From an uncultured Candidatus Saccharibacteria bacterium (GTDB taxonomy: Bacteria; Patescibacteriota; Minisyncoccia; Phycocordibacterales; DSPV01): a stretch of 64,000 nucleotides of DNA. Every line of letters starts with the position of its first letter. Within the stretch, counting starts at the first letter, position 1. Positions 1 to 64,000 of this stretch are shown here, one piece after another. The position numbers and the translations under genes were made by a program. Under the pieces are notes generated by a model. That model had not been told where the DNA came from and ran no database searches. It saw only the letters and a list, made by a program, of their open reading frames with translations. The stretch is taken from contig CAZTRA010000003.1 of assembly GCA_964616075.1 (NCBI GenBank), positions 26,075 through 90,074 on the forward strand, in the 5' to 3' direction.

Positions 1-199
1 AAACAGCGATCGTTACGATTTTTGAATCATCGCGAACCGTACCACCCTTTGCGATATCTGAGTAGTTCTTAACCTTTGCGAGACCATCACGAGCTTGCAC
101 CGCAAGAATTGAAGCGGTGAGAGTCGTCTTGCCGTGGTCAACGTGACCAATCGTACCAACGTTGACGTGTGGCTTACTGCGATTGAATGCTTCTGCCAT
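1..199 (-). CDS. tuf: Elongation factor Tu, N-terminal part (gene continues beyond window start)
   Basis: Reverse-complement translation from ATG at 199-197 gives [39 protein letters not shown]. This is a canonical EF-Tu G1 motif (GHVDHGKTT). The gene is the last in the rpsL-rpsG-fusA-tuf order. Confidence 0.85.
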
Positions 200-815
200 G
201 TGTTTATTGTTACTAACCCGAGTCCCCGTGCGATCTTCACGCGCGATAGGGCGAAGATCAGACGGCGACATCGGCGGAATGTCTTGCGTTCTATGCAAGC
301 ACTCCGTCAAATAATATTGCATTGAGGCCCTTTTATACACCGAACAACATCAGTGTACAGAAAAAGAAACACACAAAATGCGTACCGTTCATCATAACAA
401 ACAAAAAAACGAAGTCAATCAAGCATATATAACCCGAAACATATGTAATAAAAATCACCAACCTTCCCCGAGAAAGATTGGTGATCGTGACTACGCTACC
501 ATCAGTAGTAATACCGACGAGGAACCACAACAACCGGCGGTGGTAGCACGGCCAGATTAGGATGCGCTTGACCGGTTATGGGTGGAGTCGGAATCGGTGC
601 CGCCGGCAAAGCATAACCCCGCCGCCAAGCCTCCTTCTGTCGCTCACTCCACTCCTGTGCCTCGATCGCAAGGTACCGTTGCGCCGCAAGATTTTCCTCG
701 TGGCGCCGTTGCAACTGTTCCATATAACGACTATGCCGTCGTTCCGGGATACTGCACCCGATAGTACCCACGCACAGTGCGCACAAACAGAGGTATAGGT
801 ATCTCAAAAGCAATA

Positions 816-841
816 CCCCTGCGCCGATACAGTGCAGGGGT
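816..841 (-). terminator. Hairpin immediately downstream of fusA stop, putative terminator
   Basis: CCCCTGC-N11-GCAGGGG stem. On the minus strand it is followed by a UAUUGCUUUUG tract. Confidence 0.4.
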
Positions 842-870
842 ATGTACCTATATAACCAATACCAAATCTA

Positions 871-3012
871 TTACTTACGTGACTCAATAATCTCTTTCGC
901 GACGTTTTGCGGCACCACTTCGTAGTGATCAAATTCCATTGATGAGGATCCACGACCTTCCGTCATTGAGCGGAGTGCGGTCGTATATCCAAACATTTCT
1001 GACAAAGGTACCTTTGCATGAATCACTTTATTCATACCGCGCTCATCAACATTTTCTACCGCACCACGCTTACTTGAAAGGTGCCCAGTCACGTCTCCAA
1101 TAAACTTATCAGGCACCACCACCTCAAGCTTCATAATTGGCTCAAGAATAACAGGCTTTGCCGCTCGAGCAGCCTCCTGAAACGCTTGTGAGGCAGCAAT
1201 CTTATAAGCAATTTCAGACGAGTCCACATCGTGGTACGAACCATAAGTCAATTCACAAGAAATATTGACAACAGGGAATCCTGCCAAAATACCCCGACCC
1301 ATAGCCTCACGCACACCCTTCTCAACGGCTGGAATAAATTCTTGCGGAATGACACCCCCCTTGATTGAATCAACAAACTCAAAATCATCATAGCGCTTCA
1401 CGTTTTTCGGTATTTTCTCTGGAGGAGTCATGCTCATCTGCTTGATATTGAGCTTAACGTGACCGTACTGACCCTTACCACCCGTCTGCTTGATATACTT
1501 ATGCTCAGCTTCAGCGGTGCCTAAAATTGTTTCGCGGTACGCAACTTGCGGCGCACCAACGTTCGCCTCAACACCGAACTCACGCTTCATACGATCAACC
1601 ATGATTTCAAGGTGTAGCTCACCCATACCCGCAATAATTGTCTCGCCCGTCTCCTGATTTGAGGAGATGCGGAACGTCGGGTCTTCATCAGAAAGGCGCT
1701 TCATGGCCATACCCATCTTCTCTTGATCAGCCTTTGTCTTCGGCTCAATCTTCATCGAGATAACAGGCTCCATGAACTTGATAGGATCGAGAATGATTGG
1801 ATTCTCTTCATCACAGAACGTATGAGATGTTTTTGCATCCTTCAGACCAACCGCTGCCGCAATCTCACCCGCAAACACTTTTTTCACCTCTTCTCGTTTA
1901 TCAGCTTGCAAACGCACAATACGAGAAAGGCGCTCTTTCTTGCCCGTTGTAGCGTTGTAAATATATGAACCTGCCTCAATAGAACCAGAGTACACACGGA
2001 AGAAGGTCAACTGTCCTACATACGGATCAGACTGGAGCTTAAACGCCAGTGCCGCAAACGGTTCTTCATCAGAAGCATTGCGATACATTGGCTCATTGTT
2101 TGCCGGATTAATACCGTGAACTGGGGGAATATCAAGCGGGGATGGCAAGTAGTCAACCACGGCGTCCAACACCAATTGCACACCCTTATTCTTCAGGGCA
2201 GAACCGGTAAAGACTGGGAACAGTTTCGCCTCGATAACCGCCTTGCGAATAACCTTTTTCGCCTCATCAACGGAAATTTCTTTTCCATCAAGATACTTCT
2301 GCATCAAAGTGTCATCAAATTCAGCAATCTTTTCGATCAATGCCGCGTGGTATTTCTTTGCCTCCTCAAGGTATGCCTCTGGAATTTCCTTTTCAACCAC
2401 CACAATACCCTTCTCGCCCTCTTGGTAATATGCCTTCATCTTCAAAAGATCAATGACTCCTTCGAAGTTTTCCTCCAAACCAATAGGAATCTGCATACGA
2501 ACCGCATTTTTGTTGAGTCGATCAAGAATTGAAGCATAGGAACGCTCAAATGAGGCGCCCATGCGATCGAGCTTGTTAATGAAGCAGAGACGTGGCACGT
2601 TTCCTTCGTCGGCATAGCGCCAGTTGGTCTCTGATTGAGGTTCCACACCCGCTACACCATCAAACACCACCACGGCTCCGTCGAGCACACGTAGCGATCG
2701 TTTCACCTCAGCGGTAAAGTCGATGTGGCCTGGCGTATCAATAATGTTAAAACGTACCTTCTTGCTAGTATCCTCCTTGGGCATATAGGTTGGATTCCAG
2801 AAGCAGGTAATAGCAGCAGCTGTGATCGTGATACCACGCTCACGCTCCTGTTCCATCCAGTCAGTGACGGTGGCACCCTCATGCACTTCGCCGATCTTAT
2901 GGATCATGCCGGTGTAATACAAAATACGCTCAGACGTAGTTGTTTTTCCTGCGTCAATGTGAGCAATGATACCGAAGTTACGAACTTTCTCTAATGGATA
3001 ATCGCGATTCAT
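871..3012 (-). CDS. fusA: Elongation factor G
   Basis: 713 aa. N-terminus reads NFGIIAHIDAGKTTTSERILYYTG and the EF-G domain signatures are present throughout. It follows rpsG. Confidence 0.95.
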   Translation of the reverse strand: MNRDYPLEKVRNFGIIAHIDAGKTTTSERILYYTGMIHKIGEVHEGATVTDWMEQERERGITITAAAITCFWNPTYMPKEDTSKKVRFNIIDTPGHIDFTAEVKRSLRVLDGAVVVFDGVAGVEPQSETNWRYADEGNVPRLCFINKLDRMGASFERSYASILDRLNKNAVRMQIPIGLEENFEGVIDLLKMKAYYQEGEKGIVVVEKEIPEAYLEEAKKYHAALIEKIAEFDDTLMQKYLDGKEISVDEAKKVIRKAVIEAKLFPVFTGSALKNKGVQLVLDAVVDYLPSPLDIPPVHGINPANNEPMYRNASDEEPFAALAFKLQSDPYVGQLTFFRVYSGSIEAGSYIYNATTGKKERLSRIVRLQADKREEVKKVFAGEIAAAVGLKDAKTSHTFCDEENPIILDPIKFMEPVISMKIEPKTKADQEKMGMAMKRLSDEDPTFRISSNQETGETIIAGMGELHLEIMVDRMKREFGVEANVGAPQVAYRETILGTAEAEHKYIKQTGGKGQYGHVKLNIKQMSMTPPEKIPKNVKRYDDFEFVDSIKGGVIPQEFIPAVEKGVREAMGRGILAGFPVVNISCELTYGSYHDVDSSEIAYKIAASQAFQEAARAAKPVILEPIMKLEVVVPDKFIGDVTGHLSSKRGAVENVDERGMNKVIHAKVPLSEMFGYTTALRSMTEGRGSSSMEFDHYEVVPQNVAKEIIESRK

Positions 3013-3249
3013 AGTAGAGGGCGCACGGCGAAATAAGAATAAAAAAGCGCCGAAGCGTTCTCGCTAGCGTACAGTAAAAATAACTAAAAAGCAAAAATTC
3101 TTCAAAAGACTTCATCAAAAGGCACACCCTTAAAGAATCTATACCCCAAGTAACGAACAAAACATATATTTATTGGCTAACACCCACAATTTCAAGGAAA
3201 AAAGCTCCCCTTCGAAACTCTTCCTAAGAAAGATAATCCAAAATCATTA

Positions 3250-3282
3250 CAATAAAATGCCACGGTGGTGGCATTTTATTGT
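3250..3282 (-). terminator. Palindromic hairpin between rpsG and fusA (attenuator/terminator)
   Basis: AAAATGCCAC-GGTG-GTGGCATTTT perfect stem flanked by T-rich tracts on both sides, in the 296-bp rpsG-fusA spacer. Confidence 0.45.
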
Positions 3283-3308
3283 TTTCTAAAAATCAAATAC
3301 GGACAAAT

Positions 3309-3779
3309 TTACCACGCAAAGTGTGCAAACGCCTTGTTTGCTTCGGCCATCTTGTGTACATTTTCACGCTTCTTGACCGCCTCGCCCTCATTCTTGGCTG
3401 CAGCCATAAATTCAACTGCGAGTTTCTTATTAATTGGTTGACCTTTTTTACCTCGTGCCGCTTCAATTAACCAGCGCATTGAGAGTGCCATACGGCGCTC
3501 AGGGCGAACCTCAACAGGAATCTGGTAGTTTGCACCGCCAACACGACGAGAGCGCACTTCGACATTGGGTGCTGTATTCTGAAGAGCTGTTTCAAAAATC
3601 TCAATAGGATTATCAGTTTTTGCTTCTTTCTTTATAATTTCAAATGCACCATAAACCGCCTTGCGAGCAGCAGTTTTTTTACCACCTTCCATAAGGTAAT
3701 TAACCAACTTTTCGACCTTAACCGACTGATACACCGGATCAGGACCAACAATATTACGATTTTTTACGGGGCGACGCAT
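3309..3779 (-). CDS. rpsG: 30S ribosomal protein S7
   Basis: 156 aa. S7 family similarity over full length (…VEVRSRRVGGANYQIPVEV…). Confidence 0.95.
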   Translation of the reverse strand: MRRPVKNRNIVGPDPVYQSVKVEKLVNYLMEGGKKTAARKAVYGAFEIIKKEAKTDNPIEIFETALQNTAPNVEVRSRRVGGANYQIPVEVRPERRMALSMRWLIEAARGKKGQPINKKLAVEFMAAAKNEGEAVKKRENVHKMAEANKAFAHFAW

Positions 3780-3791
3780 GTGTTATATGTA

Positions 3792-4211
3792 TTATGCAGC
3801 CGGAGCTTTAGGCCTCTTGGCACCATACTGGCTACGACCTTTGCGACGATTCTCAACACCGGTAGCATCAAGACGTCCACGAACAACAGAGTAACGAAGA
3901 CCAACATCCCTCACTTTTCCACCACGAACCATAACCACTGAATGTTCTTGAAGTGCATGACCCATACCCGGAATATATGCGGTCACTTCCATACCATTTG
4001 AAAGACGAACACGAGCAATTTTTCTGATTGCGGAGTTTGGCTTCTTTGGTGTTTTGGTTGTTACTTTAGTACAAACACCTCGCTTAAAAGGTGAGGCGAA
4101 GTTAACCGGTCGATTTTTAATCACGTTAAACGAACGTCGCAAAGCGACTGAAGTTGGTTTCCTTTTGGAACTCTTGCGAGCTCGTTTGACTAACTGGTTT
4201 AATGTTGCCAT
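3792..4211 (-). CDS. rpsL: 30S ribosomal protein S12
   Basis: 139 aa. Contains [11 protein letters not shown]…AYIPG.GH.LQEHSVV..RGG.V.D..G.RY..VRG. First gene of the str operon. Confidence 0.95.
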
Positions 4212-4296
4212 TGCGTAAAAAACGAAGTGCCCCCTACTCTAATATGAGCCCAACTAAATTGCAAGTGCTCAGTCGCCACTACACTCTCGTCACCTG

Positions 4297-4923
4297 CTAG
4301 AAGAACGACACGCCCGTTAACAGTTTGAAGAGCGCCCCCACAATGGGAATTAGTACATCAGCAAAGAAAAAAGCAAAAATAATAACAAGAAAGAATCCAT
4401 ACTGTTCAAGTACTGAACGGATAAATTGGTATTGGTACGGCAAGATCGAAAAAAGAAGCTTGGAGCCATCAAGTGGGGGAATGGGGACAAGATTAAAAAC
4501 CGCCAAAAAAAGATTAATAAGAACAATACCAAACATCATATTGGAAGCCGCTACTCCTACCATCTCTCCAAAAAAACGGATAATCAGAGAGAATACAAGT
4601 GCAATAAACAAATTAGCCGCTGGACCAGCCGCAGCCACAATAGCCTCACCCCATTTTCCTCTTAAATTATAAGGATTAAACGGTACCGGCTTTGCCCATG
4701 CAAACACAAACCCAGCATTTGAAAGCACCAAAAGCAACGGGAGCAATATGGAGCCGATCGGGTCCAAATGCGGCAACGGATTAACAGTAAGTCGATTGGC
4801 ATATCGTGGTGTTGGGTCACCCAAAAAGACCGCGGCATAGCCATGAGACACTTCATGAAGCACAACCGAAACCAAAAGAATAGCGATGTTAAAAAAAATA
4901 TCCATGTGTTGCAATTTGTACAC
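4297..4923 (-). CDS. Site-2 protease family (M50) membrane zinc metalloprotease
   Basis: 208 aa polytopic membrane protein. HEVSHG (HExxH) lies in the first TM and a later LDG motif is present, typical of small M50/SpoIVFB-like proteases. Confidence 0.65.
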   Translation of the reverse strand: MYKLQHMDIFFNIAILLVSVVLHEVSHGYAAVFLGDPTPRYANRLTVNPLPHLDPIGSILLPLLLVLSNAGFVFAWAKPVPFNPYNLRGKWGEAIVAAAGPAANLFIALVFSLIIRFFGEMVGVAASNMMFGIVLINLFLAVFNLVPIPPLDGSKLLFSILPYQYQFIRSVLEQYGFFLVIIFAFFFADVLIPIVGALFKLLTGVSFF

Positions 4924-4956
4924 CTTATGCTACCATAGCGCCTACGTTTCAAATAT

Positions 4957-5199
4957 ATGGCTTACGAATGTCCTGTAACCAAACGCACCTCTCTTATGGG
5001 AGGATCATACAGCAACAGAACCCGCGCAACACAGTTCAATCCCTGTGGTAATCGCCGTCGCCAACTGAACCTCCAAACAAAACGAGTGTATATTCCTGAA
5101 CTTAAGAAAAAAGTTATCGCAACACTCTCAACAAGAGGATGGAAGACTGTCGCAAAGAAAGGCGCTTACGCAACCTTCAAAAAAGCAGGTCTCATTTAA
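4957..5199 (+). CDS. rpmB: 50S ribosomal protein L28
   Basis: 80 aa. Pattern C.VT.K......SH…T.R.F.PN.Q…V matches the L28 family. Confidence 0.7.
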   Translation: MAYECPVTKRTSLMGGSYSNRTRATQFNPCGNRRRQLNLQTKRVYIPELKKKVIATLSTRGWKTVAKKGAYATFKKAGLI

Positions 5200-5223
5200 C
5201 CCATTGAGACTGTATACTCACAA

Positions 5224-5254
5224 ACACTCCACCTTCTTGTGTGGAGTTTTTTGT
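5224..5254 (+). terminator. Rho-independent terminator after rpmB
   Basis: ACTCCAC-CTTCTTGT-GTGGAGT hairpin followed by TTTTTTG. Confidence 0.6.
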
Positions 5255-5326
5255 TCCGAATTACACAACTGTTTAAATATCTTGTCAAAACATACCAACA
5301 AGAAACAGCCTCATGAGAGACTAGTC

Positions 5327-6229
5327 TTATTTTTTATCAATCTCAAGGTGTAATGGCGTCGTAGTACATACACCCGTGGTTGTCCACATACGTCCATCTG
5401 AATAAAAAGAAATATGTCCCAAGTCAGCAGTATTCAATACACACGCCCCGACTCTCTGCACCCGCTTCATAACGGTTGGTTTTGGGTGACCATACTGATT
5501 ACCCTTACCGGCAGACACGACCGCGTATCGAGGTGAAGTTACCTGTAAAAACACTTCGGCACTTGAAGTTTCAGAACCGTGATGGCCAAGCTTCAATAAG
5601 TCAACATCGAGACGAGCACCATCTTTTGTCACTAAATACTCCTCGACTGTGTCGGGTGAATCGCCACTAAAAAGAGCACTTGTGGAACCAAAACGAAGTA
5701 CACCAACAATAGAAGCGGTATTACTTTCCCACCCGCGCGGATTACGATCAGGAAAAAGCACCTGAAATGTAACACCGCCACCTAAATCAATCCTTGTTCC
5801 TCGTATACCATATACGATAGGTACCCCCTCCTTTACTACTGCACGTTCAAATGCCTCAGCAACACCAGTTGTTGATACGTTTCCTGAAACAACAATTGAT
5901 CCAATTGAAAATCGAGAAAGCACTTCCGATAATCCTCCAATATGATCGGCATCTGGGTGTGTCGCTACTACAACATCAATATGACGGTCGGCCGCTGACA
6001 TAACAGACGCTAATCCAGCCAACACCTTCCCGTCCTCCCGACCACCGTCAATCAACATGTCGCGTCCACTCGGTGACCGAATATACAGTGCATCACCTTG
6101 CCCCACGTCAAGAAATGCAACAAAAAGCTCATTTGTTTTCCCATCAGCAAACGTAATATACCCACTCACCAACGAGATAAGAAAAAGAACTACAAGCACC
6201 ATGAATCGCGCGGAAGAACGATCGTTCAT
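5327..6229 (-). CDS. ComEC-type metallo-beta-lactamase domain protein (stand-alone C-terminal ComEC module with N-terminal TM anchor)
   Basis: 300 aa. Contains FLDVGQGDA, THPDADHIGG (HxHxDH) and GHHGS motifs of the ComEC/Rec2 MBL domain. N-terminal hydrophobic helix. Confidence 0.75.
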   Translation of the reverse strand: MNDRSSARFMVLVVLFLISLVSGYITFADGKTNELFVAFLDVGQGDALYIRSPSGRDMLIDGGREDGKVLAGLASVMSAADRHIDVVVATHPDADHIGGLSEVLSRFSIGSIVVSGNVSTTGVAEAFERAVVKEGVPIVYGIRGTRIDLGGGVTFQVLFPDRNPRGWESNTASIVGVLRFGSTSALFSGDSPDTVEEYLVTKDGARLDVDLLKLGHHGSETSSAEVFLQVTSPRYAVVSAGKGNQYGHPKPTVMKRVQRVGACVLNTADLGHISFYSDGRMWTTTGVCTTTPLHLEIDKK

Positions 6230-6293
6230 ATGAAAAGTATACGCCCAAAATTACTGCATGCTATACTCACCACAATACGTATAACTAATTATT

Positions 6294-6893
6294 ATGAAGA
6301 CATTTGAAGCAAAAAAATTTAATATCCAGAAACTCATCGGTATTTCTGAAAAAACAATTGAGGAACACGTGAAGCTTTATGAAGGCTACGTAAAACACGC
6401 AAATCTTATTCGTGAACACATTGAAGAGTTAGCAAGAGAATCAGAAAAATTTGCATACGAATTAGCTGAGTTGCAACGACGTTTTGGATTTGAATTTGGT
6501 GGCATTAAAAACCACGAATGTTACTTTACAGCCCTCGAAAATGGGCCAACAATACTTTCACCAAAGAGTAGCCTCAGCGAAATACTTACCCGAGAATGGG
6601 GTTCAGTAGAACACTTCACAAATCGCTTCAAAGCAATTGCACTCACCCGAGGTATTGGGTGGGCAAAGCTCGTATATGATCCTCAGGAAAAAACTCTACT
6701 CACCGTATGGATCGACGAACAACACCTCGGCCAATTGCCTGATACTACAACCATTCTAGCGCTTGATATGTGGGAACACTCATTTGTTGCTGACTATCAA
6801 CCTAGCGGTAAAAAACAATACGTCGAAGATTTTTTCAAAAATCTAAACTGGTCAGTTATTGAAAAAAACTACGAGATAGCTGCCCGCACATAA
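6294..6893 (+). CDS. sodA: Fe/Mn superoxide dismutase family protein
   Basis: 199 aa. C-terminal DMWEHSFVADYQ…YVEDFFKNLNW matches SOD D.WEHAYY…NW. NHECYF matches the second ligand His region. The N-terminal HHxKHH motif is altered (HVKLYEGYV). Confidence 0.6.
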   Translation: MKTFEAKKFNIQKLIGISEKTIEEHVKLYEGYVKHANLIREHIEELARESEKFAYELAELQRRFGFEFGGIKNHECYFTALENGPTILSPKSSLSEILTREWGSVEHFTNRFKAIALTRGIGWAKLVYDPQEKTLLTVWIDEQHLGQLPDTTTILALDMWEHSFVADYQPSGKKQYVEDFFKNLNWSVIEKNYEIAART

Positions 6894-6894
6894 A

Positions 6895-8448
6895 TTACAA
6901 AGAGGAACCAGATGTCATTTCCTCATGGGCATGATCACGTACGATACCATACATATACATAATCCCTGACCCCAAAAAAATATATGCGCCAACCATCCAT
7001 ACCGATGAAAACGGTGACACAGTAAAAAAGGACCACTCACCACCACACCATTGTGCAACACGTATTACCCACATAAGGAGTACGTGTGTTATGAGTCCAC
7101 TTAAAAGGGCAACCTGAGGCGCAACTAATGCCACGCCTGCCGTGACTGTTCCCAGGAGCATCGTGACAGGTATCAACGGGAGTGCCAACACATTCGCGGG
7201 TAACGAAAGCAGTGATACGCTCCCCGAGGTATACAAGAGGAGTGGTAACACTAATATATTAGTAGCGATCGTTGACGCGACGATATTTCGCAATGCGAAC
7301 CGTTGCGAAACCCATGATACATATCTTTCAATAATTGGTGATACATAAATAACAGCAATCGTTGCGATAAATGAAAGCTGAAATGATCGATCGAACAATA
7401 ATACATATGGATTAAGCGTGATCATAATTAATCCAGCAAGCATGAGTGCCCGAGATACGTGATACCGACGGCGCACCACCTGCGCTAAGATAACAAGAAG
7501 TGCCATCAACGCCGCCCGAACCGCGGTTGCCGACGCTCCTGCCATGGTAGCGTAAGCAACAATGGAGAACGCTCCAAAAAAGAGACTGATTGATCGGGGT
7601 AGCCGTGAAGCAGCGCGGATGATCCAATCAGCAACAACTGATAAATTGTACCCTGATAACACAACGATATGAATCAATCCGGCTCGACGAAAAAAATCCT
7701 CAAGGTCTGCCGGTAGTCCACGCTGCGAACCAAACAAAATACCAAATAGTAGCTCAACCGAGGGAGACGGAATAACAAGGGCGAGAGCGCTCATTAACCG
7801 TTCCTTACATGCAAATAGTAAAGATACCATCGGATTACCATCCCCAGAAAAAACCAAAGAAACATGTGGTCGCTCAATTATATGCATGACACCAAAACGT
7901 CTCAGGTATGATGCGTAATCAAATACCCGTCCCGCATCTGTTTCAAATGACGTGGGTGACGTCACTATGCCACTTACTGAAATACGATCACCGTATGACC
8001 ATTTCGGATATGTCGGAACTCGCACAAGTACCGTTCCATCCACAAACGTTCCTGTACCTTCAATACCTGCCACGATATCTGACACAAAAAGCATCGTGTG
8101 ACTTAATCGCTCGTCAGGCTCACGGATAATGGTTCCGACAAATCCAATGCGGGCACCCTCATGTGACACCAGCCACGGATCCATGGGTATCGCGCGCGCA
8201 TACATCCACACCATACCAAAGCAAGTCGTAAGTACGCCTGCCGCCGTAACCATAGAAAAACGCCCACCTGGCCATTCAAAAAAACGAAACAAAAAACACA
8301 CACACGCGCTCACACAGGCCCCTACACCAATATAAAACAAAGGTATGGTAATAAAAGAGGCAATAGCAATACCACCAATGAAACCACTCGATGCTGTATA
8401 AAACAACCGATCACACATGACACTAATCATACTCCTGTCATACATCAC
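6895..8448 (-). CDS. comEC: ComEC/Rec2 N-terminal (DUF4131-like) plus competence channel domain. MBL domain not fused.
   Basis: 517 aa polytopic membrane protein. Typical ComEC core hydrophobic segment pattern and a GLIHIVVLSGYNLS-like motif. Its stop abuts the convergent sod-like gene. Confidence 0.65.
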   Translation of the reverse strand: MMYDRSMISVMCDRLFYTASSGFIGGIAIASFITIPLFYIGVGACVSACVCFLFRFFEWPGGRFSMVTAAGVLTTCFGMVWMYARAIPMDPWLVSHEGARIGFVGTIIREPDERLSHTMLFVSDIVAGIEGTGTFVDGTVLVRVPTYPKWSYGDRISVSGIVTSPTSFETDAGRVFDYASYLRRFGVMHIIERPHVSLVFSGDGNPMVSLLFACKERLMSALALVIPSPSVELLFGILFGSQRGLPADLEDFFRRAGLIHIVVLSGYNLSVVADWIIRAASRLPRSISLFFGAFSIVAYATMAGASATAVRAALMALLVILAQVVRRRYHVSRALMLAGLIMITLNPYVLLFDRSFQLSFIATIAVIYVSPIIERYVSWVSQRFALRNIVASTIATNILVLPLLLYTSGSVSLLSLPANVLALPLIPVTMLLGTVTAGVALVAPQVALLSGLITHVLLMWVIRVAQWCGGEWSFFTVSPFSSVWMVGAYIFLGSGIMYMYGIVRDHAHEEMTSGSSL

Positions 8449-8516
8449 ACATGAACACTCGCAGAAATTTCCTTGTACAGAAAGAAAACACTTGCTACAC
8501 TCGCCACAGATGCTCT

Positions 8517-8837
8517 ATGAAAAAAGAAAAAAACATGCATATCCCTACTGTGGGAATGGTTTTGGTTCTTATCATCGCTGGTGCAGCAACCGAACAGATT
8601 ATTAGTTGGTATACTGCGCTAGCCATCGGATACGTTATAGGCAACCTAACCTGGGTGTGTACATTTCTATTCGACATCTATTGGTGTACGTATGTTGGCC
8701 ATCAGTCTACGCCAACGAGATGGTACTATCTCACACAAATAGGACTCTCATGCTTTTTCTTGTGGCCTCTTGGCCTTATGTTAGAAGCAACACTCTATAT
8801 TCACCCCACACTACACAAAAAAGCCTATAGAAACTAG
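8517..8837 (+). CDS. Hypothetical small membrane protein (3 predicted TM helices)
   Basis: ORF with hydrophobic segments. No recognisable family. Start chosen at the internal MKKEKNMHIP. Confidence 0.3.
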   Translation: MKKEKNMHIPTVGMVLVLIIAGAATEQIISWYTALAIGYVIGNLTWVCTFLFDIYWCTYVGHQSTPTRWYYLTQIGLSCFFLWPLGLMLEATLYIHPTLHKKAYRN

Positions 8838-8869
8838 TGACACACGCCCCCCGCAACCACTGGGGGCGT

Positions 8870-9571
8870 TTACATACCCTTAAATTCAGCAAAAATAACT
8901 TTTTCATCTTCAGCAGATAACGCCTTGCGATACCGCGCACCTTTCACACCTTTCACTCGTTGCTCACACGCTGCCCACGTATCATGAGTCGTAATGATCC
9001 CACCAACCATAGAAACATATGAATATGCCTTCCCCGAACGACCAACTCGTTGCGACGAAGTATAGAGACCCGTGGGTGTGTTAATTGGTATACGATACCC
9101 TGCGCGTGACCCTCGATAAAGAACAATGGGCTGATTATCAGCAAAAGTTGTAGCGATGCGATCACACCGCTCGTTAGCATCATGGCCCGCATGGCCCGCA
9201 ACGCGTCGCCACGATACAGACAATGACGCAGCCACATCATCCAATGATTCCCACAAATCTCGATTTAAAACTTCACCATTTTCTTTCGTCTTCCATCCAC
9301 GCTGCTTCCAGCCTGCCACCCAACGTTCCATACCATTCACCACATACGAAGAGTCAGAAAAAACAATTACCGGAGTACGTCGCTCTTGTGCGCGCACTTC
9401 ATGGAGTGCGACTGATGCAGCCAACAATTCCATTCTATTATTTGTTGTACGCTCTTCACGACCGCCTAGCTCAATGACGTCCATATCCGTCGCAATGATG
9501 GCTCCCCAACCACCAGGACCTGGGTTACCACGCGAGGAACCATCAGTAAAAACAAGAATTTGATTTGCCAT
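8870..9571 (-). CDS. rnhA: Ribonuclease HI with C-terminal hybrid-binding (HBD/caulimovirus-VI-like) domain
   Basis: N-terminal 150 aa reads TDGSSRGNPGPGGWGAI…TNNRMEL…SDSSYV…GW..RGWKT…N.DLW…V.GHAGH..NE.CD, the RNase H1 catalytic DEDD pattern. C-terminal ~60 aa reads Y.YV…GIITTHDTW..CE.RVKG.KGARYRK…ED…FAEF, an HBD signature. Confidence 0.8.
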   Translation of the reverse strand: MANQILVFTDGSSRGNPGPGGWGAIIATDMDVIELGGREERTTNNRMELLAASVALHEVRAQERRTPVIVFSDSSYVVNGMERWVAGWKQRGWKTKENGEVLNRDLWESLDDVAASLSVSWRRVAGHAGHDANERCDRIATTFADNQPIVLYRGSRAGYRIPINTPTGLYTSSQRVGRSGKAYSYVSMVGGIITTHDTWAACEQRVKGVKGARYRKALSAEDEKVIFAEFKGM

Positions 9572-9656
9572 AAAGGCAAAGTATACAAGATAGAACTCAT
9601 TTTCCGTAATTTATAATTAACAAACCTCGCATGTCTCCATGCGAGGTTGTGCAACA

Positions 9657-10352
9657 TTACTCTCTTGCTTCAGCTTCCACACCTGCAAAGAGCCATCCAC
9701 CTTGCCAGAGGTGAGATTGATGTCGATCACATTCTGCGTCGATGAGCTTGCGGCCATTCGAACCCTTCTTACACCAAAACGAACACACCGACCTGTTATT
9801 ATCATGCCATTGAGTACCAATGGAATACTGCCTTAAAAAATTGGGATCGTCCCGCAGGACCGCCAGGATCAATTGTGGTGATGCTGGTCGTAACTCACGC
9901 TCTTGATATTCATCAAAGAGCTTTTGACACGCCCAATCCTCGTTTGACTTCGGAAAAAAAGTCACCTTGAACTCTCTCGCCGGCCCACTCAAAGGTGGAA
10001 TGCGGACCAGGCTTGCTAAACGTTCATGCTCGTCCCCCATTGCTGATGGAGCGAGCTCAACCTGCGCATCTCTAACAAAGTTTCCCCACGGGGCACGAGT
10101 CTCACAGAAAACGGTTCTCTCAACCAGACCTGAATTGAGTTGAACCAAACGCGTCAAAAGTTTCACCTGTGCTGTTTGTAAGCTTTTTAGCCCTAGAACC
10201 CTTTGGACAACATCTCTGCCTTTTCCTTCGAGCTGTTTCCTCAACAGATCTCTAAATGTAGAAACTGCTTTTTCGAACTGTGCCTCAGAAACTAGCGGGG
10301 TCATGCTCATGGCGTCGCCTTTTCTTTGAATCGATGCATGTAGAGTCCTCAC
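9657..10352 (-). CDS. Hypothetical protein (orphan, locally elevated GC)
   Basis: 231-aa ORF with no recognisable motif. Composition is GC-richer than the flanks. A terminator-like hairpin (AACCTCGCATG-N4-CATGCGAGGTT) lies at 9620-9648 just downstream. Confidence 0.45.
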   Translation of the reverse strand: MRTLHASIQRKGDAMSMTPLVSEAQFEKAVSTFRDLLRKQLEGKGRDVVQRVLGLKSLQTAQVKLLTRLVQLNSGLVERTVFCETRAPWGNFVRDAQVELAPSAMGDEHERLASLVRIPPLSGPAREFKVTFFPKSNEDWACQKLFDEYQERELRPASPQLILAVLRDDPNFLRQYSIGTQWHDNNRSVCSFWCKKGSNGRKLIDAECDRHQSHLWQGGWLFAGVEAEARE

Positions 10353-10447
10353 AACGTGTGAAGATTATCTAGTACGCACCTTATCCGAATTCAAGGTATC
10401 TTACTACATACCATCTAGTCAAGCATTTTAGGCCATACCAGAAGCCC

Positions 10448-12166
10448 TTAGATGATATCGACAATGCGTAACCGTAGCTCCACACGACCGCCAAAAAATG
10501 ACTGCTCAAATGAAGCCACAAGATCAATGGAAGTGCTGATCGTAAGTGGTACACCATAAGAATCTGGATGAGCAAAAAAACCAATAGCCTTCACCAACGC
10601 ATTGTTGCGTGTCTGAAAAGATAACTCGAGATGATTCTTTTGCTTACCAAACACGCGCATGCCAACAATCGGTACAGACGTAAACAAAAAAACCGGTTTT
10701 TTATTCCCCACTCCAAACGGAGCGAGTGATGCAATCATCTGGTATGTACGCACGGTGACATCTTCAAGCGACAATACCGCATCCACATACGGAAGCGCTG
10801 CTGATTCAGGTGAAGAAACGAGCACATCACACGCTCGCTCAAAGACCTCATCAAGCAAATGTACTTTACCAGGAGCAACACGAAACCCACCCGCCTCATG
10901 ATGGCCCCCAAAATCATCAAGCACTCCTACTTTTGCCGCCTCACGCATCAACAACACGACGTTCATACCACTTGGCGCACGACATGAACCTTTAATCACA
11001 CCATCACCATCTCTTCCCCATAAAAAAACGGGCATACGGTATTCTTCCACGAGCGTATTAGCAACCAGACCAAGCAATGAAGGGCGCCAATCCGGATTAC
11101 CAATCACCAGTACACGACGATCAGTAACACGTTCGCGCGCAATCTTTTTTAACTCTTTAACGAGGGAGGCAACAATTCCCTTTCGTTCATCATTGATCTC
11201 GTCAAGTTTTATGGCAAGCACTCCTCCTTCAACCGGATCAGTAGTGGAAAGAAGTGTGAATGCGTCCTGCACTTTCCCTAAACGTGAAGCAGCATTAATT
11301 CGCGGTGTAATCATAAATCCGACATCATCTTCAGAAAGATACACACGATTTATTTTCAATAACGAAAACAACGCCCCTAATCCTGGACGACGTGTCTTAC
11401 GTAACACCATCAACCCATAGTGTGCAAGCACTCGATTCTCCCCAGAAAGTGGCACCATATCTGAAAGCGTCGCAATACCAACCATATCCAACAACCACTT
11501 TTCCCACCCCACGGGAACATTAAACCGATCACCATACCGTTTCAAAAATGCCTCAACAAGCTTAAAAATAACACCTGAACCACACAACTCTTTAAATGGA
11601 TATTCACAATCAGCGCGTTTTGGATCAAGTACTGCAACCGCGCGAGGAAGTTTTTCCGGCGGTGTATGATGATCCGTTACAATTACATCAATACCGTGAC
11701 TAATTGCCTTCTCAAGCTCATCTGCATCGGTAATACCACAATCAATCGTAATCAAAAGTGTGGTACCACTCGTCACAAAAGCATCAATAGCATCATGATT
11801 CAAACCAAACCCTTCCCCATGACGATCTGGTATGTAATTTTCAAAATTAGTATGCCCAACTTTTTTTAAAAAATCATGAAACAAAACTCCACCAGGAACC
11901 CCATCAGCATCATAATCGGAATACACAACAATTCGTTCATCAGTTTTAATTGCACGAAACAGTCGTTCAACCGCTTTCTCCATATCCTTCATGAGAAACG
12001 GGTCATGGCGGTGCGTATCATAATCAGGAGACAAGAACACCTCTGCAGATGATGCGTCTTGTACTCCCCGATGAAACAACAACTGTGAAAGCAATTCAGG
12101 GTGTGCGGCAAGTGCCGTACGAGCCGAATCGGGAATAGGTGGACGAATATCGTATGTTCGTTTCAT
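10448..12166 (-). CDS. recJ: Single-stranded-DNA-specific exonuclease RecJ
   Basis: 572 aa. Contains DYDADGV and VIVTDHH (DHH family motifs) and a DHHA1 region. Confidence 0.85.
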   Translation of the reverse strand: MKRTYDIRPPIPDSARTALAAHPELLSQLLFHRGVQDASSAEVFLSPDYDTHRHDPFLMKDMEKAVERLFRAIKTDERIVVYSDYDADGVPGGVLFHDFLKKVGHTNFENYIPDRHGEGFGLNHDAIDAFVTSGTTLLITIDCGITDADELEKAISHGIDVIVTDHHTPPEKLPRAVAVLDPKRADCEYPFKELCGSGVIFKLVEAFLKRYGDRFNVPVGWEKWLLDMVGIATLSDMVPLSGENRVLAHYGLMVLRKTRRPGLGALFSLLKINRVYLSEDDVGFMITPRINAASRLGKVQDAFTLLSTTDPVEGGVLAIKLDEINDERKGIVASLVKELKKIARERVTDRRVLVIGNPDWRPSLLGLVANTLVEEYRMPVFLWGRDGDGVIKGSCRAPSGMNVVLLMREAAKVGVLDDFGGHHEAGGFRVAPGKVHLLDEVFERACDVLVSSPESAALPYVDAVLSLEDVTVRTYQMIASLAPFGVGNKKPVFLFTSVPIVGMRVFGKQKNHLELSFQTRNNALVKAIGFFAHPDSYGVPLTISTSIDLVASFEQSFFGGRVELRLRIVDII

Positions 12167-12193
12167 ATCTTCAGTATAACGAACAACAACAAC

Positions 12194-13264
12194 TTACTCG
12201 CTGTTAAACCCCGGCCGAAAGAATTCGTCCATACGGGCAATTCGCAGATACGCATCGAGAACCCCTGTTTTATTGACGAGCACGGTTAATACAGGCACCT
12301 CCATCGTCTCTCGAGAAAATGACTGATCAAATATAAAGTTACCGAGCGAATATGCGATCACACCTCCGTTATAAAAGACCACAGGTTGTGCAACATGCGG
12401 ATGGTGACCAACTACAATATGAGCCCCCATATCAATCGCGAGTTTCGCCATATGCTCTTGATACATGTTATGTGTTGGCTCATATTCATCACCAAAATGA
12501 AACGAGACAACCACAATATCAGCCCCTTCTTTCGCGACACGAACGCTATTAATAATAGCTTGTTCGCTTATGACGGCTATCCCTGGCGTTGAAGTTCCTG
12601 CGGCCATATATTCTTTGCCAAATTGCGAAAACGCCACATAGCCAACACGAACACCTTTGACATCAATAAATACAGGTGCGTACGCCTCGTTTCGGGTTAC
12701 ACCACCACCAACGGACACCATGGCCGCATCTCGAATATACCGCCATGTATCCTGCATCGCGAGAAATCCCCAATCACCAGAATGATTATTTGCAACCGAA
12801 AAAACATCAAATCCTGCCTTTTTAAGTGCATCAACAACGTGCGGATCCATACGAAATGAATACATAGAACCAACTCGTGTGCCACGATCTGAAATAACAC
12901 CTTCAATGTTGCCAAACAACACATCAAATAATCGCAACGATGGAGCGATTCTTGTAAATAAAAAATCATATGACACATTCCTTTTTTCCACCGTTTGACG
13001 AATTCCTCGATCAAGCATAATATCGCCCACAAAACCAAGTGCGACTATTGATTCATCAGGAGTCGACATAGACGGTACTCCATACTGATAACGTACTCCT
13101 ACAGAAAACGCGCGCTCGAATAGTAACGAATTAGGAATCACCAACACAGAAAGTACGGCCACCAAACATAGAAGACCTTGCGCATCAAATGCACGTACTT
13201 TTTTTTCGGTACACAATATAATCCCTTTCTTTCCCTTCCCCTTTTGATAACCTTGCGATCGCAT
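12194..13264 (-). CDS. CapA family metallophosphoesterase (poly-gamma-glutamate synthesis protein CapA-like)
   Basis: N-terminal TM. Contains GDIMLDR, NIEGV, ANNHSGD and GHHPHV motifs. Confidence 0.75.
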   Translation of the reverse strand: MRSQGYQKGKGKKGIILCTEKKVRAFDAQGLLCLVAVLSVLVIPNSLLFERAFSVGVRYQYGVPSMSTPDESIVALGFVGDIMLDRGIRQTVEKRNVSYDFLFTRIAPSLRLFDVLFGNIEGVISDRGTRVGSMYSFRMDPHVVDALKKAGFDVFSVANNHSGDWGFLAMQDTWRYIRDAAMVSVGGGVTRNEAYAPVFIDVKGVRVGYVAFSQFGKEYMAAGTSTPGIAVISEQAIINSVRVAKEGADIVVVSFHFGDEYEPTHNMYQEHMAKLAIDMGAHIVVGHHPHVAQPVVFYNGGVIAYSLGNFIFDQSFSRETMEVPVLTVLVNKTGVLDAYLRIARMDEFFRPGFNSE

Positions 13265-13286
13265 CAGTGATCTCTATAATAAAGCT

Positions 13287-13685
13287 ATGATATTTCAAAA
13301 GAAACTTGCCTCTCCGCCAAAAGCCATACCTGATTGTGTGTTTTGTAATATTGTCGCCGGCACCATACCGAGCACTATCGTATACGAAGATGAAGACTTC
13401 TTGGCATTTCTAGATACACGACCCCTATCACCAGGACATACGCTCATTATTCCAAAACGACACTACCGGTGGGTATGGGATACCCCTCATGCAGGCACCT
13501 ATTTTGAAATTGCTCAAAAAATCGCCCACGCACAACAAAAAGCATTTCAAACTCCATGGATACTCTCAAAAATCGTCGGAGATGAAGTACATCATGCACA
13601 CATATGGGTGTACCCTAGTGATGATGCTTTGGGTAATAAAAAAGATTTTGCCGAAAATGCCAAAAAAATAAAAGCTGCCCTTTAG
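13287..13685 (+). CDS. HIT family hydrolase
   Basis: 132 aa. CVFCNI near the N-terminus and the histidine triad HHAHIWV. Confidence 0.8.
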   Translation: MIFQKKLASPPKAIPDCVFCNIVAGTIPSTIVYEDEDFLAFLDTRPLSPGHTLIIPKRHYRWVWDTPHAGTYFEIAQKIAHAQQKAFQTPWILSKIVGDEVHHAHIWVYPSDDALGNKKDFAENAKKIKAAL

Positions 13686-14797
13686 GTAGCTTTTTTCATG
13701 AGGAGTACTAATCCGGGAAGCGTACCGTGAGCTAAATAATCAAGCATGGCACCGCCTCCTGTTGAAACAAACGAGCATTGTTCAAGTACATGGTATGACT
13801 TAACCGCAGCAATCGTATCTCCTCCGCCAATAATCGAATATGCATTACTTGCAGCAATAGCACGCCCCACCCTCTTCGTGCTTTCAATAAATCCTTTCTC
13901 AAAAACACCCAAAGGGCCATTCCACACAACAAATGCTGCTGTACCTATCGCCCGCTCTATATGAGCAACTGTTTGCGGACCAGCATCCATAATGACATCA
14001 TGATCCTCCAAAAATCCAATCGCTTTCATGGTTCCATCAGCCAGCAATACATCAACCGGAGCAATCACTCGTTTATGATCTTTAATCAATCCAATGTCAG
14101 GCATAATATCACTCACTTTTGAAGCACCTACGTTATTACCTCGCACCTTCAAAAGATCATTTGCAAGCGCACCGACAACAAAAATAGACGTAGCTGCAGA
14201 TACAAACTTACTGATAAGTGGCAATTTTGTTTGAAGTTTTGCACCACCCAACACAAGAACAAACGGCTGGGGCGCACAAAAAGCTTTTGAAAGTTCTTCA
14301 ACTTCATGGATAACGAGCGGCCCGGCAGCAGCGGGCAAAAAACGCGGAACTCCTACAATGGACGCGTGCTCTCGGTGAGAAACTGCAAACGCATCATTTA
14401 CATACAAATCAGCAGCCGCGGACAACTCCCGTGCAAAAGCTAAATCATTCCCTTTTTCTTCAGAATACTGACGAATATTTTCCATTAGAAACACATCACC
14501 CTCTTTTGCAGTCATGAGCTCTGCGGTAAGTGTGGACACATCGGAAACAAATACCAGGGGTAACGATTGTTGTAAATAATTCGCGACTGGGCGTAATGTC
14601 GCACCTTCATCATTTTCAATATGACTCACAATACCAACTTTTGCACCACGAGCAATAAGCACATCAATAGTTTTTTTTGTACTTTCAATACGAAAAGGTT
14701 CTGTGACACATCCATTCTGGATCGCAACATTAAAATCAGCACGCAGCAGTACTCGTTTTCCACGTATATCACCTAAATCTTCAATCGACCTAAGCAT
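13682..14797 (-). CDS. pgk: Phosphoglycerate kinase
   Basis: 371 aa. LLRADFNV N-terminal motif and PGK fold signatures throughout. Adjacent to tpiA. Confidence 0.9.
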   Translation of the reverse strand: MLRSIEDLGDIRGKRVLLRADFNVAIQNGCVTEPFRIESTKKTIDVLIARGAKVGIVSHIENDEGATLRPVANYLQQSLPLVFVSDVSTLTAELMTAKEGDVFLMENIRQYSEEKGNDLAFARELSAAADLYVNDAFAVSHREHASIVGVPRFLPAAAGPLVIHEVEELSKAFCAPQPFVLVLGGAKLQTKLPLISKFVSAATSIFVVGALANDLLKVRGNNVGASKVSDIMPDIGLIKDHKRVIAPVDVLLADGTMKAIGFLEDHDVIMDAGPQTVAHIERAIGTAAFVVWNGPLGVFEKGFIESTKRVGRAIAASNAYSIIGGGDTIAAVKSYHVLEQCSFVSTGGGAMLDYLAHGTLPGLVLLMKKAT

Positions 14798-14799
14798 AA

Positions 14800-15558
14800 T
14801 TACAAAGATTCAATAATCGAAACAATGGCCTGCGCATCAGCGCTTGCCCGCCCAATCAACAACCCATCAACCCCAGCCTCAAAAAACGACGCGGCGTTGT
14901 CAGGTCCAACTGACCCTCCATAGAGAATAGGTATTGTAAACGCAAGTTTTGTACCATACTGCTGAGAAATAATTTTTCTCACAAAAATTGTCATTTCGTG
15001 TAATTGATGAGGTGCCATTGCTTCTCTGGAAGGTTTACCAATAGCCCACACTGGTTCATACGCAACAATAATACGAGATAAATCAGGTGCACCTACTCCG
15101 TGAAGTGCAGAGGTTATTTGCCGTTCCACAAACGCTAAATAGTGACCATGATCATCTCGTTCTTTCTCACCGATGCAAAGAATAACCTTCAACCCAGAAC
15201 GCAACACCGCTTGTACTTTTTTATTTACCACATCATCAGTTTCTCCCATGGCACGCCGTTCAGAATGACCCACAATCACATACGAAACACCGCTATAAGA
15301 AAGCTGCACTGCGCTTATCTCACCGGTATACGCACCACGGTCTTCAATAGCACAATTCTGAGCACCAATCGAGAAACGTTTACGGCCAACAGCAATCCGG
15401 ACGGCATCACGTGTGTACAAAAAAGGAACACATACAATAGATTGAATGTGTTTATTTTTCTCTGTTGCTTTACGGACAGCCAAGAGAATGGCACGAGCCT
15501 CTTCTGGTGAGTCAGGATACAGTTTCCAATTACCTGCAATGATACGTTTCTGTTTCAT
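14800..15558 (-). CDS. tpiA: Triosephosphate isomerase
   Basis: Contains AGNWK, GHSERR, AYEPVWAIG and YGGSV. Start chosen at the internal MKQKRIIAGNWK. The longer ORF upstream to 15618 is probably not translated. Confidence 0.9.
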   Translation of the reverse strand: MKQKRIIAGNWKLYPDSPEEARAILLAVRKATEKNKHIQSIVCVPFLYTRDAVRIAVGRKRFSIGAQNCAIEDRGAYTGEISAVQLSYSGVSYVIVGHSERRAMGETDDVVNKKVQAVLRSGLKVILCIGEKERDDHGHYLAFVERQITSALHGVGAPDLSRIIVAYEPVWAIGKPSREAMAPHQLHEMTIFVRKIISQQYGTKLAFTIPILYGGSVGPDNAASFFEAGVDGLLIGRASADAQAIVSIIESL

Positions 15559-15650
15559 AAAAGGAAGTATACCATTCATGCGTACCGCAAAAAAATACCA
15601 CCTCCTCGACACGCACAAAATAAGAAAATACTAGAACAGAAAAGACTTCT

Positions 15651-17120
15651 CTATATAACCTCCTCCCAAGAAATAATCTGGTACTGATCGCTAGTAAGCG
15701 GAAACGACGGTGGCGGACCATATAAAAGATTTCCATCATAAATAATGTCACGATTCGTATAACCAGTACCATCAGTATATGCAAAACCATACCGTTGATT
15801 TGAAGCAATCATGCCATACAACGTAAGAGTCGATTTCACATGATCAGGAGCGCATGAACTAGAATAATAATACCTTCCAACACGGCCATTTTGAGAAATA
15901 AGCGCTGCATCAATACGCAACATATTAGCGCTCGCCAATCCCGCATTGATGTTGTCTTGAGAAATCAACCCAATAACATCTGAGCCGTCATAATTGGTGT
16001 AAATCAAATTTTCATTCACAGTTATCGAAGGACGCGTAGCAGGGTTATCAGGAAATCGAGCCGACGCAATAGATAATCGTGCGCTGTTAATCTGCCCTCG
16101 AATCCACAAGTTATCTTCAAGAAAAATTATACCATTTGCGGGGAATGTATAGTTTCCAAGAAAAACTCGCCCATTGTTCGTTCTAATAGTCCACGTACCC
16201 CATCCACTTTGATTTGAGGAATTAGTGCAGCCACTTGGTGCAGACATGAGCGCAGATACTCGATACAAATCATATGTATCATTAGTTTTTAATACAATTT
16301 CGTATCCCAATCCTCCCGAAGCAGCATGGTAACGACCTAAAGCTTGTGCATCAGCCTTCATTTGCGCTAAATCAGTAATAATCCCACCAAAGTTAAGCGC
16401 CGGCGCACCAATAACCCGACCTGCTTCAAATACATCTAATCGGTTTGGGGTGGTTGTAGGAGGTAGCTGTTCACTCAAAAGTCCAGCCGACGAGACACCT
16501 GTGGCAGGTGGGACGCGCACGTGAGTATGGACACCATACTCTTGACTACCACTGTGATCAGGATCATCGTATTGTAACAACGCGCTCGTGACTACATTGT
16601 GCGCAAATCCATCAAAACGAATACCTCCATTGCTATGTATAGGACCAAACACCTCGGTACCTTCACCAAATCGAATATTTACATTCGATGCTACGGCGTA
16701 TTTAGCCAACGATGGAATAGCCAAACGAACTTTTATCTTTCTCACAATAGACGGATTTGCATCAATCTGACCATCAGATTGGATCGTAACAATAGTTGAA
16801 CCAATTGAAGGTGGTGTAATTGTTAATGAAAATATGCCAATACGATGACCCTCCTTATTATAAAAAATATGATGGTAAGGACCTGGACCAGATGTGCCAT
16901 CTTGAAAATCAGTGGGTGCATGAGCCAAGTGCCACCGATAATATTCTACCCCTGCTTCTGCGATCTGAAATGCAAGCTCTCGCTCATACACCGAACGTGA
17001 CAATTTAAGGACCGAATTAGCACCGCCAACAACAGCTGTGATAAGTAAGATTGCAATGCCGGCAAACACCAATGTACTGACCAAAAAAAACCCTTTATTT
17101 TTTTGTTTTGAAAAGATCAT
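15651..17120 (-). CDS. Type IV pilin-like / minor pilin (PilX-like) protein
   Basis: 489 aa. N-terminus KG/FFLVSTLVFAGIAILL resembles a prepilin leader plus hydrophobic helix, but lacks Glu+5. Last gene of the pil operon. Confidence 0.5.
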   Translation of the reverse strand: MIFSKQKNKGFFLVSTLVFAGIAILLITAVVGGANSVLKLSRSVYERELAFQIAEAGVEYYRWHLAHAPTDFQDGTSGPGPYHHIFYNKEGHRIGIFSLTITPPSIGSTIVTIQSDGQIDANPSIVRKIKVRLAIPSLAKYAVASNVNIRFGEGTEVFGPIHSNGGIRFDGFAHNVVTSALLQYDDPDHSGSQEYGVHTHVRVPPATGVSSAGLLSEQLPPTTTPNRLDVFEAGRVIGAPALNFGGIITDLAQMKADAQALGRYHAASGGLGYEIVLKTNDTYDLYRVSALMSAPSGCTNSSNQSGWGTWTIRTNNGRVFLGNYTFPANGIIFLEDNLWIRGQINSARLSIASARFPDNPATRPSITVNENLIYTNYDGSDVIGLISQDNINAGLASANMLRIDAALISQNGRVGRYYYSSSCAPDHVKSTLTLYGMIASNQRYGFAYTDGTGYTNRDIIYDGNLLYGPPPSFPLTSDQYQIISWEEVI

Positions 17121-17123
17121 GCA

Positions 17124-17753
17124 CTATTGATTATCTTTTAAATTCCTAAATGTCATACCGCTTATAACTGAAAGTGGCCCAGGAATTTGCGACGGATCGT
17201 TATCAACCACAATGTGTACCCTCACGTGACGCACATTCTGTGTCAAAATCGGATACGCTAAAGGACTCGTCGTGCCCGTATAGTTTCTATCATAATACGT
17301 AAAAATCGGGGTGCTAGCATCATTACGTATATGATGAACAAACGTGGTAGTTTTCTCATTTGCTAATGTATACGTCAACGGTGAACCGCTCGGTTCGACA
17401 ACCCCCATCATAAGAGTACTCGTAGCGAGATAGTATCGAACACGTTCTACAATACCATCACGATCAATGTCACTAAAAAAAGTGAAAGTACTTGTTGCCG
17501 CCGTCTCTACTGGATATGCTCCTTGTTCAGAAGGAGCAAGTGATCGAATAATACGTACCATTTCTTTTACAGCTCGATTAGCCTCAAACGAAGCATCCAC
17601 ACTGCTCCCGAACATTCGATTCATACGAAATATTCCGGCCTGAAATGATGCGGACAATCCAACAATACCTGCCAAAATACCTATCACAATAATAATTTCA
17701 ATAGCTGTAAACCCTAACCGCCTCTTGTACTTCTTTTCAAAAGAAAACATCAT
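17124..17753 (-). CDS. Prepilin-type N-terminal cleavage/methylation domain protein (pseudopilin)
   Basis: N-terminus RRLG/FTAIEIIIVIGILA is a class III signal peptide (G-FT.IE). Confidence 0.7.
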   Translation of the reverse strand: MMFSFEKKYKRRLGFTAIEIIIVIGILAGIVGLSASFQAGIFRMNRMFGSSVDASFEANRAVKEMVRIIRSLAPSEQGAYPVETAATSTFTFFSDIDRDGIVERVRYYLATSTLMMGVVEPSGSPLTYTLANEKTTTFVHHIRNDASTPIFTYYDRNYTGTTSPLAYPILTQNVRHVRVHIVVDNDPSQIPGPLSVISGMTFRNLKDNQ

Positions 17754-17760
17754 AGTAAAA

Positions 17761-19557
17761 CTAGGGCGTTAGCACCACTTCAACTGGTTGCCAGTCACTG
17801 GAAATCGTTGTGGTTGCAACCTGTGTTGTATATCCTTCTTTAGATACTGACAATTCATAATCGCCACTTGCTAACCCATCAAATGTCACTTGCCCTGGAG
17901 CAACACAGTCTGAAGTAAACGTAAACGCAACATCTGATACATTTGGAGTAAAAGAAGTTGATGCCGTTGATAACAATAACTTATACCGAATATAACGATC
18001 CCCGCTATGAGACGCGTGAATAGTTGTTGTCCCAATCTCATAATACGTCGCGCTCGTTCCATCGGGACCAATAAAATTCCACGTACCACCATCATTGTTT
18101 GAAGCTAACTGAAACCGTACACTCTGTAGCCCAGTCTCTGGCAATTGAGACGTTGGCCACCATGATAAATCGTGAAAATTGCTTACTGATCCAGTATCAA
18201 ATGCAGAAGAAATTAATTCTCCCGCGGAATCATACACACCAAACGTATCCCGTAATCGTACTTCCCCTACCGAACTATGTACCGACACGGATCCATCGGA
18301 GCTAAAATAACGAGTTGTATCAGTGGTTGTTGCTTGCCCCGCTCCACCTGACCAATCAGTTTGTGCCAAAAAACCTCGACCAGTAATCAATGTTTCATCA
18401 ACAGCTCCTCCCACTAACCGAACACTGGTACCTGAAATCGGAAGACTTGTTGCCCCATCTTTCACAGTCACCATAAGCGATCTAGGGTTCTTTGCTGATA
18501 CAATAAAATCAACATTTTTTGTTTCCCCGGGTAATAACACCACCGGAGAAAGTGCATTGGTACCAATCAATTGGTACGCTGCGTCAATAACATTAAGAGT
18601 ATAGGTATCCCACACGACATCATTCAACTGTTTGTGGCCAGTTTCATCGGTCTCCAAAGTAGCTTCATATAATTTCACATCAGGCGATGTCCCAATAAGC
18701 TTACTTCCCGAGAATGAAAAATCAAAGTCTGGTATTGGAGTACATGATTGAGTCATCGAACGGAGATGAAAAACACTTGCCCGATCAATAGACATAGTAA
18801 TCGCAGTTACTGTTTCTGCGGCAACCGTTGCATGTGGCTTAATAGGATTTGGATTACCAACAGCACCACGCGACCGTGTCATATCTGTTGTATACCCATC
18901 TTTAGTAACCGTAATCTGATACGTCTCAACCCCAGGTGGTATGTCAACGAGCTGCAACATACCATTCACATTCGTACTATCATCAATCACAATAGGAAAT
19001 GTTGTTGAACCGTTCTCAACATGGACCGACGCCCCTGATACCGGCAAACCACTTCCATCAACAACATTGATAAACAATGCTCCATTTGTTGTAGATGAGA
19101 TTTCTAGATTCTTGGGGGCAACAAAAGTTGCTACAGAAAATGATGATACATTTTCACACGAAGGACATGCAACTGTCACATCAACGAACTTATAGTCAGC
19201 GGGCGCGGTATCATTCGGTGTACCCCCAAGTAACCCATCGAATGGATCGTCAATATTGCGGATTACCGTCGTGACATCAAATGAAATATTATTTCTAACA
19301 AAAGTCTCTGACGGATCAATCAGACCTCGCGGAATACCCGTCAATGTTCCCACGTTTGCATACGACAAATTACGAATGACTTCAATACGTTCATTAGCAA
19401 GCGCCATTGCAACAGAACGAACACGCGACACTGCAATTAAATCAAATAACTTAACGTACGTCGCATACACCGCCAAAAAAATAATGGTAAAAATCGTCAC
19501 CGAGACAACTGTCTCAATAAGAGTGAACCCTGCGGATGTATTCTTTTTTAGAACCAT
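17761..19557 (-). CDS. Large prepilin-type protein (598 aa). Possible pilus tip or adhesin subunit.
   Basis: N-terminus SAG/FTLIETVVSV is a class III signal peptide. It is followed by ~560 aa of beta-rich, Thr/Ser/Val-rich sequence. Confidence 0.65.
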   Translation of the reverse strand: MVLKKNTSAGFTLIETVVSVTIFTIIFLAVYATYVKLFDLIAVSRVRSVAMALANERIEVIRNLSYANVGTLTGIPRGLIDPSETFVRNNISFDVTTVIRNIDDPFDGLLGGTPNDTAPADYKFVDVTVACPSCENVSSFSVATFVAPKNLEISSTTNGALFINVVDGSGLPVSGASVHVENGSTTFPIVIDDSTNVNGMLQLVDIPPGVETYQITVTKDGYTTDMTRSRGAVGNPNPIKPHATVAAETVTAITMSIDRASVFHLRSMTQSCTPIPDFDFSFSGSKLIGTSPDVKLYEATLETDETGHKQLNDVVWDTYTLNVIDAAYQLIGTNALSPVVLLPGETKNVDFIVSAKNPRSLMVTVKDGATSLPISGTSVRLVGGAVDETLITGRGFLAQTDWSGGAGQATTTDTTRYFSSDGSVSVHSSVGEVRLRDTFGVYDSAGELISSAFDTGSVSNFHDLSWWPTSQLPETGLQSVRFQLASNNDGGTWNFIGPDGTSATYYEIGTTTIHASHSGDRYIRYKLLLSTASTSFTPNVSDVAFTFTSDCVAPGQVTFDGLASGDYELSVSKEGYTTQVATTTISSDWQPVEVVLTP

Positions 19558-19558
19558 A

Positions 19559-20776
19559 TCAAATTGCGTTGACTAACGAATACGTCGGCATAATCATCGC
19601 GAGCGCAAAAAACCCAACAGCTGCTCCGATAAAAATCATAAGGAATGGCTCAATAATCGAGGAAAGGTCTTTCGTTTTCTGGTCAACTTCATTCTCATAA
19701 AATGTTGCAACACCTTCAAGCATCTCCCCAAGTTTTCCTGTTTCTTCACCAATTGAAACCATCTCACCAACCAAAGGTGGATACAATTTTTCGTTTGCCT
19801 CAAAAATTGCCGCGATCGGATCACCTTTTTTAATGGCGTCTTTAGCGCTACTTAATATCTTTTTAAAGAAAATATTTTGTACAACATTTTCAGTAATCTC
19901 CATAGAAAGAACTACATCAACCCCCGCCGAAAGGAGTGAAGAAAGAGTGCGTGCGGTACGCGCAGCATTTGTTTCTTTTATTAGTACACCAATAATTGGT
20001 ATCTTTAGTAAAGCAAAATCAAAAAAACGTTTAGTTACCTTTGCTTTCGTCCCAACATACATACCAACACCAAGCAGAATCACTCCCAAAATAAAGATGA
20101 TCGTCTGTTCGCGTAAAAAATCAGAAATACCAATAATAAGCCTCGTCATCCACGGCAATTCAACATTTAATTCTTTAAACGTGGCTGTTAATGTTGGCAC
20201 AACAAACACAAGCATCAACACACCAATGAGTATCATTAAAAACATGATAACTGCCGGATACATAAGAGCCCCTCGCACTTTTTTTTGTAGTAAATACACT
20301 GCGTTCATCTGATCACTCACATTCCTGAGAGATTTAGACAAGGTACCACTCTCTTCACCGGCACGAACCATAGAAACAAAAAGGTTATTAAATACATTTG
20401 GATACTCAGCGAGCGCATCCGAAAGAGTTTTACCCTGCTTCACACGCATATTCACCTCTACCACAATGCGATTAAAACGTACCTGTCGAATTTGTCGCTC
20501 CATAACAGTCAGTGCTCGTGAAAGCGGCAATCCAGCATCCAACATGGCCCCAAGGTTACGGGCAAACACAATACGTTCGTGTAACGGAACACCGCCAAAA
20601 CGAGAAAGAATCCCTTTCAATGAAAATCGCGCGTTACTTTCAACTTCCTCAACTGAAGTTACCGCGACACCTTCCGTACGCAAACTCCGATACAATGCAA
20701 ACTTATCAATAGCCTCGCGAGTTCCTGTCGCGGCCGACCCATCACTATTTTTCCCTTTGTATATAAATTGTGGCAT
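19559..20776 (-). CDS. pilC: Type IV pilus assembly platform protein PilC (GspF family)
   Basis: 405 aa. Two GspF repeats and three TM segments. Operon position after pilB. Confidence 0.85.
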   Translation of the reverse strand: MPQFIYKGKNSDGSAATGTREAIDKFALYRSLRTEGVAVTSVEEVESNARFSLKGILSRFGGVPLHERIVFARNLGAMLDAGLPLSRALTVMERQIRQVRFNRIVVEVNMRVKQGKTLSDALAEYPNVFNNLFVSMVRAGEESGTLSKSLRNVSDQMNAVYLLQKKVRGALMYPAVIMFLMILIGVLMLVFVVPTLTATFKELNVELPWMTRLIIGISDFLREQTIIFILGVILLGVGMYVGTKAKVTKRFFDFALLKIPIIGVLIKETNAARTARTLSSLLSAGVDVVLSMEITENVVQNIFFKKILSSAKDAIKKGDPIAAIFEANEKLYPPLVGEMVSIGEETGKLGEMLEGVATFYENEVDQKTKDLSSIIEPFLMIFIGAAVGFFALAMIMPTYSLVNAI

Positions 20777-20781
20777 GTATA

Positions 20782-22542
20782 TTACTCAGACACAACGCGA
20801 AGCACTTCTTCAATCGATGTAATACCTTGCGCGGCAAGAAAAATACCATCTTCAATCATCGTCAGCATACCTTCTGACTTGGCTTGTTTTTCAAGGTCCG
20901 CTGTTTGTGCACCACGAATAATAAGCTCTTTGATTGCGGGAGATACCTTCAATACTTCGTGGATACCCGTACGTCCCGCGTACCCATCTTCGGCCTTAGG
21001 TGACGGTTTTGGTTTAAAGAACGTAATGTCAGTCCAGTCAGCATTTTTCTCAACAACCTTTTCCGCTTTCAATGCAGCCATTACCCGATCAAGTTCAACA
21101 GACTTGCGAAGTGATGCTACATCATCTTTTGTTAATTTATATGGCTCCTTTGGGTCTGAGAGGTGACGCACCAAACGCTGACCAATCACTACCTTCAGAG
21201 TAGAGACCAACAAAAATGGCTCAACTTTCATATCAACCAAGCGAGCAACGGCTCCAGCTGCTGAATTAGTATGTAACGTTGAAAGTACTAAGTGACCAGT
21301 GAGTGACGCATTTACAGCAAGAGATGCGGTCTCATTGTCACGAATTTCACCAACCATAATAATGTCTGGGTCTTGACGCAACAAAGAACGTAATCCGTTC
21401 GCAAACGTGAAGCCAATCTCGGGCTTCACCTGTGTTTGATTGATACGTTTCATCTGATACTCAACCGGATCTTCGATTGTGGAAATGTTAACGTCTGGTG
21501 TATTCACAATATCAAGCAACGTATAGAGCGTAGTTGTTTTACCACTTCCTGTAGGACCAGTAGTCAACAACATACCTGTGGTTTGTTTTGTTGCCTGATG
21601 GAGTGACTCCAAAGCATCCCCATGAAACCCGAGACCTTCTAACGTGTATCCAGAGACACTCTCACGCAATAAACGCATGACAATCTTTTCACCGTAATAA
21701 ATCGGTAATACTGAAACGCGAAATGATACCTTCTCTGTCTCGGTCTCAACACGAAACCGTCCGTCTTGCGGCAGACGTTTCTCATCAAGCTTCAAGTTTG
21801 CAAGTACTTTAATACGTGCCGCAATTGATGAACTACTCGATTTGGGCAACACCATAGTGTCATGCAACATACCATCGATACGATAACGAACTACCACCTC
21901 CTTCTCCATCGGTTCAATATGAATATCAGACACATTCTGTAAAATGGCATGTTTAAGCAACGTATCCACAATGCGCACCACTGGCAGATCCTCTGCCATT
22001 TTCTTCAAATCACTCTCGGACTCGGCTGCAGATTCCCCATCTTCTGAGAGCGAAACTGCTTTTAATGATGCTGTTTCCTTTTCGATAATATCTCCGAATT
22101 CAGCCTTGAGTGACTTTTGATATTGAAGGAGACACGATTTAATTGATTCAACATTCGTAAGCCGAGGCAACACTTTCAAACCAACTTTTTTCTTAATAAA
22201 ATCAACAGCCGACAAATCATCCGTATCGAGCATCGCCGCTTCAAGTGTTCTATCACCACGTTTATATGCCACAACATTGTGAGTACGCGCGATCGGCTCA
22301 GGAATTAATGAGAGCACATCAAAATCAATTTTCTGACCAGAAAGATCAACAAACGGAATACCGAGCACATATGCTTGCATCCGACGCCAATCATCTTCTG
22401 TTAATTTTCCATTAGTCACCAGAACATCGCCAGGTGATTTCTTCTTTTTTTCAGCCTCCAACTCAGCCTTCTCATAATCTTCTTTTGAGACGAGGCCCGA
22501 ATCAAGAACAAAGGCTTTTAATTGCGATTTTTCAATATACAT
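20782..22542 (-). CDS. pilB: Type IV pilus assembly ATPase PilB (GspE family)
   Basis: 586 aa. Walker A GPTGSGKTTTLY, and the Asp and His boxes of GspE ATPases. Confidence 0.9.
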   Translation of the reverse strand: MYIEKSQLKAFVLDSGLVSKEDYEKAELEAEKKKKSPGDVLVTNGKLTEDDWRRMQAYVLGIPFVDLSGQKIDFDVLSLIPEPIARTHNVVAYKRGDRTLEAAMLDTDDLSAVDFIKKKVGLKVLPRLTNVESIKSCLLQYQKSLKAEFGDIIEKETASLKAVSLSEDGESAAESESDLKKMAEDLPVVRIVDTLLKHAILQNVSDIHIEPMEKEVVVRYRIDGMLHDTMVLPKSSSSSIAARIKVLANLKLDEKRLPQDGRFRVETETEKVSFRVSVLPIYYGEKIVMRLLRESVSGYTLEGLGFHGDALESLHQATKQTTGMLLTTGPTGSGKTTTLYTLLDIVNTPDVNISTIEDPVEYQMKRINQTQVKPEIGFTFANGLRSLLRQDPDIIMVGEIRDNETASLAVNASLTGHLVLSTLHTNSAAGAVARLVDMKVEPFLLVSTLKVVIGQRLVRHLSDPKEPYKLTKDDVASLRKSVELDRVMAALKAEKVVEKNADWTDITFFKPKPSPKAEDGYAGRTGIHEVLKVSPAIKELIIRGAQTADLEKQAKSEGMLTMIEDGIFLAAQGITSIEEVLRVVSE

Positions 22543-22954
22543 AATAGAGCAGTAGTGTCTCTATTATAGCAAGCAAACATCATACCTTGTTGTTGTGATG
22601 TGGAAGAACATATCTTATCGACTTCTAAATACTTTAATAACCACGTAGATAACTATAGACCATAAAATTTCGTGTATTAATTTTTATCAATTATGTAAAA
22701 ACAAATTAAACACCTCGTATAAAATAATCCACCAAATATCCATCATAAAAATAGTGTTGCAGGTTTCATACAAATATCCACCACAACATATATATAAAAA
22801 GGAGGAGCTCTACACAGAGCGCTTTAATAAATTAAACATATCATTGATTTTTATTTATTTTTAGACTATTATCATAGTAGAATCCTGAAAATAGACGCTC
22901 GGTACCCGCGACGCGGATTACCACTTAGAGCTCTTTGAAAACGAAAGGAAAAAC

Positions 22955-23956
22955 GTGAAAATGTTACTTGTTGTAGCAATTATCTCCTGCATGTGGAGGA
23001 GTATCGCTGCGGATGGTCGTTTTCATGCGACCACCTTAAGTGTGGGAATACCCTCTCTGCCCATCGGATCCATGGAGGAGGTGCTAGTCAATGCAACCAA
23101 TACGGTGAACAGTTTTGGACTCTTCGTTGAAACCGAAGATCCGAACAGCTATACCGGCTGGAGGCAATACGATCAGCTCTCTACCCCGTGGGACAAAAAG
23201 CAACCCCTTGGCATTGCCCTTGAAGCAAAACTCAAGACTTGGCTCACCTCAAAAGTGAGTCGGATGGTTGCCAAAAATCCAGGAAACCCGACCGCCACAC
23301 GGTTTCGTGCATACGCACGTTGTGTGTATGGTCTCTCGGGAACAAACTCTCACTTGTGGATCAAACAATTCCAAACGCAAAACGAGTTCCATCTCGTAAG
23401 AAATGGAACTAGCTACTCAGTCCCGCCGGAAGCGTATAGTGCCAAAAACCTTGTATACTTCCCCGAAGTCTGGGGTCAGGTGCACCTCCACGTTCCCAAC
23501 ATCGCATGGGCGGTATTAAAAACCCCTAATGAGATAAAGGACACGCGAGATAGCCAAGGATATCACCACTATGGGGCATTTAGTGTGCCCTTTAATCCTC
23601 CGGATAATCACTTACTCTTCATTCCAGCAAACATTGTTGGGACTGAAGGAACGCTCACCATCGGCTATACTGACGGAGTCGAGCAGGTCTTTGACCTCTC
23701 GACTGGCAGGCAAGCGGGAGAGATTCTTCTCTCCGTCCGGCTCTTACCCGAGTCAATAATTGTCTCCCTCAAAGGAGGCGCGATGCAGGCTGTTCGCCTG
23801 CAAAGTACTACGAACTTCGTAACCTGGGAGACGTTGGTCGACATAGTCGACTACACGGGGGGTGCTTACCTCCTCATAGAGAATAGCGACCCCTACAGGT
23901 TCTTCCGGGTCACCTTTGATGACAAATCACTATTGCGTTTAAAAAACGCACCGTAG
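22955..23956 (+). CDS. Hypothetical secreted protein (GC-rich orphan)
   Basis: 333 aa. Signal-peptide-like N-terminus MKMLLVVAIISCMWRSIAADG. No recognisable domain. GC content is clearly above the flanks. Divergent from pilB across a 412-bp AT-rich spacer. Hairpin terminators lie at 23960-24040. Confidence 0.5.
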   Translation: MKMLLVVAIISCMWRSIAADGRFHATTLSVGIPSLPIGSMEEVLVNATNTVNSFGLFVETEDPNSYTGWRQYDQLSTPWDKKQPLGIALEAKLKTWLTSKVSRMVAKNPGNPTATRFRAYARCVYGLSGTNSHLWIKQFQTQNEFHLVRNGTSYSVPPEAYSAKNLVYFPEVWGQVHLHVPNIAWAVLKTPNEIKDTRDSQGYHHYGAFSVPFNPPDNHLLFIPANIVGTEGTLTIGYTDGVEQVFDLSTGRQAGEILLSVRLLPESIIVSLKGGAMQAVRLQSTTNFVTWETLVDIVDYTGGAYLLIENSDPYRFFRVTFDDKSLLRLKNAP

Positions 23957-24039
23957 AGACGAAACACACACGCATGACTCCCAGAAGTCATGCGTGTTTT
24001 ATTTACAAAACAAGCCTCCCTACAGGAGGGGGCTTGTTT

Positions 24040-27000
24040 TTAAAACTCCTCAAAAATACTATTAATCGTCATATTCGCAATTGCTGAACACTCAACTGTA
24101 GCGGTACTTGTACCATACGATATCCGCACGCGAGCTGTTTTTCCTCCTAAACTCTTGTAAACGTAGCGAATATGATTGCACTCGTACGTACCACACGTAC
24201 CCATAGTACCTGAGCCACTCAACTCATCGCTCCCCGTCCAAGTAAAACCAAACGACCCGCCACCAAATAATGGTACATCTGGTGTAGTTGAAGCAACCCA
24301 ATACATTGGCTGACCCACCTTAATACTGCGCAGTGGCGCACCATTCCCCTCAGGATTATCATACGGTTTACAGGAAACACCACCGATACCTGAAAGCGGT
24401 ATTATAACTGTCGCAAGAGGCGCTTGAAATCCTGACAAATCATCACACTGCAGTGCAAACTGATAACACGCCTGTGCCCCATTGCAAGTACTCGTGCTCC
24501 TAATCGCTTGATCAAAAAGTAACGGCTGAGTAGTGTAGCAGCGTGACGCAGTATCAACCACTTTTGAACTCATCCAAGTGGAACCAGGCAACGCACTATC
24601 CCCAGAACTGCTGACACCTACACAACTTTGTACATTTGCTCCCGTCCACAAAATACGCGCGCGGCTATAAATATCAACCGAGTCACTGGTACCCGTTTTA
24701 TAGGCCGACCCATCTACACAACCAGATACCATAGCGGTTGGTGCTGCTTTGATTGTAATTTGTGGCTTAGGCAGACACTGTGTCGGACTAACCGGATTAT
24801 CAGGTACGCTTGTTGCCGGATTACACTGATACTGACACTTAGGCGCACCACATGTGCCCACGAGTGTTTTAGTGACACTACTTGTTAAACCGGCTGAATC
24901 ACCCGAGCACAATATCTTATCTGTCTCTACCCATCCCACAGAATCAATACATTGTGGAATTTGCGTATCGACATTCAATGCGAATGATGTTGACTTCTTT
25001 AACCCAACAGAATTATCTCCCTGTACTAACACGGTATACTGACCAACCGGTGTTGCAAGAAGCGACACAATTGAAAGCGCTGAAGTAGTAGTCGCTTCGG
25101 TTAATGAAGTTGGTATAAACGTCCGTGCGCCGTACTGAGTATCTTTAACATCAGGGTCAGATTGATTTGGCCCTTGTGCAATTGCAATAATCGAAAGATC
25201 AGCCTCGCAACTCAACGTGTTATTACATTTAAATGAATTTGATGAGAGTTTGGTGTAATTACCAGCACCACACGCATAACTCATCGCTTCAGCATCAATC
25301 CACTGACTAACAGTCCAATTAAAACACATCGGATTATCATAACGAGCACATTCAGTCCACGTATCTACGCTACCACGAGTAGTTGGTGCCTCATAACCTG
25401 GCGCTGATCCGCACGCAAACAAGGCTGTATCATACTGAATATTTCCAGGCCATAAATCAACATTCTTATCACAATAATAGGTACTTGGAGGACCACCAGA
25501 GGATACAAAATTTAGAGACACCGTATTATTTACCGTATCTCCCGGATTGATTGAAACACTACTATTAAGTGTACTGATATTAAAATCACAGATCGGAATA
25601 GTTGCATTCTCCGGAGACACCCCCATAAAATCAATCCACCCGATTACGTTACCACCCCAGGCATAACCTACCAGCGTACCCGTTGTATTGTTATATGTCA
25701 CACCACCTGCTCCGCTCATGTTTGGACTTGGATGATTCACGCCAGACAACTTGATCCATCCGGTATAATGCCCTGAACCCCCATTTAAAGCACGCGCCCA
25801 TCCAGTTACCGCACCAGTTGTCACGTTCACTACTGGCGGAGTACACGGCGCTTCAGGACACGACGAGAGGTCTATAGTTGCATCGCCGTCAGCCTGACTA
25901 CTCGGGAAATAGATCCATCCGACGTGTCCTCCCCAGACGTAACCGCGCAAACTCGAACCAACAAATTGTAGTCCATACGAAGCGGTACCGCACTCGCCAA
26001 GATTTCTACAATTGAAACTCATCCATCCAGCATGACCCTGATCAGACCACCCCCATCCAGTCAAATCTCCCGAAAGAACTTGTGTATCAAATGTTGCGGT
26101 CACATTTTTTGCACTATTCACAAACACCGTACATATTCTTCCAGACGTGCTAGTGCACCCGCTCCAGGTCACTCCGTTCCCAGGAGCAGGATTAGCGGTC
26201 AATTGTACTGTTGAACTTGAGGCGTATGCATACGTACACGTACTGCCACAAGTGATACCCGATGGATTACTTGTAACAGTACTCCCCGCTGCGGCTGCAC
26301 CTGCTTTGTTAACCGTAACATTGTATTGAATCGTCGAGAATGAAGCGGTCACAGTCTTCGGACTCGTCATTGAAACTGTACACGTTGTCCCTGTTGCAGA
26401 TGTACAACCTGTCCATCCAAGATAATAACCAGAAGCAGGTGTCGCGGTGAGAGTTACTGAACGACCGCTATCATACTTTCCCGTATCAAACCCACACCCA
26501 GATAGACAATTAATACCATCAGAAAAACCTGTCACCGGAGTACTCACCACACCACTTGAAAATGCCCCGAGTCCTGTCTTCATAAGAGTTAACACGTGTC
26601 CGTAATTAGCAGTAACATTCGTATCAGATGTCACTGTAAAACTACATGTCGTTAAAGATGAAGTATCGCACGCTGCGGCAGAACCTGTTGCTGACCAATA
26701 ACGGAACCAAGAGCCAGGAGTAGAGGACGCAACCATCACAGAGGTATTATTCTTGGTGTAAAAGAAAGAACAAATAGAACCCCCATCACCACAATTAATC
26801 CTTGAAAAACCATAGTACGTATCTAAAATCCGACCACTACTTGCCGCATCATTTGTCGCTGTAACCGTAAAACTGGTTGGTATTACGACAATACTAATTG
26901 AAAAATTTCCTGTCACCCCTGCTACAAACGTAGTTGCTTCTGCCGTATATGTACCAGGAGGGAGGGAGCGATTGATCAGCGAATCATTTGCCGGAACACC

Positions 27001-28656
27001 GCCACCACTATCATCGTTAGTCTCGATAATAGAGCCGCTTGGTGTTGACCCACTCAACAGGTGCAAATAATCATCAACAGATGAAAACAGGCGAATAATC
27101 ACCGTGGAAGTTGCAGCGACGTTAAAAGTAAAGAATTTTGCATAGTGTACTCCCGCAGTTCTCGGGTGGGTTGCAGCACACCCTACCTGCCATGTTCCTG
27201 TTGTAGTGGCACTCGGCGTTACAGTCGTCTGACAACTTGCCACGTCAAAGTTCGCGGTCACCGTACGACTAGCATTAAAGCCATTAATGGTACAACGGTT
27301 TCCACTGACAGACGGGCAATTATTCCAATTCACAAATACATAGCCACTCGCCGGCGTAGCGGTCAAAACAATATTTGTTCCATATGTGTAGATTTCAGAA
27401 CAATCAACCCCACATGAAATACCCGCAGGGGAACTTGTAATAGAGCTTGATCCATACACTCCCCCGTGTACGACTGTGAGGGTATACACCGCATTAAAAT
27501 TTGCCGTAACATTAACTGGTCCATTCACGTTGATATAACAAAGATTACCACTTGAAGAAGGACATCCAGACCATCCAGCAAATTGATATCCTGAAGACGG
27601 CGTAGCGGTCAAAGTTACATTGGTCCCATACACATACCCCTCGCTACAATCAACGCCACAAGATATACCTGCCAAAGAGCTTGTAATCGTGCCACCTCCG
27701 CCGTTCGTCACACTTACGGTATACAGCACATCAAAGTTTGCCGTCACGGTCCGGTTCGCATTGATATTCACAGTACACGTATTGCCACTTGCCGAAGGAC
27801 AATTGGTCCATGAGGAAAAGTCGTACCCTGAAGCTTCGTTTGCGGTAAGTGTGACGTTTGTGCCATATAGATACGACTCAGAACAATCAACCCCACATGA
27901 AATACCCGCAGGGGAACTTGTGACACTACTTGCGCCGTAACTGCCAGCACGCATGGCGGTGAGGGTGTAATACACTGGCTCATCAACAAAGTTTGCCGTC
28001 ACAGTCTGGTTCGCATTGATATTCACAGTACACGTATTGCCACTTGCCGAAGGACAATTGGTCCATGAGGAAAAGTCGTACCCTGAAGCTTCGTTTGCGG
28101 TAAGTGTGACGTTTGTGCCATACGCATAACCCTCAGAACAGTCGCTACCGCAAGAGATTCCGACAGGAACACTTGCAACACTACTTGCGCCGTAACTGCC
28201 AGCACGCGCAGCAGTAAGGGTATAGTAAAGAATCACAAAACTTGCAGAAAAAGAAACATCGTTTGAGATGGTAAAGGTACAATTCGCTGATGTCGAAAGG
28301 TTACACGGCGAAGGAGTTGAGGCAGACCACCGATTAAAAGCATACCCCGTGGCAGGAGTCGCCTGTACTGTTACAGATGCGAGCTCTGGATAATCTGCAA
28401 TACACACTGAGGCACCATTGCCACAATTCATAGCCGGACTACCAGATGGAGATGTCGTGACTTTACCAGTCGATACACCACTTGAAATAAAAACGTTCAT
28501 TCTATAAGACGCAGCATGAACAACATACCCACCTAAAATTAAAACAGCAGCCATACTAAAGATAAGAAGTGCTGTTCTGAAAGAAGAGATATTAAGCAAA
28601 AAAAACCTAAATACTCTTTGTTTTTTAGATACCTCTCTTGAAGTGAATGTTTCCAT
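24040..28656 (-). CDS. Giant cell-surface protein with multiple divergent InlB B-repeat domains and a PPC-like domain
   Basis: 1538 aa. N-terminal TM or signal. At least 6 copies of ~80-aa units with the pattern G.G.V.S.P.GISCG.DCSE.Y.YGTNVTLTA…GY.F..W..CPS.SGN.C.V.. Also a DDYLHLL…ND…PGTYT PPC-like segment. Confidence 0.8.
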   Translation of the reverse strand: METFTSREVSKKQRVFRFFLLNISSFRTALLIFSMAAVLILGGYVVHAASYRMNVFISSGVSTGKVTTSPSGSPAMNCGNGASVCIADYPELASVTVQATPATGYAFNRWSASTPSPCNLSTSANCTFTISNDVSFSASFVILYYTLTAARAGSYGASSVASVPVGISCGSDCSEGYAYGTNVTLTANEASGYDFSSWTNCPSASGNTCTVNINANQTVTANFVDEPVYYTLTAMRAGSYGASSVTSSPAGISCGVDCSESYLYGTNVTLTANEASGYDFSSWTNCPSASGNTCTVNINANRTVTANFDVLYTVSVTNGGGGTITSSLAGISCGVDCSEGYVYGTNVTLTATPSSGYQFAGWSGCPSSSGNLCYINVNGPVNVTANFNAVYTLTVVHGGVYGSSSITSSPAGISCGVDCSEIYTYGTNIVLTATPASGYVFVNWNNCPSVSGNRCTINGFNASRTVTANFDVASCQTTVTPSATTTGTWQVGCAATHPRTAGVHYAKFFTFNVAATSTVIIRLFSSVDDYLHLLSGSTPSGSIIETNDDSGGGVPANDSLINRSLPPGTYTAEATTFVAGVTGNFSISIVVIPTSFTVTATNDAASSGRILDTYYGFSRINCGDGGSICSFFYTKNNTSVMVASSTPGSWFRYWSATGSAAACDTSSLTTCSFTVTSDTNVTANYGHVLTLMKTGLGAFSSGVVSTPVTGFSDGINCLSGCGFDTGKYDSGRSVTLTATPASGYYLGWTGCTSATGTTCTVSMTSPKTVTASFSTIQYNVTVNKAGAAAAGSTVTSNPSGITCGSTCTYAYASSSTVQLTANPAPGNGVTWSGCTSTSGRICTVFVNSAKNVTATFDTQVLSGDLTGWGWSDQGHAGWMSFNCRNLGECGTASYGLQFVGSSLRGYVWGGHVGWIYFPSSQADGDATIDLSSCPEAPCTPPVVNVTTGAVTGWARALNGGSGHYTGWIKLSGVNHPSPNMSGAGGVTYNNTTGTLVGYAWGGNVIGWIDFMGVSPENATIPICDFNISTLNSSVSINPGDTVNNTVSLNFVSSGGPPSTYYCDKNVDLWPGNIQYDTALFACGSAPGYEAPTTRGSVDTWTECARYDNPMCFNWTVSQWIDAEAMSYACGAGNYTKLSSNSFKCNNTLSCEADLSIIAIAQGPNQSDPDVKDTQYGARTFIPTSLTEATTTSALSIVSLLATPVGQYTVLVQGDNSVGLKKSTSFALNVDTQIPQCIDSVGWVETDKILCSGDSAGLTSSVTKTLVGTCGAPKCQYQCNPATSVPDNPVSPTQCLPKPQITIKAAPTAMVSGCVDGSAYKTGTSDSVDIYSRARILWTGANVQSCVGVSSSGDSALPGSTWMSSKVVDTASRCYTTQPLLFDQAIRSTSTCNGAQACYQFALQCDDLSGFQAPLATVIIPLSGIGGVSCKPYDNPEGNGAPLRSIKVGQPMYWVASTTPDVPLFGGGSFGFTWTGSDELSGSGTMGTCGTYECNHIRYVYKSLGGKTARVRISYGTSTATVECSAIANMTINSIFEEF
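27757..28262. repeat. Near-identical tandem duplication (~253 bp x 2) inside the giant protein gene
   Basis: The sequence attcacagtacacgtattgccacttgccgaaggacaattggtccatgaggaaaagtcgtaccctgaagcttcgtttgcggtaagtgtgacgtttgtgccata occurs at ~27768 and ~28021. The flanking ~250 bp are also highly similar. Confidence 0.85.
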
Positions 28657-28935
28657 GATTGTATATTAGTGAGCACATGTTGACTGGTTGAAACCACCGC
28701 CAAATCAAAATCGCGCACCTGTACCTCGCTTCAGTGTACAGCTTCATGCGCAACACCTCAATACAAAGAATAGTTATAGCGTGGATAAAATAATCCTCAT
28801 ACAATAAAAATCTATTACACACCAAATTATTGACAAAAAATCATTTAGGTGTATCGTAGTACTGAATGTTCGCTCGTGGGAGCGGGCTCTTTTTTTACCC
28901 AAACCGGTTATTACAATTTCATAGCGCTTAAAAAT

Positions 28936-30132
28936 ATGATTGATCTTAAAGTACTCAATACTGTTCTTGACCAAATGCAAGAAGAACGAGGTATTCCCAA
29001 AGAACGCCTCCTAGAAGCTATTGAAGCATCAATGGCAACGGCTTATAAGAAAGAGTATGGAAAAAAAGGCCAAATTGTCCGTGCTCACTTTGATCTAGCT
29101 ACCGGAGCTACTGAATTTTATCAAGTCAAAATCGTCGTCGACGAGACGCGTGTTATCCCTGAAACAGTAGAGGAAGCGGCTCAACGAGGCCCTACAGAAG
29201 GAGAGATTGATACACGTGTACATTTCAACCCAGAACATCATATTATACTTGCTGACGCAAAACGTATTAAAAAAGACGCGAAACTAGATGACGAGATTGT
29301 GTTTCCTCTTGAAACAAAAGATGACTTTGGCCGGATCGCGGCACAAACTGCAAAACAAGTAATTATCCAAAAAATACGGGAAGCTGAAAAATCAGCCGTA
29401 TTTGCTGAATTTGGCCAACGAGAAGGAGAAATCATAACTGGAACCATCCAACGAAGTGAGCGTGGAGCACTATTTGTTGATTTAGGAAGAACCGTCGCCA
29501 TCTTGCCCTATGAAGAACAAATACCTGGTGAACGCTACAAACAAGGAGAACGCATTCGAGCATACCTCTACAAAGTTGAAGAAACTTCTAAAGGAGTATT
29601 TATTCGCCTCTCTCGTTCACACCCTCGATTTCTAGAAAAACTATTTGCGCTGGAATCACCAGAGATTGCCAACGGGTCTGTTGAAATAAAAGCGATCGCA
29701 CGCGAGCCGGGAAGTCGCTCAAAAGTTGCAGTCGTGTCACACGATGACCATATTGACCCTATTGGATCAATGGTTGGGCAGCGTGGTGTTCGTGTTGGAA
29801 CCGTAATGAGCGAGTTAGGTGGAGAAAAGATAGACATCATTGAATGGTCAAACAATACGAAACAATTTATTGAAGACGCCCTTTCTCCAGCAAAAATAAA
29901 TTCCGTCGAAATCAATCAGGACACTAATACTGCGACAGTTACCGTTTCAGAAGATCAACAATCATTAGCTATTGGTAAAGGTGGACAAAATGTCCGCCTT
30001 GCCGCAAAACTAACGGGTTGGCGCATTGATATTGTATCTACAGGTGGAAATAAAGAATCTGAAGAATCTGTTTCCTCGCAACAAATCAACACACAACCTG
30101 AAAAACAAAAAGAATCGGAAGTAACTCAATAA
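28936..30132 (+). CDS. nusA: Transcription termination/antitermination factor NusA
   Basis: Shows NusA N-terminal, S1 and KH domain similarity. Start placed at MIDLKVLNTV (ATG 28936). The ORF extends upstream to 28849. Confidence 0.85.
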   Translation: MIDLKVLNTVLDQMQEERGIPKERLLEAIEASMATAYKKEYGKKGQIVRAHFDLATGATEFYQVKIVVDETRVIPETVEEAAQRGPTEGEIDTRVHFNPEHHIILADAKRIKKDAKLDDEIVFPLETKDDFGRIAAQTAKQVIIQKIREAEKSAVFAEFGQREGEIITGTIQRSERGALFVDLGRTVAILPYEEQIPGERYKQGERIRAYLYKVEETSKGVFIRLSRSHPRFLEKLFALESPEIANGSVEIKAIAREPGSRSKVAVVSHDDHIDPIGSMVGQRGVRVGTVMSELGGEKIDIIEWSNNTKQFIEDALSPAKINSVEINQDTNTATVTVSEDQQSLAIGKGGQNVRLAAKLTGWRIDIVSTGGNKESEESVSSQQINTQPEKQKESEVTQ

Positions 30133-30152
30133 CATTAATAATAAAAAATACT

Positions 30153-30689
30153 ATGAATCTTTGGCACGACATTGATCCAGGAAACAAAGGCGAAATGACA
30201 ACAATTGTTGAAATACAAAAAGGATCAAAAAATAAATACGAGGTGGACAAAAAGACCGGCCTTCTCTCTCTTGACCGCGTAGCTCACACCGCACAAGACT
30301 TTCCTTTCGATTATGGTTTTATCCCCCAAACATTATGGGATGATAATGATCCAATTGACGTAGTTATGCTTACAACCTATCCTCTCTTGCCGGGCATATT
30401 AGTGTCTGTTCGCCCTATTGCCATTATGAATGTCATTGACAGCGGAGATGCCGATGACAAAATTATTGCAGTACCAGTATCAGATCCACGCTGGAACGAT
30501 ACCAAAGATTTAAAGGACATTAACCCACACACCCTCAAAGAAATCGAGCATTTTTACTCCACCTACAAAAAACTCCAAAACAAAGAAGTTTCTGTAAAAG
30601 GATTTAAGGGTAGAATAGATGCTGAAAAAGCATTTGAGCGCGGTATAATCCTATATCAAAAGAAATTTGGCGCAAAGAAACAAAAATAA
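30153..30689 (+). CDS. ppa: Inorganic pyrophosphatase (family I)
   Basis: 178 aa. Contains DPIDVV, the FPFDYGFIP region and DDKIIAV, typical of soluble PPase. Confidence 0.85.
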   Translation: MNLWHDIDPGNKGEMTTIVEIQKGSKNKYEVDKKTGLLSLDRVAHTAQDFPFDYGFIPQTLWDDNDPIDVVMLTTYPLLPGILVSVRPIAIMNVIDSGDADDKIIAVPVSDPRWNDTKDLKDINPHTLKEIEHFYSTYKKLQNKEVSVKGFKGRIDAEKAFERGIILYQKKFGAKKQK

Positions 30690-30700
30690 AAAGACTGCCA

Positions 30701-30752
30701 CACCAACACAATACACACCTTCTTGAAAAAGAAGGTGTGTATTGTGTTGGTG
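30701..30752 (+). other. Perfect 24-bp stem hairpin with GAAA loop downstream of ppa
   Basis: CACCAACACAATACACACCTTCTT-GAAA-AAGAAGGTGTGTATTGTGTTGGTG. No T-tract follows on the plus strand. A T-rich tract would follow on the minus strand. Confidence 0.6.
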
Positions 30753-30813
30753 AAGTAGTATACTATCAATGAAGTCTGTGAAAGTATTTTTTATTACGTT
30801 TATAATATAGAAA

Positions 30814-31689
30814 ATGAACATATTGAAGTACATATTAATTAGTTTCTGTCTTTTTGTGACGCCGAGTATTGTGGTACACGCAGAAGAATCTACACAACTC
30901 CCTGCAACCGAAACCCCTGGCAGTTACACAAAGCCAGTTGCTCCTAACACCCCGCCACCAACACGGCCAGTCAAACCAGAGCAAAACGTTCGCCATCCAG
31001 AATATTATCCAACAAAGAATCCTGAAATGACTCAGATTCGAGAAGATAGAGAAGGTATAAAAGATGACCGAAAAGAAGCAGTAAAAAAAGAGCGTACTGA
31101 TATCCGTTCAGATATAAAAGATATCAGGACAGGTGTTAAGAGTGGCTCAACAACAAGACCAGAAGCTGTTGAATTGAAAAAACAGCGTGTACAGGAAGGT
31201 CGTGAGACAATCGAAAAAACGAGAGAGGATGCTCGTGCCCAATTAGAAGAAAAACGAGCTGCATTAAAGGAAGAAATCGAAAAAAACAGAGAGGGTCATC
31301 TCAAAAAGACTATTGAAATAATGCTAAAAAGATACAACGCAGCATACGAACGACTCCTTCAAATTCAAAACAGAGTTACTGAACATATAGCAAAAGTTGA
31401 AGCAAATGGACAATCAGTAACAACAGCAAAAACAGAATTAGAGAAAGCAAAAATAATACTCGCCACTGTTCCCGCTACAATCGCCTCATTCAAAGCAACA
31501 CTTGAAGCAGCAGCGGCCGCCCCAGAAGATATTTCAAAAAAAGAAGTAATTAAAACACAAAGTGAAGCTGTGAAAAAGGCTCTGAAAGAGGCTCACGAGG
31601 CATTAATAAAAGCAGTTATCGCTCTTAAACCTGGAAAACCAGAACGTCCAGCGGCAACAACAACCCCAGGCAACTCAATAACAAACTAA
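30814..31689 (+). CDS. Hypothetical secreted Lys/Glu/Arg-rich low-complexity protein
   Basis: Signal peptide MNILKYILISFCLFVTPSIVVHA, then a Pro-rich segment and charged coiled-coil-like repeats. Confidence 0.5.
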   Translation: MNILKYILISFCLFVTPSIVVHAEESTQLPATETPGSYTKPVAPNTPPPTRPVKPEQNVRHPEYYPTKNPEMTQIREDREGIKDDRKEAVKKERTDIRSDIKDIRTGVKSGSTTRPEAVELKKQRVQEGRETIEKTREDARAQLEEKRAALKEEIEKNREGHLKKTIEIMLKRYNAAYERLLQIQNRVTEHIAKVEANGQSVTTAKTELEKAKIILATVPATIASFKATLEAAAAAPEDISKKEVIKTQSEAVKKALKEAHEALIKAVIALKPGKPERPAATTTPGNSITN

Positions 31690-31723
31690 CCAGTCACCAC
31701 TAGTCACTTATAGCTTTAAAAAA

Positions 31724-32095
31724 ATGGATCAAACAACATCGGGTGGTATAACGCCCCCACCAATACAACAACCATCATCTTCTGTGCCACCTCAACCGAC
31801 GACGGAAGTACACATCAATGAAACAAAACAATCTTCACTCGGACCAGTCATCGGTATTGTGATTGTTATCATTCTTCTCATTGCAGGCGCTTTGTATGCG
31901 TGGAAATCAATGCCACAAAATACTATTCCATCCGAAATAATAGCGACACAACAACAAACAGACCCTCAAACAGAAAAACTCATGGAAGTAACGACCTCAA
32001 CTGACCCAAAAGACATTGAAGCGGATCTTATGAACACAAACATTGAAAATCTTGACGTAGACCTTGGTGCTCTTTTAATTGAAGCCGTGCAGTAA
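31724..32095 (+). CDS. Hypothetical single-pass membrane protein
   Basis: 123 aa. Pro/Ser/Thr-rich N-terminus and TM helix GPVIGIVIVIILLIAGALYAW. A hairpin terminator follows at 32119-32149. Confidence 0.45.
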   Translation: MDQTTSGGITPPPIQQPSSSVPPQPTTEVHINETKQSSLGPVIGIVIVIILLIAGALYAWKSMPQNTIPSEIIATQQQTDPQTEKLMEVTTSTDPKDIEADLMNTNIENLDVDLGALLIEAVQ

Positions 32096-32194
32096 GTATT
32101 CCTCTTTGTTATTCCATCAAAATCACCCCGCACACCGCGGGGTGATTTTGCGTATTTCTTGAAGATGGCTATACTGTGTTCTCATCACACTATC

Positions 32195-33274
32195 GCCATG
32201 AACACAGCCAAAACAACACCAAAAGAGAAACGTTTTTCTCTCAAAAAAGAAAATAGGGTGGGTTCTATTATCGCACTTAGTGGCACACTCCCTACTGAAG
32301 CAATTGATGCTGAAAACGAACGGGCTCTCAAAAATATAGGAATAGAATTGTCTCTGCCAGGTTTTCGTAAAGGGCATATTCCTGCTCATATTCTTAAAAA
32401 ACACATCGGTGAACTTGCTCTATTTGAAGAAGCGGCGAGTCTTGCTATTGAAAAAATAGTCCCCGATATTATTGCAGAGGAAGCATTACCTCTTATCGCT
32501 CCCCCGAGAGTACGCATCACAAAATTAGTACCACACACGGCCGTCGAATATACAATCGAGGTACCCGTATTGCCTGAAGTGACATTGCCTGACTATAAAA
32601 AATTAGCAAAAAAAATATATACTGCCAAAAAAGATCCAATTGAAATAACCTCCCAAGAACTACAAGATGCGCTATTAAACGTACAAAAAACAGTCGCTCG
32701 ATGGAAAACACAAGAAAAAAAGAGTGATCAATCCGCATCAAACGATGCACCGCTAGCCCCACTTAGTGACGATGATGTAAAAAAAATAGGAGATTATAAA
32801 GATATCGCTGATTTTACGGAAAAACTAAAGCAATCACTTAAAGAAGACAAGGAAATAAAAGCGAGAGATAAACAACGCAATGAAATTGCCGAAGCGATCA
32901 TACAAGGCACAACAACCGACGTTCCCGAAGTACTCATCGAGGACGAACAAGAGCGCATGTTACAGCGATTTCGCCATGATATAGAACATATGGGTATGCA
33001 ATTTGATACCTACTTATCTCAAATAAAAAAAACTGCCAAAGAAATAAAGCTGGAGATGCGAGACAGCGCTGTAAAACGCGCCACTCTTGAACTAGCATTT
33101 GCCAAAATTGCCCAAGAACAAATGTTAGAAGTTCCAAAAGACAAACTAGAAGAAGAAATAAAGCGCTATCGCGCATCAGCACCAGACGTTGATGAACATC
33201 GTGTTCGAGATTACCTGCACCACGTCATGAAAAACGAGGCCGTGTTTGTTTTTCTTGAATCTCATCACACCTAA
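32195..33274 (+). CDS. tig: Trigger factor-like chaperone lacking a recognisable PPIase domain
   Basis: LPGFRKGHIPAHILKKHIGE matches the trigger-factor ribosome-binding motif (GFRxGxxP). The remainder is a helical C-domain-like sequence with no FKBP segment. Start may be at 32159 or 32195. Confidence 0.55.
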   Translation, partial: AMNTAKTTPKEKRFSLKKENRVGSIIALSGTLPTEAIDAENERALKNIGIELSLPGFRKGHIPAHILKKHIGELALFEEAASLAIEKIVPDIIAEEALPLIAPPRVRITKLVPHTAVEYTIEVPVLPEVTLPDYKKLAKKIYTAKKDPIEITSQELQDALLNVQKTVARWKTQEKKSDQSASNDAPLAPLSDDDVKKIGDYKDIADFTEKLKQSLKEDKEIKARDKQRNEIAEAIIQGTTTDVPEVLIEDEQERMLQRFRHDIEHMGMQFDTYLSQIKKTAKEIKLEMRDSAVKRATLELAFAKIAQEQMLEVPKDKLEEEIKRYRASAPDVDEHRVRDYLHHVMKNEAVFVFLESHHT

Positions 33275-33969
33275 AGAAGTAGTAGCGTTGCCGCAGCGAT
33301 TGCTGCGGTTTCAGCACGAAGCGTTCGAGAACCAATTGTATACATAGGAATTGCCAGCTCTTTAAAAAGAGCGCGCTCATGGTCTGCCCAGCCACCCTCA
33401 GGCCCCACAAGCACATACAACTGTTCTTTATATGTTGCCCGAATATCTGCCACAGGGAGCGCAGGAGCGTCTTCATCAAGTACAATAACGTGCTTTTTTT
33501 GTAAAATATCCGCCACAGTACACACCTCAGTAACAATAGGAATGGTACCTCGCCCACACTGTTCGGCCGCCTCACGGGCAATCACAGAAAGCCGCTCAAG
33601 ATTGAGACCTTTCTTCTCACTTCGTTGAGAATAAATAGGAATACACCCAGAGGCACCAAGTTCAGTTACTTTTTGTACTACCCATTCAAACTTATCTTTT
33701 TTAATGATTGACGAACACATATACAACACGCAAGGAGCTTGATCTGCACCCATAAAAGAACGAAAAACGTGCACGTTCGCCTTTTGACGACTCAAAAATT
33801 CAATACGCCCTTCGTATAAAATCCCGTCACCAGAACCAACCACCACAATATCTCCTTGAGAAAGACGAAATACACGACCCCACTGGTGAAGTATTGCGGC
33901 GTGCTCAATATGCACTATGTCACCGACCATAATCTGAAGTCCTGGTATGAGAAAATGTTGTAACTTCAT
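33271..33969 (-). CDS. rsmE: 16S rRNA (uracil1498-N3)-methyltransferase RsmE
   Basis: 232 aa. Contains VLVGPEGGW, IGSRTLRAETAAIAA and a PUA-like N-terminus. Confidence 0.8.
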   Translation of the reverse strand: MKLQHFLIPGLQIMVGDIVHIEHAAILHQWGRVFRLSQGDIVVVGSGDGILYEGRIEFLSRQKANVHVFRSFMGADQAPCVLYMCSSIIKKDKFEWVVQKVTELGASGCIPIYSQRSEKKGLNLERLSVIAREAAEQCGRGTIPIVTEVCTVADILQKKHVIVLDEDAPALPVADIRATYKEQLYVLVGPEGGWADHERALFKELAIPMYTIGSRTLRAETAAIAAATLLLL

Positions 33970-34080
33970 GATGTCATCCTAGCGTATAAATAAAAAAATT
34001 AAAACATCACCTAAAAATAAAATTGTCAATAAATAAACTTTCTGATATACTCTGCCCGTCTCTTTATCGAATTATTCTTC

Positions 34081-34665
34081 ATGTCTATGTCAATTCTCAT
34101 TCCTACCGTTATTGAAAAATCGCAATTTGGCGAACGAGCCTACGATATCTACTCACGACTTCTCAAAGAAAATATCATTTTTCTTGGTGGACCGATCGAT
34201 GACACGATCGCAAATCTTGTGATCGCTCAATTACTTTTTTTACAATCTGAAGATCCAAAAAAAGATATCTCTCTGTACATCAATTCACCTGGCGGTTCAG
34301 TTACCTCAACACTTGCAATTGTTGATACAATGCACCATGTAAAAAATGATGTTTCGACAGTCTGTGTTGGCATCGCCGCCTCCGGCGCAGCTATAGTACT
34401 CTCCTCTGGCAAAAAGGGAAAACGATTTATTCTGCCAAACGCTGAAGTTATGATCCATCAACCTCTTGGTGGCGCAGAAGGACAAGCGACCGATATTGCC
34501 ATTACCGCAAAACACATACTGAAAACCAAAGAAAACCTTAACCGTATGCTTGCAGAAAACACAGGTCGTCCGCTTAATCAGATAGAAAAAGATGTTGAAC
34601 GAGACTTTTTTATGTCAGCAGACGAAGCAAAAAAATACGGTATCGTTGACGCAATATTGAAATAA
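34081..34665 (+). CDS. clpP: ATP-dependent Clp protease proteolytic subunit
   Basis: 194 aa. Contains [29 protein letters not shown] and the catalytic Ser/His/Asp context. Confidence 0.9.
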
Positions 34666-34928
34666 AAAATCTGTACACTCCTGTGCAGGTTTTTTGCTAT
34701 ACGATAACAGGCCATAATATATACACAAAAATCAAGACCTACGTGGACAAATCAATTTCAGTCTTGTACGATAAGCGTGTTACCCATTTAGTACGGACGG
34801 AGTATTTCCTAACTCGCCTGCCACCTAACACTACCTTTCCTTATCTTATGGTTCCCTTGTTCAGTAAAAAACACAAGAGACCCGCTAGAACGGCCGGAAC
34901 GGAAAAGCTCCGCTGAAAAATTAATACC

Positions 34929-36458
34929 ATGTCCTTAAAATTAGCACTGACTCTTGCCAGTGCGGCGCTCTTTGCGGGTGCAGGACTCGGCTACTATATT
35001 CGCTGGCTCATCGGTCTTTCAAAAAAAGGATCAATTGAACTTGAAATAAAGCAGCTCCTCCTGGATGCCAAAGAAGAAGCAAAACGAATCATTGAAGAAG
35101 GTAAAGAAGACGCGGAAACAAAACAAAAACAAATTCGTGCCGAACAAAAAGAAAAAGAGATCGAACTAAAAAAGACAGAAGAACGTCTTGTTAAAAAAGA
35201 AGAATTACTCGATAAACGACAAGGAGATATCGACACCGAAGTCGAAGAACTGAAAGAAAAAGCAGTCGAAATAAAAAAAATCAAAGAGCGTGTAGACACC
35301 ATGGAGAAAGAAAAAATCTCTGAACTTGAACGTGTTTCACGCCTCTCGAGCGAAGAAGCCAAACAAGAGCTCATAAAAGATGTTGAAAAGAGGTACGAAG
35401 AAGACCTCTTGGTTCGTCTTAATAAATTAGAGACAGCTAACAGTGAAAAAATTGAACGTCGTGCTCAAGAAATTATCACTACTGCAATACAACGATACGG
35501 AAACTCGGTTGCTGCGGACGTCCTCTCAACAGCGGTTACTATCCCAAATGATGAACTTAAAGGAAAAATTATTGGTAAAGAAGGTAGAAATATTAAAGCG
35601 TTTGAGCGTGTAACTGGTGTTGAAGTTATTGTTGACGATACACCTGGGTCAATCATTATTTCATCATTCGATCCCGTACGAAGACAAGTGGCGCGTGTTG
35701 CCCTAGAAAATCTTATCCTTGATGGCCGTATCCAGCCAGTAAAAATCGAAAAAACGGTTGAAAAAGCTCAGGAAGAGATTAACAAGATTATTAAAGATAA
35801 AGGTCAACAGGCCGCCTACGAAATTGGCGCCTACAACCTTGACCCTCGTGTACTCGCTATTTTAGGGCGCCTACACTTCCGTACGAGTTATGGCCAAAAT
35901 GTCCTACAGCACAGCGTTGAAATGGCACATATCGCCGGCATGATCGCTGAAGAACTTGGCGCTAATATAATGGTGGCAAAAATTGGCGCCCTAGTACACG
36001 ATATCGGAAAAGCTGTTGACCATGAAGTACAAGGAACACACGTCGAAATAGGTCGCCGTATCCTCCAAAAATTTGGTGTGTCAGAGGACATTATAAAAGC
36101 AATGCAGGCACACCACGAAGAGTATCCGTACGAAACGATTGAATCAATCATTGTACAAGTAGCTGATGCTATTTCAGGAAGTCGACCAGGCGCACGGCGA
36201 GATTCTGTTGAGAACTACCTCAAACGTCTCGCTGATCTTGAGGCAATCGCCACATCATTTACTGGTATCGACAAAGCCTATGCCATTCAGGCCGGCAGAG
36301 AAATTCGAATATTTGTTAAACCTGAAGAAATATCTGATTTACAAGCAAAAGAACTTGCTCGAAATATTGCCCTACGTATTGAAAATGAATTGAAATACCC
36401 TGGGGAAATCAAGGTCGCAGTTATTCGGGAGAGTCGTGTAATAGACTTCGCTCGATAA
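34929..36458 (+). CDS. rny: Ribonuclease Y
   Basis: 509 aa. N-terminal TM, coiled-coil, KH domain (GKIIGKEGRNIK) and HD domain (LVHDIGKA). Confidence 0.9.
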   Translation: MSLKLALTLASAALFAGAGLGYYIRWLIGLSKKGSIELEIKQLLLDAKEEAKRIIEEGKEDAETKQKQIRAEQKEKEIELKKTEERLVKKEELLDKRQGDIDTEVEELKEKAVEIKKIKERVDTMEKEKISELERVSRLSSEEAKQELIKDVEKRYEEDLLVRLNKLETANSEKIERRAQEIITTAIQRYGNSVAADVLSTAVTIPNDELKGKIIGKEGRNIKAFERVTGVEVIVDDTPGSIIISSFDPVRRQVARVALENLILDGRIQPVKIEKTVEKAQEEINKIIKDKGQQAAYEIGAYNLDPRVLAILGRLHFRTSYGQNVLQHSVEMAHIAGMIAEELGANIMVAKIGALVHDIGKAVDHEVQGTHVEIGRRILQKFGVSEDIIKAMQAHHEEYPYETIESIIVQVADAISGSRPGARRDSVENYLKRLADLEAIATSFTGIDKAYAIQAGREIRIFVKPEEISDLQAKELARNIALRIENELKYPGEIKVAVIRESRVIDFAR

Positions 36459-36471
36459 AAATAAATTAATT

Positions 36472-36517
36472 AAGAAAGCGCGGTTGTGTACAACAAAACA
36501 ACCGCGCTTTCTTTTTA
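36472..36517 (+). terminator. Rho-independent terminator after rny
   Basis: GAAAGCGCGGTTGT-loop-ACAACCGCGCTTTC followed by TTTTT. Confidence 0.7.
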
Positions 36518-36613
36518 TGGCTTTATAAAGCCATGACTATAAAAAATAGTGGTTACTTATAAAAACAAAATGAAATACTATTTCATATTTTTGTAAATAG
36601 ATATGTTTATGAT

Positions 36614-36690
36614 TTGACATATATCAATCATATCATTATAGTTTTGGCCTTATTGCGCGAAAAAACAAAAAAGCGGTATAATTCACAGAA
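36614..36690 (+). promoter_or_regulatory. Two tandem sigma70-like promoters upstream of hup
   Basis: P1 is TTGACA-N17-TATAGT (36614-36642). P2 is TTGCGC-N18-TATAAT with an upstream GCGG (36651-36690). Confidence 0.45.
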
Positions 36691-36756
36691 CGGATTTTCT
36701 CGATGGAGAACCGAGGGAACCGGTGGATAGTTTATTATTAACGTCGTTATATTACG

Positions 36757-37029
36757 ATGAACAAGCAAGCTATCATCGATGCGGTACACGCCGTTCTCGG
36801 TGGAACCAAGGTTCAAGCAGAACAGGCGGTCGAAACAGTTATTAACTCAGTTGTTGACGCCCTTAAGAAAGGTGACGAAGTTTCAATTGCCGGTCTTGGT
36901 ATTTTTTCAGTAAAAACCCGCGCAGCACGTCAAGCTCGTAACCCACGCACTGGTGAAACTTTGACCGTACCTGCAATGAAGGTACCAAAGTTCCGTGCAG
37001 CAAAGGCACTTAAAGACGCGGTTAAATAA
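36757..37029 (+). CDS. hup: DNA-binding protein HU
   Basis: 90 aa. Contains GLGIFSVKTRAARQARNPRTGETL…VPKFRAAKALKDAV. Confidence 0.9.
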   Translation: MNKQAIIDAVHAVLGGTKVQAEQAVETVINSVVDALKKGDEVSIAGLGIFSVKTRAARQARNPRTGETLTVPAMKVPKFRAAKALKDAVK

Positions 37030-37051
37030 CGCATCTTTTCTTTCCGAAACA

Positions 37052-37080
37052 CAAAAACCGCCGTAGCTGGCGGTTTTTGT
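37052..37080 (+). terminator. Rho-independent terminator after hup
   Basis: AAAAACCGCC-GTAGCT-GGCGGTTTTT followed by GT. Confidence 0.75.
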
Positions 37081-37312
37081 CTGTGGCGGCAAATTCTTTT
37101 ATGAAAATTCAAATACAAAATCTAAGAAAAGAAACGGGCTCCTGGCAGACTTGCGTCCACAAGGAGCCCGGATTCGACACACGCAACTTAGCCTTGATAG
37201 GCTTCGCGAAGAATACGATCAAGGAACTACACTTTCTTGAGCATGTTTCGCGCGAGGTCGCGCCGGTAGCTGAGGTACGTCGCCGAGCGAAGCGAGGCCT
37301 TGACTTTTAACT

Positions 37313-37387
37313 TGGTGCGGGCGGCGGGAGTCGAACCCGCGTCTGCTGCTTGGAAGGCAGCCATAATAGCCGTTATACGACGCCCGC
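37313..37387 (-). tRNA. tRNA-Gly (anticodon UCC), CCA encoded
   Basis: Reverse complement is GCGGGCGTCGTATAACGG…CTGCCTTCCAAGCAG…GGGTTCGACTCCCGCCGCCCGCACCA. Cloverleaf with acceptor stem GCGGGCG/CGCCCGC, anticodon loop CUUCCAA and T-loop GGTTCGA. Confidence 0.8.
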
Positions 37388-37540
37388 AAGCGTGTACGTC
37401 CACACATCCTACAGGAAAAATTAAAATAAGAAAATCTAAACAAGACATGGATAACACAAAAACACTCTCAATCTTGTTCTTGTATGTATTGAGACATATA
37501 CAATTTTCCCACATTACCCCAATAAAAAGATTGTGCTACC

Positions 37541-38713
37541 ATGCGCTCACCTGTGATACTACGCACACTCATCATCACACTCACCATAGCACTGGCAAGT
37601 ACTAGTGTATTATTGACCATTCCAAAAAAAGCAATTACCCCATCGACACCACAACACAATCAAACCTACAAAGAAAAACGTACCGTGAGCACGACAACAG
37701 ATACACCACCGTTCTCTAAAACAGCTCCAACTACATCAACACAACAAACGGCCACCCCAACAAACAAACTGCCACAAACGCAATCACCCGTACAAAAAAC
37801 TCCAACTTCGCCCATCCAAACAACAATACCCCCTGCCCCAAAAATACCAACCGCCCATCCCACAACCACAACACCGGCCAAACAAACCAATAAACTAGTT
37901 CGCTCTGCGGTGGTAAATATTCTCTGTAGTGCAACCAACCAAACACTCAAATCGTTATCTGGTTCAGGTGTTATTATCGACCCTTCCGGAATTATCTTGA
38001 CAAACGCACATATTGCGCAATACTTTCTTCTTACCGATTACCCAACCACAAATGCCATCTCCTGTTCAATTCGTACCGGATCACCCGCATACCCACGATT
38101 CAAAGCCGAATTACTCTACCTTTCTCCTTCGTGGATCACGAAAAATGCGGCACTCATCACGCAACAAAACCCAACCGGTACCGGTGAATTTGACTTTGCT
38201 TTACTAAGAATAACCGGAGCAATCGACAACACTCCCCTTCCACTGTTTCCATTCCTGACCCCCCACACAGAGACAGCAGTGGGCGAAACGATATTTATTG
38301 CTGGATATCCTGCAAGCTTCCTCGGATCAATCGGAGTTGAACGTGATCTATATCTTCTCTCAGCACAATCAACAATTTCTGAAATCTTCACCTTTGGGGA
38401 GCAAAATACAATCGACCTCATCTCCGTTGGCGGCACAGTCCTTTCGCAACGAGGCGCCTCAGGCGGAGCGGTTGCCAATCAAAACGGCAACTTGATAGGT
38501 ATTGTGGTCACCACAACCGAAGGTACATCTACAAACGAACGAGACTTACGAGCAATAACCATAAAACACGTTGACCAAACGCTCACCGCAGAAACCGGCA
38601 CGGGACTCAAAAAATTGTTGAGTTTTGATCTTATCGGTACCGCAAAAAATTTCAATGAATCAATTGCACCGCTTTTGCGTTCGATACTCATAAAAGAAAT
38701 TGAGCACCATTAA
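37541..38713 (+). CDS. Trypsin-like (S1/chymotrypsin fold) serine protease, membrane-anchored or secreted, with Thr/Pro/Gln-rich linker
   Basis: N-terminal TM. Catalytic context is TNAHI (His), DFALLRI (Asp) and GASGGAV (Ser, GxSGG). Confidence 0.7.
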   Translation: MRSPVILRTLIITLTIALASTSVLLTIPKKAITPSTPQHNQTYKEKRTVSTTTDTPPFSKTAPTTSTQQTATPTNKLPQTQSPVQKTPTSPIQTTIPPAPKIPTAHPTTTTPAKQTNKLVRSAVVNILCSATNQTLKSLSGSGVIIDPSGIILTNAHIAQYFLLTDYPTTNAISCSIRTGSPAYPRFKAELLYLSPSWITKNAALITQQNPTGTGEFDFALLRITGAIDNTPLPLFPFLTPHTETAVGETIFIAGYPASFLGSIGVERDLYLLSAQSTISEIFTFGEQNTIDLISVGGTVLSQRGASGGAVANQNGNLIGIVVTTTEGTSTNERDLRAITIKHVDQTLTAETGTGLKKLLSFDLIGTAKNFNESIAPLLRSILIKEIEHH

Positions 38714-39051
38714 CGCGTCGCCTGTTCCCGCGCAATAGCAATAATCGTATCAAAATTATCTTTCGAATGGACGGTTTGCTTTCTTTGGAAATGACATCGT
38801 TGGCACTCGTGAGTGAGTACCCACTGACCGGAACGCTGGCCAACGGCACAGGGCTTCATCAAACCAAAACATTTCTCCGCACGATCACCAGGATACACAT
38901 CAACATGCTTACTCCACAAGCAGGCCGAGCAATGGTTGGTGTAGCCATCACCCAATACTTCGTGCCCACAATGATCACAAAGGAATGATTCTTGGCGCTT
39001 CGTGAATTTCTTGTGCTCCATAGTATGTGATACTGCACAACAACAAAGCAA
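38710..39051 (-). CDS. RNHCP domain-containing protein (Cys/His-rich small protein)
   Basis: Contains CDHCGHEV…GYTNHCSACLWSKHVD…CQRCHF. Overlaps the convergent protease gene stop by 4 bp. Confidence 0.45.
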   Translation of the reverse strand: MLCCCAVSHTMEHKKFTKRQESFLCDHCGHEVLGDGYTNHCSACLWSKHVDVYPGDRAEKCFGLMKPCAVGQRSGQWVLTHECQRCHFQRKQTVHSKDNFDTIIAIAREQATR

Positions 39052-39085
39052 ACGTCAACATCTCCCACAATGATCGTACACCTCT

Positions 39086-39907
39086 TTATGGATCACACAG
39101 GACAAGATGCCCTTTTTGTTTTTTTATTAATCCGTCTTGTATAAGACTCGCTATAACTTGACTGCTCTTCCCTGTACCAACACAACGAATTGCCGACGCG
39201 ACCGACACACCCCCCTCCGCAAGCAGAAAGCGGAGCAATTTTCCTCGGGCCTCACGAATGCTACCAATAAACTTTTTTTGTCTTACATACTGTCGACTCA
39301 ATCGACTTTTATTACCAATCGTTATCTTAAGCATAGAACCATAATCCATCAGCGCCGAATACCACATGCGTGGATCTTTTGTGTATAGTGTTCGCTCAAT
39401 AAACGGAAGCAGTGCCTTATCAGAAACTGGCAGGGTTGTATTCTTAAAAAAATGATGAATGTACACAGTACGAATATTAGTTTCAATAAACACAAGAGGC
39501 ATATTGTACGCATACACACATATAGCAGCCGCCGTATCCTTACCGATACCAGGAAGTAAATCTAATTCATCAATCACTCGTGGCACATGACCTCCGTATC
39601 GATCAACAATAATTTTTGCGGCATTATGTAAAAACTTTGCCCGACGGTTATATCCAAGCCCTTGCCATATACGTAATACCTCTAAAAATGACGCGCGAGC
39701 TAAATCAAATACCGTTGGAAAGCGCGTTGTAAATAAAAGATATTTATCAATCACTCGAGTGACTTGTGTCTGTTGCAACATTACCTCAGATACCATAATA
39801 CAATACGGATCACTTGTTTTTCGCCATGGTAATGTACGTCCATGAACCGAAAAGTACGAGAGTATCGTTGTCTGAAATTTCCTAACTGTATGTCGTTGTA
39901 TACCCAT
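39086..39907 (-). CDS. HhH-GPD superfamily DNA glycosylase (MutY/Nth-like) lacking the C-terminal 4Fe-4S Cys cluster
   Basis: Contains LPWR…DPY…VSEVMLQQTQV, GLGYNRRAKFL and LPGIGKDTAAAI. No Cx6Cx2Cx5C. Glu replaces the usual Asp at the IETN/LDGN position. Confidence 0.65.
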   Translation of the reverse strand: MGIQRHTVRKFQTTILSYFSVHGRTLPWRKTSDPYCIMVSEVMLQQTQVTRVIDKYLLFTTRFPTVFDLARASFLEVLRIWQGLGYNRRAKFLHNAAKIIVDRYGGHVPRVIDELDLLPGIGKDTAAAICVYAYNMPLVFIETNIRTVYIHHFFKNTTLPVSDKALLPFIERTLYTKDPRMWYSALMDYGSMLKITIGNKSRLSRQYVRQKKFIGSIREARGKLLRFLLAEGGVSVASAIRCVGTGKSSQVIASLIQDGLIKKQKGHLVLCDP

Positions 39908-40055
39908 TTATTTCACCATATTCATACCTACCTACCGACCACACGACCTAATGATACCTATTTTGATACACTTACTGATCACCAATGAACAGCAAAAATT
40001 CCTAATTCAACATAATTTCAAGTAAAATACTGTACCTAAGCCGCATTTTAAAATC

Positions 40056-40131
40056 TGGTCGGGGCGCCGGGATTCGAACCCGGAGTCTCATGCTCCCAAA
40101 GCATGCATGTTAGCCGTTACACCACGCCCCG
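40056..40131 (-). tRNA. tRNA-Pro (anticodon UGG), CCA encoded
   Basis: Reverse complement is CGGGGCGTGGTGTAACGG…CATGCTTTGGGAGCATG…GGGTTCGAATCCCGGCGCCCCGACCA. Confidence 0.8.
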
Positions 40132-40185
40132 TACAACCTATCCCCTCACGGAAACATTCAGATACTCTATCACGAAATCACTGCT

Positions 40186-40560
40186 TCACAATGCTTCCAT
40201 AAGCAAAGACACTTGAGCCCGTTTTGAAACCGTGTCAAGCAACACCCCACATACACCAAAACACCAATTTCCCTCTACTCTTTTTTCAAGCACATAAGAT
40301 CCTATCACCCGTCGCAACTTAGCAACCTTTTCACGTGTAACCCGTTCCTCAGGGCGACAACACTCCTTCACAACGGTCCATGAGCTACTTAAAGATTCAA
40401 CCGTTTTAACTTCAACAAATAAAAGTCTGTCCACATATTGCATCACAAGATCAATTTCACCCCATGGTTTACGGTAATTCTTACAAATACACACATACCC
40501 CTTCTTTTCGAGAAATTTTTGAGCAATCTGCTCACCCAAAACACCAATATTATATTTCAT
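40186..40560 (-). CDS. yraN: YraN family (UPF0102) endonuclease
   Basis: 124 aa. Contains GE.A..FL…GY.ICCKNYR…GEIDLVM…LLFVEVKT. Confidence 0.7.
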   Translation of the reverse strand: MKYNIGVLGEQIAQKFLEKKGYVCICKNYRKPWGEIDLVMQYVDRLLFVEVKTVESLSSSWTVVKECCRPEERVTREKVAKLRRVIGSYVLEKRVEGNWCFGVCGVLLDTVSKRAQVSLLMEAL

Positions 40561-40576
40561 GTGTAACTTCCATTTA

Positions 40577-40590
40577 GTTTCACGTGAAAC
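40577..40590. promoter_or_regulatory. Perfect 14-bp palindrome GTTTCACGTGAAAC immediately upstream of yraN
   Basis: Seen directly in sequence, 17-30 bp upstream of the yraN start codon. Candidate operator. Confidence 0.35.
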
Positions 40591-40778
40591 GTGAATATCA
40601 AATTTTATAGCTATGTTGTATTAAAAGACAACATTATTATCATGTCTTTTTCCACATAGTCCACATACTTATCCCCAACTCTAGACCTCTCTAGGAGGCA
40701 AAACAGCTCAACAAAGCCTTTTTAAGAAAAAAAACTTTTATTAACAGACATTTACTTACCTAAAAAGCGCTTGTCCTT

Positions 40779-40852
40779 TGGTGCGGGTAGGGAGAATCGA
40801 ACTCCCGTCTCGTCCTTGGCAAGGACGCATTCTACCACTAAACCATACCCGC
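40779..40852 (-). tRNA. tRNA-Gly (anticodon GCC), CCA encoded
   Basis: Reverse complement is GCGGGTATGGTTTAGTGGTAGAATGCGTCCTTGCCAAGGACG…GGAGTTCGATTCTCCCTACCCGCACCA. Confidence 0.8.
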
Positions 40853-40914
40853 AAGTAAAAATTCCACGAAACACAAAGAGTATATCGTAGAGTGCGCACT
40901 TCTACAAACCAACA

Positions 40915-40988
40915 GGTGCCCTCGGCAGGATTCGAACCCACAACAACGGTTCCGAAGACCGTTGTGATATCCATTTCACCACGAGGGC
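40915..40988 (-). tRNA. tRNA-Arg (anticodon UCG), 3' CCA not fully encoded (ends CC-T)
   Basis: Reverse complement is GCCCTCGTGGTGAAATGGATATCAC-A-ACGGTCTTCGGAACCGT-TGTTG-TGGGTTCGAATCCTGCCGAGGGCACC. Anticodon loop is CUUCGGA. Confidence 0.65.
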
Positions 40989-41046
40989 AGGCGATTATGA
41001 TACAACACTTTGCCCCGTAACAGCAAAAAAGCTACTATAACAACAT

Positions 41047-42552
41047 ATGGAGCATCAAACAGCTGAAATATGGGTATCTATACCACACGAGGTATACAGC
41101 ACCACCCTAATACTCAAAAAAAATGGTAAAAAAGCCTTCCTTGTAGGAGGTTGTGTGCGCGACCTTATTATCGGAAAACAACCAAAAGACTGGGACATCA
41201 CCACAGACGCGTTACCGCAAGAAATACAATCCTTATACCCTCATACCCATTATGAAAACACTTTTGGTACAGTAGGCGTCATATTTGACACTCCGAGCAC
41301 CGAAACTGTTCGTATTATTGAAATAACGCCTTTTAGGAAGGAATCTGCATATAAAGACCACAGACACCCTCAAGAAGTCCTATTTGCAAGAGAAATAGAA
41401 GAAGATCTAAAACGTCGCGACTTTACAATAAACGCAATCGCGCTCGATATTCAAGGAGAGAAGGAGGGATTTTATAAAGGACAAATTATTGACCTTTATG
41501 GGGGTATCGGTGACCTTAGCAAAAAAATACTCAAGACAGTAGGAAACCCAATTGACAGATTTACAGAAGATGGACTACGCATTTTACGAGCAGTACGCCT
41601 TGCAACAGAGCTCTCTTTCTCAATAGACGCCGACACAGAGCGGGGAATTATTGAAATCGCCCCAACACTGCTACATATTTCAACGGAACGAATACGGGAT
41701 GAACTAGTTAAAATTATTCAGTCAGAAAATCCTATGACGGGCTTTTTGCTCCTGAAGAAGCTTAAACTTTTACCCTATATCATACCAGAATTAGCCCAAT
41801 CCATTGACGTAGAACAAAATAAAGCCCATTCATATGATGTTTTTGAACACCTATTAAGAAGCCTCCAGCATGCAGCAAAAAAAAATTACCCTTTGGAAGT
41901 TCGACTCGCGGCACTCTTGCATGACATTGGGAAGCCTGCAACACGCCGAAAGGGAGCAAATGGCGAATGGACGTTCTACGGACACGAAGTTGTTGGGTCA
42001 AAAATGGCCAGAAACATACTCAAACAATTAAAGTTTCCCGTGAAACTCATCGATACGGTTACTTCTTTGGTACGTTGGCACATGTTCTTTTCTGATACAG
42101 AAAAGATAACACTTTCAGCTGTACGCAGAATTATTACAAAAGTAGGAAAAGATCACATCTGGAATCTTATGGATCTTCGTGTCTGTGATCGTATTGGCAC
42201 AGGTAGACCAAAAGAAGACCCCTATCGATTAAGAAAATACCGTGCCATGATTGAAGAGGCTCTACACGACCCCTTATCGGTCGGCACGCTTGCCATAAAT
42301 GGATCTGACATAATGCGAGATCTATCACTCGAACCAGGACCAAAAATTGGCCATATCCTGCACGCCCTTCTTGAAGAAGTACTTGAAGACCCCTCAAAAA
42401 ATACTGCTATTATCCTTACAAAAAGAGCAACTGAATTAAACGCTCTTCCTGTAGAGGTATTACAATCACTTGGCAAACAAGGAAAAAATAGAAAAGACGA
42501 ACAGGAGCAAGATCTTATCGACGAAATACGCTCAAAATATGGCGTAAAATAA
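41047..42552 (+). CDS. cca: CCA-adding tRNA nucleotidyltransferase with HD domain
   Basis: Contains FLVGGCVRDLIIGKQPKDWDITTDALP (Pol-beta NT head) and LAALLHDIGKP (HD). Sits next to the tRNA cluster. Confidence 0.85.
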   Translation: MEHQTAEIWVSIPHEVYSTTLILKKNGKKAFLVGGCVRDLIIGKQPKDWDITTDALPQEIQSLYPHTHYENTFGTVGVIFDTPSTETVRIIEITPFRKESAYKDHRHPQEVLFAREIEEDLKRRDFTINAIALDIQGEKEGFYKGQIIDLYGGIGDLSKKILKTVGNPIDRFTEDGLRILRAVRLATELSFSIDADTERGIIEIAPTLLHISTERIRDELVKIIQSENPMTGFLLLKKLKLLPYIIPELAQSIDVEQNKAHSYDVFEHLLRSLQHAAKKNYPLEVRLAALLHDIGKPATRRKGANGEWTFYGHEVVGSKMARNILKQLKFPVKLIDTVTSLVRWHMFFSDTEKITLSAVRRIITKVGKDHIWNLMDLRVCDRIGTGRPKEDPYRLRKYRAMIEEALHDPLSVGTLAINGSDIMRDLSLEPGPKIGHILHALLEEVLEDPSKNTAIILTKRATELNALPVEVLQSLGKQGKNRKDEQEQDLIDEIRSKYGVK

Positions 42553-42596
42553 AGTTTCATATGTAACATTTACATTTATTTTTAATTGTTACACGT

Positions 42597-42655
42597 GAAA
42601 AACCGCTCGTGCGGCGTCGGAGAACTACAATGACGGCGCAAGAGCGGTTTTAGTG
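42597..42655 (+). terminator. Long imperfect hairpin terminator after cca
   Basis: ACCGCTCGTGCGGCGTC-N13-GACGGCGCAAGAGCGGT followed by TTTT. Confidence 0.55.
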
Positions 42656-42906
42656 TGGTTTGGGCATGTTCCAGTTTGTGGTCATTAAACGCTTCGGATA
42701 AGTAATCCGAAAATGGATGTATTGAGAATTCTTATCCTCGTTTATATAAACCCTAAAAACCAGGGCAACCTGACACCACGAAAGAGAGTTTGGCGCTCCT
42801 CTTGTTTTGAAAGAACTGTACCGATGTAACCGCTTGAGCTATCACTAGCACACCAACATATAAACATATACCCTGTCTGCTCCTGCGATCTTCTGATACA
42901 TATTGT

Positions 42907-42959
42907 ATGTCCTTTATACGCATTGTAAAGGACATATTGTGGATAAGTTGTCCTTTATA
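42907..42959. repeat. Inverted + direct copies of the TGTCCTTTATA motif at the 3' end of xth (candidate recombinase or regulator site)
   Basis: ATGTCCTTTAT-ACGCAT-TGTAAAGGACAT forms a near-perfect 11-6-12 palindrome at 42907-42935. A third direct copy, GTTGTCCTTTATAG, lies at 42947-42960. Confidence 0.5.
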
Positions 42960-43719
42960 GAACTATGCTTATAGGGCAGTGATCTGAACCCATCACTGTA
43001 TCGTGAATGGCTACCTTTTTAACCTCAGTCAAAACGTTTTTTGAAACAAAAAAATAATCTATACGCCACCCCACATTTCGATCACGGGCAAAGGTCTTCA
43101 TATCCCAATAAGTATAACGATTTTTTACTAAAGGATAAAAATGTCGATACACATCAATAAAATCAAAAGATATCACCCGATCAATCCAAGCCCGTTCTTC
43201 TGGTAAAAAACCAGTATTTTTCTCATTTTCTTTTGGTCGAGCTAAGTCGATTTCAGTGTGCGCAGTATTTACATCTCCACAAAAAATAACTTTTATTCCT
43301 CTTTCTTTTATTTTGTTTATATACAAAAGAAATGAATCATAATAACGGAGCTTAAACGCTAAACGATCCGGTCCACCGCCACCATTTGGGAAGTACGTAT
43401 TATTAAGCGCCATATTTTCAAAAAACAAAGTGATAGAACGGCCTTCTTGATCAAGATCTGGGACGCCAATACCATATTCAACCTTTATTGGTGCCACTTT
43501 GGTATACACAGAAACCCCACTATAGCCCTTTTTCACCTTTGCATGATCAAAGAACGATATAAATCCCGGAACGTTCTGTACCACAAGCGGCAACTGATCC
43601 TTATGAGCCTTAATTTCTTGTAAACAGAGAATATCTGGTTGCAACTCAAACACCGAATCAAATGCTCCTTTTTTATGAAGCGCTCGTAACCCGTTCACAT
43701 TCCAAGAAATAATATTCAC
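42955..43719 (-). CDS. xth: Exodeoxyribonuclease III (AP endonuclease)
   Basis: 254 aa. Contains MNIISWNVNGLRA, LCLQE, CGDVNTAH and GSDHCPI. Confidence 0.9.
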   Translation of the reverse strand: MNIISWNVNGLRALHKKGAFDSVFELQPDILCLQEIKAHKDQLPLVVQNVPGFISFFDHAKVKKGYSGVSVYTKVAPIKVEYGIGVPDLDQEGRSITLFFENMALNNTYFPNGGGGPDRLAFKLRYYDSFLLYINKIKERGIKVIFCGDVNTAHTEIDLARPKENEKNTGFLPEERAWIDRVISFDFIDVYRHFYPLVKNRYTYWDMKTFARDRNVGWRIDYFFVSKNVLTEVKKVAIHDTVMGSDHCPISIVL

Positions 43720-43742
43720 TCTTTCATTTTAACAAAAAATCC

Positions 43743-44744
43743 TTACGAACGTTTTTTGTTGTGAAATTTCGCGTGTACGTCTCGAAGATGTTTATCAGTT
43801 ACGTGTGTATACACCTGAGTTGTAGCGATGTGTGCATGGCCTAAAAGCGCCTGCACGCTTCGTAAATCAGCCCCGTTCGAAAGGAGATCTGTTGCAAATG
43901 TGTGACGCAGCACGTGGGGTGTTACTTTTTTACTAATGCCCGCTTTAATAGCGTAGTGTTTTACCAATCGCTCAACAGAGCGTGGGGATAGTGCAGAAGT
44001 AGCATCCTTTTTATTTTTCTGTACTGAAGGACTCCCTACCTGCACAAAAAGTGCTTCACCAAAGTCTTTTCGAGCATCGAGATACGCATGAAGCGCTTTT
44101 TTTGCCTCAGGAGAAATAAAAACGACCCGTACCTTATCTCCTTTTCCACGAACCGCACATTCATCAATCGACAAATCAATATCGCGCGGAAGCGAACATA
44201 GTTCAGACACACGCAATCCTGTTGAAAATAACAACTCCAATATCGCCCGATCACGGAGCGCTTGTATACCCGATCCCTCTGGCGCAGCCAGCAAACGCCT
44301 TAATTCAACCTCTGTAATAAGATCAAGAGATCGATCTCCCACTTTAGCAAGCTCAATACGCTCAGGCGCAAGGGCAGGGATACCACGACGCACGAGATAC
44401 TTAAGGAACGCTCGAAGTGCAATAAGATAATAATTTTGGGTTTTCTTCTTGAGAGTACCACCGCTAATTCCCGCAACAAAACGCCCAGCCGCGTTAAGTG
44501 TCAATGCACGTCGTGGATCAACCATTCGACGATTAAGTACTATGCGATAGTGTCGCATTACTTCATCAGTAATATCTTCAGGATGTTCACACTTGGTTTC
44601 TTGTAAAAAAAGAGAGAGGTACCGATCATAATTTTCGACCGTTTTAACACTTCTTCCACGTTCAATTTCAATATATTCAAGAAACTCACGCACCAACTCC
44701 TTTAAAGATCTGCTCATCGCTTCATTATAATCTATGTCGCACAA
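43743..44744 (-). CDS. xerC: Tyrosine site-specific recombinase, XerC/XerD-like
   Basis: N-terminal SAM-like domain (FLEYIEIERGRSVKTVENY). C-terminus has ALFSTGLRVSEL (R), HVLRHTFAT (H-R-H) and GHAHIATTQVYTHV (catalytic Tyr). Confidence 0.8.
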   Translation of the reverse strand: MCDIDYNEAMSRSLKELVREFLEYIEIERGRSVKTVENYDRYLSLFLQETKCEHPEDITDEVMRHYRIVLNRRMVDPRRALTLNAAGRFVAGISGGTLKKKTQNYYLIALRAFLKYLVRRGIPALAPERIELAKVGDRSLDLITEVELRRLLAAPEGSGIQALRDRAILELLFSTGLRVSELCSLPRDIDLSIDECAVRGKGDKVRVVFISPEAKKALHAYLDARKDFGEALFVQVGSPSVQKNKKDATSALSPRSVERLVKHYAIKAGISKKVTPHVLRHTFATDLLSNGADLRSVQALLGHAHIATTQVYTHVTDKHLRDVHAKFHNKKRS

Positions 44745-44823
44745 TATATTTGAGAAAAACAGATCTTTATATGCTATACGAAGTACTCTTGCCTAAAAAG
44801 GTCTTATATGTTAGGCTTATTTT

Positions 44824-45090
44824 ATGCTTACGAAGACGAAGAAACAGAAAATCATTAAAGAGGCTGCTATCCATAATACGGATACAGGCTCTCCTGAGGT
44901 GCAGGTATCACTTCTCACTAAACGAATTGAAGAATTGACCGAGCATTTAAAGAAGAACAAAAAAGATTTTCACTCACGTCGTGGTCTCCTGCAGATGGTT
45001 GCAGACCGTCAGAGCATGTTGAATTATTTGAAAAAGAAAAACACAAAACGCTTCACTTCTCTTTCAAAGAAAATCGACAAAAAGAAGTAA
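44824..45090 (+). CDS. rpsO: 30S ribosomal protein S15
   Basis: 88 aa. Contains [44 protein letters not shown]. Confidence 0.9.
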
Positions 45091-45268
45091 TTCTGCTCAC
45101 TTATCTTTATTTAGATCGCACACCATTCCTCTTTCTGGTGTGTGTAAGCATATTTCGTGCAAAAATTCATGTATTTTTAGAAAAAGTTTTCCCCAATTAC
45201 ACCGACACAAAATAGAAAAAATATTCTATTATTCACCTCCCGAACCTTTTACATACCTAATATAATCT

Positions 45269-45790
45269 ATGTCCATGTCTATTATAAAACATAAAAATCA
45301 ACGTGTTGGCGTCTTTATTGATGCACAAAACATGTATCACAGCGCTAAACATCTCTACCGAGCACGGGTCAATTTTAAAAACGTTGTTGCGAACGCCGTT
45401 GGCGATCGACAACTTATCCGAGCTATCGCGTACGCAGCCAAAACAGAATCTGGCGAAGAGAATGCTTTTTTTGAGGCTCTTTCAAAAGCTGGTATTGAAA
45501 CAAAAACAAAAGATTTACAAATTTTTGCGGACGGTACCAAAAAAGCAGATTGGGATGTTGGACTTGCTGTTGATGCTATTAAAATGGCACCGAAACTTGA
45601 TGCCATCATCATATGTACTGGGGACGGGGACTTTATCCCCGCGGTCGAATACCTGAAAGCAACCCATGGCTGTCAAGTAGAAGTAGCCTCTTTTGGTAAA
45701 TCAACATCATCAAAACTCGTTGAGGCATGTGACCATTTTATGGATCTTGATGAAAGTCCTCAACAATACCTCATTAGTGGTAAACGCTAA
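45269..45790 (+). CDS. NYN domain (LabA-like/PIN-like) protein, predicted RNase
   Basis: 173 aa. VGVFIDAQNMYHSAK (FIDxxN start of NYN) and DAIIICTGDGDF, a conserved acidic cluster. Confidence 0.6.
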   Translation: MSMSIIKHKNQRVGVFIDAQNMYHSAKHLYRARVNFKNVVANAVGDRQLIRAIAYAAKTESGEENAFFEALSKAGIETKTKDLQIFADGTKKADWDVGLAVDAIKMAPKLDAIIICTGDGDFIPAVEYLKATHGCQVEVASFGKSTSSKLVEACDHFMDLDESPQQYLISGKR

Positions 45791-45892
45791 CATTCATAAA
45801 AACAATCAAAATTTATTGTTCCGCTGTTTTTATTATGGTCAAATCGAGTTTTTAATGTTACAGTGAATTTCTACTCATAATTGCTCGTCGGT

Positions 45893-45950
45893 GGATAAGT
45901 AGCTCTTAAGCGCGAAGTGTACGCTTGAGACCTAAAATCCAACGACGAGT
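45893..45950 (+). promoter_or_regulatory. Structured 5' leader hairpin upstream of pnp
   Basis: CTCGTCGGTGG…CCAACGACGAG long-range stem enclosing an inner hairpin, directly before the pnp ATG. Confidence 0.35.
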
Positions 45951-45956
45951 GCGCGT

Positions 45957-48152
45957 ATGCAAAAAAAAGAATATTCACTGGCGGTTGCTGATAAAGTCAT
46001 TACCGTTGAGTTCAACGATCTTGCTGAACAAGCTACAGGCTCAGTCATTGTCAAACAAGGCGACACCGTTGTTTTAATTACTGCGGTCATGGCGAAACAA
46101 AAAAAGGACGCCGATTTTTTCCCATTAACAGTTGATTACGAGGAGCGTTTCTATGCCGCGGGACAAATCCTCGGATCACGTTTCATTAGAAGAGAAGGGC
46201 GTCCCACTGAGGAAGCGGTACTCTCTGGTCGCATCGTTGATCGCACCATCCGACCACTCTTTGCACAACACATTCGTAATGAGATCCAAGTCGTTGTTAC
46301 TATTCTCTCTTTAGGAGCATACGACCCAGACGTCTTATCTGTTATTGGTGCATCACTTGCACTCTCCACGTCATCAATCCCATTCAATGGACCGGTCTCG
46401 GCGGTACGTATCGGTAAAAAAGTTGGGGTTGATGAATTACTCATCAACCCGACATACGAAACACGTCACGCTGACGACTTTGAATTTGACCTACTTGCCT
46501 GTGGCAAAGATGGTCTCATCAATATGATTGAGGTTGGAGGCAAAGAAGTATCTGAAGAACTCATCAACAAAGCGTTAACACTCGCCTCAAAAGAGATCGA
46601 GCATATTCAAACATTCCAAACAAAGATTATCTCAGAGATTGGTGTCAAAAAAACAGTGATTGAAAAACCTATCGAGCCTCCTCTCATGCGTACACTTTTT
46701 ACTGAACATATTGAACCAAAATTAAAAACAGCAATATGTTCCGGGCCTGGTAAAAAAAGTATCGATGAACTCGAAACTGAATGGATTGATCTCTTTAAAA
46801 AAACACTACCGGACGAAAATCCCTCGCTTGCTGCTCACTATTTTGAAGAAGCGGTAAATAATGTTATTCACGATGAAGCAATCGACAATAACATTCGCCC
46901 TGATGGTAGAGGTTTTGACGACATCCGTCCCCTATTCGCACAAGCCGGAGGTATTTCATCACTCCTTCATGGGTCAGGTATTTTTTATCGTGGTGGCACA
47001 CACATCCTCTCAGTGCTTACCCTTGGCGGACCAGGAGATATTCAAATTGTTGAGGGCATGGAAATACAAACAAAGAAACGTTTTATGCACCACTACAACT
47101 TCCCACCATTCTCAACTGGAGAAACAGGACGCATCGGCTCTACTAATCGTCGCATGATCGGACATGGCGCCTTAGCTGAAAAAGCACTCATTCCTGTACT
47201 ACCACCAAAAGACACCTTCCCATACACAATTCGCATCGTCTCTGAAGCGCTCGCATCAAATGGATCAACATCAATGGGTAGTGTTTGTGGTTCAACGCTC
47301 GCACTCATGGATGCTGGTGTACCGATCACGCGACCAGTGGCAGGTATTGCTTCCGGCCTGATGATGCGATCACCGCAAGAGTACAAAGTACTCACTGACA
47401 TACAAGGACCAGAAGACCATCATGGTGACATGGACTTTAAAGTTGCCGGCACACGAGAAGGGGTAACCGCGGTACAAATGGATGTGAAGGTGAATGGAAT
47501 ACCACTCTTTATTCTCGTCGAAGCATTTGAGAAAGCAAAATCTGCTCGCCTCCGAATCCTCGATGTTATTGAAAAAGAAATTGCCACACCCCGAGCAGAC
47601 ATATCACCAAACGCACCAAAAATTCTAACAATAAAAATAAGACCTGATCAGATCGGGTTAGTGATCGGCACAGGAGGAAAAACCATCAACGAAATTGCTG
47701 AAAAAACTGGCGCAACTGTCGATATTGAAGATGATGGTACTGTCTTCTTTACTGGTAAGAACGGCGGTGCTGAAGCGGCAAAAGCGATCGTCGAAAGCAT
47801 GACACGTGAATACAAAGCAGGCGAGCGTTTCACCGGAACAGTAACTCGCTTTCTTGATTTTGGTGCCTTTGTAAAAATCGGACCAAACGCAGAAGGTCTC
47901 GTACACGTATCTGAAATTGCTCCGTGGCGAGTTGATCGAGTAACAAGTCTTTTGCAAGAAGGAGAAGAGGTGCCAATCATCATTAAAGAAGTTGATGATA
48001 AAGGAAGATTGAACCTTTCTATTGTCCAAGCAGATCCTTTATGGGCAGAGCGCAAATTAGGAGGAAGACCAGCAGACGCGACCACACACGCATCTCGACA
48101 ACCCCGTAGAGACGGATCTCCACGATATGGCGGACACGGACACCGTCACTAG
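45957..48152 (+). CDS. pnp: Polyribonucleotide nucleotidyltransferase (PNPase)
   Basis: 731 aa. Two RNase PH domains, KH (GKTINEI) and S1 (GTVTRFLDFGAFV) domains. Follows rpsO. Confidence 0.92.
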   Translation: MQKKEYSLAVADKVITVEFNDLAEQATGSVIVKQGDTVVLITAVMAKQKKDADFFPLTVDYEERFYAAGQILGSRFIRREGRPTEEAVLSGRIVDRTIRPLFAQHIRNEIQVVVTILSLGAYDPDVLSVIGASLALSTSSIPFNGPVSAVRIGKKVGVDELLINPTYETRHADDFEFDLLACGKDGLINMIEVGGKEVSEELINKALTLASKEIEHIQTFQTKIISEIGVKKTVIEKPIEPPLMRTLFTEHIEPKLKTAICSGPGKKSIDELETEWIDLFKKTLPDENPSLAAHYFEEAVNNVIHDEAIDNNIRPDGRGFDDIRPLFAQAGGISSLLHGSGIFYRGGTHILSVLTLGGPGDIQIVEGMEIQTKKRFMHHYNFPPFSTGETGRIGSTNRRMIGHGALAEKALIPVLPPKDTFPYTIRIVSEALASNGSTSMGSVCGSTLALMDAGVPITRPVAGIASGLMMRSPQEYKVLTDIQGPEDHHGDMDFKVAGTREGVTAVQMDVKVNGIPLFILVEAFEKAKSARLRILDVIEKEIATPRADISPNAPKILTIKIRPDQIGLVIGTGGKTINEIAEKTGATVDIEDDGTVFFTGKNGGAEAAKAIVESMTREYKAGERFTGTVTRFLDFGAFVKIGPNAEGLVHVSEIAPWRVDRVTSLLQEGEEVPIIIKEVDDKGRLNLSIVQADPLWAERKLGGRPADATTHASRQPRRDGSPRYGGHGHRH

Positions 48153-48186
48153 AAACACCCCTCCCCACATACACAAAAAACACCCG

Positions 48187-49173
48187 ATGCTACAATACAC
48201 ACATCAGGTGTTTTTTATATTGACTATGCCTCCTCAAATCAACACATCTCCAGAAGACAAAAAACTAAATCAACACATACGGCCACTTCGAACGTTTCAA
48301 GACGATATGACTGAATTAATTGAGAAACAAGGAACTTCCATGAACGACATTTTGCTTGCGGAACAAACACGCCGTATCAATCGTGAAACACAAAGTATTG
48401 TTTCTGAAAAAAATGGTACATCATCATTCTTAGTACAACATAAAAGATTAATACTACTCACTGGGGGAATATTGATTATAGTCGGTGCACTTGTATTGTT
48501 TCTCGTGTTCTTCTTTGAAACAAAGAGCGGTGGTACAAATCTCATACCAAACACTGTCACTAAAACACCGTCACTCATTCCGATAGACACAGAGCGTACA
48601 ATATCCATCGCTACTCTTGATAAAAAAACAATACTTGAAGCAGTTGAGATGCGCCGACGATCAATAACACAATCATTGGGAAAAGTTGAAGGAATTCGTT
48701 TTGTTATCGGCACAGAAAAACAGGGGATTCCAATAACCACACATACATTTATACAAACCATTGCACCTCAACTACCTAGTACATTTGTACGAATCCTTGA
48801 ACCAGAATTCTTTTTTGGCATCACCCAAACGGGGTATCGAGAAACGTTTTTAATTATGAAAATAAAATCATTTCACACTGGTTTCTCAACAATGCTCGAT
48901 TGGGAACCAAAACTCTTAGATGACCTGTCGACACTACTTGCCCGTCTTGATAGTGCCGCATATCGATCAGTTACAAAACAAGGGGCTCCAGTACCAACAA
49001 TGTTCACCGATGAACTGTTTAAAAATCATAGTGTTCGTGTATCAAAAGATGCATCAGGCGCCACATCAATCATATATACCCTCATTAATCGAGATACAAT
49101 TGTTATTGCGAGCAGCGAATTATCTCTCGACGAAGCGCTCGATCGCTTGTCTGCCCGACGAACAATCCAATAA
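48187..49173 (+). CDS. Hypothetical single-pass membrane protein
   Basis: TM LILLTGGILIIVGALVLFLVFFF. No known domain. Start uncertain (48187 or 48226). The upstream ORF extension overlaps the pnp 3' end. Confidence 0.4.
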   Translation: MLQYTHQVFFILTMPPQINTSPEDKKLNQHIRPLRTFQDDMTELIEKQGTSMNDILLAEQTRRINRETQSIVSEKNGTSSFLVQHKRLILLTGGILIIVGALVLFLVFFFETKSGGTNLIPNTVTKTPSLIPIDTERTISIATLDKKTILEAVEMRRRSITQSLGKVEGIRFVIGTEKQGIPITTHTFIQTIAPQLPSTFVRILEPEFFFGITQTGYRETFLIMKIKSFHTGFSTMLDWEPKLLDDLSTLLARLDSAAYRSVTKQGAPVPTMFTDELFKNHSVRVSKDASGATSIIYTLINRDTIVIASSELSLDEALDRLSARRTIQ

Positions 49174-49193
49174 CACTCCTCGCGCACCTTTTT

Positions 49194-49577
49194 TTGGTTT
49201 ATACTACGATCATGAATACATCAACATTCAAAAAACAACTTGAGGTAGAATTTGCAGAACTTGAAAAAGAACTCTCTTCTGTTGGGAGACTCGATGAAGG
49301 AAATAAAATTGATTGGGTACCAAAACGCGATGACGCTAATATTGACACTGCCGACCGAGACGCTATTGCTGACTCCCTTGGGTCACTCGATGGAAATACT
49401 GCTATCCTCTCTGATCTTGAAATTCGCTACAACGAAATTAAAAAAGCTCTCGCAAGAATTGAGGATGGAACCTATGGTACCTGCATAATTAATGAACCGC
49501 ACCCAATTGAAACAGACCGTCTCACTGCTAATCCTGCAGCCACAACTTGTAAGATCCACCGGGAAGAACACCCCTAG
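49194..49577 (+). CDS. DksA/TraR-like family protein with degenerate zinc finger
   Basis: 127 aa. Coiled-coil N-terminus. C-terminus reads GTYGTC…RL.A.P.A..C, resembling DksA/TraR, but with only two Cys. Confidence 0.4.
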   Translation: MVYTTIMNTSTFKKQLEVEFAELEKELSSVGRLDEGNKIDWVPKRDDANIDTADRDAIADSLGSLDGNTAILSDLEIRYNEIKKALARIEDGTYGTCIINEPHPIETDRLTANPAATTCKIHREEHP

Positions 49578-49589
49578 ATAAATGCCGGT

Positions 49590-51119
49590 ATGGGATTTGC
49601 AAAAGTACACAGTGCCCAACCGATACTCCTCAACGCACACCTTGTGAGTGTTGAGGCCGATGTCTCCTCTGGACTCTTTGCATTCTCAATTGTTGGACTT
49701 CCTGATAAGGCAGTGGAAGAAGCGCGAGATCGAGTTGCGGCTGCAATCAAAAATTCTGGTTTCAAATCACCAAAACAGCAAAATAATAAAGTGATCATTT
49801 CCCTCGCACCAGCATCACTTAAAAAAGAAGGGCCAGCATTTGATGTGCCAATTGCACTATCATATCTACTCGCCACCAAAGATATTTCTTTCTCACCTGA
49901 AAAAAAATTATTCCTTGGCGAGCTCGCACTTGATGGGAACATTCGTCCGATCATTGGAGTACTACCCGCTGTACGAGAAGCAGAAAAAAACGGATTCACC
50001 GAAATATACCTCCCAAAAGAAAACATTGAAGAAGCATCGCTCATTAAAAACATCACACTCTTTCCAGTACCATCTCTGGCCGCACTCATCAACCATCTCT
50101 CCGGAAAATCACCCCTCACACCACACACACAAACACGTCCCTCTGATTACAAAGAAAACAATGAAACATTGTATGACCTATCAGAAATTAGAGGACAAGA
50201 ACATGCAAAACGTGGATTATTAATCGCCGCCGCAGGCGGACATAACGTCGCCATGTACGGACCACCCGGTACAGGAAAAACAATGCTCGCACGTGCATTC
50301 ATTGGTTTACTACCACCCCTCTCTCCAGAAGACGCCCTCGATGTGACCTCAATCCACTCCGTTGCCGGGATGTTACACAATGCACTTATCACCCATCCAC
50401 CACTGCGCACACCTCACCATACAGCAAGCTATGTTTCACTAGTTGGGGGTGGGAGTACAATAAAACCAGGAGAAGTGACTTTGGCGCACAAAGGAGTTTT
50501 ATTTCTTGATGAATTTCCCGAATTTGAACGTCGTGTTATTAATGCGTTGCGACAACCACTTGAAGACCGCGTCATCTCTCTTAGCCGTGCAAAAGGTTCT
50601 GCAACGTTTCCTGCTGATTTTATTTTAATTGCCGCAATGAACCCGTGCCCTTGTGGAAATTTTGGCACGAAAGGAAAAGCATGCATATGTTCTGCTGCAA
50701 CAATTTCTCGTTATAAATCAAAATTATCAGGACCTATTATAGATCGCATTGATCTATGGCTCGAAGTGGGACCAATTGACCATGCGTTACTTTTAGAAAA
50801 AACATCCACACAAAAGGAAAGTGCACGGGCACGGGAATGTGTCATCCGCGCACGAATGAGACAATACGAACGTGCAAAAAAATGTGGTCTTACACGGGCA
50901 GCAAACGCAAACCTTAGAGCAAAAGATCTACACGCTGTTCTCATGATTACCGACGAAGCAAAAAAAGTTTTGAATACAATTGCAATAAAACTAAATCTCT
51001 CAGCCCGTGCCTACCATCGCATCGCAAAGTTGGGACGTACAATTGCCGATATAGAGGGCAGCGAAACATTATTACCCGAACACCTTCTCGAGGCAGCCCA
51101 GTACCGACCAAAACAGTGA
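49590..51119 (+). CDS. comM: YifB/ComM family Mg-chelatase-like AAA+ ATPase
   Basis: 509 aa. N-terminal Lon-like ChlI domain, Walker A GPPGTGKT, Walker B VLFLDEF and a C-terminal Mg_chelatase_C region. Confidence 0.85.
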   Translation: MGFAKVHSAQPILLNAHLVSVEADVSSGLFAFSIVGLPDKAVEEARDRVAAAIKNSGFKSPKQQNNKVIISLAPASLKKEGPAFDVPIALSYLLATKDISFSPEKKLFLGELALDGNIRPIIGVLPAVREAEKNGFTEIYLPKENIEEASLIKNITLFPVPSLAALINHLSGKSPLTPHTQTRPSDYKENNETLYDLSEIRGQEHAKRGLLIAAAGGHNVAMYGPPGTGKTMLARAFIGLLPPLSPEDALDVTSIHSVAGMLHNALITHPPLRTPHHTASYVSLVGGGSTIKPGEVTLAHKGVLFLDEFPEFERRVINALRQPLEDRVISLSRAKGSATFPADFILIAAMNPCPCGNFGTKGKACICSAATISRYKSKLSGPIIDRIDLWLEVGPIDHALLLEKTSTQKESARARECVIRARMRQYERAKKCGLTRAANANLRAKDLHAVLMITDEAKKVLNTIAIKLNLSARAYHRIAKLGRTIADIEGSETLLPEHLLEAAQYRPKQ

Positions 51120-51174
51120 TTGAAAACACTCCCTAAACAAAGTAACCACTAGCCAACAAAAAAAGAACTCGGCA

Positions 51175-52239
51175 CTATCGAGCAAACGGATTCTTAGCAC
51201 CACGAACTTCAAAATGCAGGTGTGGTCCAGTAGAACGTCCTGTTGACCCTGAATATCCAATAAGTTGTCCTTGAGCAACCTCAACCCCTTCACGTGTCGC
51301 CAAACGATCAAGGTGCGCATACAATGTTTGAGTCCCGTTGGGATGCGCAACAACTATGTAATTTCCATAGCCACCATTCCAACCACTTCCACGAGCCACA
51401 ATAACAACACCCCCCGCCGAAGCAACGATCGTAGTGCCGCGGGGAGCTGCAAGATCAACTCCATTATATCCATGAAGACCTTGTGAAATAGTTCCACCAT
51501 ACACCGGACGAATATAATAATCACCCAAATCAGGACCACCTGCGCCACGAATTTTTGATGTAACCGTGCGCGTTACTGATGTTGTAAACATCTTTTTACC
51601 ATTAGGGACCAGAATCTCTTCCCCGAGAGCAAGCACTGAGTGAGCAGAAATATTATTAAACTGGGCAATTTCTGTTATATCCCCTTTATATTGTTTCGCA
51701 ATTGATTGCAACGTATCACCTTTCTTTACAGTATGAAGCACTCCATTAATCGGCAAAATAACCAATGTCTGACCCTCGTGAATAACCCCATTCTTAATAT
51801 CATTCGCCCAAATAACCGTATTCACAGAAACATTGAACGCAGTAGCGATTGCCGAGAGTGTATCTCCTTTACGAACCACATAGACCACAACCTGATCAGA
51901 AACCGGGGGACTATCGACTGTATCCGCAAGCGTACCCGAGGGTCCACTCTCCGGCATTAACGCTGAACCAACAATCATAATATCACCACCACCCCGCGCA
52001 AAAGATTGACTTGATGATAATACTGCTTGCAACAAAGCAAGGTTTTGAGAATTAAGGGATTCATCCAACACAGCAACTTCGAGTGTTTCTGATCGAGTTG
52101 GAGCAAAAAAATCACTAATAGCCGTCAACAATCTAGCCTCGGCCGGGAGTGCCGGGAAAAAGAACGGGATTATAAACACACCCCATACATTTTTTTTCCC
52201 AATAGCTATGTAGCGAAAGAAGAAAGATTTCATCATCAT
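51175..52239 (-). CDS. LysM-domain M23 family metallopeptidase
   Basis: N-terminal TM. Two LysM motifs (GDTLSAIA…, GDTLQSIA…). C-terminal HLD…GSTGRSTGPHLHFE M23 signature. Confidence 0.85.
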   Translation of the reverse strand: MMMKSFFFRYIAIGKKNVWGVFIIPFFFPALPAEARLLTAISDFFAPTRSETLEVAVLDESLNSQNLALLQAVLSSSQSFARGGGDIMIVGSALMPESGPSGTLADTVDSPPVSDQVVVYVVRKGDTLSAIATAFNVSVNTVIWANDIKNGVIHEGQTLVILPINGVLHTVKKGDTLQSIAKQYKGDITEIAQFNNISAHSVLALGEEILVPNGKKMFTTSVTRTVTSKIRGAGGPDLGDYYIRPVYGGTISQGLHGYNGVDLAAPRGTTIVASAGGVVIVARGSGWNGGYGNYIVVAHPNGTQTLYAHLDRLATREGVEVAQGQLIGYSGSTGRSTGPHLHFEVRGAKNPFAR

Positions 52240-52497
52240 CTCTTTTTCACCTTTTGATGCAGAAGTAAAAATACGGCTCTGTTTAAGGAATAATCAGTAT
52301 TTCATGAAATATATGGCTTAATGAAGCCATATTAAAGATCCGTTTCATCTAACTCAACCACTATATCTACCCCGTTTGGTGGAGTCAATGTTTTGTAATA
52401 CCCATTGTGGATAACATATATAAAATATAGCCTTGTTAAGCCGTATATTTTATGATTGGCTCTGTATGGCTATAAAAAATGGGTTATAAAATGAAAT

Positions 52498-54426
52498 TTG
52501 CTATACTTTCTGTTCGAACCAATGGAATCCTATCTTCAAGAACTCAATGAACAGCAACGTAAAGCAGTACTTACAACGACTGGACCGCTCCTTGTTGTTG
52601 CCGGAGCAGGAGCCGGTAAAACAAAAACTATTGCACATAGAATACTACATTTAGTCAAGACCTTAGTACCGGCATCTTCAATACTTGCTATAACATTTAC
52701 TAATAAAGCCGCAAAAGAGATGCGGGAGCGTGTAACAAGGTTATTAGGTGAAGAAAAAAATGGCCCAACCATAGCAACGTTTCATTCTCTAGGAGTTCGT
52801 TTGTTAAAAGAATTTGGCTCTGACATCAATATACCTCGAGGATTTGTCATCTTTGATCGTGATGACGCAAAACGAGCAATAAAAGCTGCACTTGAGTCAC
52901 TTTCAATCGACCCAAAACGATACGAGCCGGCAAAACTACTTTCCGCCATATCGAAAGCAAAAGGGGAGGGGAGAAATGCGCATGACTATCGTGCACGAGC
53001 ACAAAGTTCTTTTGGAGATATTGTCTCTCAAGTATACGCACGTTATGAGTCCATATTGAAAGAAGAAGGTGGGCTTGATTTTGATGACCTTCTACTTAAA
53101 ACAGCAGAGCTATTAAGTTCTTCAAAAAGTCGTGCAAGAGAGATACTTCTGAAACGTTTTACCCATATACATATTGATGAGTACCAGGATACTAATATGA
53201 TCCAGTATATGATCGCCAAACAACTCGTCGGCCCTGAAAAAAATATCTGTGTTGTAGGCGACAGTGATCAATCCATATATGGCTGGCGGGGTGCAAACAT
53301 ACACAACATACTAGATTTTGAAAAAGATTTTCCCGAAACAACCGTAGTACTTCTTGAACAAAATTACCGTTCTACAAAGACTATTCTTGCTGCGGCAACC
53401 GCTATTATTGAAAAAAATGAACTACGGAAAGAAAAACGACTGTTTACCAACAACACTGAAGGAGAAAAAATTGGTTTATATGTCGGATATGACGAAGAAG
53501 ATGAAGCTATGTTTGTTGCCCAAAAAACATCCGCCTACATTGCGCGAGGAGTAGCACCAGAAAATATTGCGATATTATATCGTGCAAATTTTCAATCACG
53601 TGTACTTGAACAAGCACTATTGAAAGCACATGTACCATACCAACTAGTTGGCACTCGTTTCTTTGAACGCAAAGAAGTAAAAGACGCTCTTTCATATCTG
53701 CGTCTCGCCCTACTCACAGAAAACGGTATGGACTTACGACGCGTACTTAATGTCCCCACACGAGGTCTTGGAAAAGTTACACTCCTAACCATTATCGAAA
53801 AAAGAGAGCACGAACTTTCTCCCGCAGCTACAAAAAAACTTGCAGATTTTCGAAACCTACTCCGTAGAGTGAAAGAAAAAAGTTTAACTGAATCAACATC
53901 AAAGACTGTACGCTACCTTCTTGAAGAAAGCGGCTTATTTGTACTTTATCAAAAGGGGAAAGGTGAGGATATTGAACACCTTGAAAACCTCAAGGAGTTG
54001 GTAAGTGTTGCTACACAATATGACCATTATCCTACCGGCGAAGGAATTCACCGCCTCATCGAAGATGCAGCCCTCATGAGCGACCAAGATGAACTGTCTG
54101 AGAAAAAACAGGGGGTTAAACTTATGACCATACACGCCGCCAAAGGACTCGAATTTGATATTGTATTTGTAACTGGCCTTGAAGAAGGTTTGTTCCCTCA
54201 TGACGGAAACGGGAACAAAACAAAAGAAGAACAGGAAGAAGAACGACGACTTGCCTACGTTGCAGTCACACGTTCTAAGAAAAAACTTATTCTTACTTAT
54301 GCAGGAGTACGTACAATTTTTGGCCTACGAAACACAACAGTCCCTTCAATATTCCTATCAGATATTGACGACTTACTCATTGAAGCAGAAGACTCGGGGA
54401 GTGGGTTCCATACAATTTATATGTAA
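52498..54426 (+). CDS. pcrA: UvrD/PcrA/Rep family ATP-dependent DNA helicase
   Basis: 642 aa. Walker A AGAGAGKTKTI, TFHSLG, DEYQDTN and the C-terminal helicase motifs. Confidence 0.85.
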   Translation: MLYFLFEPMESYLQELNEQQRKAVLTTTGPLLVVAGAGAGKTKTIAHRILHLVKTLVPASSILAITFTNKAAKEMRERVTRLLGEEKNGPTIATFHSLGVRLLKEFGSDINIPRGFVIFDRDDAKRAIKAALESLSIDPKRYEPAKLLSAISKAKGEGRNAHDYRARAQSSFGDIVSQVYARYESILKEEGGLDFDDLLLKTAELLSSSKSRAREILLKRFTHIHIDEYQDTNMIQYMIAKQLVGPEKNICVVGDSDQSIYGWRGANIHNILDFEKDFPETTVVLLEQNYRSTKTILAAATAIIEKNELRKEKRLFTNNTEGEKIGLYVGYDEEDEAMFVAQKTSAYIARGVAPENIAILYRANFQSRVLEQALLKAHVPYQLVGTRFFERKEVKDALSYLRLALLTENGMDLRRVLNVPTRGLGKVTLLTIIEKREHELSPAATKKLADFRNLLRRVKEKSLTESTSKTVRYLLEESGLFVLYQKGKGEDIEHLENLKELVSVATQYDHYPTGEGIHRLIEDAALMSDQDELSEKKQGVKLMTIHAAKGLEFDIVFVTGLEEGLFPHDGNGNKTKEEQEEERRLAYVAVTRSKKKLILTYAGVRTIFGLRNTTVPSIFLSDIDDLLIEAEDSGSGFHTIYM

Positions 54427-54448
54427 TGATGTACGTGCCACCTAAAGA

Positions 54449-55333
54449 TTGATACACTCGATATTACCAAACATGACTACACAAGAAACACCATTTGAAC
54501 CTGCAAAAAAATCCTTGGGGCAACACTTTCTCACCAACCCTGCCATTGCCACCAGTATCACCGAAGCAGCAGAAGTATCATCTCGAGACACTGTTGTTGA
54601 GATTGGACCTGGAAGAGGCATACTCACCAAAGCACTGATTCCCGTGGCACGAGATATAATTGCAATTGAAAAAGATGAGCGCCTCTTATTTCGTTTGTCG
54701 TTCGACTTTAAAAAAGAAATTACTGAAAAAAAACTTATTCTAATAAGAGATGACGCCCTCAATTTTAATCCTCAACAATACCATCTCCAACCAAGGGGGT
54801 ATAAACTTGTCGCTAATATTCCGTACTACATTACTGGTGCAATTATCAGAAAATTCCTTGGAGAACCAACATACCCAAATACCATGACACTCATGATTCA
54901 AAAAGAGGTTGCCGATCGTATTGTTGCAAAGAAAAAAAAGGAAAGCCTCCTCTCTATTGCTGTAAAAGTGTACGGTGAACCACGCTACATACAGACAATA
55001 AAAGCGGGAGCATTTTCACCTCCTCCTTCAGTTGATTCGGCAATCATTTCAATAAAAAATATCTCTCACGAGTATTTTAAAACAACTGACTCGAATATAT
55101 TTTTTACCATTGTACGTACAGGTTTTGCCCAAAAAAGAAAACAGCTTATTTCAAATCTATCCCGTATCATTGATAAAAACTACGTGCGCATAGCCCTGCA
55201 ATCAGCAACATTACCAGAAAATATTCGCGCTGAGGACGTGTCTCTTGAAAATTGGAAAATAATTATCTCCCAACTTGTTCCTTATTTTAAAAAAGAAACC
55301 ACGTTACAATCCAAAACCCCTCATATACTCTGA
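54449..55333 (+). CDS. rsmA: 16S rRNA (adenine1518/1519-N6)-dimethyltransferase RsmA/KsgA
   Basis: Contains LGQHFL, VVEIGPGRGILT and NIPYYIT. Confidence 0.85.
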   Translation: MIHSILPNMTTQETPFEPAKKSLGQHFLTNPAIATSITEAAEVSSRDTVVEIGPGRGILTKALIPVARDIIAIEKDERLLFRLSFDFKKEITEKKLILIRDDALNFNPQQYHLQPRGYKLVANIPYYITGAIIRKFLGEPTYPNTMTLMIQKEVADRIVAKKKKESLLSIAVKVYGEPRYIQTIKAGAFSPPPSVDSAIISIKNISHEYFKTTDSNIFFTIVRTGFAQKRKQLISNLSRIIDKNYVRIALQSATLPENIRAEDVSLENWKIIISQLVPYFKKETTLQSKTPHIL

Positions 55334-56556
55334 CCGTACAATGTCGGAAGTGAACCCATTATAGTAAAACAGGTGATACCTGCATATACGGCACAAATAC
55401 CGGCCGCTGGAGTAAATAACCCTAAATAAAATCCTCCTGGTACTGTAGAACCCGTAATTGGCACAAAACCTGGAGGAAAATAAACCAAACCACCACCGCC
55501 ACTACCACCAAAAAGAGTAAGAAGATTGAGAGTACCTCCTCCGCAGGTACAGACCATAACAATCGACGCATTAAGTCCACCTCCTGAAAGCTGAGCTTCT
55601 GCCTTTTGTGGAACCACACTTACACGAGAAAAAAGTTTTGTTGTGTTTTCGAAAAATCCACTCAATCCACCTTCAAACAGAACATGTCGGGCGGCACGTA
55701 ATAATAATTTTTGATTTTCTGTAGATCCGTTACTATTACTAACACTCACATGAAACAAATCATCAAGATCGTAGAGTGATTTACCGTTTTTTGCCAACAT
55801 GGTCGCTAAATCAACTTCATTTTTCATATCCTTATATGGCCGTACCACATCCTCAAGCGTTGCTCCTGCCGCTCGAACAGGTGTCTCTATTTGAGACAAA
55901 ATATCAGTCGGAAGGGCTCGCAATTCTTCAAGTGTCATCGTACGAGCAACAGGGGCCTTATATTGAAATACGATCGTTTTCCCATCAACAGAAGGAATAT
56001 TCTCAAATGTTCGTACCAAAAGACCAGAACCGATATCTATTTTGTTACCTGTTGGAGTAAAACCGTCACCGGTAATAGTCACCATATCTCCTGAGCGCAC
56101 TCGGGTAGGTGAAATAGCTGTTATCACAATTTTTTTTGAAGTAGTTGCCGTCTTCATTTCTGATAGCTTTGTTTTTATGGGTTTAGTTTCACCCTGTGTC
56201 ACAATCGAAGTAATAAACCGTTGTTCAAAACTTTGCAATTTTGCCCGCGTTAATGTGCCCACATATCCCGTAGCGGTAACCAGACCAGCAGGATCTAAAA
56301 TCTCCTTTTTATACTTATTCTGAAAACGAACAACTGCATCATTCGTTCGTGTACCAAAATAATCAGTTTCTTGCCCTGGAGAACCTGGGCCAGAAGAAGT
56401 AACATATGTATCAGGATCTGTATTAAGGACTATCTGTAACGCGCGGACATCTGGCCCACGATCACCAATTTTTAAATTCCGCACAAACGCCGCCTCTGTA
56501 ACAAAAGGAAGTACTATAACGCACCACAGGAAAACAAGAACAATAACACGCTTCAT
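55321..56556 (-). CDS. Secreted protein with peptidoglycan-binding (PG_binding_1-like) domain, Ig-like segment and Gly/Cys-rich hydrophobic C-terminus
   Basis: Signal peptide. LKIGDRGPDVRALQIVLN…FGTRTNDAVVRFQ matches PG-binding. The C-terminal 90 aa are Gly-rich with CTCGGG. Confidence 0.45.
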   Translation of the reverse strand: MKRVIVLVFLWCVIVLPFVTEAAFVRNLKIGDRGPDVRALQIVLNTDPDTYVTSSGPGSPGQETDYFGTRTNDAVVRFQNKYKKEILDPAGLVTATGYVGTLTRAKLQSFEQRFITSIVTQGETKPIKTKLSEMKTATTSKKIVITAISPTRVRSGDMVTITGDGFTPTGNKIDIGSGLLVRTFENIPSVDGKTIVFQYKAPVARTMTLEELRALPTDILSQIETPVRAAGATLEDVVRPYKDMKNEVDLATMLAKNGKSLYDLDDLFHVSVSNSNGSTENQKLLLRAARHVLFEGGLSGFFENTTKLFSRVSVVPQKAEAQLSGGGLNASIVMVCTCGGGTLNLLTLFGGSGGGGLVYFPPGFVPITGSTVPGGFYLGLFTPAAGICAVYAGITCFTIMGSLPTLYGQSI

Positions 56557-56633
56557 AAGAATATTTTATTATTCTACCTCTAAACTGTTTGAAATTCGAT
56601 AAAGGAAAGTGATAAAAAGGGTATAATGCTAGT

Positions 56634-57584
56634 ATGAAGGGAAAACTTATACTTACCTCAATACTTATTGGTATATTTTTTGTCACCGGAGCATTATTTA
56701 TCACCGCGATTAATGGTACAGCCACCACACAGTCCACCGAGACGCAACACGCTGTTTTAGACAAGACCGCACAAGCATTCGCTGCAACTTATGAAGATAG
56801 TGATAGTGATGATTTATCAGATTGGGAGGAGCGTTTATGGAAAAGCGATCCTTTAAAATCAGATACTGATGGCGATGGAACAAATGATGGTGAGGAAATT
56901 AAACAAAAACGAGACCCGACAACAGCTGGGCCACAAGACACTATAAGCTCACTCATAGCCAGCTCTACAAACAAAACAAAAAGTGTTGAAGAATCTCCTT
57001 TTATGAAAGGTTCTTTTGCTGAATCATTCGCACAAACATACATTGCTATGGGACAAGGGGCCCCGTGGTCAGAAAAACAAAAAATTGAACTTGCGGAAAA
57101 GCTGCTAACAGAAATACAAGGAAACGATGTTTTACAAACCAAAAAGGTTCTCTCTTTACAACAACTCACGCGCACTGATAGTAATACACAGCAGTCATAT
57201 GGCGCATATGCATCGGGATTTAAAGAGCGCCTGAAAGAGAATCGCCCAACAGAGCCAGAAAATGAAGCAGTAGTATTACAACGAGGGCTTGAAACAAAAA
57301 ACCGTATTGATTTTGAAAAATTAGGAGCAATTGCTCTCTCCCACGAGAAAACTGCAGACGCGTTATCTCTACTTCCCACACCATCAGGGCTTGCCGTTGT
57401 TCACCTTGAACTCATTAACGCTTTCTATGATATTTCAATCGCAGTCTATGGAATGCAACGTGCTCAAAATGACCCCATTGCTGGACTTGCTGGAATTCAA
57501 CGGTATGCTCCTGCACAACAACGACTTGCCGCGGCTTTGATATCTTTAAACAACGAACTTAAGAAGAACGGCGTATCATTGTAA
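56634..57584 (+). CDS. Hypothetical membrane-anchored protein with Asp-rich calcium-binding-like repeat
   Basis: N-terminal TM. DSDSDDLSDWEERLWKSDPLKSDTDGDGTNDGEE. No other known domain. First ORF upstream of the T4SS-like operon. Confidence 0.45.
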   Translation: MKGKLILTSILIGIFFVTGALFITAINGTATTQSTETQHAVLDKTAQAFAATYEDSDSDDLSDWEERLWKSDPLKSDTDGDGTNDGEEIKQKRDPTTAGPQDTISSLIASSTNKTKSVEESPFMKGSFAESFAQTYIAMGQGAPWSEKQKIELAEKLLTEIQGNDVLQTKKVLSLQQLTRTDSNTQQSYGAYASGFKERLKENRPTEPENEAVVLQRGLETKNRIDFEKLGAIALSHEKTADALSLLPTPSGLAVVHLELINAFYDISIAVYGMQRAQNDPIAGLAGIQRYAPAQQRLAAALISLNNELKKNGVSL

Positions 57585-57648
57585 GACACTTACAAAAACA
57601 GTAATACACAACTAGAAAAAATTAGGACACCTCATCGAGGTATAATGA

Positions 57649-59937
57649 GTGGTGCATTTCATGAGAGCGCTCCTAACATTGGCGAAGGATTTACTAAGAC
57701 ATATCAATCTTTCTGCATTGATGGTCCTTGTTTTTCTTTTTTCGGCAATAATGTGTAATCCAAAATCGGTCCTTGCTGGTTTTGTTCCAGTATTAGACAG
57801 CGCGGTTGTTGCAGAACTCTCAGCGCTTAATGCCATACAAGCAGAGCAGGCTGCCATGAGTACGCAACTCACCTTAAAAGAAATTTTGCTTGACGGTGTT
57901 GTATTCGGACTTATTAACACTTTAATTGATCAATTAGGAAACGAGGTGGTCAACTGGATTAATAGTGGTTTTGAAGATACTCCAATGTTTGTTCAGGATC
58001 CTGGAGGGTTTATGTTAAATGCAGCAGATCAAGCCAGTGGCAGACTCATCGCCGAAATGGGTCTTGAAAACTTTATCTGTGACCCTTTCATGCTTCCCTC
58101 ATTACAACTTGCACTGAACCTAAATTTCGGCGTAAACACCGGACGTTGGCAAAGAGATTACTACTGTACATTTAGTCGAGCAAAAAATATTCACTCAGAA
58201 ACCTTTATGAGGGGTGATTTTGCTGGTGGTGGAGGATGGGACGCGTGGGTTGATATGTCAGTCCGAAATCAAAATGTAATCGGTGCATCAGGTGCTGCTG
58301 GCCTTATGATGGATAGACGTATCGCTACAATTCTTGGCATAGAGCAAGATAAGCTCAACTGGAATAAAGGCTTCTTCTCTGCGACAAATATTGAAGGCTA
58401 TATCAAAACACCTGGAACTGTCATTGAAAACAAATTAAACGACACCTTTGATTCAAGTTCACGTCGTATTGAGGTTGCTGATGAAATCAGTGAAATCATT
58501 GGGGCTCTCATTAATTTAGCAATGAAGAGCCTTATGACCGGCCTCGCATCAAACAGCAGCTCAGCTACCAACTACAGCGCTCAATACAGCGCTAATACCA
58601 CCTATTCAACCACTGATTACCAAAACCTTAAAGGAAGTGGTGTGTTATTACCTCCAGAGACTACGTCTAGCAATATACCAACATTCAGTGGAGGGCCCGC
58701 TGTAAACCAGATTTATGCGCAATCAAATTATCAGGGTCCTTTAATACATGACGACCATGGATGGCCAAACCGTATCCAATACGCAAGCCTCGCTACTGAT
58801 GGTAACAAAAATGCCCAGATGTATTATTCGAGCATGTCATACAACAACGACCCTACCGGAATGGCGTGGTGGAAGGGTGTTTTTGAAACAAGACAAAATT
58901 TTAGTGAATTAAAAATAACAACCGCACTTGATTACTACGATAGTCGTGATTGGAAGAATTGGGTTCGAACGGACAACTTACGACCTCGTTTTTATACCAT
59001 AAACCAAAATTCTGGTATTGAAACTGAAGTAGTTAACACAAAAGACGCTTCAGGAAATGTGGTCCCCATCACGTGTCGCATCCATTACATAAATTCGAGT
59101 GGAAATCCAGCAACTACCGCGGGTTGCATTTTACCTCTTTTGCGTGTTGAATCATTTCGTATAGAACTCGTTCACCCCGTATCAGCTGATGTGGTGCGCA
59201 TCGAACGTCCAAGATACCTCGCTTTAAACGAAATTGAGTTCTTTAGAAGAAGTGGTCCCTCATTTTTGGCGTCACAAAGCACTTCCACAACCATCGGATC
59301 AGTATTTAATCCATTCTTTGGTATTTCAGCTAAAGATATAAATGGTGTCGCAATACCAATAACCGCGGCTGTCACTGCTCCTTTTGCAAGCACTAGCTAT
59401 CTTACATATGCCCCTGATGGAACTATTCGACCGTTTATGTTAAACAACGGTAATATTGTTTCTTCTTCAAACACCCTAGGAAACTGGCGCTTTGTATACC
59501 TGGCAAGTGACGCGTACGGCATATTATCACAACCTATGGAGCGTATCATTACAGTTCGAGCACAAGCGACCGCCTCAAGAAAAGAACCTCTTATACTGAT
59601 TGACGGATCAATCCCAACCGCAACACAAACTATTGACATAAGTGGGCAATCAATGCTTGTTGCGATCGGCGATTCACTTACTATCACCAGGGGAGATTCT
59701 TTTGACCCGTTCCAAAAAATAAGCGCTCGTGACGCCGAGGGTACTTCCTATTCCGACTCAACAGTTCCGGGCATCCGAGTTACGTACTCTCGAAACGCCC
59801 CGGGCAGTAACACCTTTCTCTATGAGACCATATTTGATAGCAACAAACCGGGCACGTGGCGTGTCATTTTCGACTTTACTGATCGTTACGGCGCCACCGC
59901 ACTCCCAGTACTGCGAAGTGTGGTAGTAAACCCATAA
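57649..59937 (+). CDS. Large membrane-anchored surface protein (762 aa) with discoidin-like and Ig-like (DUF5011-type) C-terminal domains
   Basis: N-terminal TM. LALNEIEFF is a galactose-binding-like (discoidin) signature. The last ~110 aa resemble a bacterial Ig-like domain. Sits 1 bp upstream of the VirB6-like gene. Confidence 0.5.
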   Translation: MVHFMRALLTLAKDLLRHINLSALMVLVFLFSAIMCNPKSVLAGFVPVLDSAVVAELSALNAIQAEQAAMSTQLTLKEILLDGVVFGLINTLIDQLGNEVVNWINSGFEDTPMFVQDPGGFMLNAADQASGRLIAEMGLENFICDPFMLPSLQLALNLNFGVNTGRWQRDYYCTFSRAKNIHSETFMRGDFAGGGGWDAWVDMSVRNQNVIGASGAAGLMMDRRIATILGIEQDKLNWNKGFFSATNIEGYIKTPGTVIENKLNDTFDSSSRRIEVADEISEIIGALINLAMKSLMTGLASNSSSATNYSAQYSANTTYSTTDYQNLKGSGVLLPPETTSSNIPTFSGGPAVNQIYAQSNYQGPLIHDDHGWPNRIQYASLATDGNKNAQMYYSSMSYNNDPTGMAWWKGVFETRQNFSELKITTALDYYDSRDWKNWVRTDNLRPRFYTINQNSGIETEVVNTKDASGNVVPITCRIHYINSSGNPATTAGCILPLLRVESFRIELVHPVSADVVRIERPRYLALNEIEFFRRSGPSFLASQSTSTTIGSVFNPFFGISAKDINGVAIPITAAVTAPFASTSYLTYAPDGTIRPFMLNNGNIVSSSNTLGNWRFVYLASDAYGILSQPMERIITVRAQATASRKEPLILIDGSIPTATQTIDISGQSMLVAIGDSLTITRGDSFDPFQKISARDAEGTSYSDSTVPGIRVTYSRNAPGSNTFLYETIFDSNKPGTWRVIFDFTDRYGATALPVLRSVVVNP

Positions 59938-59938
59938 C

Positions 59939-62041
59939 ATGAATATTTTTCTCACAAAAATAAAACAAGTGCGCACTTTCATACTCGGAATTCTTTTTTG
60001 TGCCTTAGCTCTAAGCCCAACTTCAGTCTTTGCTAACGCAGGATTTGTACCATTCGGCATTGAATGGATTGGGATCCCTTCTGCTATTGGTACCGCCATC
60101 ACCGCAGGTCTTTCATCTGCGGGAGACCTGATTATAGAAGCAGCTGCACTAAAGCTTTCAAGTCTTGCTGGTTTCTTGGTATGGCTTTCAGGAAAAATGC
60201 TTGATTGGATTGTAAATTTTACCATTATTGAAGGTGTCTCTTTATTAAACAATACTGGTATGTCAGGAGCCATTAATGAAACGTGGGTTGTCTTCCGTGA
60301 TCTGGGCAACATGTTCTTCATCTTTATTATCCTCTATTTGGCATTCCAACTCATTTTGGGTATCGGCAGCGGACACTGGCGCTCATTGGGATGGATTATT
60401 GTTATGGCTCTCGTCATAAACTTTTCTCTTTTCTTCACGAAAGTGATCATAGATACCTCCAACCTTCTCGCACTGACCTTCTACGAACCAGTATTTAAAG
60501 CAAAAGGGGGCGTAGCATTTACCTTCATGAGTCAGTTAGGGCTACAAACAATCTGGAATATTAACGACGCGAATTCGGTTGCTTCTCTTTTTGGAGCAAA
60601 TCAAACATCTGCGGGGAACAAAATTATTGTTCTTCTTGGCGCAACAACACTATCAGTTATTGTTGCCTTTATTTTCTTTGCCCTTTCAATATTACTTATT
60701 GTACGTTTTGCCTACCTCATTTTTTTGATGATTTTTTCTCCTCTTGCCTTTGCGTGCTATGTCATACCAGGAGCACGAGGCTATTTTGGCCAATGGTGGA
60801 ATAAACTTATTCAACAGGCATTTTTTGCTCCCGCCGTCTTTCTACTCCTTTTTGTTTCCTTCAAAATACTTGGTGGTGTTGTGACAACATTAGGAAATTT
60901 GGGAAGTTTTGGATCACTTCTAGTAACATTCGACTCAAAATCATTGCCTATTCTGTTTAACTTTGGACTTACTATCGTTATGTTCCTCTATTCACTCACC
61001 CTTGCTATGAATATGGGTATGGTGGGAGCACAAACAACCATCGCGTGGGGCAAGTCTCTCAACACACGATTCAATAAAAGCCTTAAGTCTGGGGGTTCGT
61101 TTATTGGAAGAAATACCGTGGGAGCTTTGGCGCGCTACGCATCGGAACAAGAGGGGGTAAAAAGGTTTGCGCGCATTAGCCCAACAACCGGCCAACTTAT
61201 GTATGACGGTCTCAACAAGTTGCAGGGGGTTGGGGGTAAGGGAAAAACATTGGCCGACGTTGAGGACGAGGCTGTTAAAAAACAGACCAAATTCATTGGG
61301 TGGGCAACATCTTCAGCCCCAATTAGACCAAAATGGTTTTCAAACCTGACACCTGAAGAAAAAGGTGAACAAAAACCAGAAGAAAAACTCTCAAACCAAG
61401 AAACAGCAGCACTTACCGCCCTTAAAGAGCACTCTGGGGCAGTAGCCAGGGAACGTTCCACCGCTCAGGCAAAATTAAGCGAACTCAAAGCTGAACAAAA
61501 AATTATCCAGGATCGACTCACACTCATTAAAACAAACCCTCTTAAAGCAGCTACCGATTACGCCGCTGATCTTCCTGTTGGAAAAAACTTAGGTCAACTT
61601 CAGTCAGAATTAGAGACACGGGCACAAACACTGATTACATCCATCACTGATATGGAAAAACACAGCAACGATTTACAAGAATCTCTCGCGGTTGCCGAAG
61701 GGCGTAAGCAAGATCTTATCGCTCGAGGACAATCCCGACTAGATGATGAAAAAAGAGCGGGGGACAGAAAAGATGAGGAACAAAAAGAAAAACTTGATGA
61801 AATAGGTAAAAGAATGGGCACATCAGTGTCTCCACAAACCAGAGCATTGTGGAAAAAGTCTTTTGATACCTATAGTGATGGGATAAAAAAGAGACAAAAC
61901 AAAAAGAAACAGCAACAAAACAAGAGTACAAATAATACAGGGGAGGTCTTGAATATAAATGACATAGATTCGTTTGAAGATTTACCTGAAGAAATTCAAG
62001 ATCTTGCAAAAAAGGCATTAGATAAGAACAAAACCACGTAA
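59939..62041 (+). CDS. Polytopic membrane protein with VirB6/TrbL-like topology and long Lys/Glu-rich coiled-coil C-terminal tail
   Basis: 700 aa. Signal peptide, ~100-aa extracytoplasmic segment, 5-6 TM helices, then ~300 aa of charged coiled-coil. Gene order before PrgI-like and VirB4-like ORFs mirrors PrgH. Confidence 0.45.
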   Translation: MNIFLTKIKQVRTFILGILFCALALSPTSVFANAGFVPFGIEWIGIPSAIGTAITAGLSSAGDLIIEAAALKLSSLAGFLVWLSGKMLDWIVNFTIIEGVSLLNNTGMSGAINETWVVFRDLGNMFFIFIILYLAFQLILGIGSGHWRSLGWIIVMALVINFSLFFTKVIIDTSNLLALTFYEPVFKAKGGVAFTFMSQLGLQTIWNINDANSVASLFGANQTSAGNKIIVLLGATTLSVIVAFIFFALSILLIVRFAYLIFLMIFSPLAFACYVIPGARGYFGQWWNKLIQQAFFAPAVFLLLFVSFKILGGVVTTLGNLGSFGSLLVTFDSKSLPILFNFGLTIVMFLYSLTLAMNMGMVGAQTTIAWGKSLNTRFNKSLKSGGSFIGRNTVGALARYASEQEGVKRFARISPTTGQLMYDGLNKLQGVGGKGKTLADVEDEAVKKQTKFIGWATSSAPIRPKWFSNLTPEEKGEQKPEEKLSNQETAALTALKEHSGAVARERSTAQAKLSELKAEQKIIQDRLTLIKTNPLKAATDYAADLPVGKNLGQLQSELETRAQTLITSITDMEKHSNDLQESLAVAEGRKQDLIARGQSRLDDEKRAGDRKDEEQKEKLDEIGKRMGTSVSPQTRALWKKSFDTYSDGIKKRQNKKKQQQNKSTNNTGEVLNINDIDSFEDLPEEIQDLAKKALDKNKTT

Positions 62042-62045
62042 TACT

Positions 62046-62807
62046 ATGCCAAACGATCTCATCACTATTGTCCGAGAAAATATCACCCATGGACCAAGTG
62101 ATATTCAGCTACTCGTCACGGCACCAGAAATAGACCGTGTACCACAATCTATTGGACAAAAATACATGTTTGATCAGGAGGATACTCTGATTATAAAAAA
62201 TGCCGCAATTTTAACACTTGCTGGTATATTACCTCCACAAGATATCCCCGCGCACCTCAGTGATGTATTAAACTTATCCAATGCTCAATCACGAGAGATC
62301 GCCGAAGAGCTTGATATGAAATTATTTGCAAGAGTCAGAGTATCTCTTGATAGTCTCTATTCAAATATTGAGTTAAAAAAACCTGAGTTGATACTCCCTC
62401 CACCTCCACCTCCGCCACCAGCTGCACGCCGCGCAATTCCCACACACACCATCGTTTCCACACCCAACAATCAATCTGTACGTCCTGTAGATATCAATAC
62501 TGGTATACAAACAACAATCAAAACAATTACCCCTTTGCCGAAACCTACCTTACAAACAAACACTGATACACAAATTAAAAAAACACCTTTTAACACACCA
62601 GCTCTCACGTTGCCCACTACTCCACCTGCGACCTCTGATAACATGGGAACAAAGGGGTCTTCCATAAACACCGACCTTAGTGATGATATTTTATCTGCAA
62701 AACTTTCAAAACCTATAAATAATCCTTCATCAAACGAAAAAGCAATTGGTAAAGGATTAAAAGCTCGCACTTATCACATTGACCCCTATAGAGAACCCGT
62801 GGAATAG
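62046..62807 (+). CDS. Hypothetical proline-rich protein (PPPPPPPP tract)
   Basis: 253-aa ORF within the operon. Low-complexity Pro/Thr-rich centre. Confidence 0.4.
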   Translation: MPNDLITIVRENITHGPSDIQLLVTAPEIDRVPQSIGQKYMFDQEDTLIIKNAAILTLAGILPPQDIPAHLSDVLNLSNAQSREIAEELDMKLFARVRVSLDSLYSNIELKKPELILPPPPPPPPAARRAIPTHTIVSTPNNQSVRPVDINTGIQTTIKTITPLPKPTLQTNTDTQIKKTPFNTPALTLPTTPPATSDNMGTKGSSINTDLSDDILSAKLSKPINNPSSNEKAIGKGLKARTYHIDPYREPVE

Positions 62808-62847
62808 ACACCCCACAAAACATTTCACATGTTAAAATGGTGTTATT

Positions 62848-63288
62848 GTGCGATTTCAAGTACCCCAATATATCGAAGTTGAAGATAAAATTTTTGGGCC
62901 ATTAACACTCAAACAATTTTTGTATCTTATTGGTAGTGGCGGCATGGCATTCGTTGCTTACCGTTTTCTTGGTTTATTTATAGGTTTACTTATTGGTATT
63001 CCTATTCTTATTTTTGGTTTACTTCTTGCGTTCTATAAACACAACCACAAACCATTTGTGTTTTTAGTGGAAGCTGCACTTAGATACACCGCTAAACAAA
63101 AACTTTATCTCTGGAGAAAAATTGATAAACCCACTATTAGCCAGCAATCTTCAAATTCCCAAACACCGCTCTTTGTTCCAAAATTGTCACAAGATAAACT
63201 AAAAGATGTAACATGGGGCATAGCTACAAAAGAAAATATTTTAACCGAGCACGCTCCAGGAAAAAACATCTCTTCAACACAGATATAA
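62848..63288 (+). CDS. PrgI-family (VirB3-like) two-TM protein
   Basis: 146 aa. N-terminus QVPQYIEVEDKIFGPLTLKQFLYL is followed by two TM helices, matching the PrgI pattern (…VPKD…E.KIFGLTLRQF). Confidence 0.5.
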   Translation: MRFQVPQYIEVEDKIFGPLTLKQFLYLIGSGGMAFVAYRFLGLFIGLLIGIPILIFGLLLAFYKHNHKPFVFLVEAALRYTAKQKLYLWRKIDKPTISQQSSNSQTPLFVPKLSQDKLKDVTWGIATKENILTEHAPGKNISSTQI

Positions 63289-63292
63289 TCTT

Positions 63293-63910
63293 ATGGCACT
63301 AAAAGCAAATCCTTCTCAAAAATTTGTTCCTTTAAAAGAAATACGGGATGGTATCGCAACACTTAACGATGGTGGGTTGCGAGCGGTGCTTATGACGTCT
63401 TCTATTAATTTCGCCCTCAAATCAACAGAAAACCAGGAGGCGATTATTCTTCAATTTCAAAACTTTTTAAACTCTCTTGATTTCTCACTACAAATCGTTA
63501 TCCAGTCTCGTCGACTCGACATACGACCTTATATTGCGCTTTTAAATGAAAGAAAAAAAGCCCAAACAAATGAATTAATGAAACTCCAAATAAATGAGTA
63601 TATGGAGTTCATTACATCATTCACAGAAGCGACAAATATTATGACCAAAAGCTTTTTTGTAATCGTCCCCTACACACCCACCCTTCAAATCGCCCCCTCT
63701 ATCGGTTTATTTGGAAAGAAAAACGATAATGAAGATACAAAAAAAATAACCCCCTTTGAGGAGGGTCGCTCTCAACTTGAACAACGTATGTCAGTAGTTG
63801 AACAAGGATTAGCCCGTTGCGGTTTGCGCGTTGTTCGTTTAGGAACCGAAGAAGCAACTGAACTTTTTTATCGACTTTTTAATCCAGGAGAGAAAGAAAA
63901 ATCTCTTTAA
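63293..63910 (+). CDS. VirB4/TrbE N-terminal-domain-like protein (ORF terminates after 205 aa. The ATPase domain may be in the next ORF.)
   Basis: FVPLKEIRDGIATLNDGGLRAVLMTSSINFALKSTENQEAIILQFQNFLNSLDFSLQIVIQSRRLD resembles the conserved N-terminal region of Gram-positive VirB4-like ATPases (PrgJ/TcpF type). Confidence 0.4.
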   Translation: MALKANPSQKFVPLKEIRDGIATLNDGGLRAVLMTSSINFALKSTENQEAIILQFQNFLNSLDFSLQIVIQSRRLDIRPYIALLNERKKAQTNELMKLQINEYMEFITSFTEATNIMTKSFFVIVPYTPTLQIAPSIGLFGKKNDNEDTKKITPFEEGRSQLEQRMSVVEQGLARCGLRVVRLGTEEATELFYRLFNPGEKEKSL

Positions 63911-63924
63911 TACATCTTATCTAT

Positions 63925-64000
63925 ATGGGATTTCTTGATGCGATATTTAACAAAAAAACTACCGAGGGTAGTACACCAATTCCTTTATTACCACAGGAAG
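63925..64000 (+). CDS. Start of next ORF in the operon (truncated by window end). Possibly the continuation or ATPase part of the VirB4-like protein.
   Basis: ATG at 63925 lies 15 bp after the preceding stop. MGFLDAIFNKKTTEGSTPIPLLPQE. Only 25 codons visible. Confidence 0.25.
   Translation, partial: MGFLDAIFNKKTTEGSTPIPLLPQE

Follow-up and report, generated by a model that had tools for sequence, protein, structure and literature searches.

The last part of the DNA stretch analysed here (64,000 nucleotides in total, referred to as the window) carries a compact gene cluster resembling a type IV secretion system (T4SS), which raises the question whether it encodes a conjugation apparatus, a DNA-uptake machine, an attachment organelle or, as the initial annotation proposed, the best candidate in the window for an undescribed system. 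Seven co-oriented genes, designated A to G, were found; six are complete, and the seventh leaves the window (Table 1). The six complete ORFs lie where they had been placed originally, and the distances between the cluster ORFs as first stated are indeed 64, 1, 4, 40, 4 and 14 bp. For gene B a length of 762 aa had been assumed, but ATG 57661 is the most likely start because an identical database protein (P0241) comprises 758 aa and orthologues comprise 757–763 aa. The distance between genes A and B thus becomes 76 bp, and the gaps in the cluster range from 1 to 76 bp. The region 53290–63998 runs collinear with L001, a metagenomic contig of independent origin, at 78% nucleotide identity, and proteins A–F share 65–92% identity with their orthologues on this contig. 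Genes A–F are therefore genuine genes rather than chance ORFs.

Table 1. Coordinates of the genes and candidate promoter boxes of the cluster.
Feature	Coordinates	Strand	Length (aa)	Description
GGTATAAT box	56620..56627	+		candidate -10 element, 7 nt 5' of gene A ATG
Gene A	56634..57584	+	316	first gene of the cluster, conserved
TATAAT within GAGGTATAAT	57641..57646	+		candidate promoter for gene B, 14 nt 5' of ATG 57661
Gene B	57661..59937	+	758	candidate tip adhesin; ORF opens at GTG 57649
Gene C	59939..62041	+	700	VirB6/TrbL-like polytopic membrane protein ("extended VirB6")
Gene D	62046..62807	+	253	proline-rich, conserved cluster component
Gene E	62848..63288	+	146	PrgI/VirB3-family small membrane protein
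Gene F	63293..63910	+	205	stand-alone TrsD-type protein, homologue of the extreme VirB4 N-terminus; PF26593 TraC-like (source annotation)
Gene G	63925..64000	+		VirB4-type ATPase, first 25 codons only, cut at the window end

The box 5' of gene A is a candidate promoter -10 element, in which case the transcript leader would be very short or absent; it is kept in L001 despite varying flanks. The TATAAT before gene B, likewise kept in L001, may represent a second promoter. An exact TATAAT not more than 40 nt from the start codon was observed for 6 of 47 genes, compared with about 0.5 expected.

The products of genes E, F and G connect the cluster with T4SSs. Gene E was confirmed as a member of the PrgI/VirB3 family by its match to PF12666 (PrgI; E 1.7e-9), which at 38.5 bits exceeds the Pfam cut-off of 27. 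Its product has one 35-residue hydrophobic hairpin (span 31–65), shares 47% identity with the L003 orthologue and is expected to anchor VirB4 at the membrane. Gene F had been regarded as the opening part of a long ORF for VirB4; the resemblance to the VirB4 N-terminus held, but the gene is separate and complete with its own stop codon. It matches positions 102–233 of the NCBIfam model VirB4_plasma (E 1.1e-10), positions 3–115 of CD1110 VirB4 (E 1e-6) and TrsD/TraD (E 4e-4); a profile search of the PDB returned no VirB protein by sequence. More than 8,000 homologues exist, and the 120 matches listed span 202–247 aa and carry PF26593. The protein is soluble and very strongly conserved, with 52 of its 205 columns invariant across 35 homologues of 60–92% identity. 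As its sequence does not resemble the N-terminal part of the ATPase that follows, gene F is a split piece of VirB4 and not a paralogue. The truncated gene G (MGFLDAIFNKK...) aligns with the beginning of a 613-aa L001 protein, which matches P-loop_TraG (2.4e-27), AAA_10, DUF87, the VirB4 structure 4ag5 (E 1.5e-43) and TrwK (1e-7). This orthologue contains Walker A (AKSGSGKS) and Walker B (LLVIDE) motifs, so that an ATPase does follow downstream, its ATPase domain lying outside the window.

In the product of gene C, a signal peptide (residues 11–34) precedes a stretch of about 85 residues that contains one long helix. Six hydrophobic helices lie between residues 121 and 364, and a charged coiled-coil tail of 335 residues is cytoplasmic. 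The large extracytoplasmic loop proposed in the initial annotation was overstated, since only one loop of about 50 residues occurs among the hydrophobic helices. The assignment as VirB6-like is supported by structure comparison, in which the model superposes on TrwI, with weak Foldseek E-values (0.015); a Pfam search gave no TrbL match, and a profile search of the PDB found no VirB protein by sequence. Together, PrgI, the homologue of the VirB4 N-terminus, the VirB6-like protein and the adjacent ATPase bear out the original view of a T4SS-like cluster of the Gram-positive type.

Gene B, which in the window and in the loci of relatives always lies directly 5' of the VirB6-like gene, encodes a signal or anchor, a conserved cysteine-containing extracytoplasmic N-domain of about 330 aa, an F-type-lectin/CBM32-like beta-sandwich and two Ig-like domains. 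The N-domain family is very widespread (6,273 representative clusters at E ≤ 1e-3) and has invariant residues C140 and C169; the C-terminal tail is variable across the family. The predicted structure of the C-terminal half (pLDDT 70–90) matches Ig-like adhesin and S-layer domains as well as fucose-binding/CBM32 modules, and the profile matches fucolectins (2j22, E 8e-4). Relatives of B match DUF4141 (12 of 48) and TrbJ (11 of 48), in each case only across about 35 N-terminal residues; the protein from the window itself has no match to either family, and a profile search of the PDB retrieved no VirB protein by sequence. With this motif in relatives and lectin-like and Ig-like modules at its own C-terminus, B may be regarded as a candidate stalk or tip adhesin of the VirB5/TrbJ type.

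Two further genes are conserved partners. The product of gene A begins with a hydrophobic span (residues 3–30) serving as membrane anchor or signal, followed at residues ~54–95 by an acidic thrombospondin-type-3-like calcium-binding repeat, which matches PF18884 (TSP3_bac) at E 0.005, under the Pfam cut-off, and also the CglD/MtsD repeats; its conserved C-terminal domain looks helical by composition. Orthologues occupy the same slot in L001 (81% identity), L003 (30%, E 4e-30), L004 and L007, and size-matched genes (284–291 aa) are found there in L005, L008 and L009. The proline-rich gene D had been described as preceding the VirB6-like gene; it actually lies between this gene and prgI, as do its orthologues in L001, L003 and L007 and a size-matched L008 gene which aligns with them. 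It consists of a conserved N-domain of about 105 aa, a PPPPPPPP linker, a low-complexity P/T/S/Q region and a C-terminal DPYRE that is invariant in the comparison of L001, L003, L007 and L008. The protein is presumably cytoplasmic; a hydrophobicity scan revealed no signal peptide or transmembrane span, and profile searches including Pfam found no family match.

The order A-B-VirB6-D-PrgI-TrsD-VirB4 recurs in four further lineages (L001, L003/L004, L007 and L008/L009), two of which are represented by a second contig, and was partial in one additional search. The accessory genes can thus not be called atypical. Across loci with kept order protein identity falls to 23–30%, and the cluster retains its place after a LysM-M23 gene, uvrD and rsmA and before jag; this common position by the origin region despite such low identity argues for vertical inheritance. 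In relatives, gene G is followed by genes for a small membrane protein, a secreted beta-rich protein, a VirB2-like pilin and a membrane-anchored beta-rich protein, then jag; only the L001 locus reaches further, to yidC, rnpA, dnaA and dnaN. The pilin, dnaA and the remaining downstream genes are hence placed by reference to relatives, the closest of which shows 78% nucleotide identity. As had been noted initially, no relaxase or coupling protein was seen in the window (ORFs of at least 330 aa and ten shorter ORFs scanned), and none was found in the 20-kb loci of relatives; within the cluster no VirB8-like or VirB1-like gene was recognised. Outside the cluster the window consists of housekeeping sequence. 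All named homologues belong to Patescibacteria, Parcubacteria or Paceibacterota.

Taken together, the region very probably represents the upstream half of the origin-proximal chromosomal T4SS typical of Patescibacteria, in its Paceibacteria/Parcubacteria arrangement. It is related to the conjugation machines of monoderms (MPF-FATA), whose DNA-processing parts it has lost. As the system has already been described (PMC12102498, PMC10633639, PMC12857230) and its gene order is common to four further lineages, it is not an undescribed system. Patescibacteria T4SSs have been reviewed (PMC12857230), and Quinonero-Coronel et al. (2025) reported TrsD, PrgI, VirB6 and a VirB2-like pilin, no relaxase, and a position close to dnaA and ksgA in Paceibacteria; in many genomes they located VirD4 homologues at a distance from virB4 (PMC12102498), and here too a coupling protein may lie elsewhere in the genome. 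Southlakia epibionticum ML1 cannot grow epibiotically without its T4SS (Wang et al. 2023, PMC10633639).

By analogy and from one saccharibacterial Tn-seq study, which form the basis for cargo, transport direction and pilus formation, a mechanism can be proposed. Protein E would tether a VirB4 hexamer (F and G) below an oligomer of the VirB6-like protein C in a single membrane, and VirB4 would power both the extraction of the VirB2-like pilin and its polymerisation to form a short pilus or conduit. B may be located on this structure or at its end, with its N-domain membrane-proximal and its lectin-like and Ig-like modules exposed, and bind the host cell surface. Such a machine would more likely support a host-dependent lifestyle through contact together with either secretion of proteins into the host or uptake of host-derived molecules. 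As relaxase and coupling protein are missing, relaxase-piloted DNA is probably not what is transported.

The surface modules of B, the VirB2-like pilin in the clusters of relatives and the lack of a substrate-recruiting ATPase nearby would also suit an organelle for attachment only, in which a VirB4-driven pilus and B hold the cell on its host without translocation. We regard this as unlikely, because the VirB6-like channel with its large cytoplasmic tail and the terminal motif of D are strongly conserved, and pilus assembly alone would seem to need less; besides, for adhesion there is already the type IV pilus encoded in the window.

The initial annotation correctly placed a split ComEC, ComM, RecJ and a type IV pilus operon in the window and suggested DNA uptake. 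A machine of the ComB type (Helicobacter pylori) would supply ComEC with DNA from the host or the environment, to be scavenged for nucleotides or used in transformation. ComB systems are not known to have a relaxase or coupling protein, a trait the cluster shares. T4SS loci of the class ABY1 co-localise with comF, recG and radA (PMC12102498). This explanation is nevertheless quite improbable: the competence genes of the window lie 4–57 kb from the cluster and none inside it, and with type IV pili plus ComEC the canonical route of uptake is already complete. Southlakia owes its competence to type IV pili and loses it, with viability unaffected, when comEC is deleted, whereas the T4SS is essential (PMC12857230, citing Wang 2023).

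The cluster could also be read as the mating-pair-formation module of an integrative conjugative element or conjugative plasmid that transfers DNA from cell to cell in the manner of pCF10 or pIP501. The order VirB6-like, PrgI and VirB4 with a TrsD-type gene as in monoderm conjugation systems and a tyrosine recombinase gene (43743–44744) point that way, but this reading is largely refuted and hardly credible given that no relaxase or coupling protein was found in the 64 kb of the window or the 20-kb loci of relatives, and given the housekeeping flanks, the vertical inheritance, an unremarkable GC content and the position of the recombinase gene 12 kb from the cluster amid housekeeping genes.

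The patescibacterial T4SS encoded here shares with MPF-FATA systems the order VirB6-like, VirB3-like and VirB4 (PrgH-PrgI-PrgJ of pCF10; compare TrsC-TrsD-TrsE of pGO1/pSK41), and with pGO1 a stand-alone TrsD homologous to the VirB4 N-terminus. In contrast to these systems, the cluster contains no relaxase, coupling protein, PrgK/TrsG-type hydrolase, PrgL-type VirB8 or PrgB homologue, has the additional gene D between VirB6 and PrgI, and is chromosomal and vertically inherited; moreover, relatives of the window possess a VirB2-like pilin, which monoderm conjugation systems do not. With the VirB/Trb stalk (TrwJ-TrwI; TrbJ-TrbL) it shares the superposition of C on TrwI and the TrbJ/DUF4141 N-terminal motif in relatives of B, a likeness to TrbJ of about 35 residues that is undetectable for the B protein of the window; to TrwJ there is none. 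The N-domain of B (~330 aa) exceeds a whole VirB5 (~220–250 aa), and B adds lectin and Ig modules. B directly precedes C, much as the VirB5 homologue of R388 and R751 precedes the VirB6 homologue, in those systems with a small lipoprotein gene between the two. An outer-membrane complex is absent.

Southlakia epibionticum ML1 (SEML1_0006-0019), the only relative with functional data, shares VirB4 (DUF87), a hypothetical upstream gene, PrgI, VirB6-like proteins, PF18895 pilins and a cluster without relaxase or coupling protein. This member of the Saccharimonadia, a different class, is laid out differently, with a pair of VirB6-like genes, an NTF2/VirB8-like gene and six pilins in an array; searching its supplementary annotation by keyword gave no VirB5- or TrbJ-named entry. 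From the Paceibacteria arrangement (PMC12102498) there is no essential difference: both have a separate TrsD-type gene directly 5' of virB4, PrgI/VirB3, VirB6, a VirB2-like pilin (PF18895, here in relatives), no nearby relaxase or coupling protein and a chromosomal location by ksgA (rsmA), rnpA, dnaA and dnaN. In that study VirB5 was reported for none of the Patescibacteria clade and only for one genome with an MPF-T type VirB4, and neighbouring "grey" genes were left unassigned with no adhesin reported (PMC12102498). The present comparison shows A, B and D to be constant parts of the cluster, with adhesin-type modules in B. Possibly novel beyond the 2023–2025 papers is therefore this surface protein, which may be the missing tip adhesin.

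The six complete plus-strand ORFs and the intergenic gaps described in the initial annotation were both borne out by the ORF list, and a seventh gene, G, begins at the 3′ end of the window. Positions 53290–63998 are collinear at 78% nucleotide identity with L001, an independent metagenomic contig, and this conservation, extending to the encoded proteins, identifies A–F as real genes. For gene B, the ATG at 57661 is the more likely start because an identical database protein comprises 758 aa. Exact DNA searches of genome and metagenome collections gave no match that would extend the contig; gene content beyond base 64000 was taken from relatives.

Features of the T4SS-like cluster and its surroundings, with protein identities to L001 and to the orthologues of the distant locus L003 (BLASTP of window or L001 proteins against L003)
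Feature	Position	Strand	Product	Identity to L001 (%)	Identity to L003 (%)
ComEC, metallo-beta-lactamase part	5327-6229	minus
Fe/Mn superoxide dismutase gene	6294-6893	plus
ComEC, DUF4131 and Competence part	6895-8448	minus
Type IV pilus operon, pilin-like	17761-19557
Type IV pilus operon, PilC	19559-20776
Type IV pilus operon, PilB	20782-22542
InlB B-repeat protein	24040-28656	minus	1,538 aa
LysM + M23 peptidase gene	51175-52239	minus
rsmA (ksgA)	54449-55333
PG_binding_1-like protein	55321-56556	minus	411 aa
TATAAT box of cluster	56620-56627
Gene A	56634-57584	plus	316 aa	81	30
TATAAT box of cluster	57641-57646
Gene B	57649-59937	plus	762 aa (758 aa from ATG 57661)	85	29
Gene C, VirB6-like	59939-62041	plus	700 aa	72	29
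Gene D	62046-62807	plus	253 aa	65	23
DPYREPVE of D	62781-62807
Gene E, PrgI/VirB3	62848-63288	plus	146 aa	81	47
TATAAT box of cluster	63284-63289
Gene F, TrsD-type	63293-63910	plus	205 aa	92	57
Gene G, VirB4	63925-64000	plus	first 25 codons; ORF continues past window end		73 (L001 protein)
~341-aa protein			~341 aa		29
Pilin					31
~444-aa protein			~444 aa		30

The cluster had been regarded as one operon. In agreement with this, scans of its intergenic gaps revealed no plus-strand terminator, but conserved TATAAT boxes are located upstream of A and B, so that a single operon is not demonstrable; the candidate promoter boxes are GGTATAAT. An exact TATAAT at most 40 nt upstream of the start was found for 6 of the 47 window genes (about 0.5 expected), three of these six within the T4SS cluster, and near-consensus −10 boxes directly precede the start codons of many other window genes. 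Shine-Dalgarno-like motifs at most 20 nt from the start occur in only 2 of the 47 genes. This pattern suggests that leaderless or short-leader mRNAs are widespread in the window.

The remainder of the window is ordinary chromosome encoding EF-G, RNase H, RecJ, PGK, TIM, NusA, trigger factor, RNase Y, CCA-adding enzyme, a Xer-type recombinase, PNPase, ComM, a LysM-M23 peptidase, UvrD and RsmA. The ComM, RecJ, split ComEC and type IV pilus operon noticed previously are all present, ComEC being divided in two by a superoxide dismutase gene. A gene located about 1.5 kb upstream of the pilus operon, past an unannotated plus-strand ORF, encodes a protein whose six InlB B-repeat (Flg_new_2) domains are divergent; this is probably another surface or adhesion protein. 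Divergent from gene A, a further gene encodes a protein with a signal peptide, a PG_binding_1-like N-terminus (endolysin-type matches) and an odd glycine-/cysteine-rich hydrophobic C-terminus; the close relatives L001 and L007 share this gene, and the distant loci lack it.

Using a close homologue of F (P0002) and close and distant relatives of B as queries, we found related loci in L001, L003/L004, L007, L008/L009 and, partially, L005. Their common order is a LysM-M23 gene (minus strand), uvrD and rsmA, followed by an A-like gene, a B-like gene, a VirB6-like gene (678–798 aa), a D-like gene (201–248 aa), PrgI, a TraC-like/TrsD gene and VirB4 (604–622 aa); two to four more genes then lead to jag. 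The PF18895 VirB2-like pilin is encoded three to four genes past virB4 in L001, L003/L004 and L007, and L001 continues beyond jag with yidC, rnpA, dnaA and dnaN. The LysM-M23 gene precedes uvrD-rsmA and the cluster in the window as well as in L003–L005, L007 and L008, on the strand opposite to the cluster and at a distance of two to four genes that varies with the locus. Its product could be a cell-wall-remodelling partner (VirB1 analogue), or the arrangement could reflect mere conserved synteny.

As the gene order is kept and orthology to L003 was found gene by gene, A, B and D belong to the cluster as constant components and are not oddities of this genome; the previous description of accessory genes as atypical is therefore not upheld. 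Judged from the identities to L003, the cytoplasmic motor is slow-evolving and the exposed parts evolve fast. The Paceibacteria version of the system thus has a fixed gene set, seven genes within the window and about eleven in the closest relatives, which includes the three unannotated components A, B and D.

Among the core components, E was recognised as PrgI/VirB3, as initially proposed, by a match to PF12666 (PrgI; E 1.7e-9, 38.5 bits compared with a gathering cut-off of 27). The protein has one 35-residue hydrophobic hairpin, and its gene is located two places before virB4.

The first 100 aa of F had been likened to the N-terminus of VirB4-type ATPases. Similarity to VirB4 N-termini was indeed found, as F matches positions 102–233 of 894 of the Mbov_0397 VirB4 model (E 1.1e-10) and positions 3–115 of 752 of the CD1110 VirB4 model (E 1e-6), in both cases N-terminal parts only; F is, however, a complete, separate protein ending 14 bp before virB4, and the ATPase is encoded by the next ORF. 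A further match of F is to the TrsD/TraD family of staphylococci (E 4e-4). It has more than 8,000 homologues; the 120 matches listed comprise 202–247 aa, their source annotation is PF26593 ‘TraC-like’, and every source-given name among them is patescibacterial. Within an alignment of 35 homologues (60–92% identity), 52 of 205 columns are invariant. Because comparison of F with the N-terminus of the downstream ATPase revealed no similarity, a paralogue of that N-terminus is ruled out and we assign F as a split-off, TrsD-type piece of VirB4. Searches of PDB sequences with F alone and with its profile returned nothing relevant. In PHROGs, F matches the N-terminus (positions 6–89 of 555) of phrog_2666 with E 3.7e-7; this phage ‘terminase large subunit’ family is probably mis-named or VirB4-like.

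The assignment of G as VirB4 rests on its 25 window codons, which match the start of a 613-aa L001 protein, and on this orthologue. The latter carries the ATPase domain expected of the downstream ORF, with matches to P-loop_TraG (E 2.4e-27), AAA_10 and DUF87, the Walker A motif AKSGSGKS and the Walker B motif LLVIDE. It is also similar to the VirB4 structure 4ag5 (E 1.5e-43) and to TrwK of R388 (E 1e-7).

Gene C itself matches no Pfam or NCBIfam model, and its profile retrieved only coiled-coil proteins from PDB sequences, via its tail. At the family level, 13 of 65 relatives match PF04610 (TrbL/VirB6; best E 8.4e-8). A Foldseek search of the AF2 model of C, whose membrane core reached pLDDT values of 85–96, against 350,542 PDB chains gave TrwI/VirB6 of R388 as all of the best five matches (E 0.015–0.13). 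Alignment of the C family with TrwI by hhalign yielded E 7.8e-4 at a probability of only 25%, and with TrbL of R751 it was negative. The predicted topology begins with a signal peptide and about 85 residues outside the cytoplasm; six helices follow, and a coiled-coil tail of 335 residues lies in the cytoplasm. Fold prediction and the TrbL matches of the family thus identify C as a VirB6-like protein of the ‘extended VirB6’ kind. The polytopic architecture, signal peptide and cytoplasmic tail described earlier are retained, but the large external loop is not.

The product of A carries a membrane anchor and an acidic repeat of the thrombospondin-type-3-like kind. Its conserved C-terminal domain appears helical by composition, and a VirB8-like nature of A found no support. 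D has no membrane segment; it consists of a conserved N-domain of about 105 residues and a proline-rich low-complexity stretch, and it terminates in a DPYRE motif (DPYREPVE here) that is invariant in the L001, L003, L007 and L008 orthologues despite an overall identity of only 23–25%. The motif was not found elsewhere in the window or the related loci, and it resembles a short docking motif. One distant lineage has an additional 119-aa gene between D and prgI within the cluster (L003/L004, 14283–14642); its product matches 23S_rRNA_IVP and weakly bAvd, an accessory protein type of diversity-generating retroelements.

Neither B nor D matches Pfam or NCBIfam models, and a PHROGs scan of B, C and D gave spurious or weak matches only. 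The representative clusters matched by a profile of B relatives number 6,273 at E≤1e-3; with a limit of E≤1e-30 there are 3,925. All of the 163 sampled members share an N-domain of about 330 residues with invariant cysteines, followed by C-terminal tails that span 2–732 residues; clustering by sequence of the 113 tails with at least 100 residues gave 34 clusters. The modelled C-terminal half of B (AF2 pLDDT 70–90) matches Ig-like modules found in adhesins and in S-layer proteins as well as fucose-binding/CBM32 modules, and the B profile independently matches fucolectins in PDB (2j22, E 8e-4). These C-terminal modules are thus predicted to be lectin-like and Ig-like. Apart from fucolectins, the search of B profiles against PDB gave only a marginal ClpS match, taken as chance, and no VirB5.

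The N-domain of B is predicted to be helical only at low confidence (AF2 pLDDT <50, 21-sequence alignment). In 12 of 48 B relatives, 35 residues following the signal peptide match Pfam DUF4141, once above the cut-off (33 bits compared with 30); the same residues match NCBIfam TrbJ in 11 of the 48 (positions 12–50 only), TrbJ_Ti in six and VirB5 in one. The B protein of the window itself matches none of the DUF4141, TrbJ and VirB5 models. With hhalign, the B family aligned to TrbJ of R751 over the same short stretch of 34 columns (E 4.8e-4, probability 32%), and nothing was found with TrwJ of R388. Gene B ends 1 bp before C, and its adjacency to virB6 is kept in all related loci; likewise, R388 and R751 encode their VirB5 homologue just before VirB6. 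In the CTnDOT gene order, the place beside traJ is that of traI. DUF4141 proteins adjoin traJ, a VirB6 homologue, in Bacteroides conjugative transposons (PMC10434189), and a homology to VirB5 was reported for the TraI protein of CTnDOT (PMC4027160).

The gene before VirB6 shows features expected of a host-binding tip protein, and we tentatively regard B as a candidate adhesin of VirB5-like type, at the tip or in the stalk, although the similarity is confined to a short motif in its relatives. B may belong to a very large unannotated patescibacterial family, which might possibly provide the missing VirB5-type stalk/tip protein of the system and serve as its adhesin as well. The constant N-domain, with a motif that would be common to TrbJ and to the Bacteroidetes DUF4141 proteins next to traJ, may attach to the pilus or to the oligomer of VirB6, and the exchangeable lectin/Ig modules fused to it would determine the host recognised. 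No adhesin was reported in PMC12102498, which mentions VirB5 only for one genome with an MPF-T-type VirB4, and keyword look-ups in the supplementary tables of Wang 2023 (PMC10633639) gave no entry for VirB5 or TrbJ. That B is a modular, VirB5-like protein of host recognition is one hypothesis worth following up. If true, VirB2-like and VirB5-like parts would be combined for the first time in a monoderm system, namely in patescibacterial T4SSs, and host range could be read from B, which would make it possible to predict and test the host specificity of mostly unculturable organisms.

With the parts list and its conservation established by sequence comparison, the R388 architecture and the cited reviews suggest an arrangement in which PrgI would anchor the VirB4 hexamer, formed by F plus G, beneath the VirB6 oligomer, VirB4 would feed the VirB2-like pilin into a pilus or conduit, and B would provide host binding. 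That the cluster serves adhesion only appears unlikely. A ComB-like DNA uptake apparatus is less probable still: comEC deletion abolishes competence and not viability in Southlakia (PMC12857230), and therefore the essential role of the T4SS does not run through ComEC. As noted before for the window, neither a relaxase nor a coupling protein was found in the 64 kb, nor in the flanks of the relatives' loci, which makes conjugative DNA an unlikely cargo; the missing relaxase and the chromosomal synteny across distant lineages leave a conjugative element hardly any probability.

The conjugative monoderm T4SSs of the MPF-FATA type (pCF10, pIP501, pGO1) encode a relaxase and a VirD4/TcpA-type coupling protein, neither of which was found here. 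Their operons also include a VirB1-type hydrolase and a VirB8-like protein, whereas family scans revealed no VirB1-type hydrolase or VirB8-like (NTF2) domain in A–F or the downstream L001 genes. For Patescibacteria, a VirB4 clade related to MPF-FATA was described whose commonest associated component is TrsD; PrgI/VirB3, VirB6 and VirB2-like pilins also occur in it, relaxases are nearly absent, and the Paceibacteria cluster is located near dnaA, dnaN, rnpA and ksgA (PMC12102498). The locus studied here shares with this clade a TrsD-type gene adjacent to virB4 (F), PrgI/VirB3 and VirB6 genes nearby, the lack of a neighbouring relaxase or coupling protein, and the proximity to ksgA and, via L001, to dnaA and rnpA. 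Epibiotic growth was shown to require the saccharibacterial counterpart, in which no coupling protein or relaxase is recognisable either (PMC10633639). The initial annotation was right about the core T4SS identity, but the system is not undescribed, because PMC12102498, which describes exactly such a system, PMC10633639 and PMC12857230 already cover it. The locus adds no new kind of system; a large share of uncultivated bacteria encode this T4SS, and no other T4SS is known to be indispensable for the growth of its bearer.

Follow-up and report, generated by a model that had tools for sequence, protein, structure and literature searches.

The gene at 57649..59937 lies on the + strand of a 64-kb window (the whole stretch of DNA that was analysed), between a gene for a TSP3-repeat protein and one for a VirB6/TrbL-like membrane protein. 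The genes and features are the following, with slashes marking cleavage sites here and below.

56634..57584, + strand: TSP3-repeat protein of 316 aa with one N-terminal TM/signal anchor, the upstream partner
57649..59937, + strand: whole ORF, 762 codons from GTG 57649, stop TAA 59935-59937
57661..57777, + strand: predicted signal peptide of Sec type (aa 1-39), with cleavage expected at VLA/GF
57778..58554, + strand: conserved N-terminal domain spanning aa 40-298, all-alpha in a structure model
58555..58830, + strand: linker rich in Ser, Thr and Asn (aa 299-390), disordered by prediction (model residues 1-60 have pLDDT < 50)
58831..59250, + strand: predicted discoidin / F5-8 type C / CBM32-like jelly roll, aa ~391-530 (model strands 61-199, Foldseek)
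59260..59559, + strand: predicted Ig-like domain 1, aa ~534-633 (structure model and Foldseek)
59590..59934, + strand: predicted Ig-like domain 2, aa ~644-758 (structure model and Foldseek; weak PF16403 match)
59935..59941, + strand: stop/start junction TAA-c-ATG with the VirB6-like gene, whose ATG is at 59939
59939..62041, + strand: VirB6/TrbL-like polytopic membrane protein of 700 aa (signal peptide, about 6-7 TM, charged C-terminal tail)
62046..62807, + strand: Pro-rich protein of 253 aa, weakly conserved
62848..63288, + strand: PrgI / VirB3-like protein (Pfam PF12666, E = 1.7e-9)
63293..63910, + strand: TrsD/TraC-like protein with a relationship to the VirB4 N-terminal part

The sequence-only reading had described a frame of 762 aa whose stop lies 1 bp from the start of the VirB6-like gene, and both statements hold, with 762 codons counted from GTG and a single base between TAA and ATG. 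An alternative start at ATG 57661 gives 758 aa and is the one used in the database copy of the protein (P0001), for which an exact-sequence lookup found no contig; either start could use the GAGG at 57637-57640. A promoter-like site occupies 56543-56572, upstream of the TSP3-repeat gene, which probably heads the operon. No terminator-like site was found on the + strand between the ORF and its neighbours. At the other end, the VirB4 ATPase gene begins after the TrsD/TraC-like gene and continues past the end of the window.

This arrangement is widely kept. Of 81 related loci, 78 have a TSP3-like gene immediately before the family gene and 76 have a VirB6-like gene immediately after it, and the order TSP3-like, family, VirB6-like, PrgI, VirB4N is retained in 76-78. 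Gene junctions in these loci fall within +/-15 nt in 60-70% of cases, and in 60% for the junction between the family gene and the VirB6-like gene. The tight coupling to the VirB6-like gene that had been proposed is borne out by this figure and by the 1-nt gap, and since the pairing recurs in 76 of the 81 loci with 60% of its junctions this close, it is not a chance adjacency. The homolog of the VirB6-like protein in one locus (L002) carries Pfam TrbL_3. No pilin gene was found within the window; a possible pilin-domain protein is present in one syntenic locus (L001). In the genetically tractable S. epibionticum ML1, a comparison at the level of annotation tables revealed no evident family member in the T4SS cluster and no gene labelled DUF4141, TrbJ or VirB5.

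Signal peptide and N-terminal domain

The protein had been read as membrane-anchored by an N-terminal TM segment. A hydrophobic segment is indeed located near the N-terminus (aa 14-32), but it belongs to a presequence built like a type I signal peptide, with an n-region, an h-region and an AxA site for cleavage, a pattern conserved across the family. Among 131 aligned relatives, the n-region contains K/R in 126, residue -3 is A, T, V or S in 126, and residue -1 is Ala in 124. No further TM segment was found after the presequence. The anchor was rejected because the conserved pattern in the 131 relatives favours cleavage, and we infer from sequence that the protein is exported by Sec and cut after VLA (aa 39), with a mature form devoid of membrane segments. 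The export signal on which the sequence-only reading depended is present, as a predicted Sec signal peptide. Conserved Cys pairs in the N-terminal domain family are compatible with an extracytoplasmic location. A 'GFVP' shared by the present protein and the VirB6-like protein after their signal peptides was set aside, as it is not kept in homologs.

The main result is a conserved domain of about 260 aa (the N-domain), absent from the sequence-only reading, which ties the protein to the T4SS. It opens with FVPVLDSAV, a degenerate form of a VirB5/TrbJ/TraI-type motif, and contains the motifs WINSGFxxxPxF, GGW, TPG and ADEIxEI, a Cys140/Cys169 pair and four near-invariant acidic residues (D78, D123, D274, E278). 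The domain defines a very large, undescribed family: at least 6,279 representatives (clusters at 50% identity) were recovered at E <= 0.001 and 3,594 at E <= 1e-30, yet no Pfam or NCBIfam model covers it, and scans of the present protein against both collections gave no match. At least 489 genome stretches encode the domain, in a collection holding one genome per species; a search of 72,556 plasmids found no homolog. All named records among the best 80 matches are from the ultrasmall Patescibacteria, and in the best 150 matches listed the domain is N-terminal and directly follows the signal peptide. The ORFs that carry it range from 319 to 1,162 aa and differ in their C-terminal modules, which include Ig-like, F5/8 type C, SdrD_B and GH5 domains of Pfam.

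Modelled with AlphaFold from 135 sequences, the N-domain is all-helical, at low confidence (pLDDT 62, pTM 0.35), and a Foldseek search of the PDB with this low-confidence model returned no fold match. When the PDB was searched by sequence, N-domain profiles and the C-terminal half alike brought up matches at chance level only.

Lectin-like and Ig-like modules

Asn, Ser and Thr account for 24% of all residues and for 34% of those in the linker (aa 299-390), in line with the Asn/Ser/Thr-rich region noted earlier. Beyond the linker, the structure model and fold search support three domains, a discoidin/CBM32-like jelly roll and, after it, an Ig-like pair. The discoidin-like domain had been proposed from the motif LALNEIEFF, which spans aa 520-528 (59218-59244) and forms the last strand of the predicted jelly roll. 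Foldseek searches with the C-terminal model, at a pLDDT of ~80-90 in this part, reached a probability of 1.00 for 3nng, 5y4m, 2j1r, 3lei and 7jnd; the classes matched at this level are F5/8 type C, discoidin, CBM32 and fucose-binding modules as well as tandem Ig-like domains. The similarity to carbohydrate-binding modules that was to be looked for is found at the level of fold, in CBM32. For the Ig folds, matches include chitinase Ig domains, InlK, SiiE and Sap. The suggested resemblance of the C-terminal segment to DUF5011 agrees with these tandem Ig matches and with a weak hit to PF16403 (Bact_surface_Ig-like / DUF5011; E = 0.11), whose 13 bits fall short of the cut-off of 27.

Profile searches place both kinds of module near the limit of detection. 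The present protein has no match to PF00754 or PF22633 at E <= 1; F5_F8_type_C_2 (PF22633) appears below threshold in five of eight orthologs (best E = 4.3e-4) and reaches E = 4.2e-9 in distant family members. PF16403 likewise stays below threshold in six of the eight orthologs (best E = 0.001), and one family member (P0013) scores 62 bits. The fold thus resembles that of discoidin, F5-8, CBM32 and F-type lectin modules at aa ~391-530 and of DUF5011-type Ig modules at aa ~534-758, with Pfam matches below threshold. Unlike in other discoidin/Ig surface proteins, these modules sit on a T4SS-specific N-domain.

The jelly roll is the fastest-diverging part of the protein: orthologs are 53-62% identical in the N-domain and as little as 23-26% in the lectin domain. 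The lectin/Ig part is full-length in only eight homologs and, as judged by sequence comparison, is a lineage-specific add-on. No ligand-binding residues or conserved binding motif could be identified in the jelly roll. From its modelled folds, the fast-evolving back half, lectin-like domain and Ig-like pair together, probably recognises the host cell. The earlier suggestion of a substrate- or host-recognition component is hence plausible as to recognition, and 'substrate' is unlikely because the protein is Sec-exported and its gene syntenic in nearly all related loci examined.

Resemblance to VirB5, TrbJ and TraI

In many family members, the start of the N-domain resembles the mature N-termini of three known minor pilins, TrbJ (AxA/IVFDPSN), Bacteroidota TraI/DUF4141 (AQ/WVVSDPGN) and pTi VirB5 (ARA/QFVVSDPAT). 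The motif [IVLF]xD.xN occurs at residues 16-75 in 100 of 267 family members, 66 of them with VxDPxN, compared with 8.5 for shuffled sequences; the present protein has the degenerate version VLDSAV, which lacks both Pro and Asn. Of 84 family members, 12 have a Pfam DUF4141 match at E <= 0.001; when run singly, two members score 35-36 bits, above the gathering score of 30. The NCBIfam TrbJ models are the top recurrent match (8 of 84 members, best E = 4.4e-7). Signal-peptide residues supply part of these scores; a control of 60 signal-peptide-bearing neighbour proteins gave no DUF4141/TrbJ-type match (0/60). As a yardstick, a genuine VirB5 matches the TrbJ model with E = 0.0038 over residues 4-53 only, and the sub-threshold N-terminal matches of family members to TrbJ/VirB5 models are as strong as that.

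Gene placement points the same way. In plasmids, from a collection in which the RP4 accession is absent, trbJ lies just before trbL, in some cases with a small trbK between them; traI is found between traG/VirB4 and traJ/VirB6, and virB5 just before virB6. The present gene occupies the position of trbJ/virB5, directly upstream of a VirB6/TrbL-type gene with a 1-nt gap. The family shares with VirB5/TrbJ (Pfam PF07996; NCBIfam PRK13860, PRK13874, TIGR02780) Sec export (predicted for the family), an AxA site with V-x-D-P-x-N a few residues behind it in a subset of the members, a helical structure (predicted for the family) and a gene immediately upstream of the VirB6/TrbL gene. With Bacteroidota conjugative-transposon TraI (DUF4141, PF13605), some members share the start AQ/WVV-DP-N.

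The likeness is confined to the N-terminus. The present protein matches none of the TrbJ, VirB5 and DUF4141 models, and no full-length match exceeds a curated cut-off (family members score at most 26 bits against 100-346 bits for the TrbJ/VirB5 models). Alignment of the family with TrbJ or TraI by hhalign covers only 16-19 N-terminal columns at a probability of 1.5-2.2%, with 19 columns at 2.2% for TraI, a single-domain protein of ~210 aa as opposed to the multidomain protein studied here. Searching proteins with the TraI alignment brought up nothing but close TraI proteins of Bacteroides and added no diversity. Unlike VirB5/TrbJ, whose resemblance to the family is not detectable past ~45 residues, the N-domain has its own invariant motifs and conserved disulfide-type Cys pairs and is fused to large C-terminal modules; nothing connects its remaining ~200 residues, with the WINSGF, GGW and TPG motifs, to VirB5. 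The family also occurs in a monoderm-type (MPF-FATA-like) T4SS, where VirB5 has not been found.

Weighing these observations, we propose, at a probability of about 0.5, that the protein is a secreted VirB5-like docking subunit of the T4SS fused to a host-binding lectin/Ig module. The strongest competing explanation, in our view rather unlikely, is a new Patescibacteria-specific extracellular subunit unrelated to VirB5, such as a cap, a wall-spanning conduit or a VirB8/VirB9-type scaffold, with an adhesive C-terminus as before; its short N-terminal likeness to VirB5 would be convergent, reflecting for instance common demands on the signal-peptidase site or on the first helix. This would account for a resemblance to TrbJ/TraI limited to ~45 residues, for core motifs without counterpart there and for the size of the N-domain (~260 aa vs ~180 aa for mature VirB5), and synteny in itself requires only membership of the machine. 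Against convergence, the motif, its position after the cleavage site, the all-alpha prediction and the placement before VirB6 coincide in TrbJ, TraI, VirB5 and the Patescibacteria families, and the HMM matches, at 0/60 in the controls, are not a general effect of signal peptides.

The acidic residues of the all-alpha N-domain could alternatively indicate a novel hydrolase, that is, a wall- or glycan-degrading enzyme associated with the T4SS as a functional analogue of VirB1, which would open the epibiont wall or the host envelope with the lectin/Ig modules as targeting CBMs. VirB1 homologues are rare beside virB4 in most Patescibacteria classes (PMC12102498), one family member has a GH5 cellulase domain and others have CBM-like domains. 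We nevertheless regard an enzyme as improbable: Pfam, NCBIfam and PDB-sequence searches gave no match to lysozyme, transglycosylase or peptidase families even at E <= 10, the Foldseek search with the N-domain model found nothing, S. epibionticum has separate lysozyme and peptidase genes after virB4 in its annotation tables, and the TrbJ/TraI-type N-terminus and strict placement before VirB6 would be left unexplained. Readings in which the protein only shares the operon and stays outside the machine, be it as secreted effector, as toxin or as generic surface adhesin, would fit the signal peptide, adhesin-type folds and variable C-termini but are very improbable and were rejected on the synteny in the 81 related loci, given a fixed spot between two machine genes in at least 76 of these divergent loci with frames overlapping or abutting, an N-domain far more conserved than the C-terminal part, and Sec export, which is not typical of T4SS substrates.

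Proposed role and implications

As a VirB5-like docking subunit, the protein would be exported by Sec and lose its signal peptide after VLA, and the N-domain would be a fixed structural subunit of the Patescibacteria T4SS. Its docking site may be the VirB6-like platform, on the side that faces out of the cell, or the tip of a pilus of VirB2-like subunits growing there, and it would so take the part that the minor pilins VirB5, TrbJ and TraI play in diderm systems. VirB5 is a stalk and pilus-tip protein with a proposed adhesin or tip role, and its fold is an elongated helical bundle (TraC 1R8I / TrwJ 8RT9) that forms a pentamer on VirB6 and is located at the pilus tip. The disordered linker would project the lectin domain and the two Ig-like spacers away from the cell, where the modelled folds are predicted to attach to the host bacterium through a glycan on its surface or another component of its envelope. 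Such binding could target or stabilise the T4SS contact on which epibiotic Patescibacteria reportedly depend, with the N-domain as constant adaptor and the C-terminal modules as the exchangeable specificity part.

Helicobacter CagL is a VirB5-like protein with host-receptor binding, and it binds integrin via a motif within its helical domain. With the present protein it shares the concept of a VirB5-type subunit that also carries host recognition; unlike the present protein, CagL has no appended lectin or Ig domains. It is listed in the VirB5 column of a published table (PMC12624023). PrgB of pCF10 is, like the candidate described here, a surface adhesin encoded in a monoderm T4SS operon. However, PrgB is LPXTG wall-anchored, has other domains and is not adjacent to VirB6, whereas no LPXTG, hydrophobic tail or charged end was found at the C-terminus of the present protein (...LPVLRSVVVNP). 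No PrgB homologue has been detected in Patescibacteria, and neither a VirB5 nor an adhesin has been reported for their T4SS (PMC12102498). A VirB5-like tip protein was likewise not found in a Gram-positive T4SS according to a recent preprint.

The T4SS, to which VirB2-like pilins belong, is essential for epibiotic growth (PMC10633639, PMC12857230). Its pilins in Patescibacteria resemble Bacteroidota TraE/DUF4134 according to the S. epibionticum supplementary table; because the pilins are DUF4134-like and the N-terminus of the family is DUF4141/TrbJ-like, the Patescibacteria machine is linked to Bacteroidota and P-type systems. The T4SS is essential for epibiotic growth in the one Patescibacterium open to genetic manipulation. 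Being secreted, syntenic in nearly all related loci examined and equipped with a minor-pilin-type N-terminus and swappable surface-binding modules, the family offers a concrete candidate for the machine-to-host interface and a testable handle on host specificity. More tentatively, it may be the missing VirB5 equivalent of the monoderm-type Patescibacteria T4SS, which would cap the VirB6-like platform or pilus as an oligomer, with swappable lectin, Ig, SdrD-like or glycosidase modules that set the range of bacteria to which an epibiont can attach and on which it can feed. If so, the family would be the host-range determinant of the essential Patescibacteria T4SS.

Operon setting of the target gene

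The target gene is the middle one of three genes on the forward strand:

56634–57584, forward strand: TSP3-like gene; 316-aa product whose only TM/signal anchor is N-terminal; it has an acidic repeat of the TSP3 (Ca-binding) type, and its C-terminal half is helical
57649–59937, forward strand: target ORF, 762 codons from GTG
59939–62041, forward strand: VirB6-like gene; 700-aa polytopic membrane protein

The database copy of the target (P0001) is the same protein with 758 aa, starting at ATG 57661, and a GAGG at 57637–57640 could serve either this ATG or the GTG at 57649. A single base separates the TAA stop (59935–59937) from the ATG (59939) of the VirB6-like gene. No terminator-like site was found on the forward strand between the three genes of 56634–62041, the first of which is preceded by a promoter-like site. 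The TSP3-like gene appears to be the first gene of the operon and an unrecognised conserved T4SS partner.

Across 81 non-redundant related loci, a TSP3-like homolog lies directly upstream of the family gene in 78 and a VirB6-like homolog directly downstream in 76; the loci lacking the latter are mostly cut by contig ends. Junctions fall within ±15 nt in 70% (TSP3-to-family) and 60% (family-to-VirB6) of cases. Further downstream, PrgI/VirB3 and then a TrsD/TraC-like VirB4 N-terminal homolog follow wherever the locus reaches, and the VirB6-like homolog of L002, a T4SS locus from another genome, matches Pfam TrbL_3. From this conserved gene order we conclude that the domain shared by the family (N-domain, target aa ~40–298) is a conserved T4SS-locus component in the related Patescibacteria examined, and no passenger.

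Several other genes were observed in these loci. The gene that separates the VirB6-like gene from PrgI (62046–62807, forward strand) encodes 253 aa including a poly-Pro stretch, with no TM segment and no domain match; it is only weakly conserved, being recognisable in 29 of 83 loci, though that slot is usually filled by a gene of about the same size. A secreted 411-aa protein with PG_binding_1 and IPT/TIG domains (55321–56556, reverse strand) ends in ~90 residues that form a hydrophobic tail, rich in Gly and containing several Cys, after a signal-peptide-like 'PQKAEAQ' junction, and keeps its position in the related locus L001. A large-gene cluster at ~10400–22600 (reverse strand) resembles a type IV pilus / T2SS-type locus and includes a 209-aa ORF (17124–17753, reverse strand) with a prepilin-type N-terminus (GFTAIEIIIVIGIL). 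No pilin gene was found within the window. Locus L001 is syntenic with the window and, three genes after VirB4, encodes a protein of 395 aa (19780–20967) that gives a sub-threshold match to T4SS_pilin (PF18895, E = 2.4e-4, residues 73–126). This protein may carry a VirB2-like pilin domain; its position falls beyond the window end. The VirB4 ATPase gene in the T4SS locus of a distant relative (L002 8737–12540 and L003 6300–10103; product 1,267 aa) is split by an intein that carries a LAGLIDADG homing endonuclease.

The N-domain family and its presequence

Only 8 full-length homologs of the target were found, all others sharing just aa ~40–298. A word-indexed search with the N-domain profile returned 265 proteins, and an exhaustive search 6,279 representatives at E ≤ 0.001 and 3,594 at E ≤ 1e-30 (50% identity clusters). 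In a collection with one genome per species the domain is encoded in at least 489 stretches, and the named records among the best 80 are all Patescibacteria (Saccharibacteria, Paceibacteria, Kaiser-, Zambryski-, Taylor- and Wolfebacteria); no homologs occur in 72,556 plasmids. The best 150 matches listed are proteins of 306–1,077 aa in which the domain begins at residue ~20–70, in one case at 128. Its (near-)invariant positions are W-I-N-S-G-F-x-G-x-P-x-F, two Cys, G-G-W, G-x-G-F-x-S, T-P-G and A-D-E-I-x-E-I. The domain is covered by no model in Pfam or NCBIfam, PDB sequence searches gave no match, and we found no published description of the family in the literature. A low-confidence structure model (pLDDT 62, pTM 0.35) is all-helical, opens with a 55-residue helix and has no fold match in the PDB. 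The N-domain is the key feature of the target, and its family was previously unrecognised.

The sequence-only reading took the protein to be membrane-anchored. Its hydrophobic segment (aa 14–32, followed by VLA↓GF) is instead best read as a signal peptide from the boundary pattern of 131 aligned relatives, and no other TM segment is present in the target. Of the 131, 124 have Ala at −1, 126 have one of A, T, V and S at −3, and 126 carry Lys or Arg among the first 12 residues; the presequences have a median length of 33 aa. Type I signal-peptidase sites show such a pattern, and cleavage is predicted here. The string GFVP occurs three times in the 26,603 ORF residues of the window, always in adjacent genes (55321–56556, reverse; 57649–59937 and 59939–62041, forward), twice directly after a predicted cleavage site (VLA↓GFVPV, FANA↓GFVPF). 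As it is not conserved among VirB6-like homologs, this sharing is probably chance or species-specific.

Likeness to VirB5, TrbJ and TraI

Three known minor pilins share a short signature at the mature N-terminus and a place beside VirB6. VirB5 of pTi begins ARA↓QFVVSDPAT, and virB5 precedes virB6; TrbJ begins AxA↓IVFDPSN, and trbJ lies just 5' of trbL (VirB6), with a small trbK between them in some plasmids; Bacteroidota TraI begins AQ↓WVVSDPGN, its plasmid gene lying between traG (VirB4) and traJ (VirB6). Within residues 16–75, [IVLF]xD.xN is found in 100 of 267 family members (66 exactly VxDPxN), against 8.5 expected from shuffles and 18 in a control window. In 12 of 84 members the first ~50 residues match Pfam DUF4141 (E ≤ 0.001), which is the Bacteroidota conjugative-transposon protein TraI; two members, scanned one at a time, scored 35–36 bits and so passed the 30-bit gathering score. 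Among 18,950 models, those of NCBIfam for TrbJ match the family most often: 8/84 members at E ≤ 0.01, the best of them at 4.4e-7, with single members down to E = 4.6e-6. Of 60 neighbour proteins bearing signal peptides (TSP3-like, VirB6-like N-termini), none matched TrbJ or VirB5. A sizeable share of the family thus carries a VirB5/TrbJ/TraI-type N-terminal signature. Accepted members match one another equally weakly and N-terminally: the TrbJ model picks up authentic VirB5 at E = 0.0038, over residues 4–53 only; against TraI, the VirB5 model gives 5e-5 and the TrbJ model 1.5e-4, both confined to the TraI N-terminus; and hhalign gives TraI and TrbJ 48% probability over 53 columns. Judged by these profiles, the family resemblance is therefore of the same kind and strength as that within this very divergent group.

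The target's own motif is degenerate (FVPVLDSAV), with no match to the TrbJ, VirB5 or DUF4141 models; hhalign aligns the family with TrbJ or TraI over 16–19 N-terminal columns only (1.5–2.2% probability), and no relation to VirB5 was found for the remaining ~200 N-domain residues. For these reasons membership of the VirB5 family is not established, and the likeness consists in position, export, N-terminal signature and likely role. These same gaps would suit a novel T4SS subunit unrelated to VirB5, a reading that shares the conserved locus position and takes the short N-terminal resemblance to be convergent; we regard it as possible but rather unlikely.

VirB5 is described as a pilus cap, pre-assembled as a pentamer on a VirB6 pentamer, and Gram-positive systems as being without it (PMC12857230, PMC12624023). 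A 2025 preprint identified PrgF as a VirB2-like pilin and found no VirB5-like protein in pCF10 (bioRxiv 10.64898/2025.12.18.695078). A survey of Patescibacteria T4SS found VirB2-, B3-, B4-, B6- and TrsD-like genes, VirB5 in one Gram-negative-type system only, and detected no adhesins (PMC12102498). The S. epibionticum ML1 T4SS cluster (SEML1_0006–0019) has two VirB6-like genes and one NTF2-like gene, with no evident family member among the labels of its annotation tables.

C-terminal folds and proposed role

An AlphaFold model of target aa 331–758, built from 8 orthologs (mean pLDDT 74, folded parts 80–90), shows a disordered linker, a beta-sandwich at aa ~391–530 and two more at ~534–633 and ~644–757. 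Foldseek against the PDB returned, at probability 1.00, F5/8 type C 3nng, the CASPR2 discoidin domain 5y4m, pneumococcal fucose-binding modules 2j1r and 2j22, the lectinolysin lectin domain 3lei and CBM32 7jnd; a second group comprised tandem Ig-like arrays (Moritella chitinase, Sap S-layer, SiiE, InlK, GhpA). Pfam matches stayed sub-threshold, with PF16403 at E = 0.11 in the target and recurring in 6 of 8 orthologs, and F5_F8_type_C_2 in 5 of 8. The discoidin-like and Ig-like domains proposed from sequence are thus borne out at the level of predicted fold (Foldseek probability 1.00), and LALNEIEFF (aa 520–528), cited as a galactose-binding-like motif, forms the last strand of the predicted jelly roll. 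The ORF, its stop/start junction and its Asn/Ser/Thr richness (24% overall, 34% within aa 299–390) were likewise as described. By these models the adhesin-like half has an ordinary fold.

The shortest N-domain ORF, of 319 aa, consists of the domain only, and the longest has 1,162 aa; in 84 diverse members Pfam recognised C-terminal Bact_surface_Ig-like (5), F5/8 type C (2), SdrD_B (1) and GH5 cellulase (1) domains. Target orthologs share 53–62% identity in the N-domain, 23–26% in the lectin domain and 36–44% in the Ig domains. Such a contrast is what one expects where a constant docking module carries a recognition module that evolves fast. The CBM32-like fold and the one GH5 member would accord with a CBM-bearing hydrolase, of a new kind, acting on the wall or on glycans; we consider this improbable, since it leaves the TrbJ/TraI-type N-terminus and the placement before VirB6 unexplained. 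An effector or generic adhesin, for which the lectin-like and Ig-like folds would speak, is very improbable given the conserved gene order and the much better conserved N-domain.

The VirB5-like reading draws on the tight conserved operon position, the signal-peptide pattern, the constant N-domain with variable C-termini, the lectin-like/Ig-like folds and the N-terminal signature carried by part of the family. The target would be exported via Sec and its presequence cleaved; the mature N-domain would dock on the VirB6-like platform or the pilus tip, and the linker would project the lectin and Ig domains, which may bind a host envelope glycan and so target the essential T4SS contact. The novelty lies in an unrecognised N-domain family with VirB5-like features in a monoderm-type T4SS, and the target family is a concrete candidate for the interface of the Patescibacteria T4SS with the host cell.
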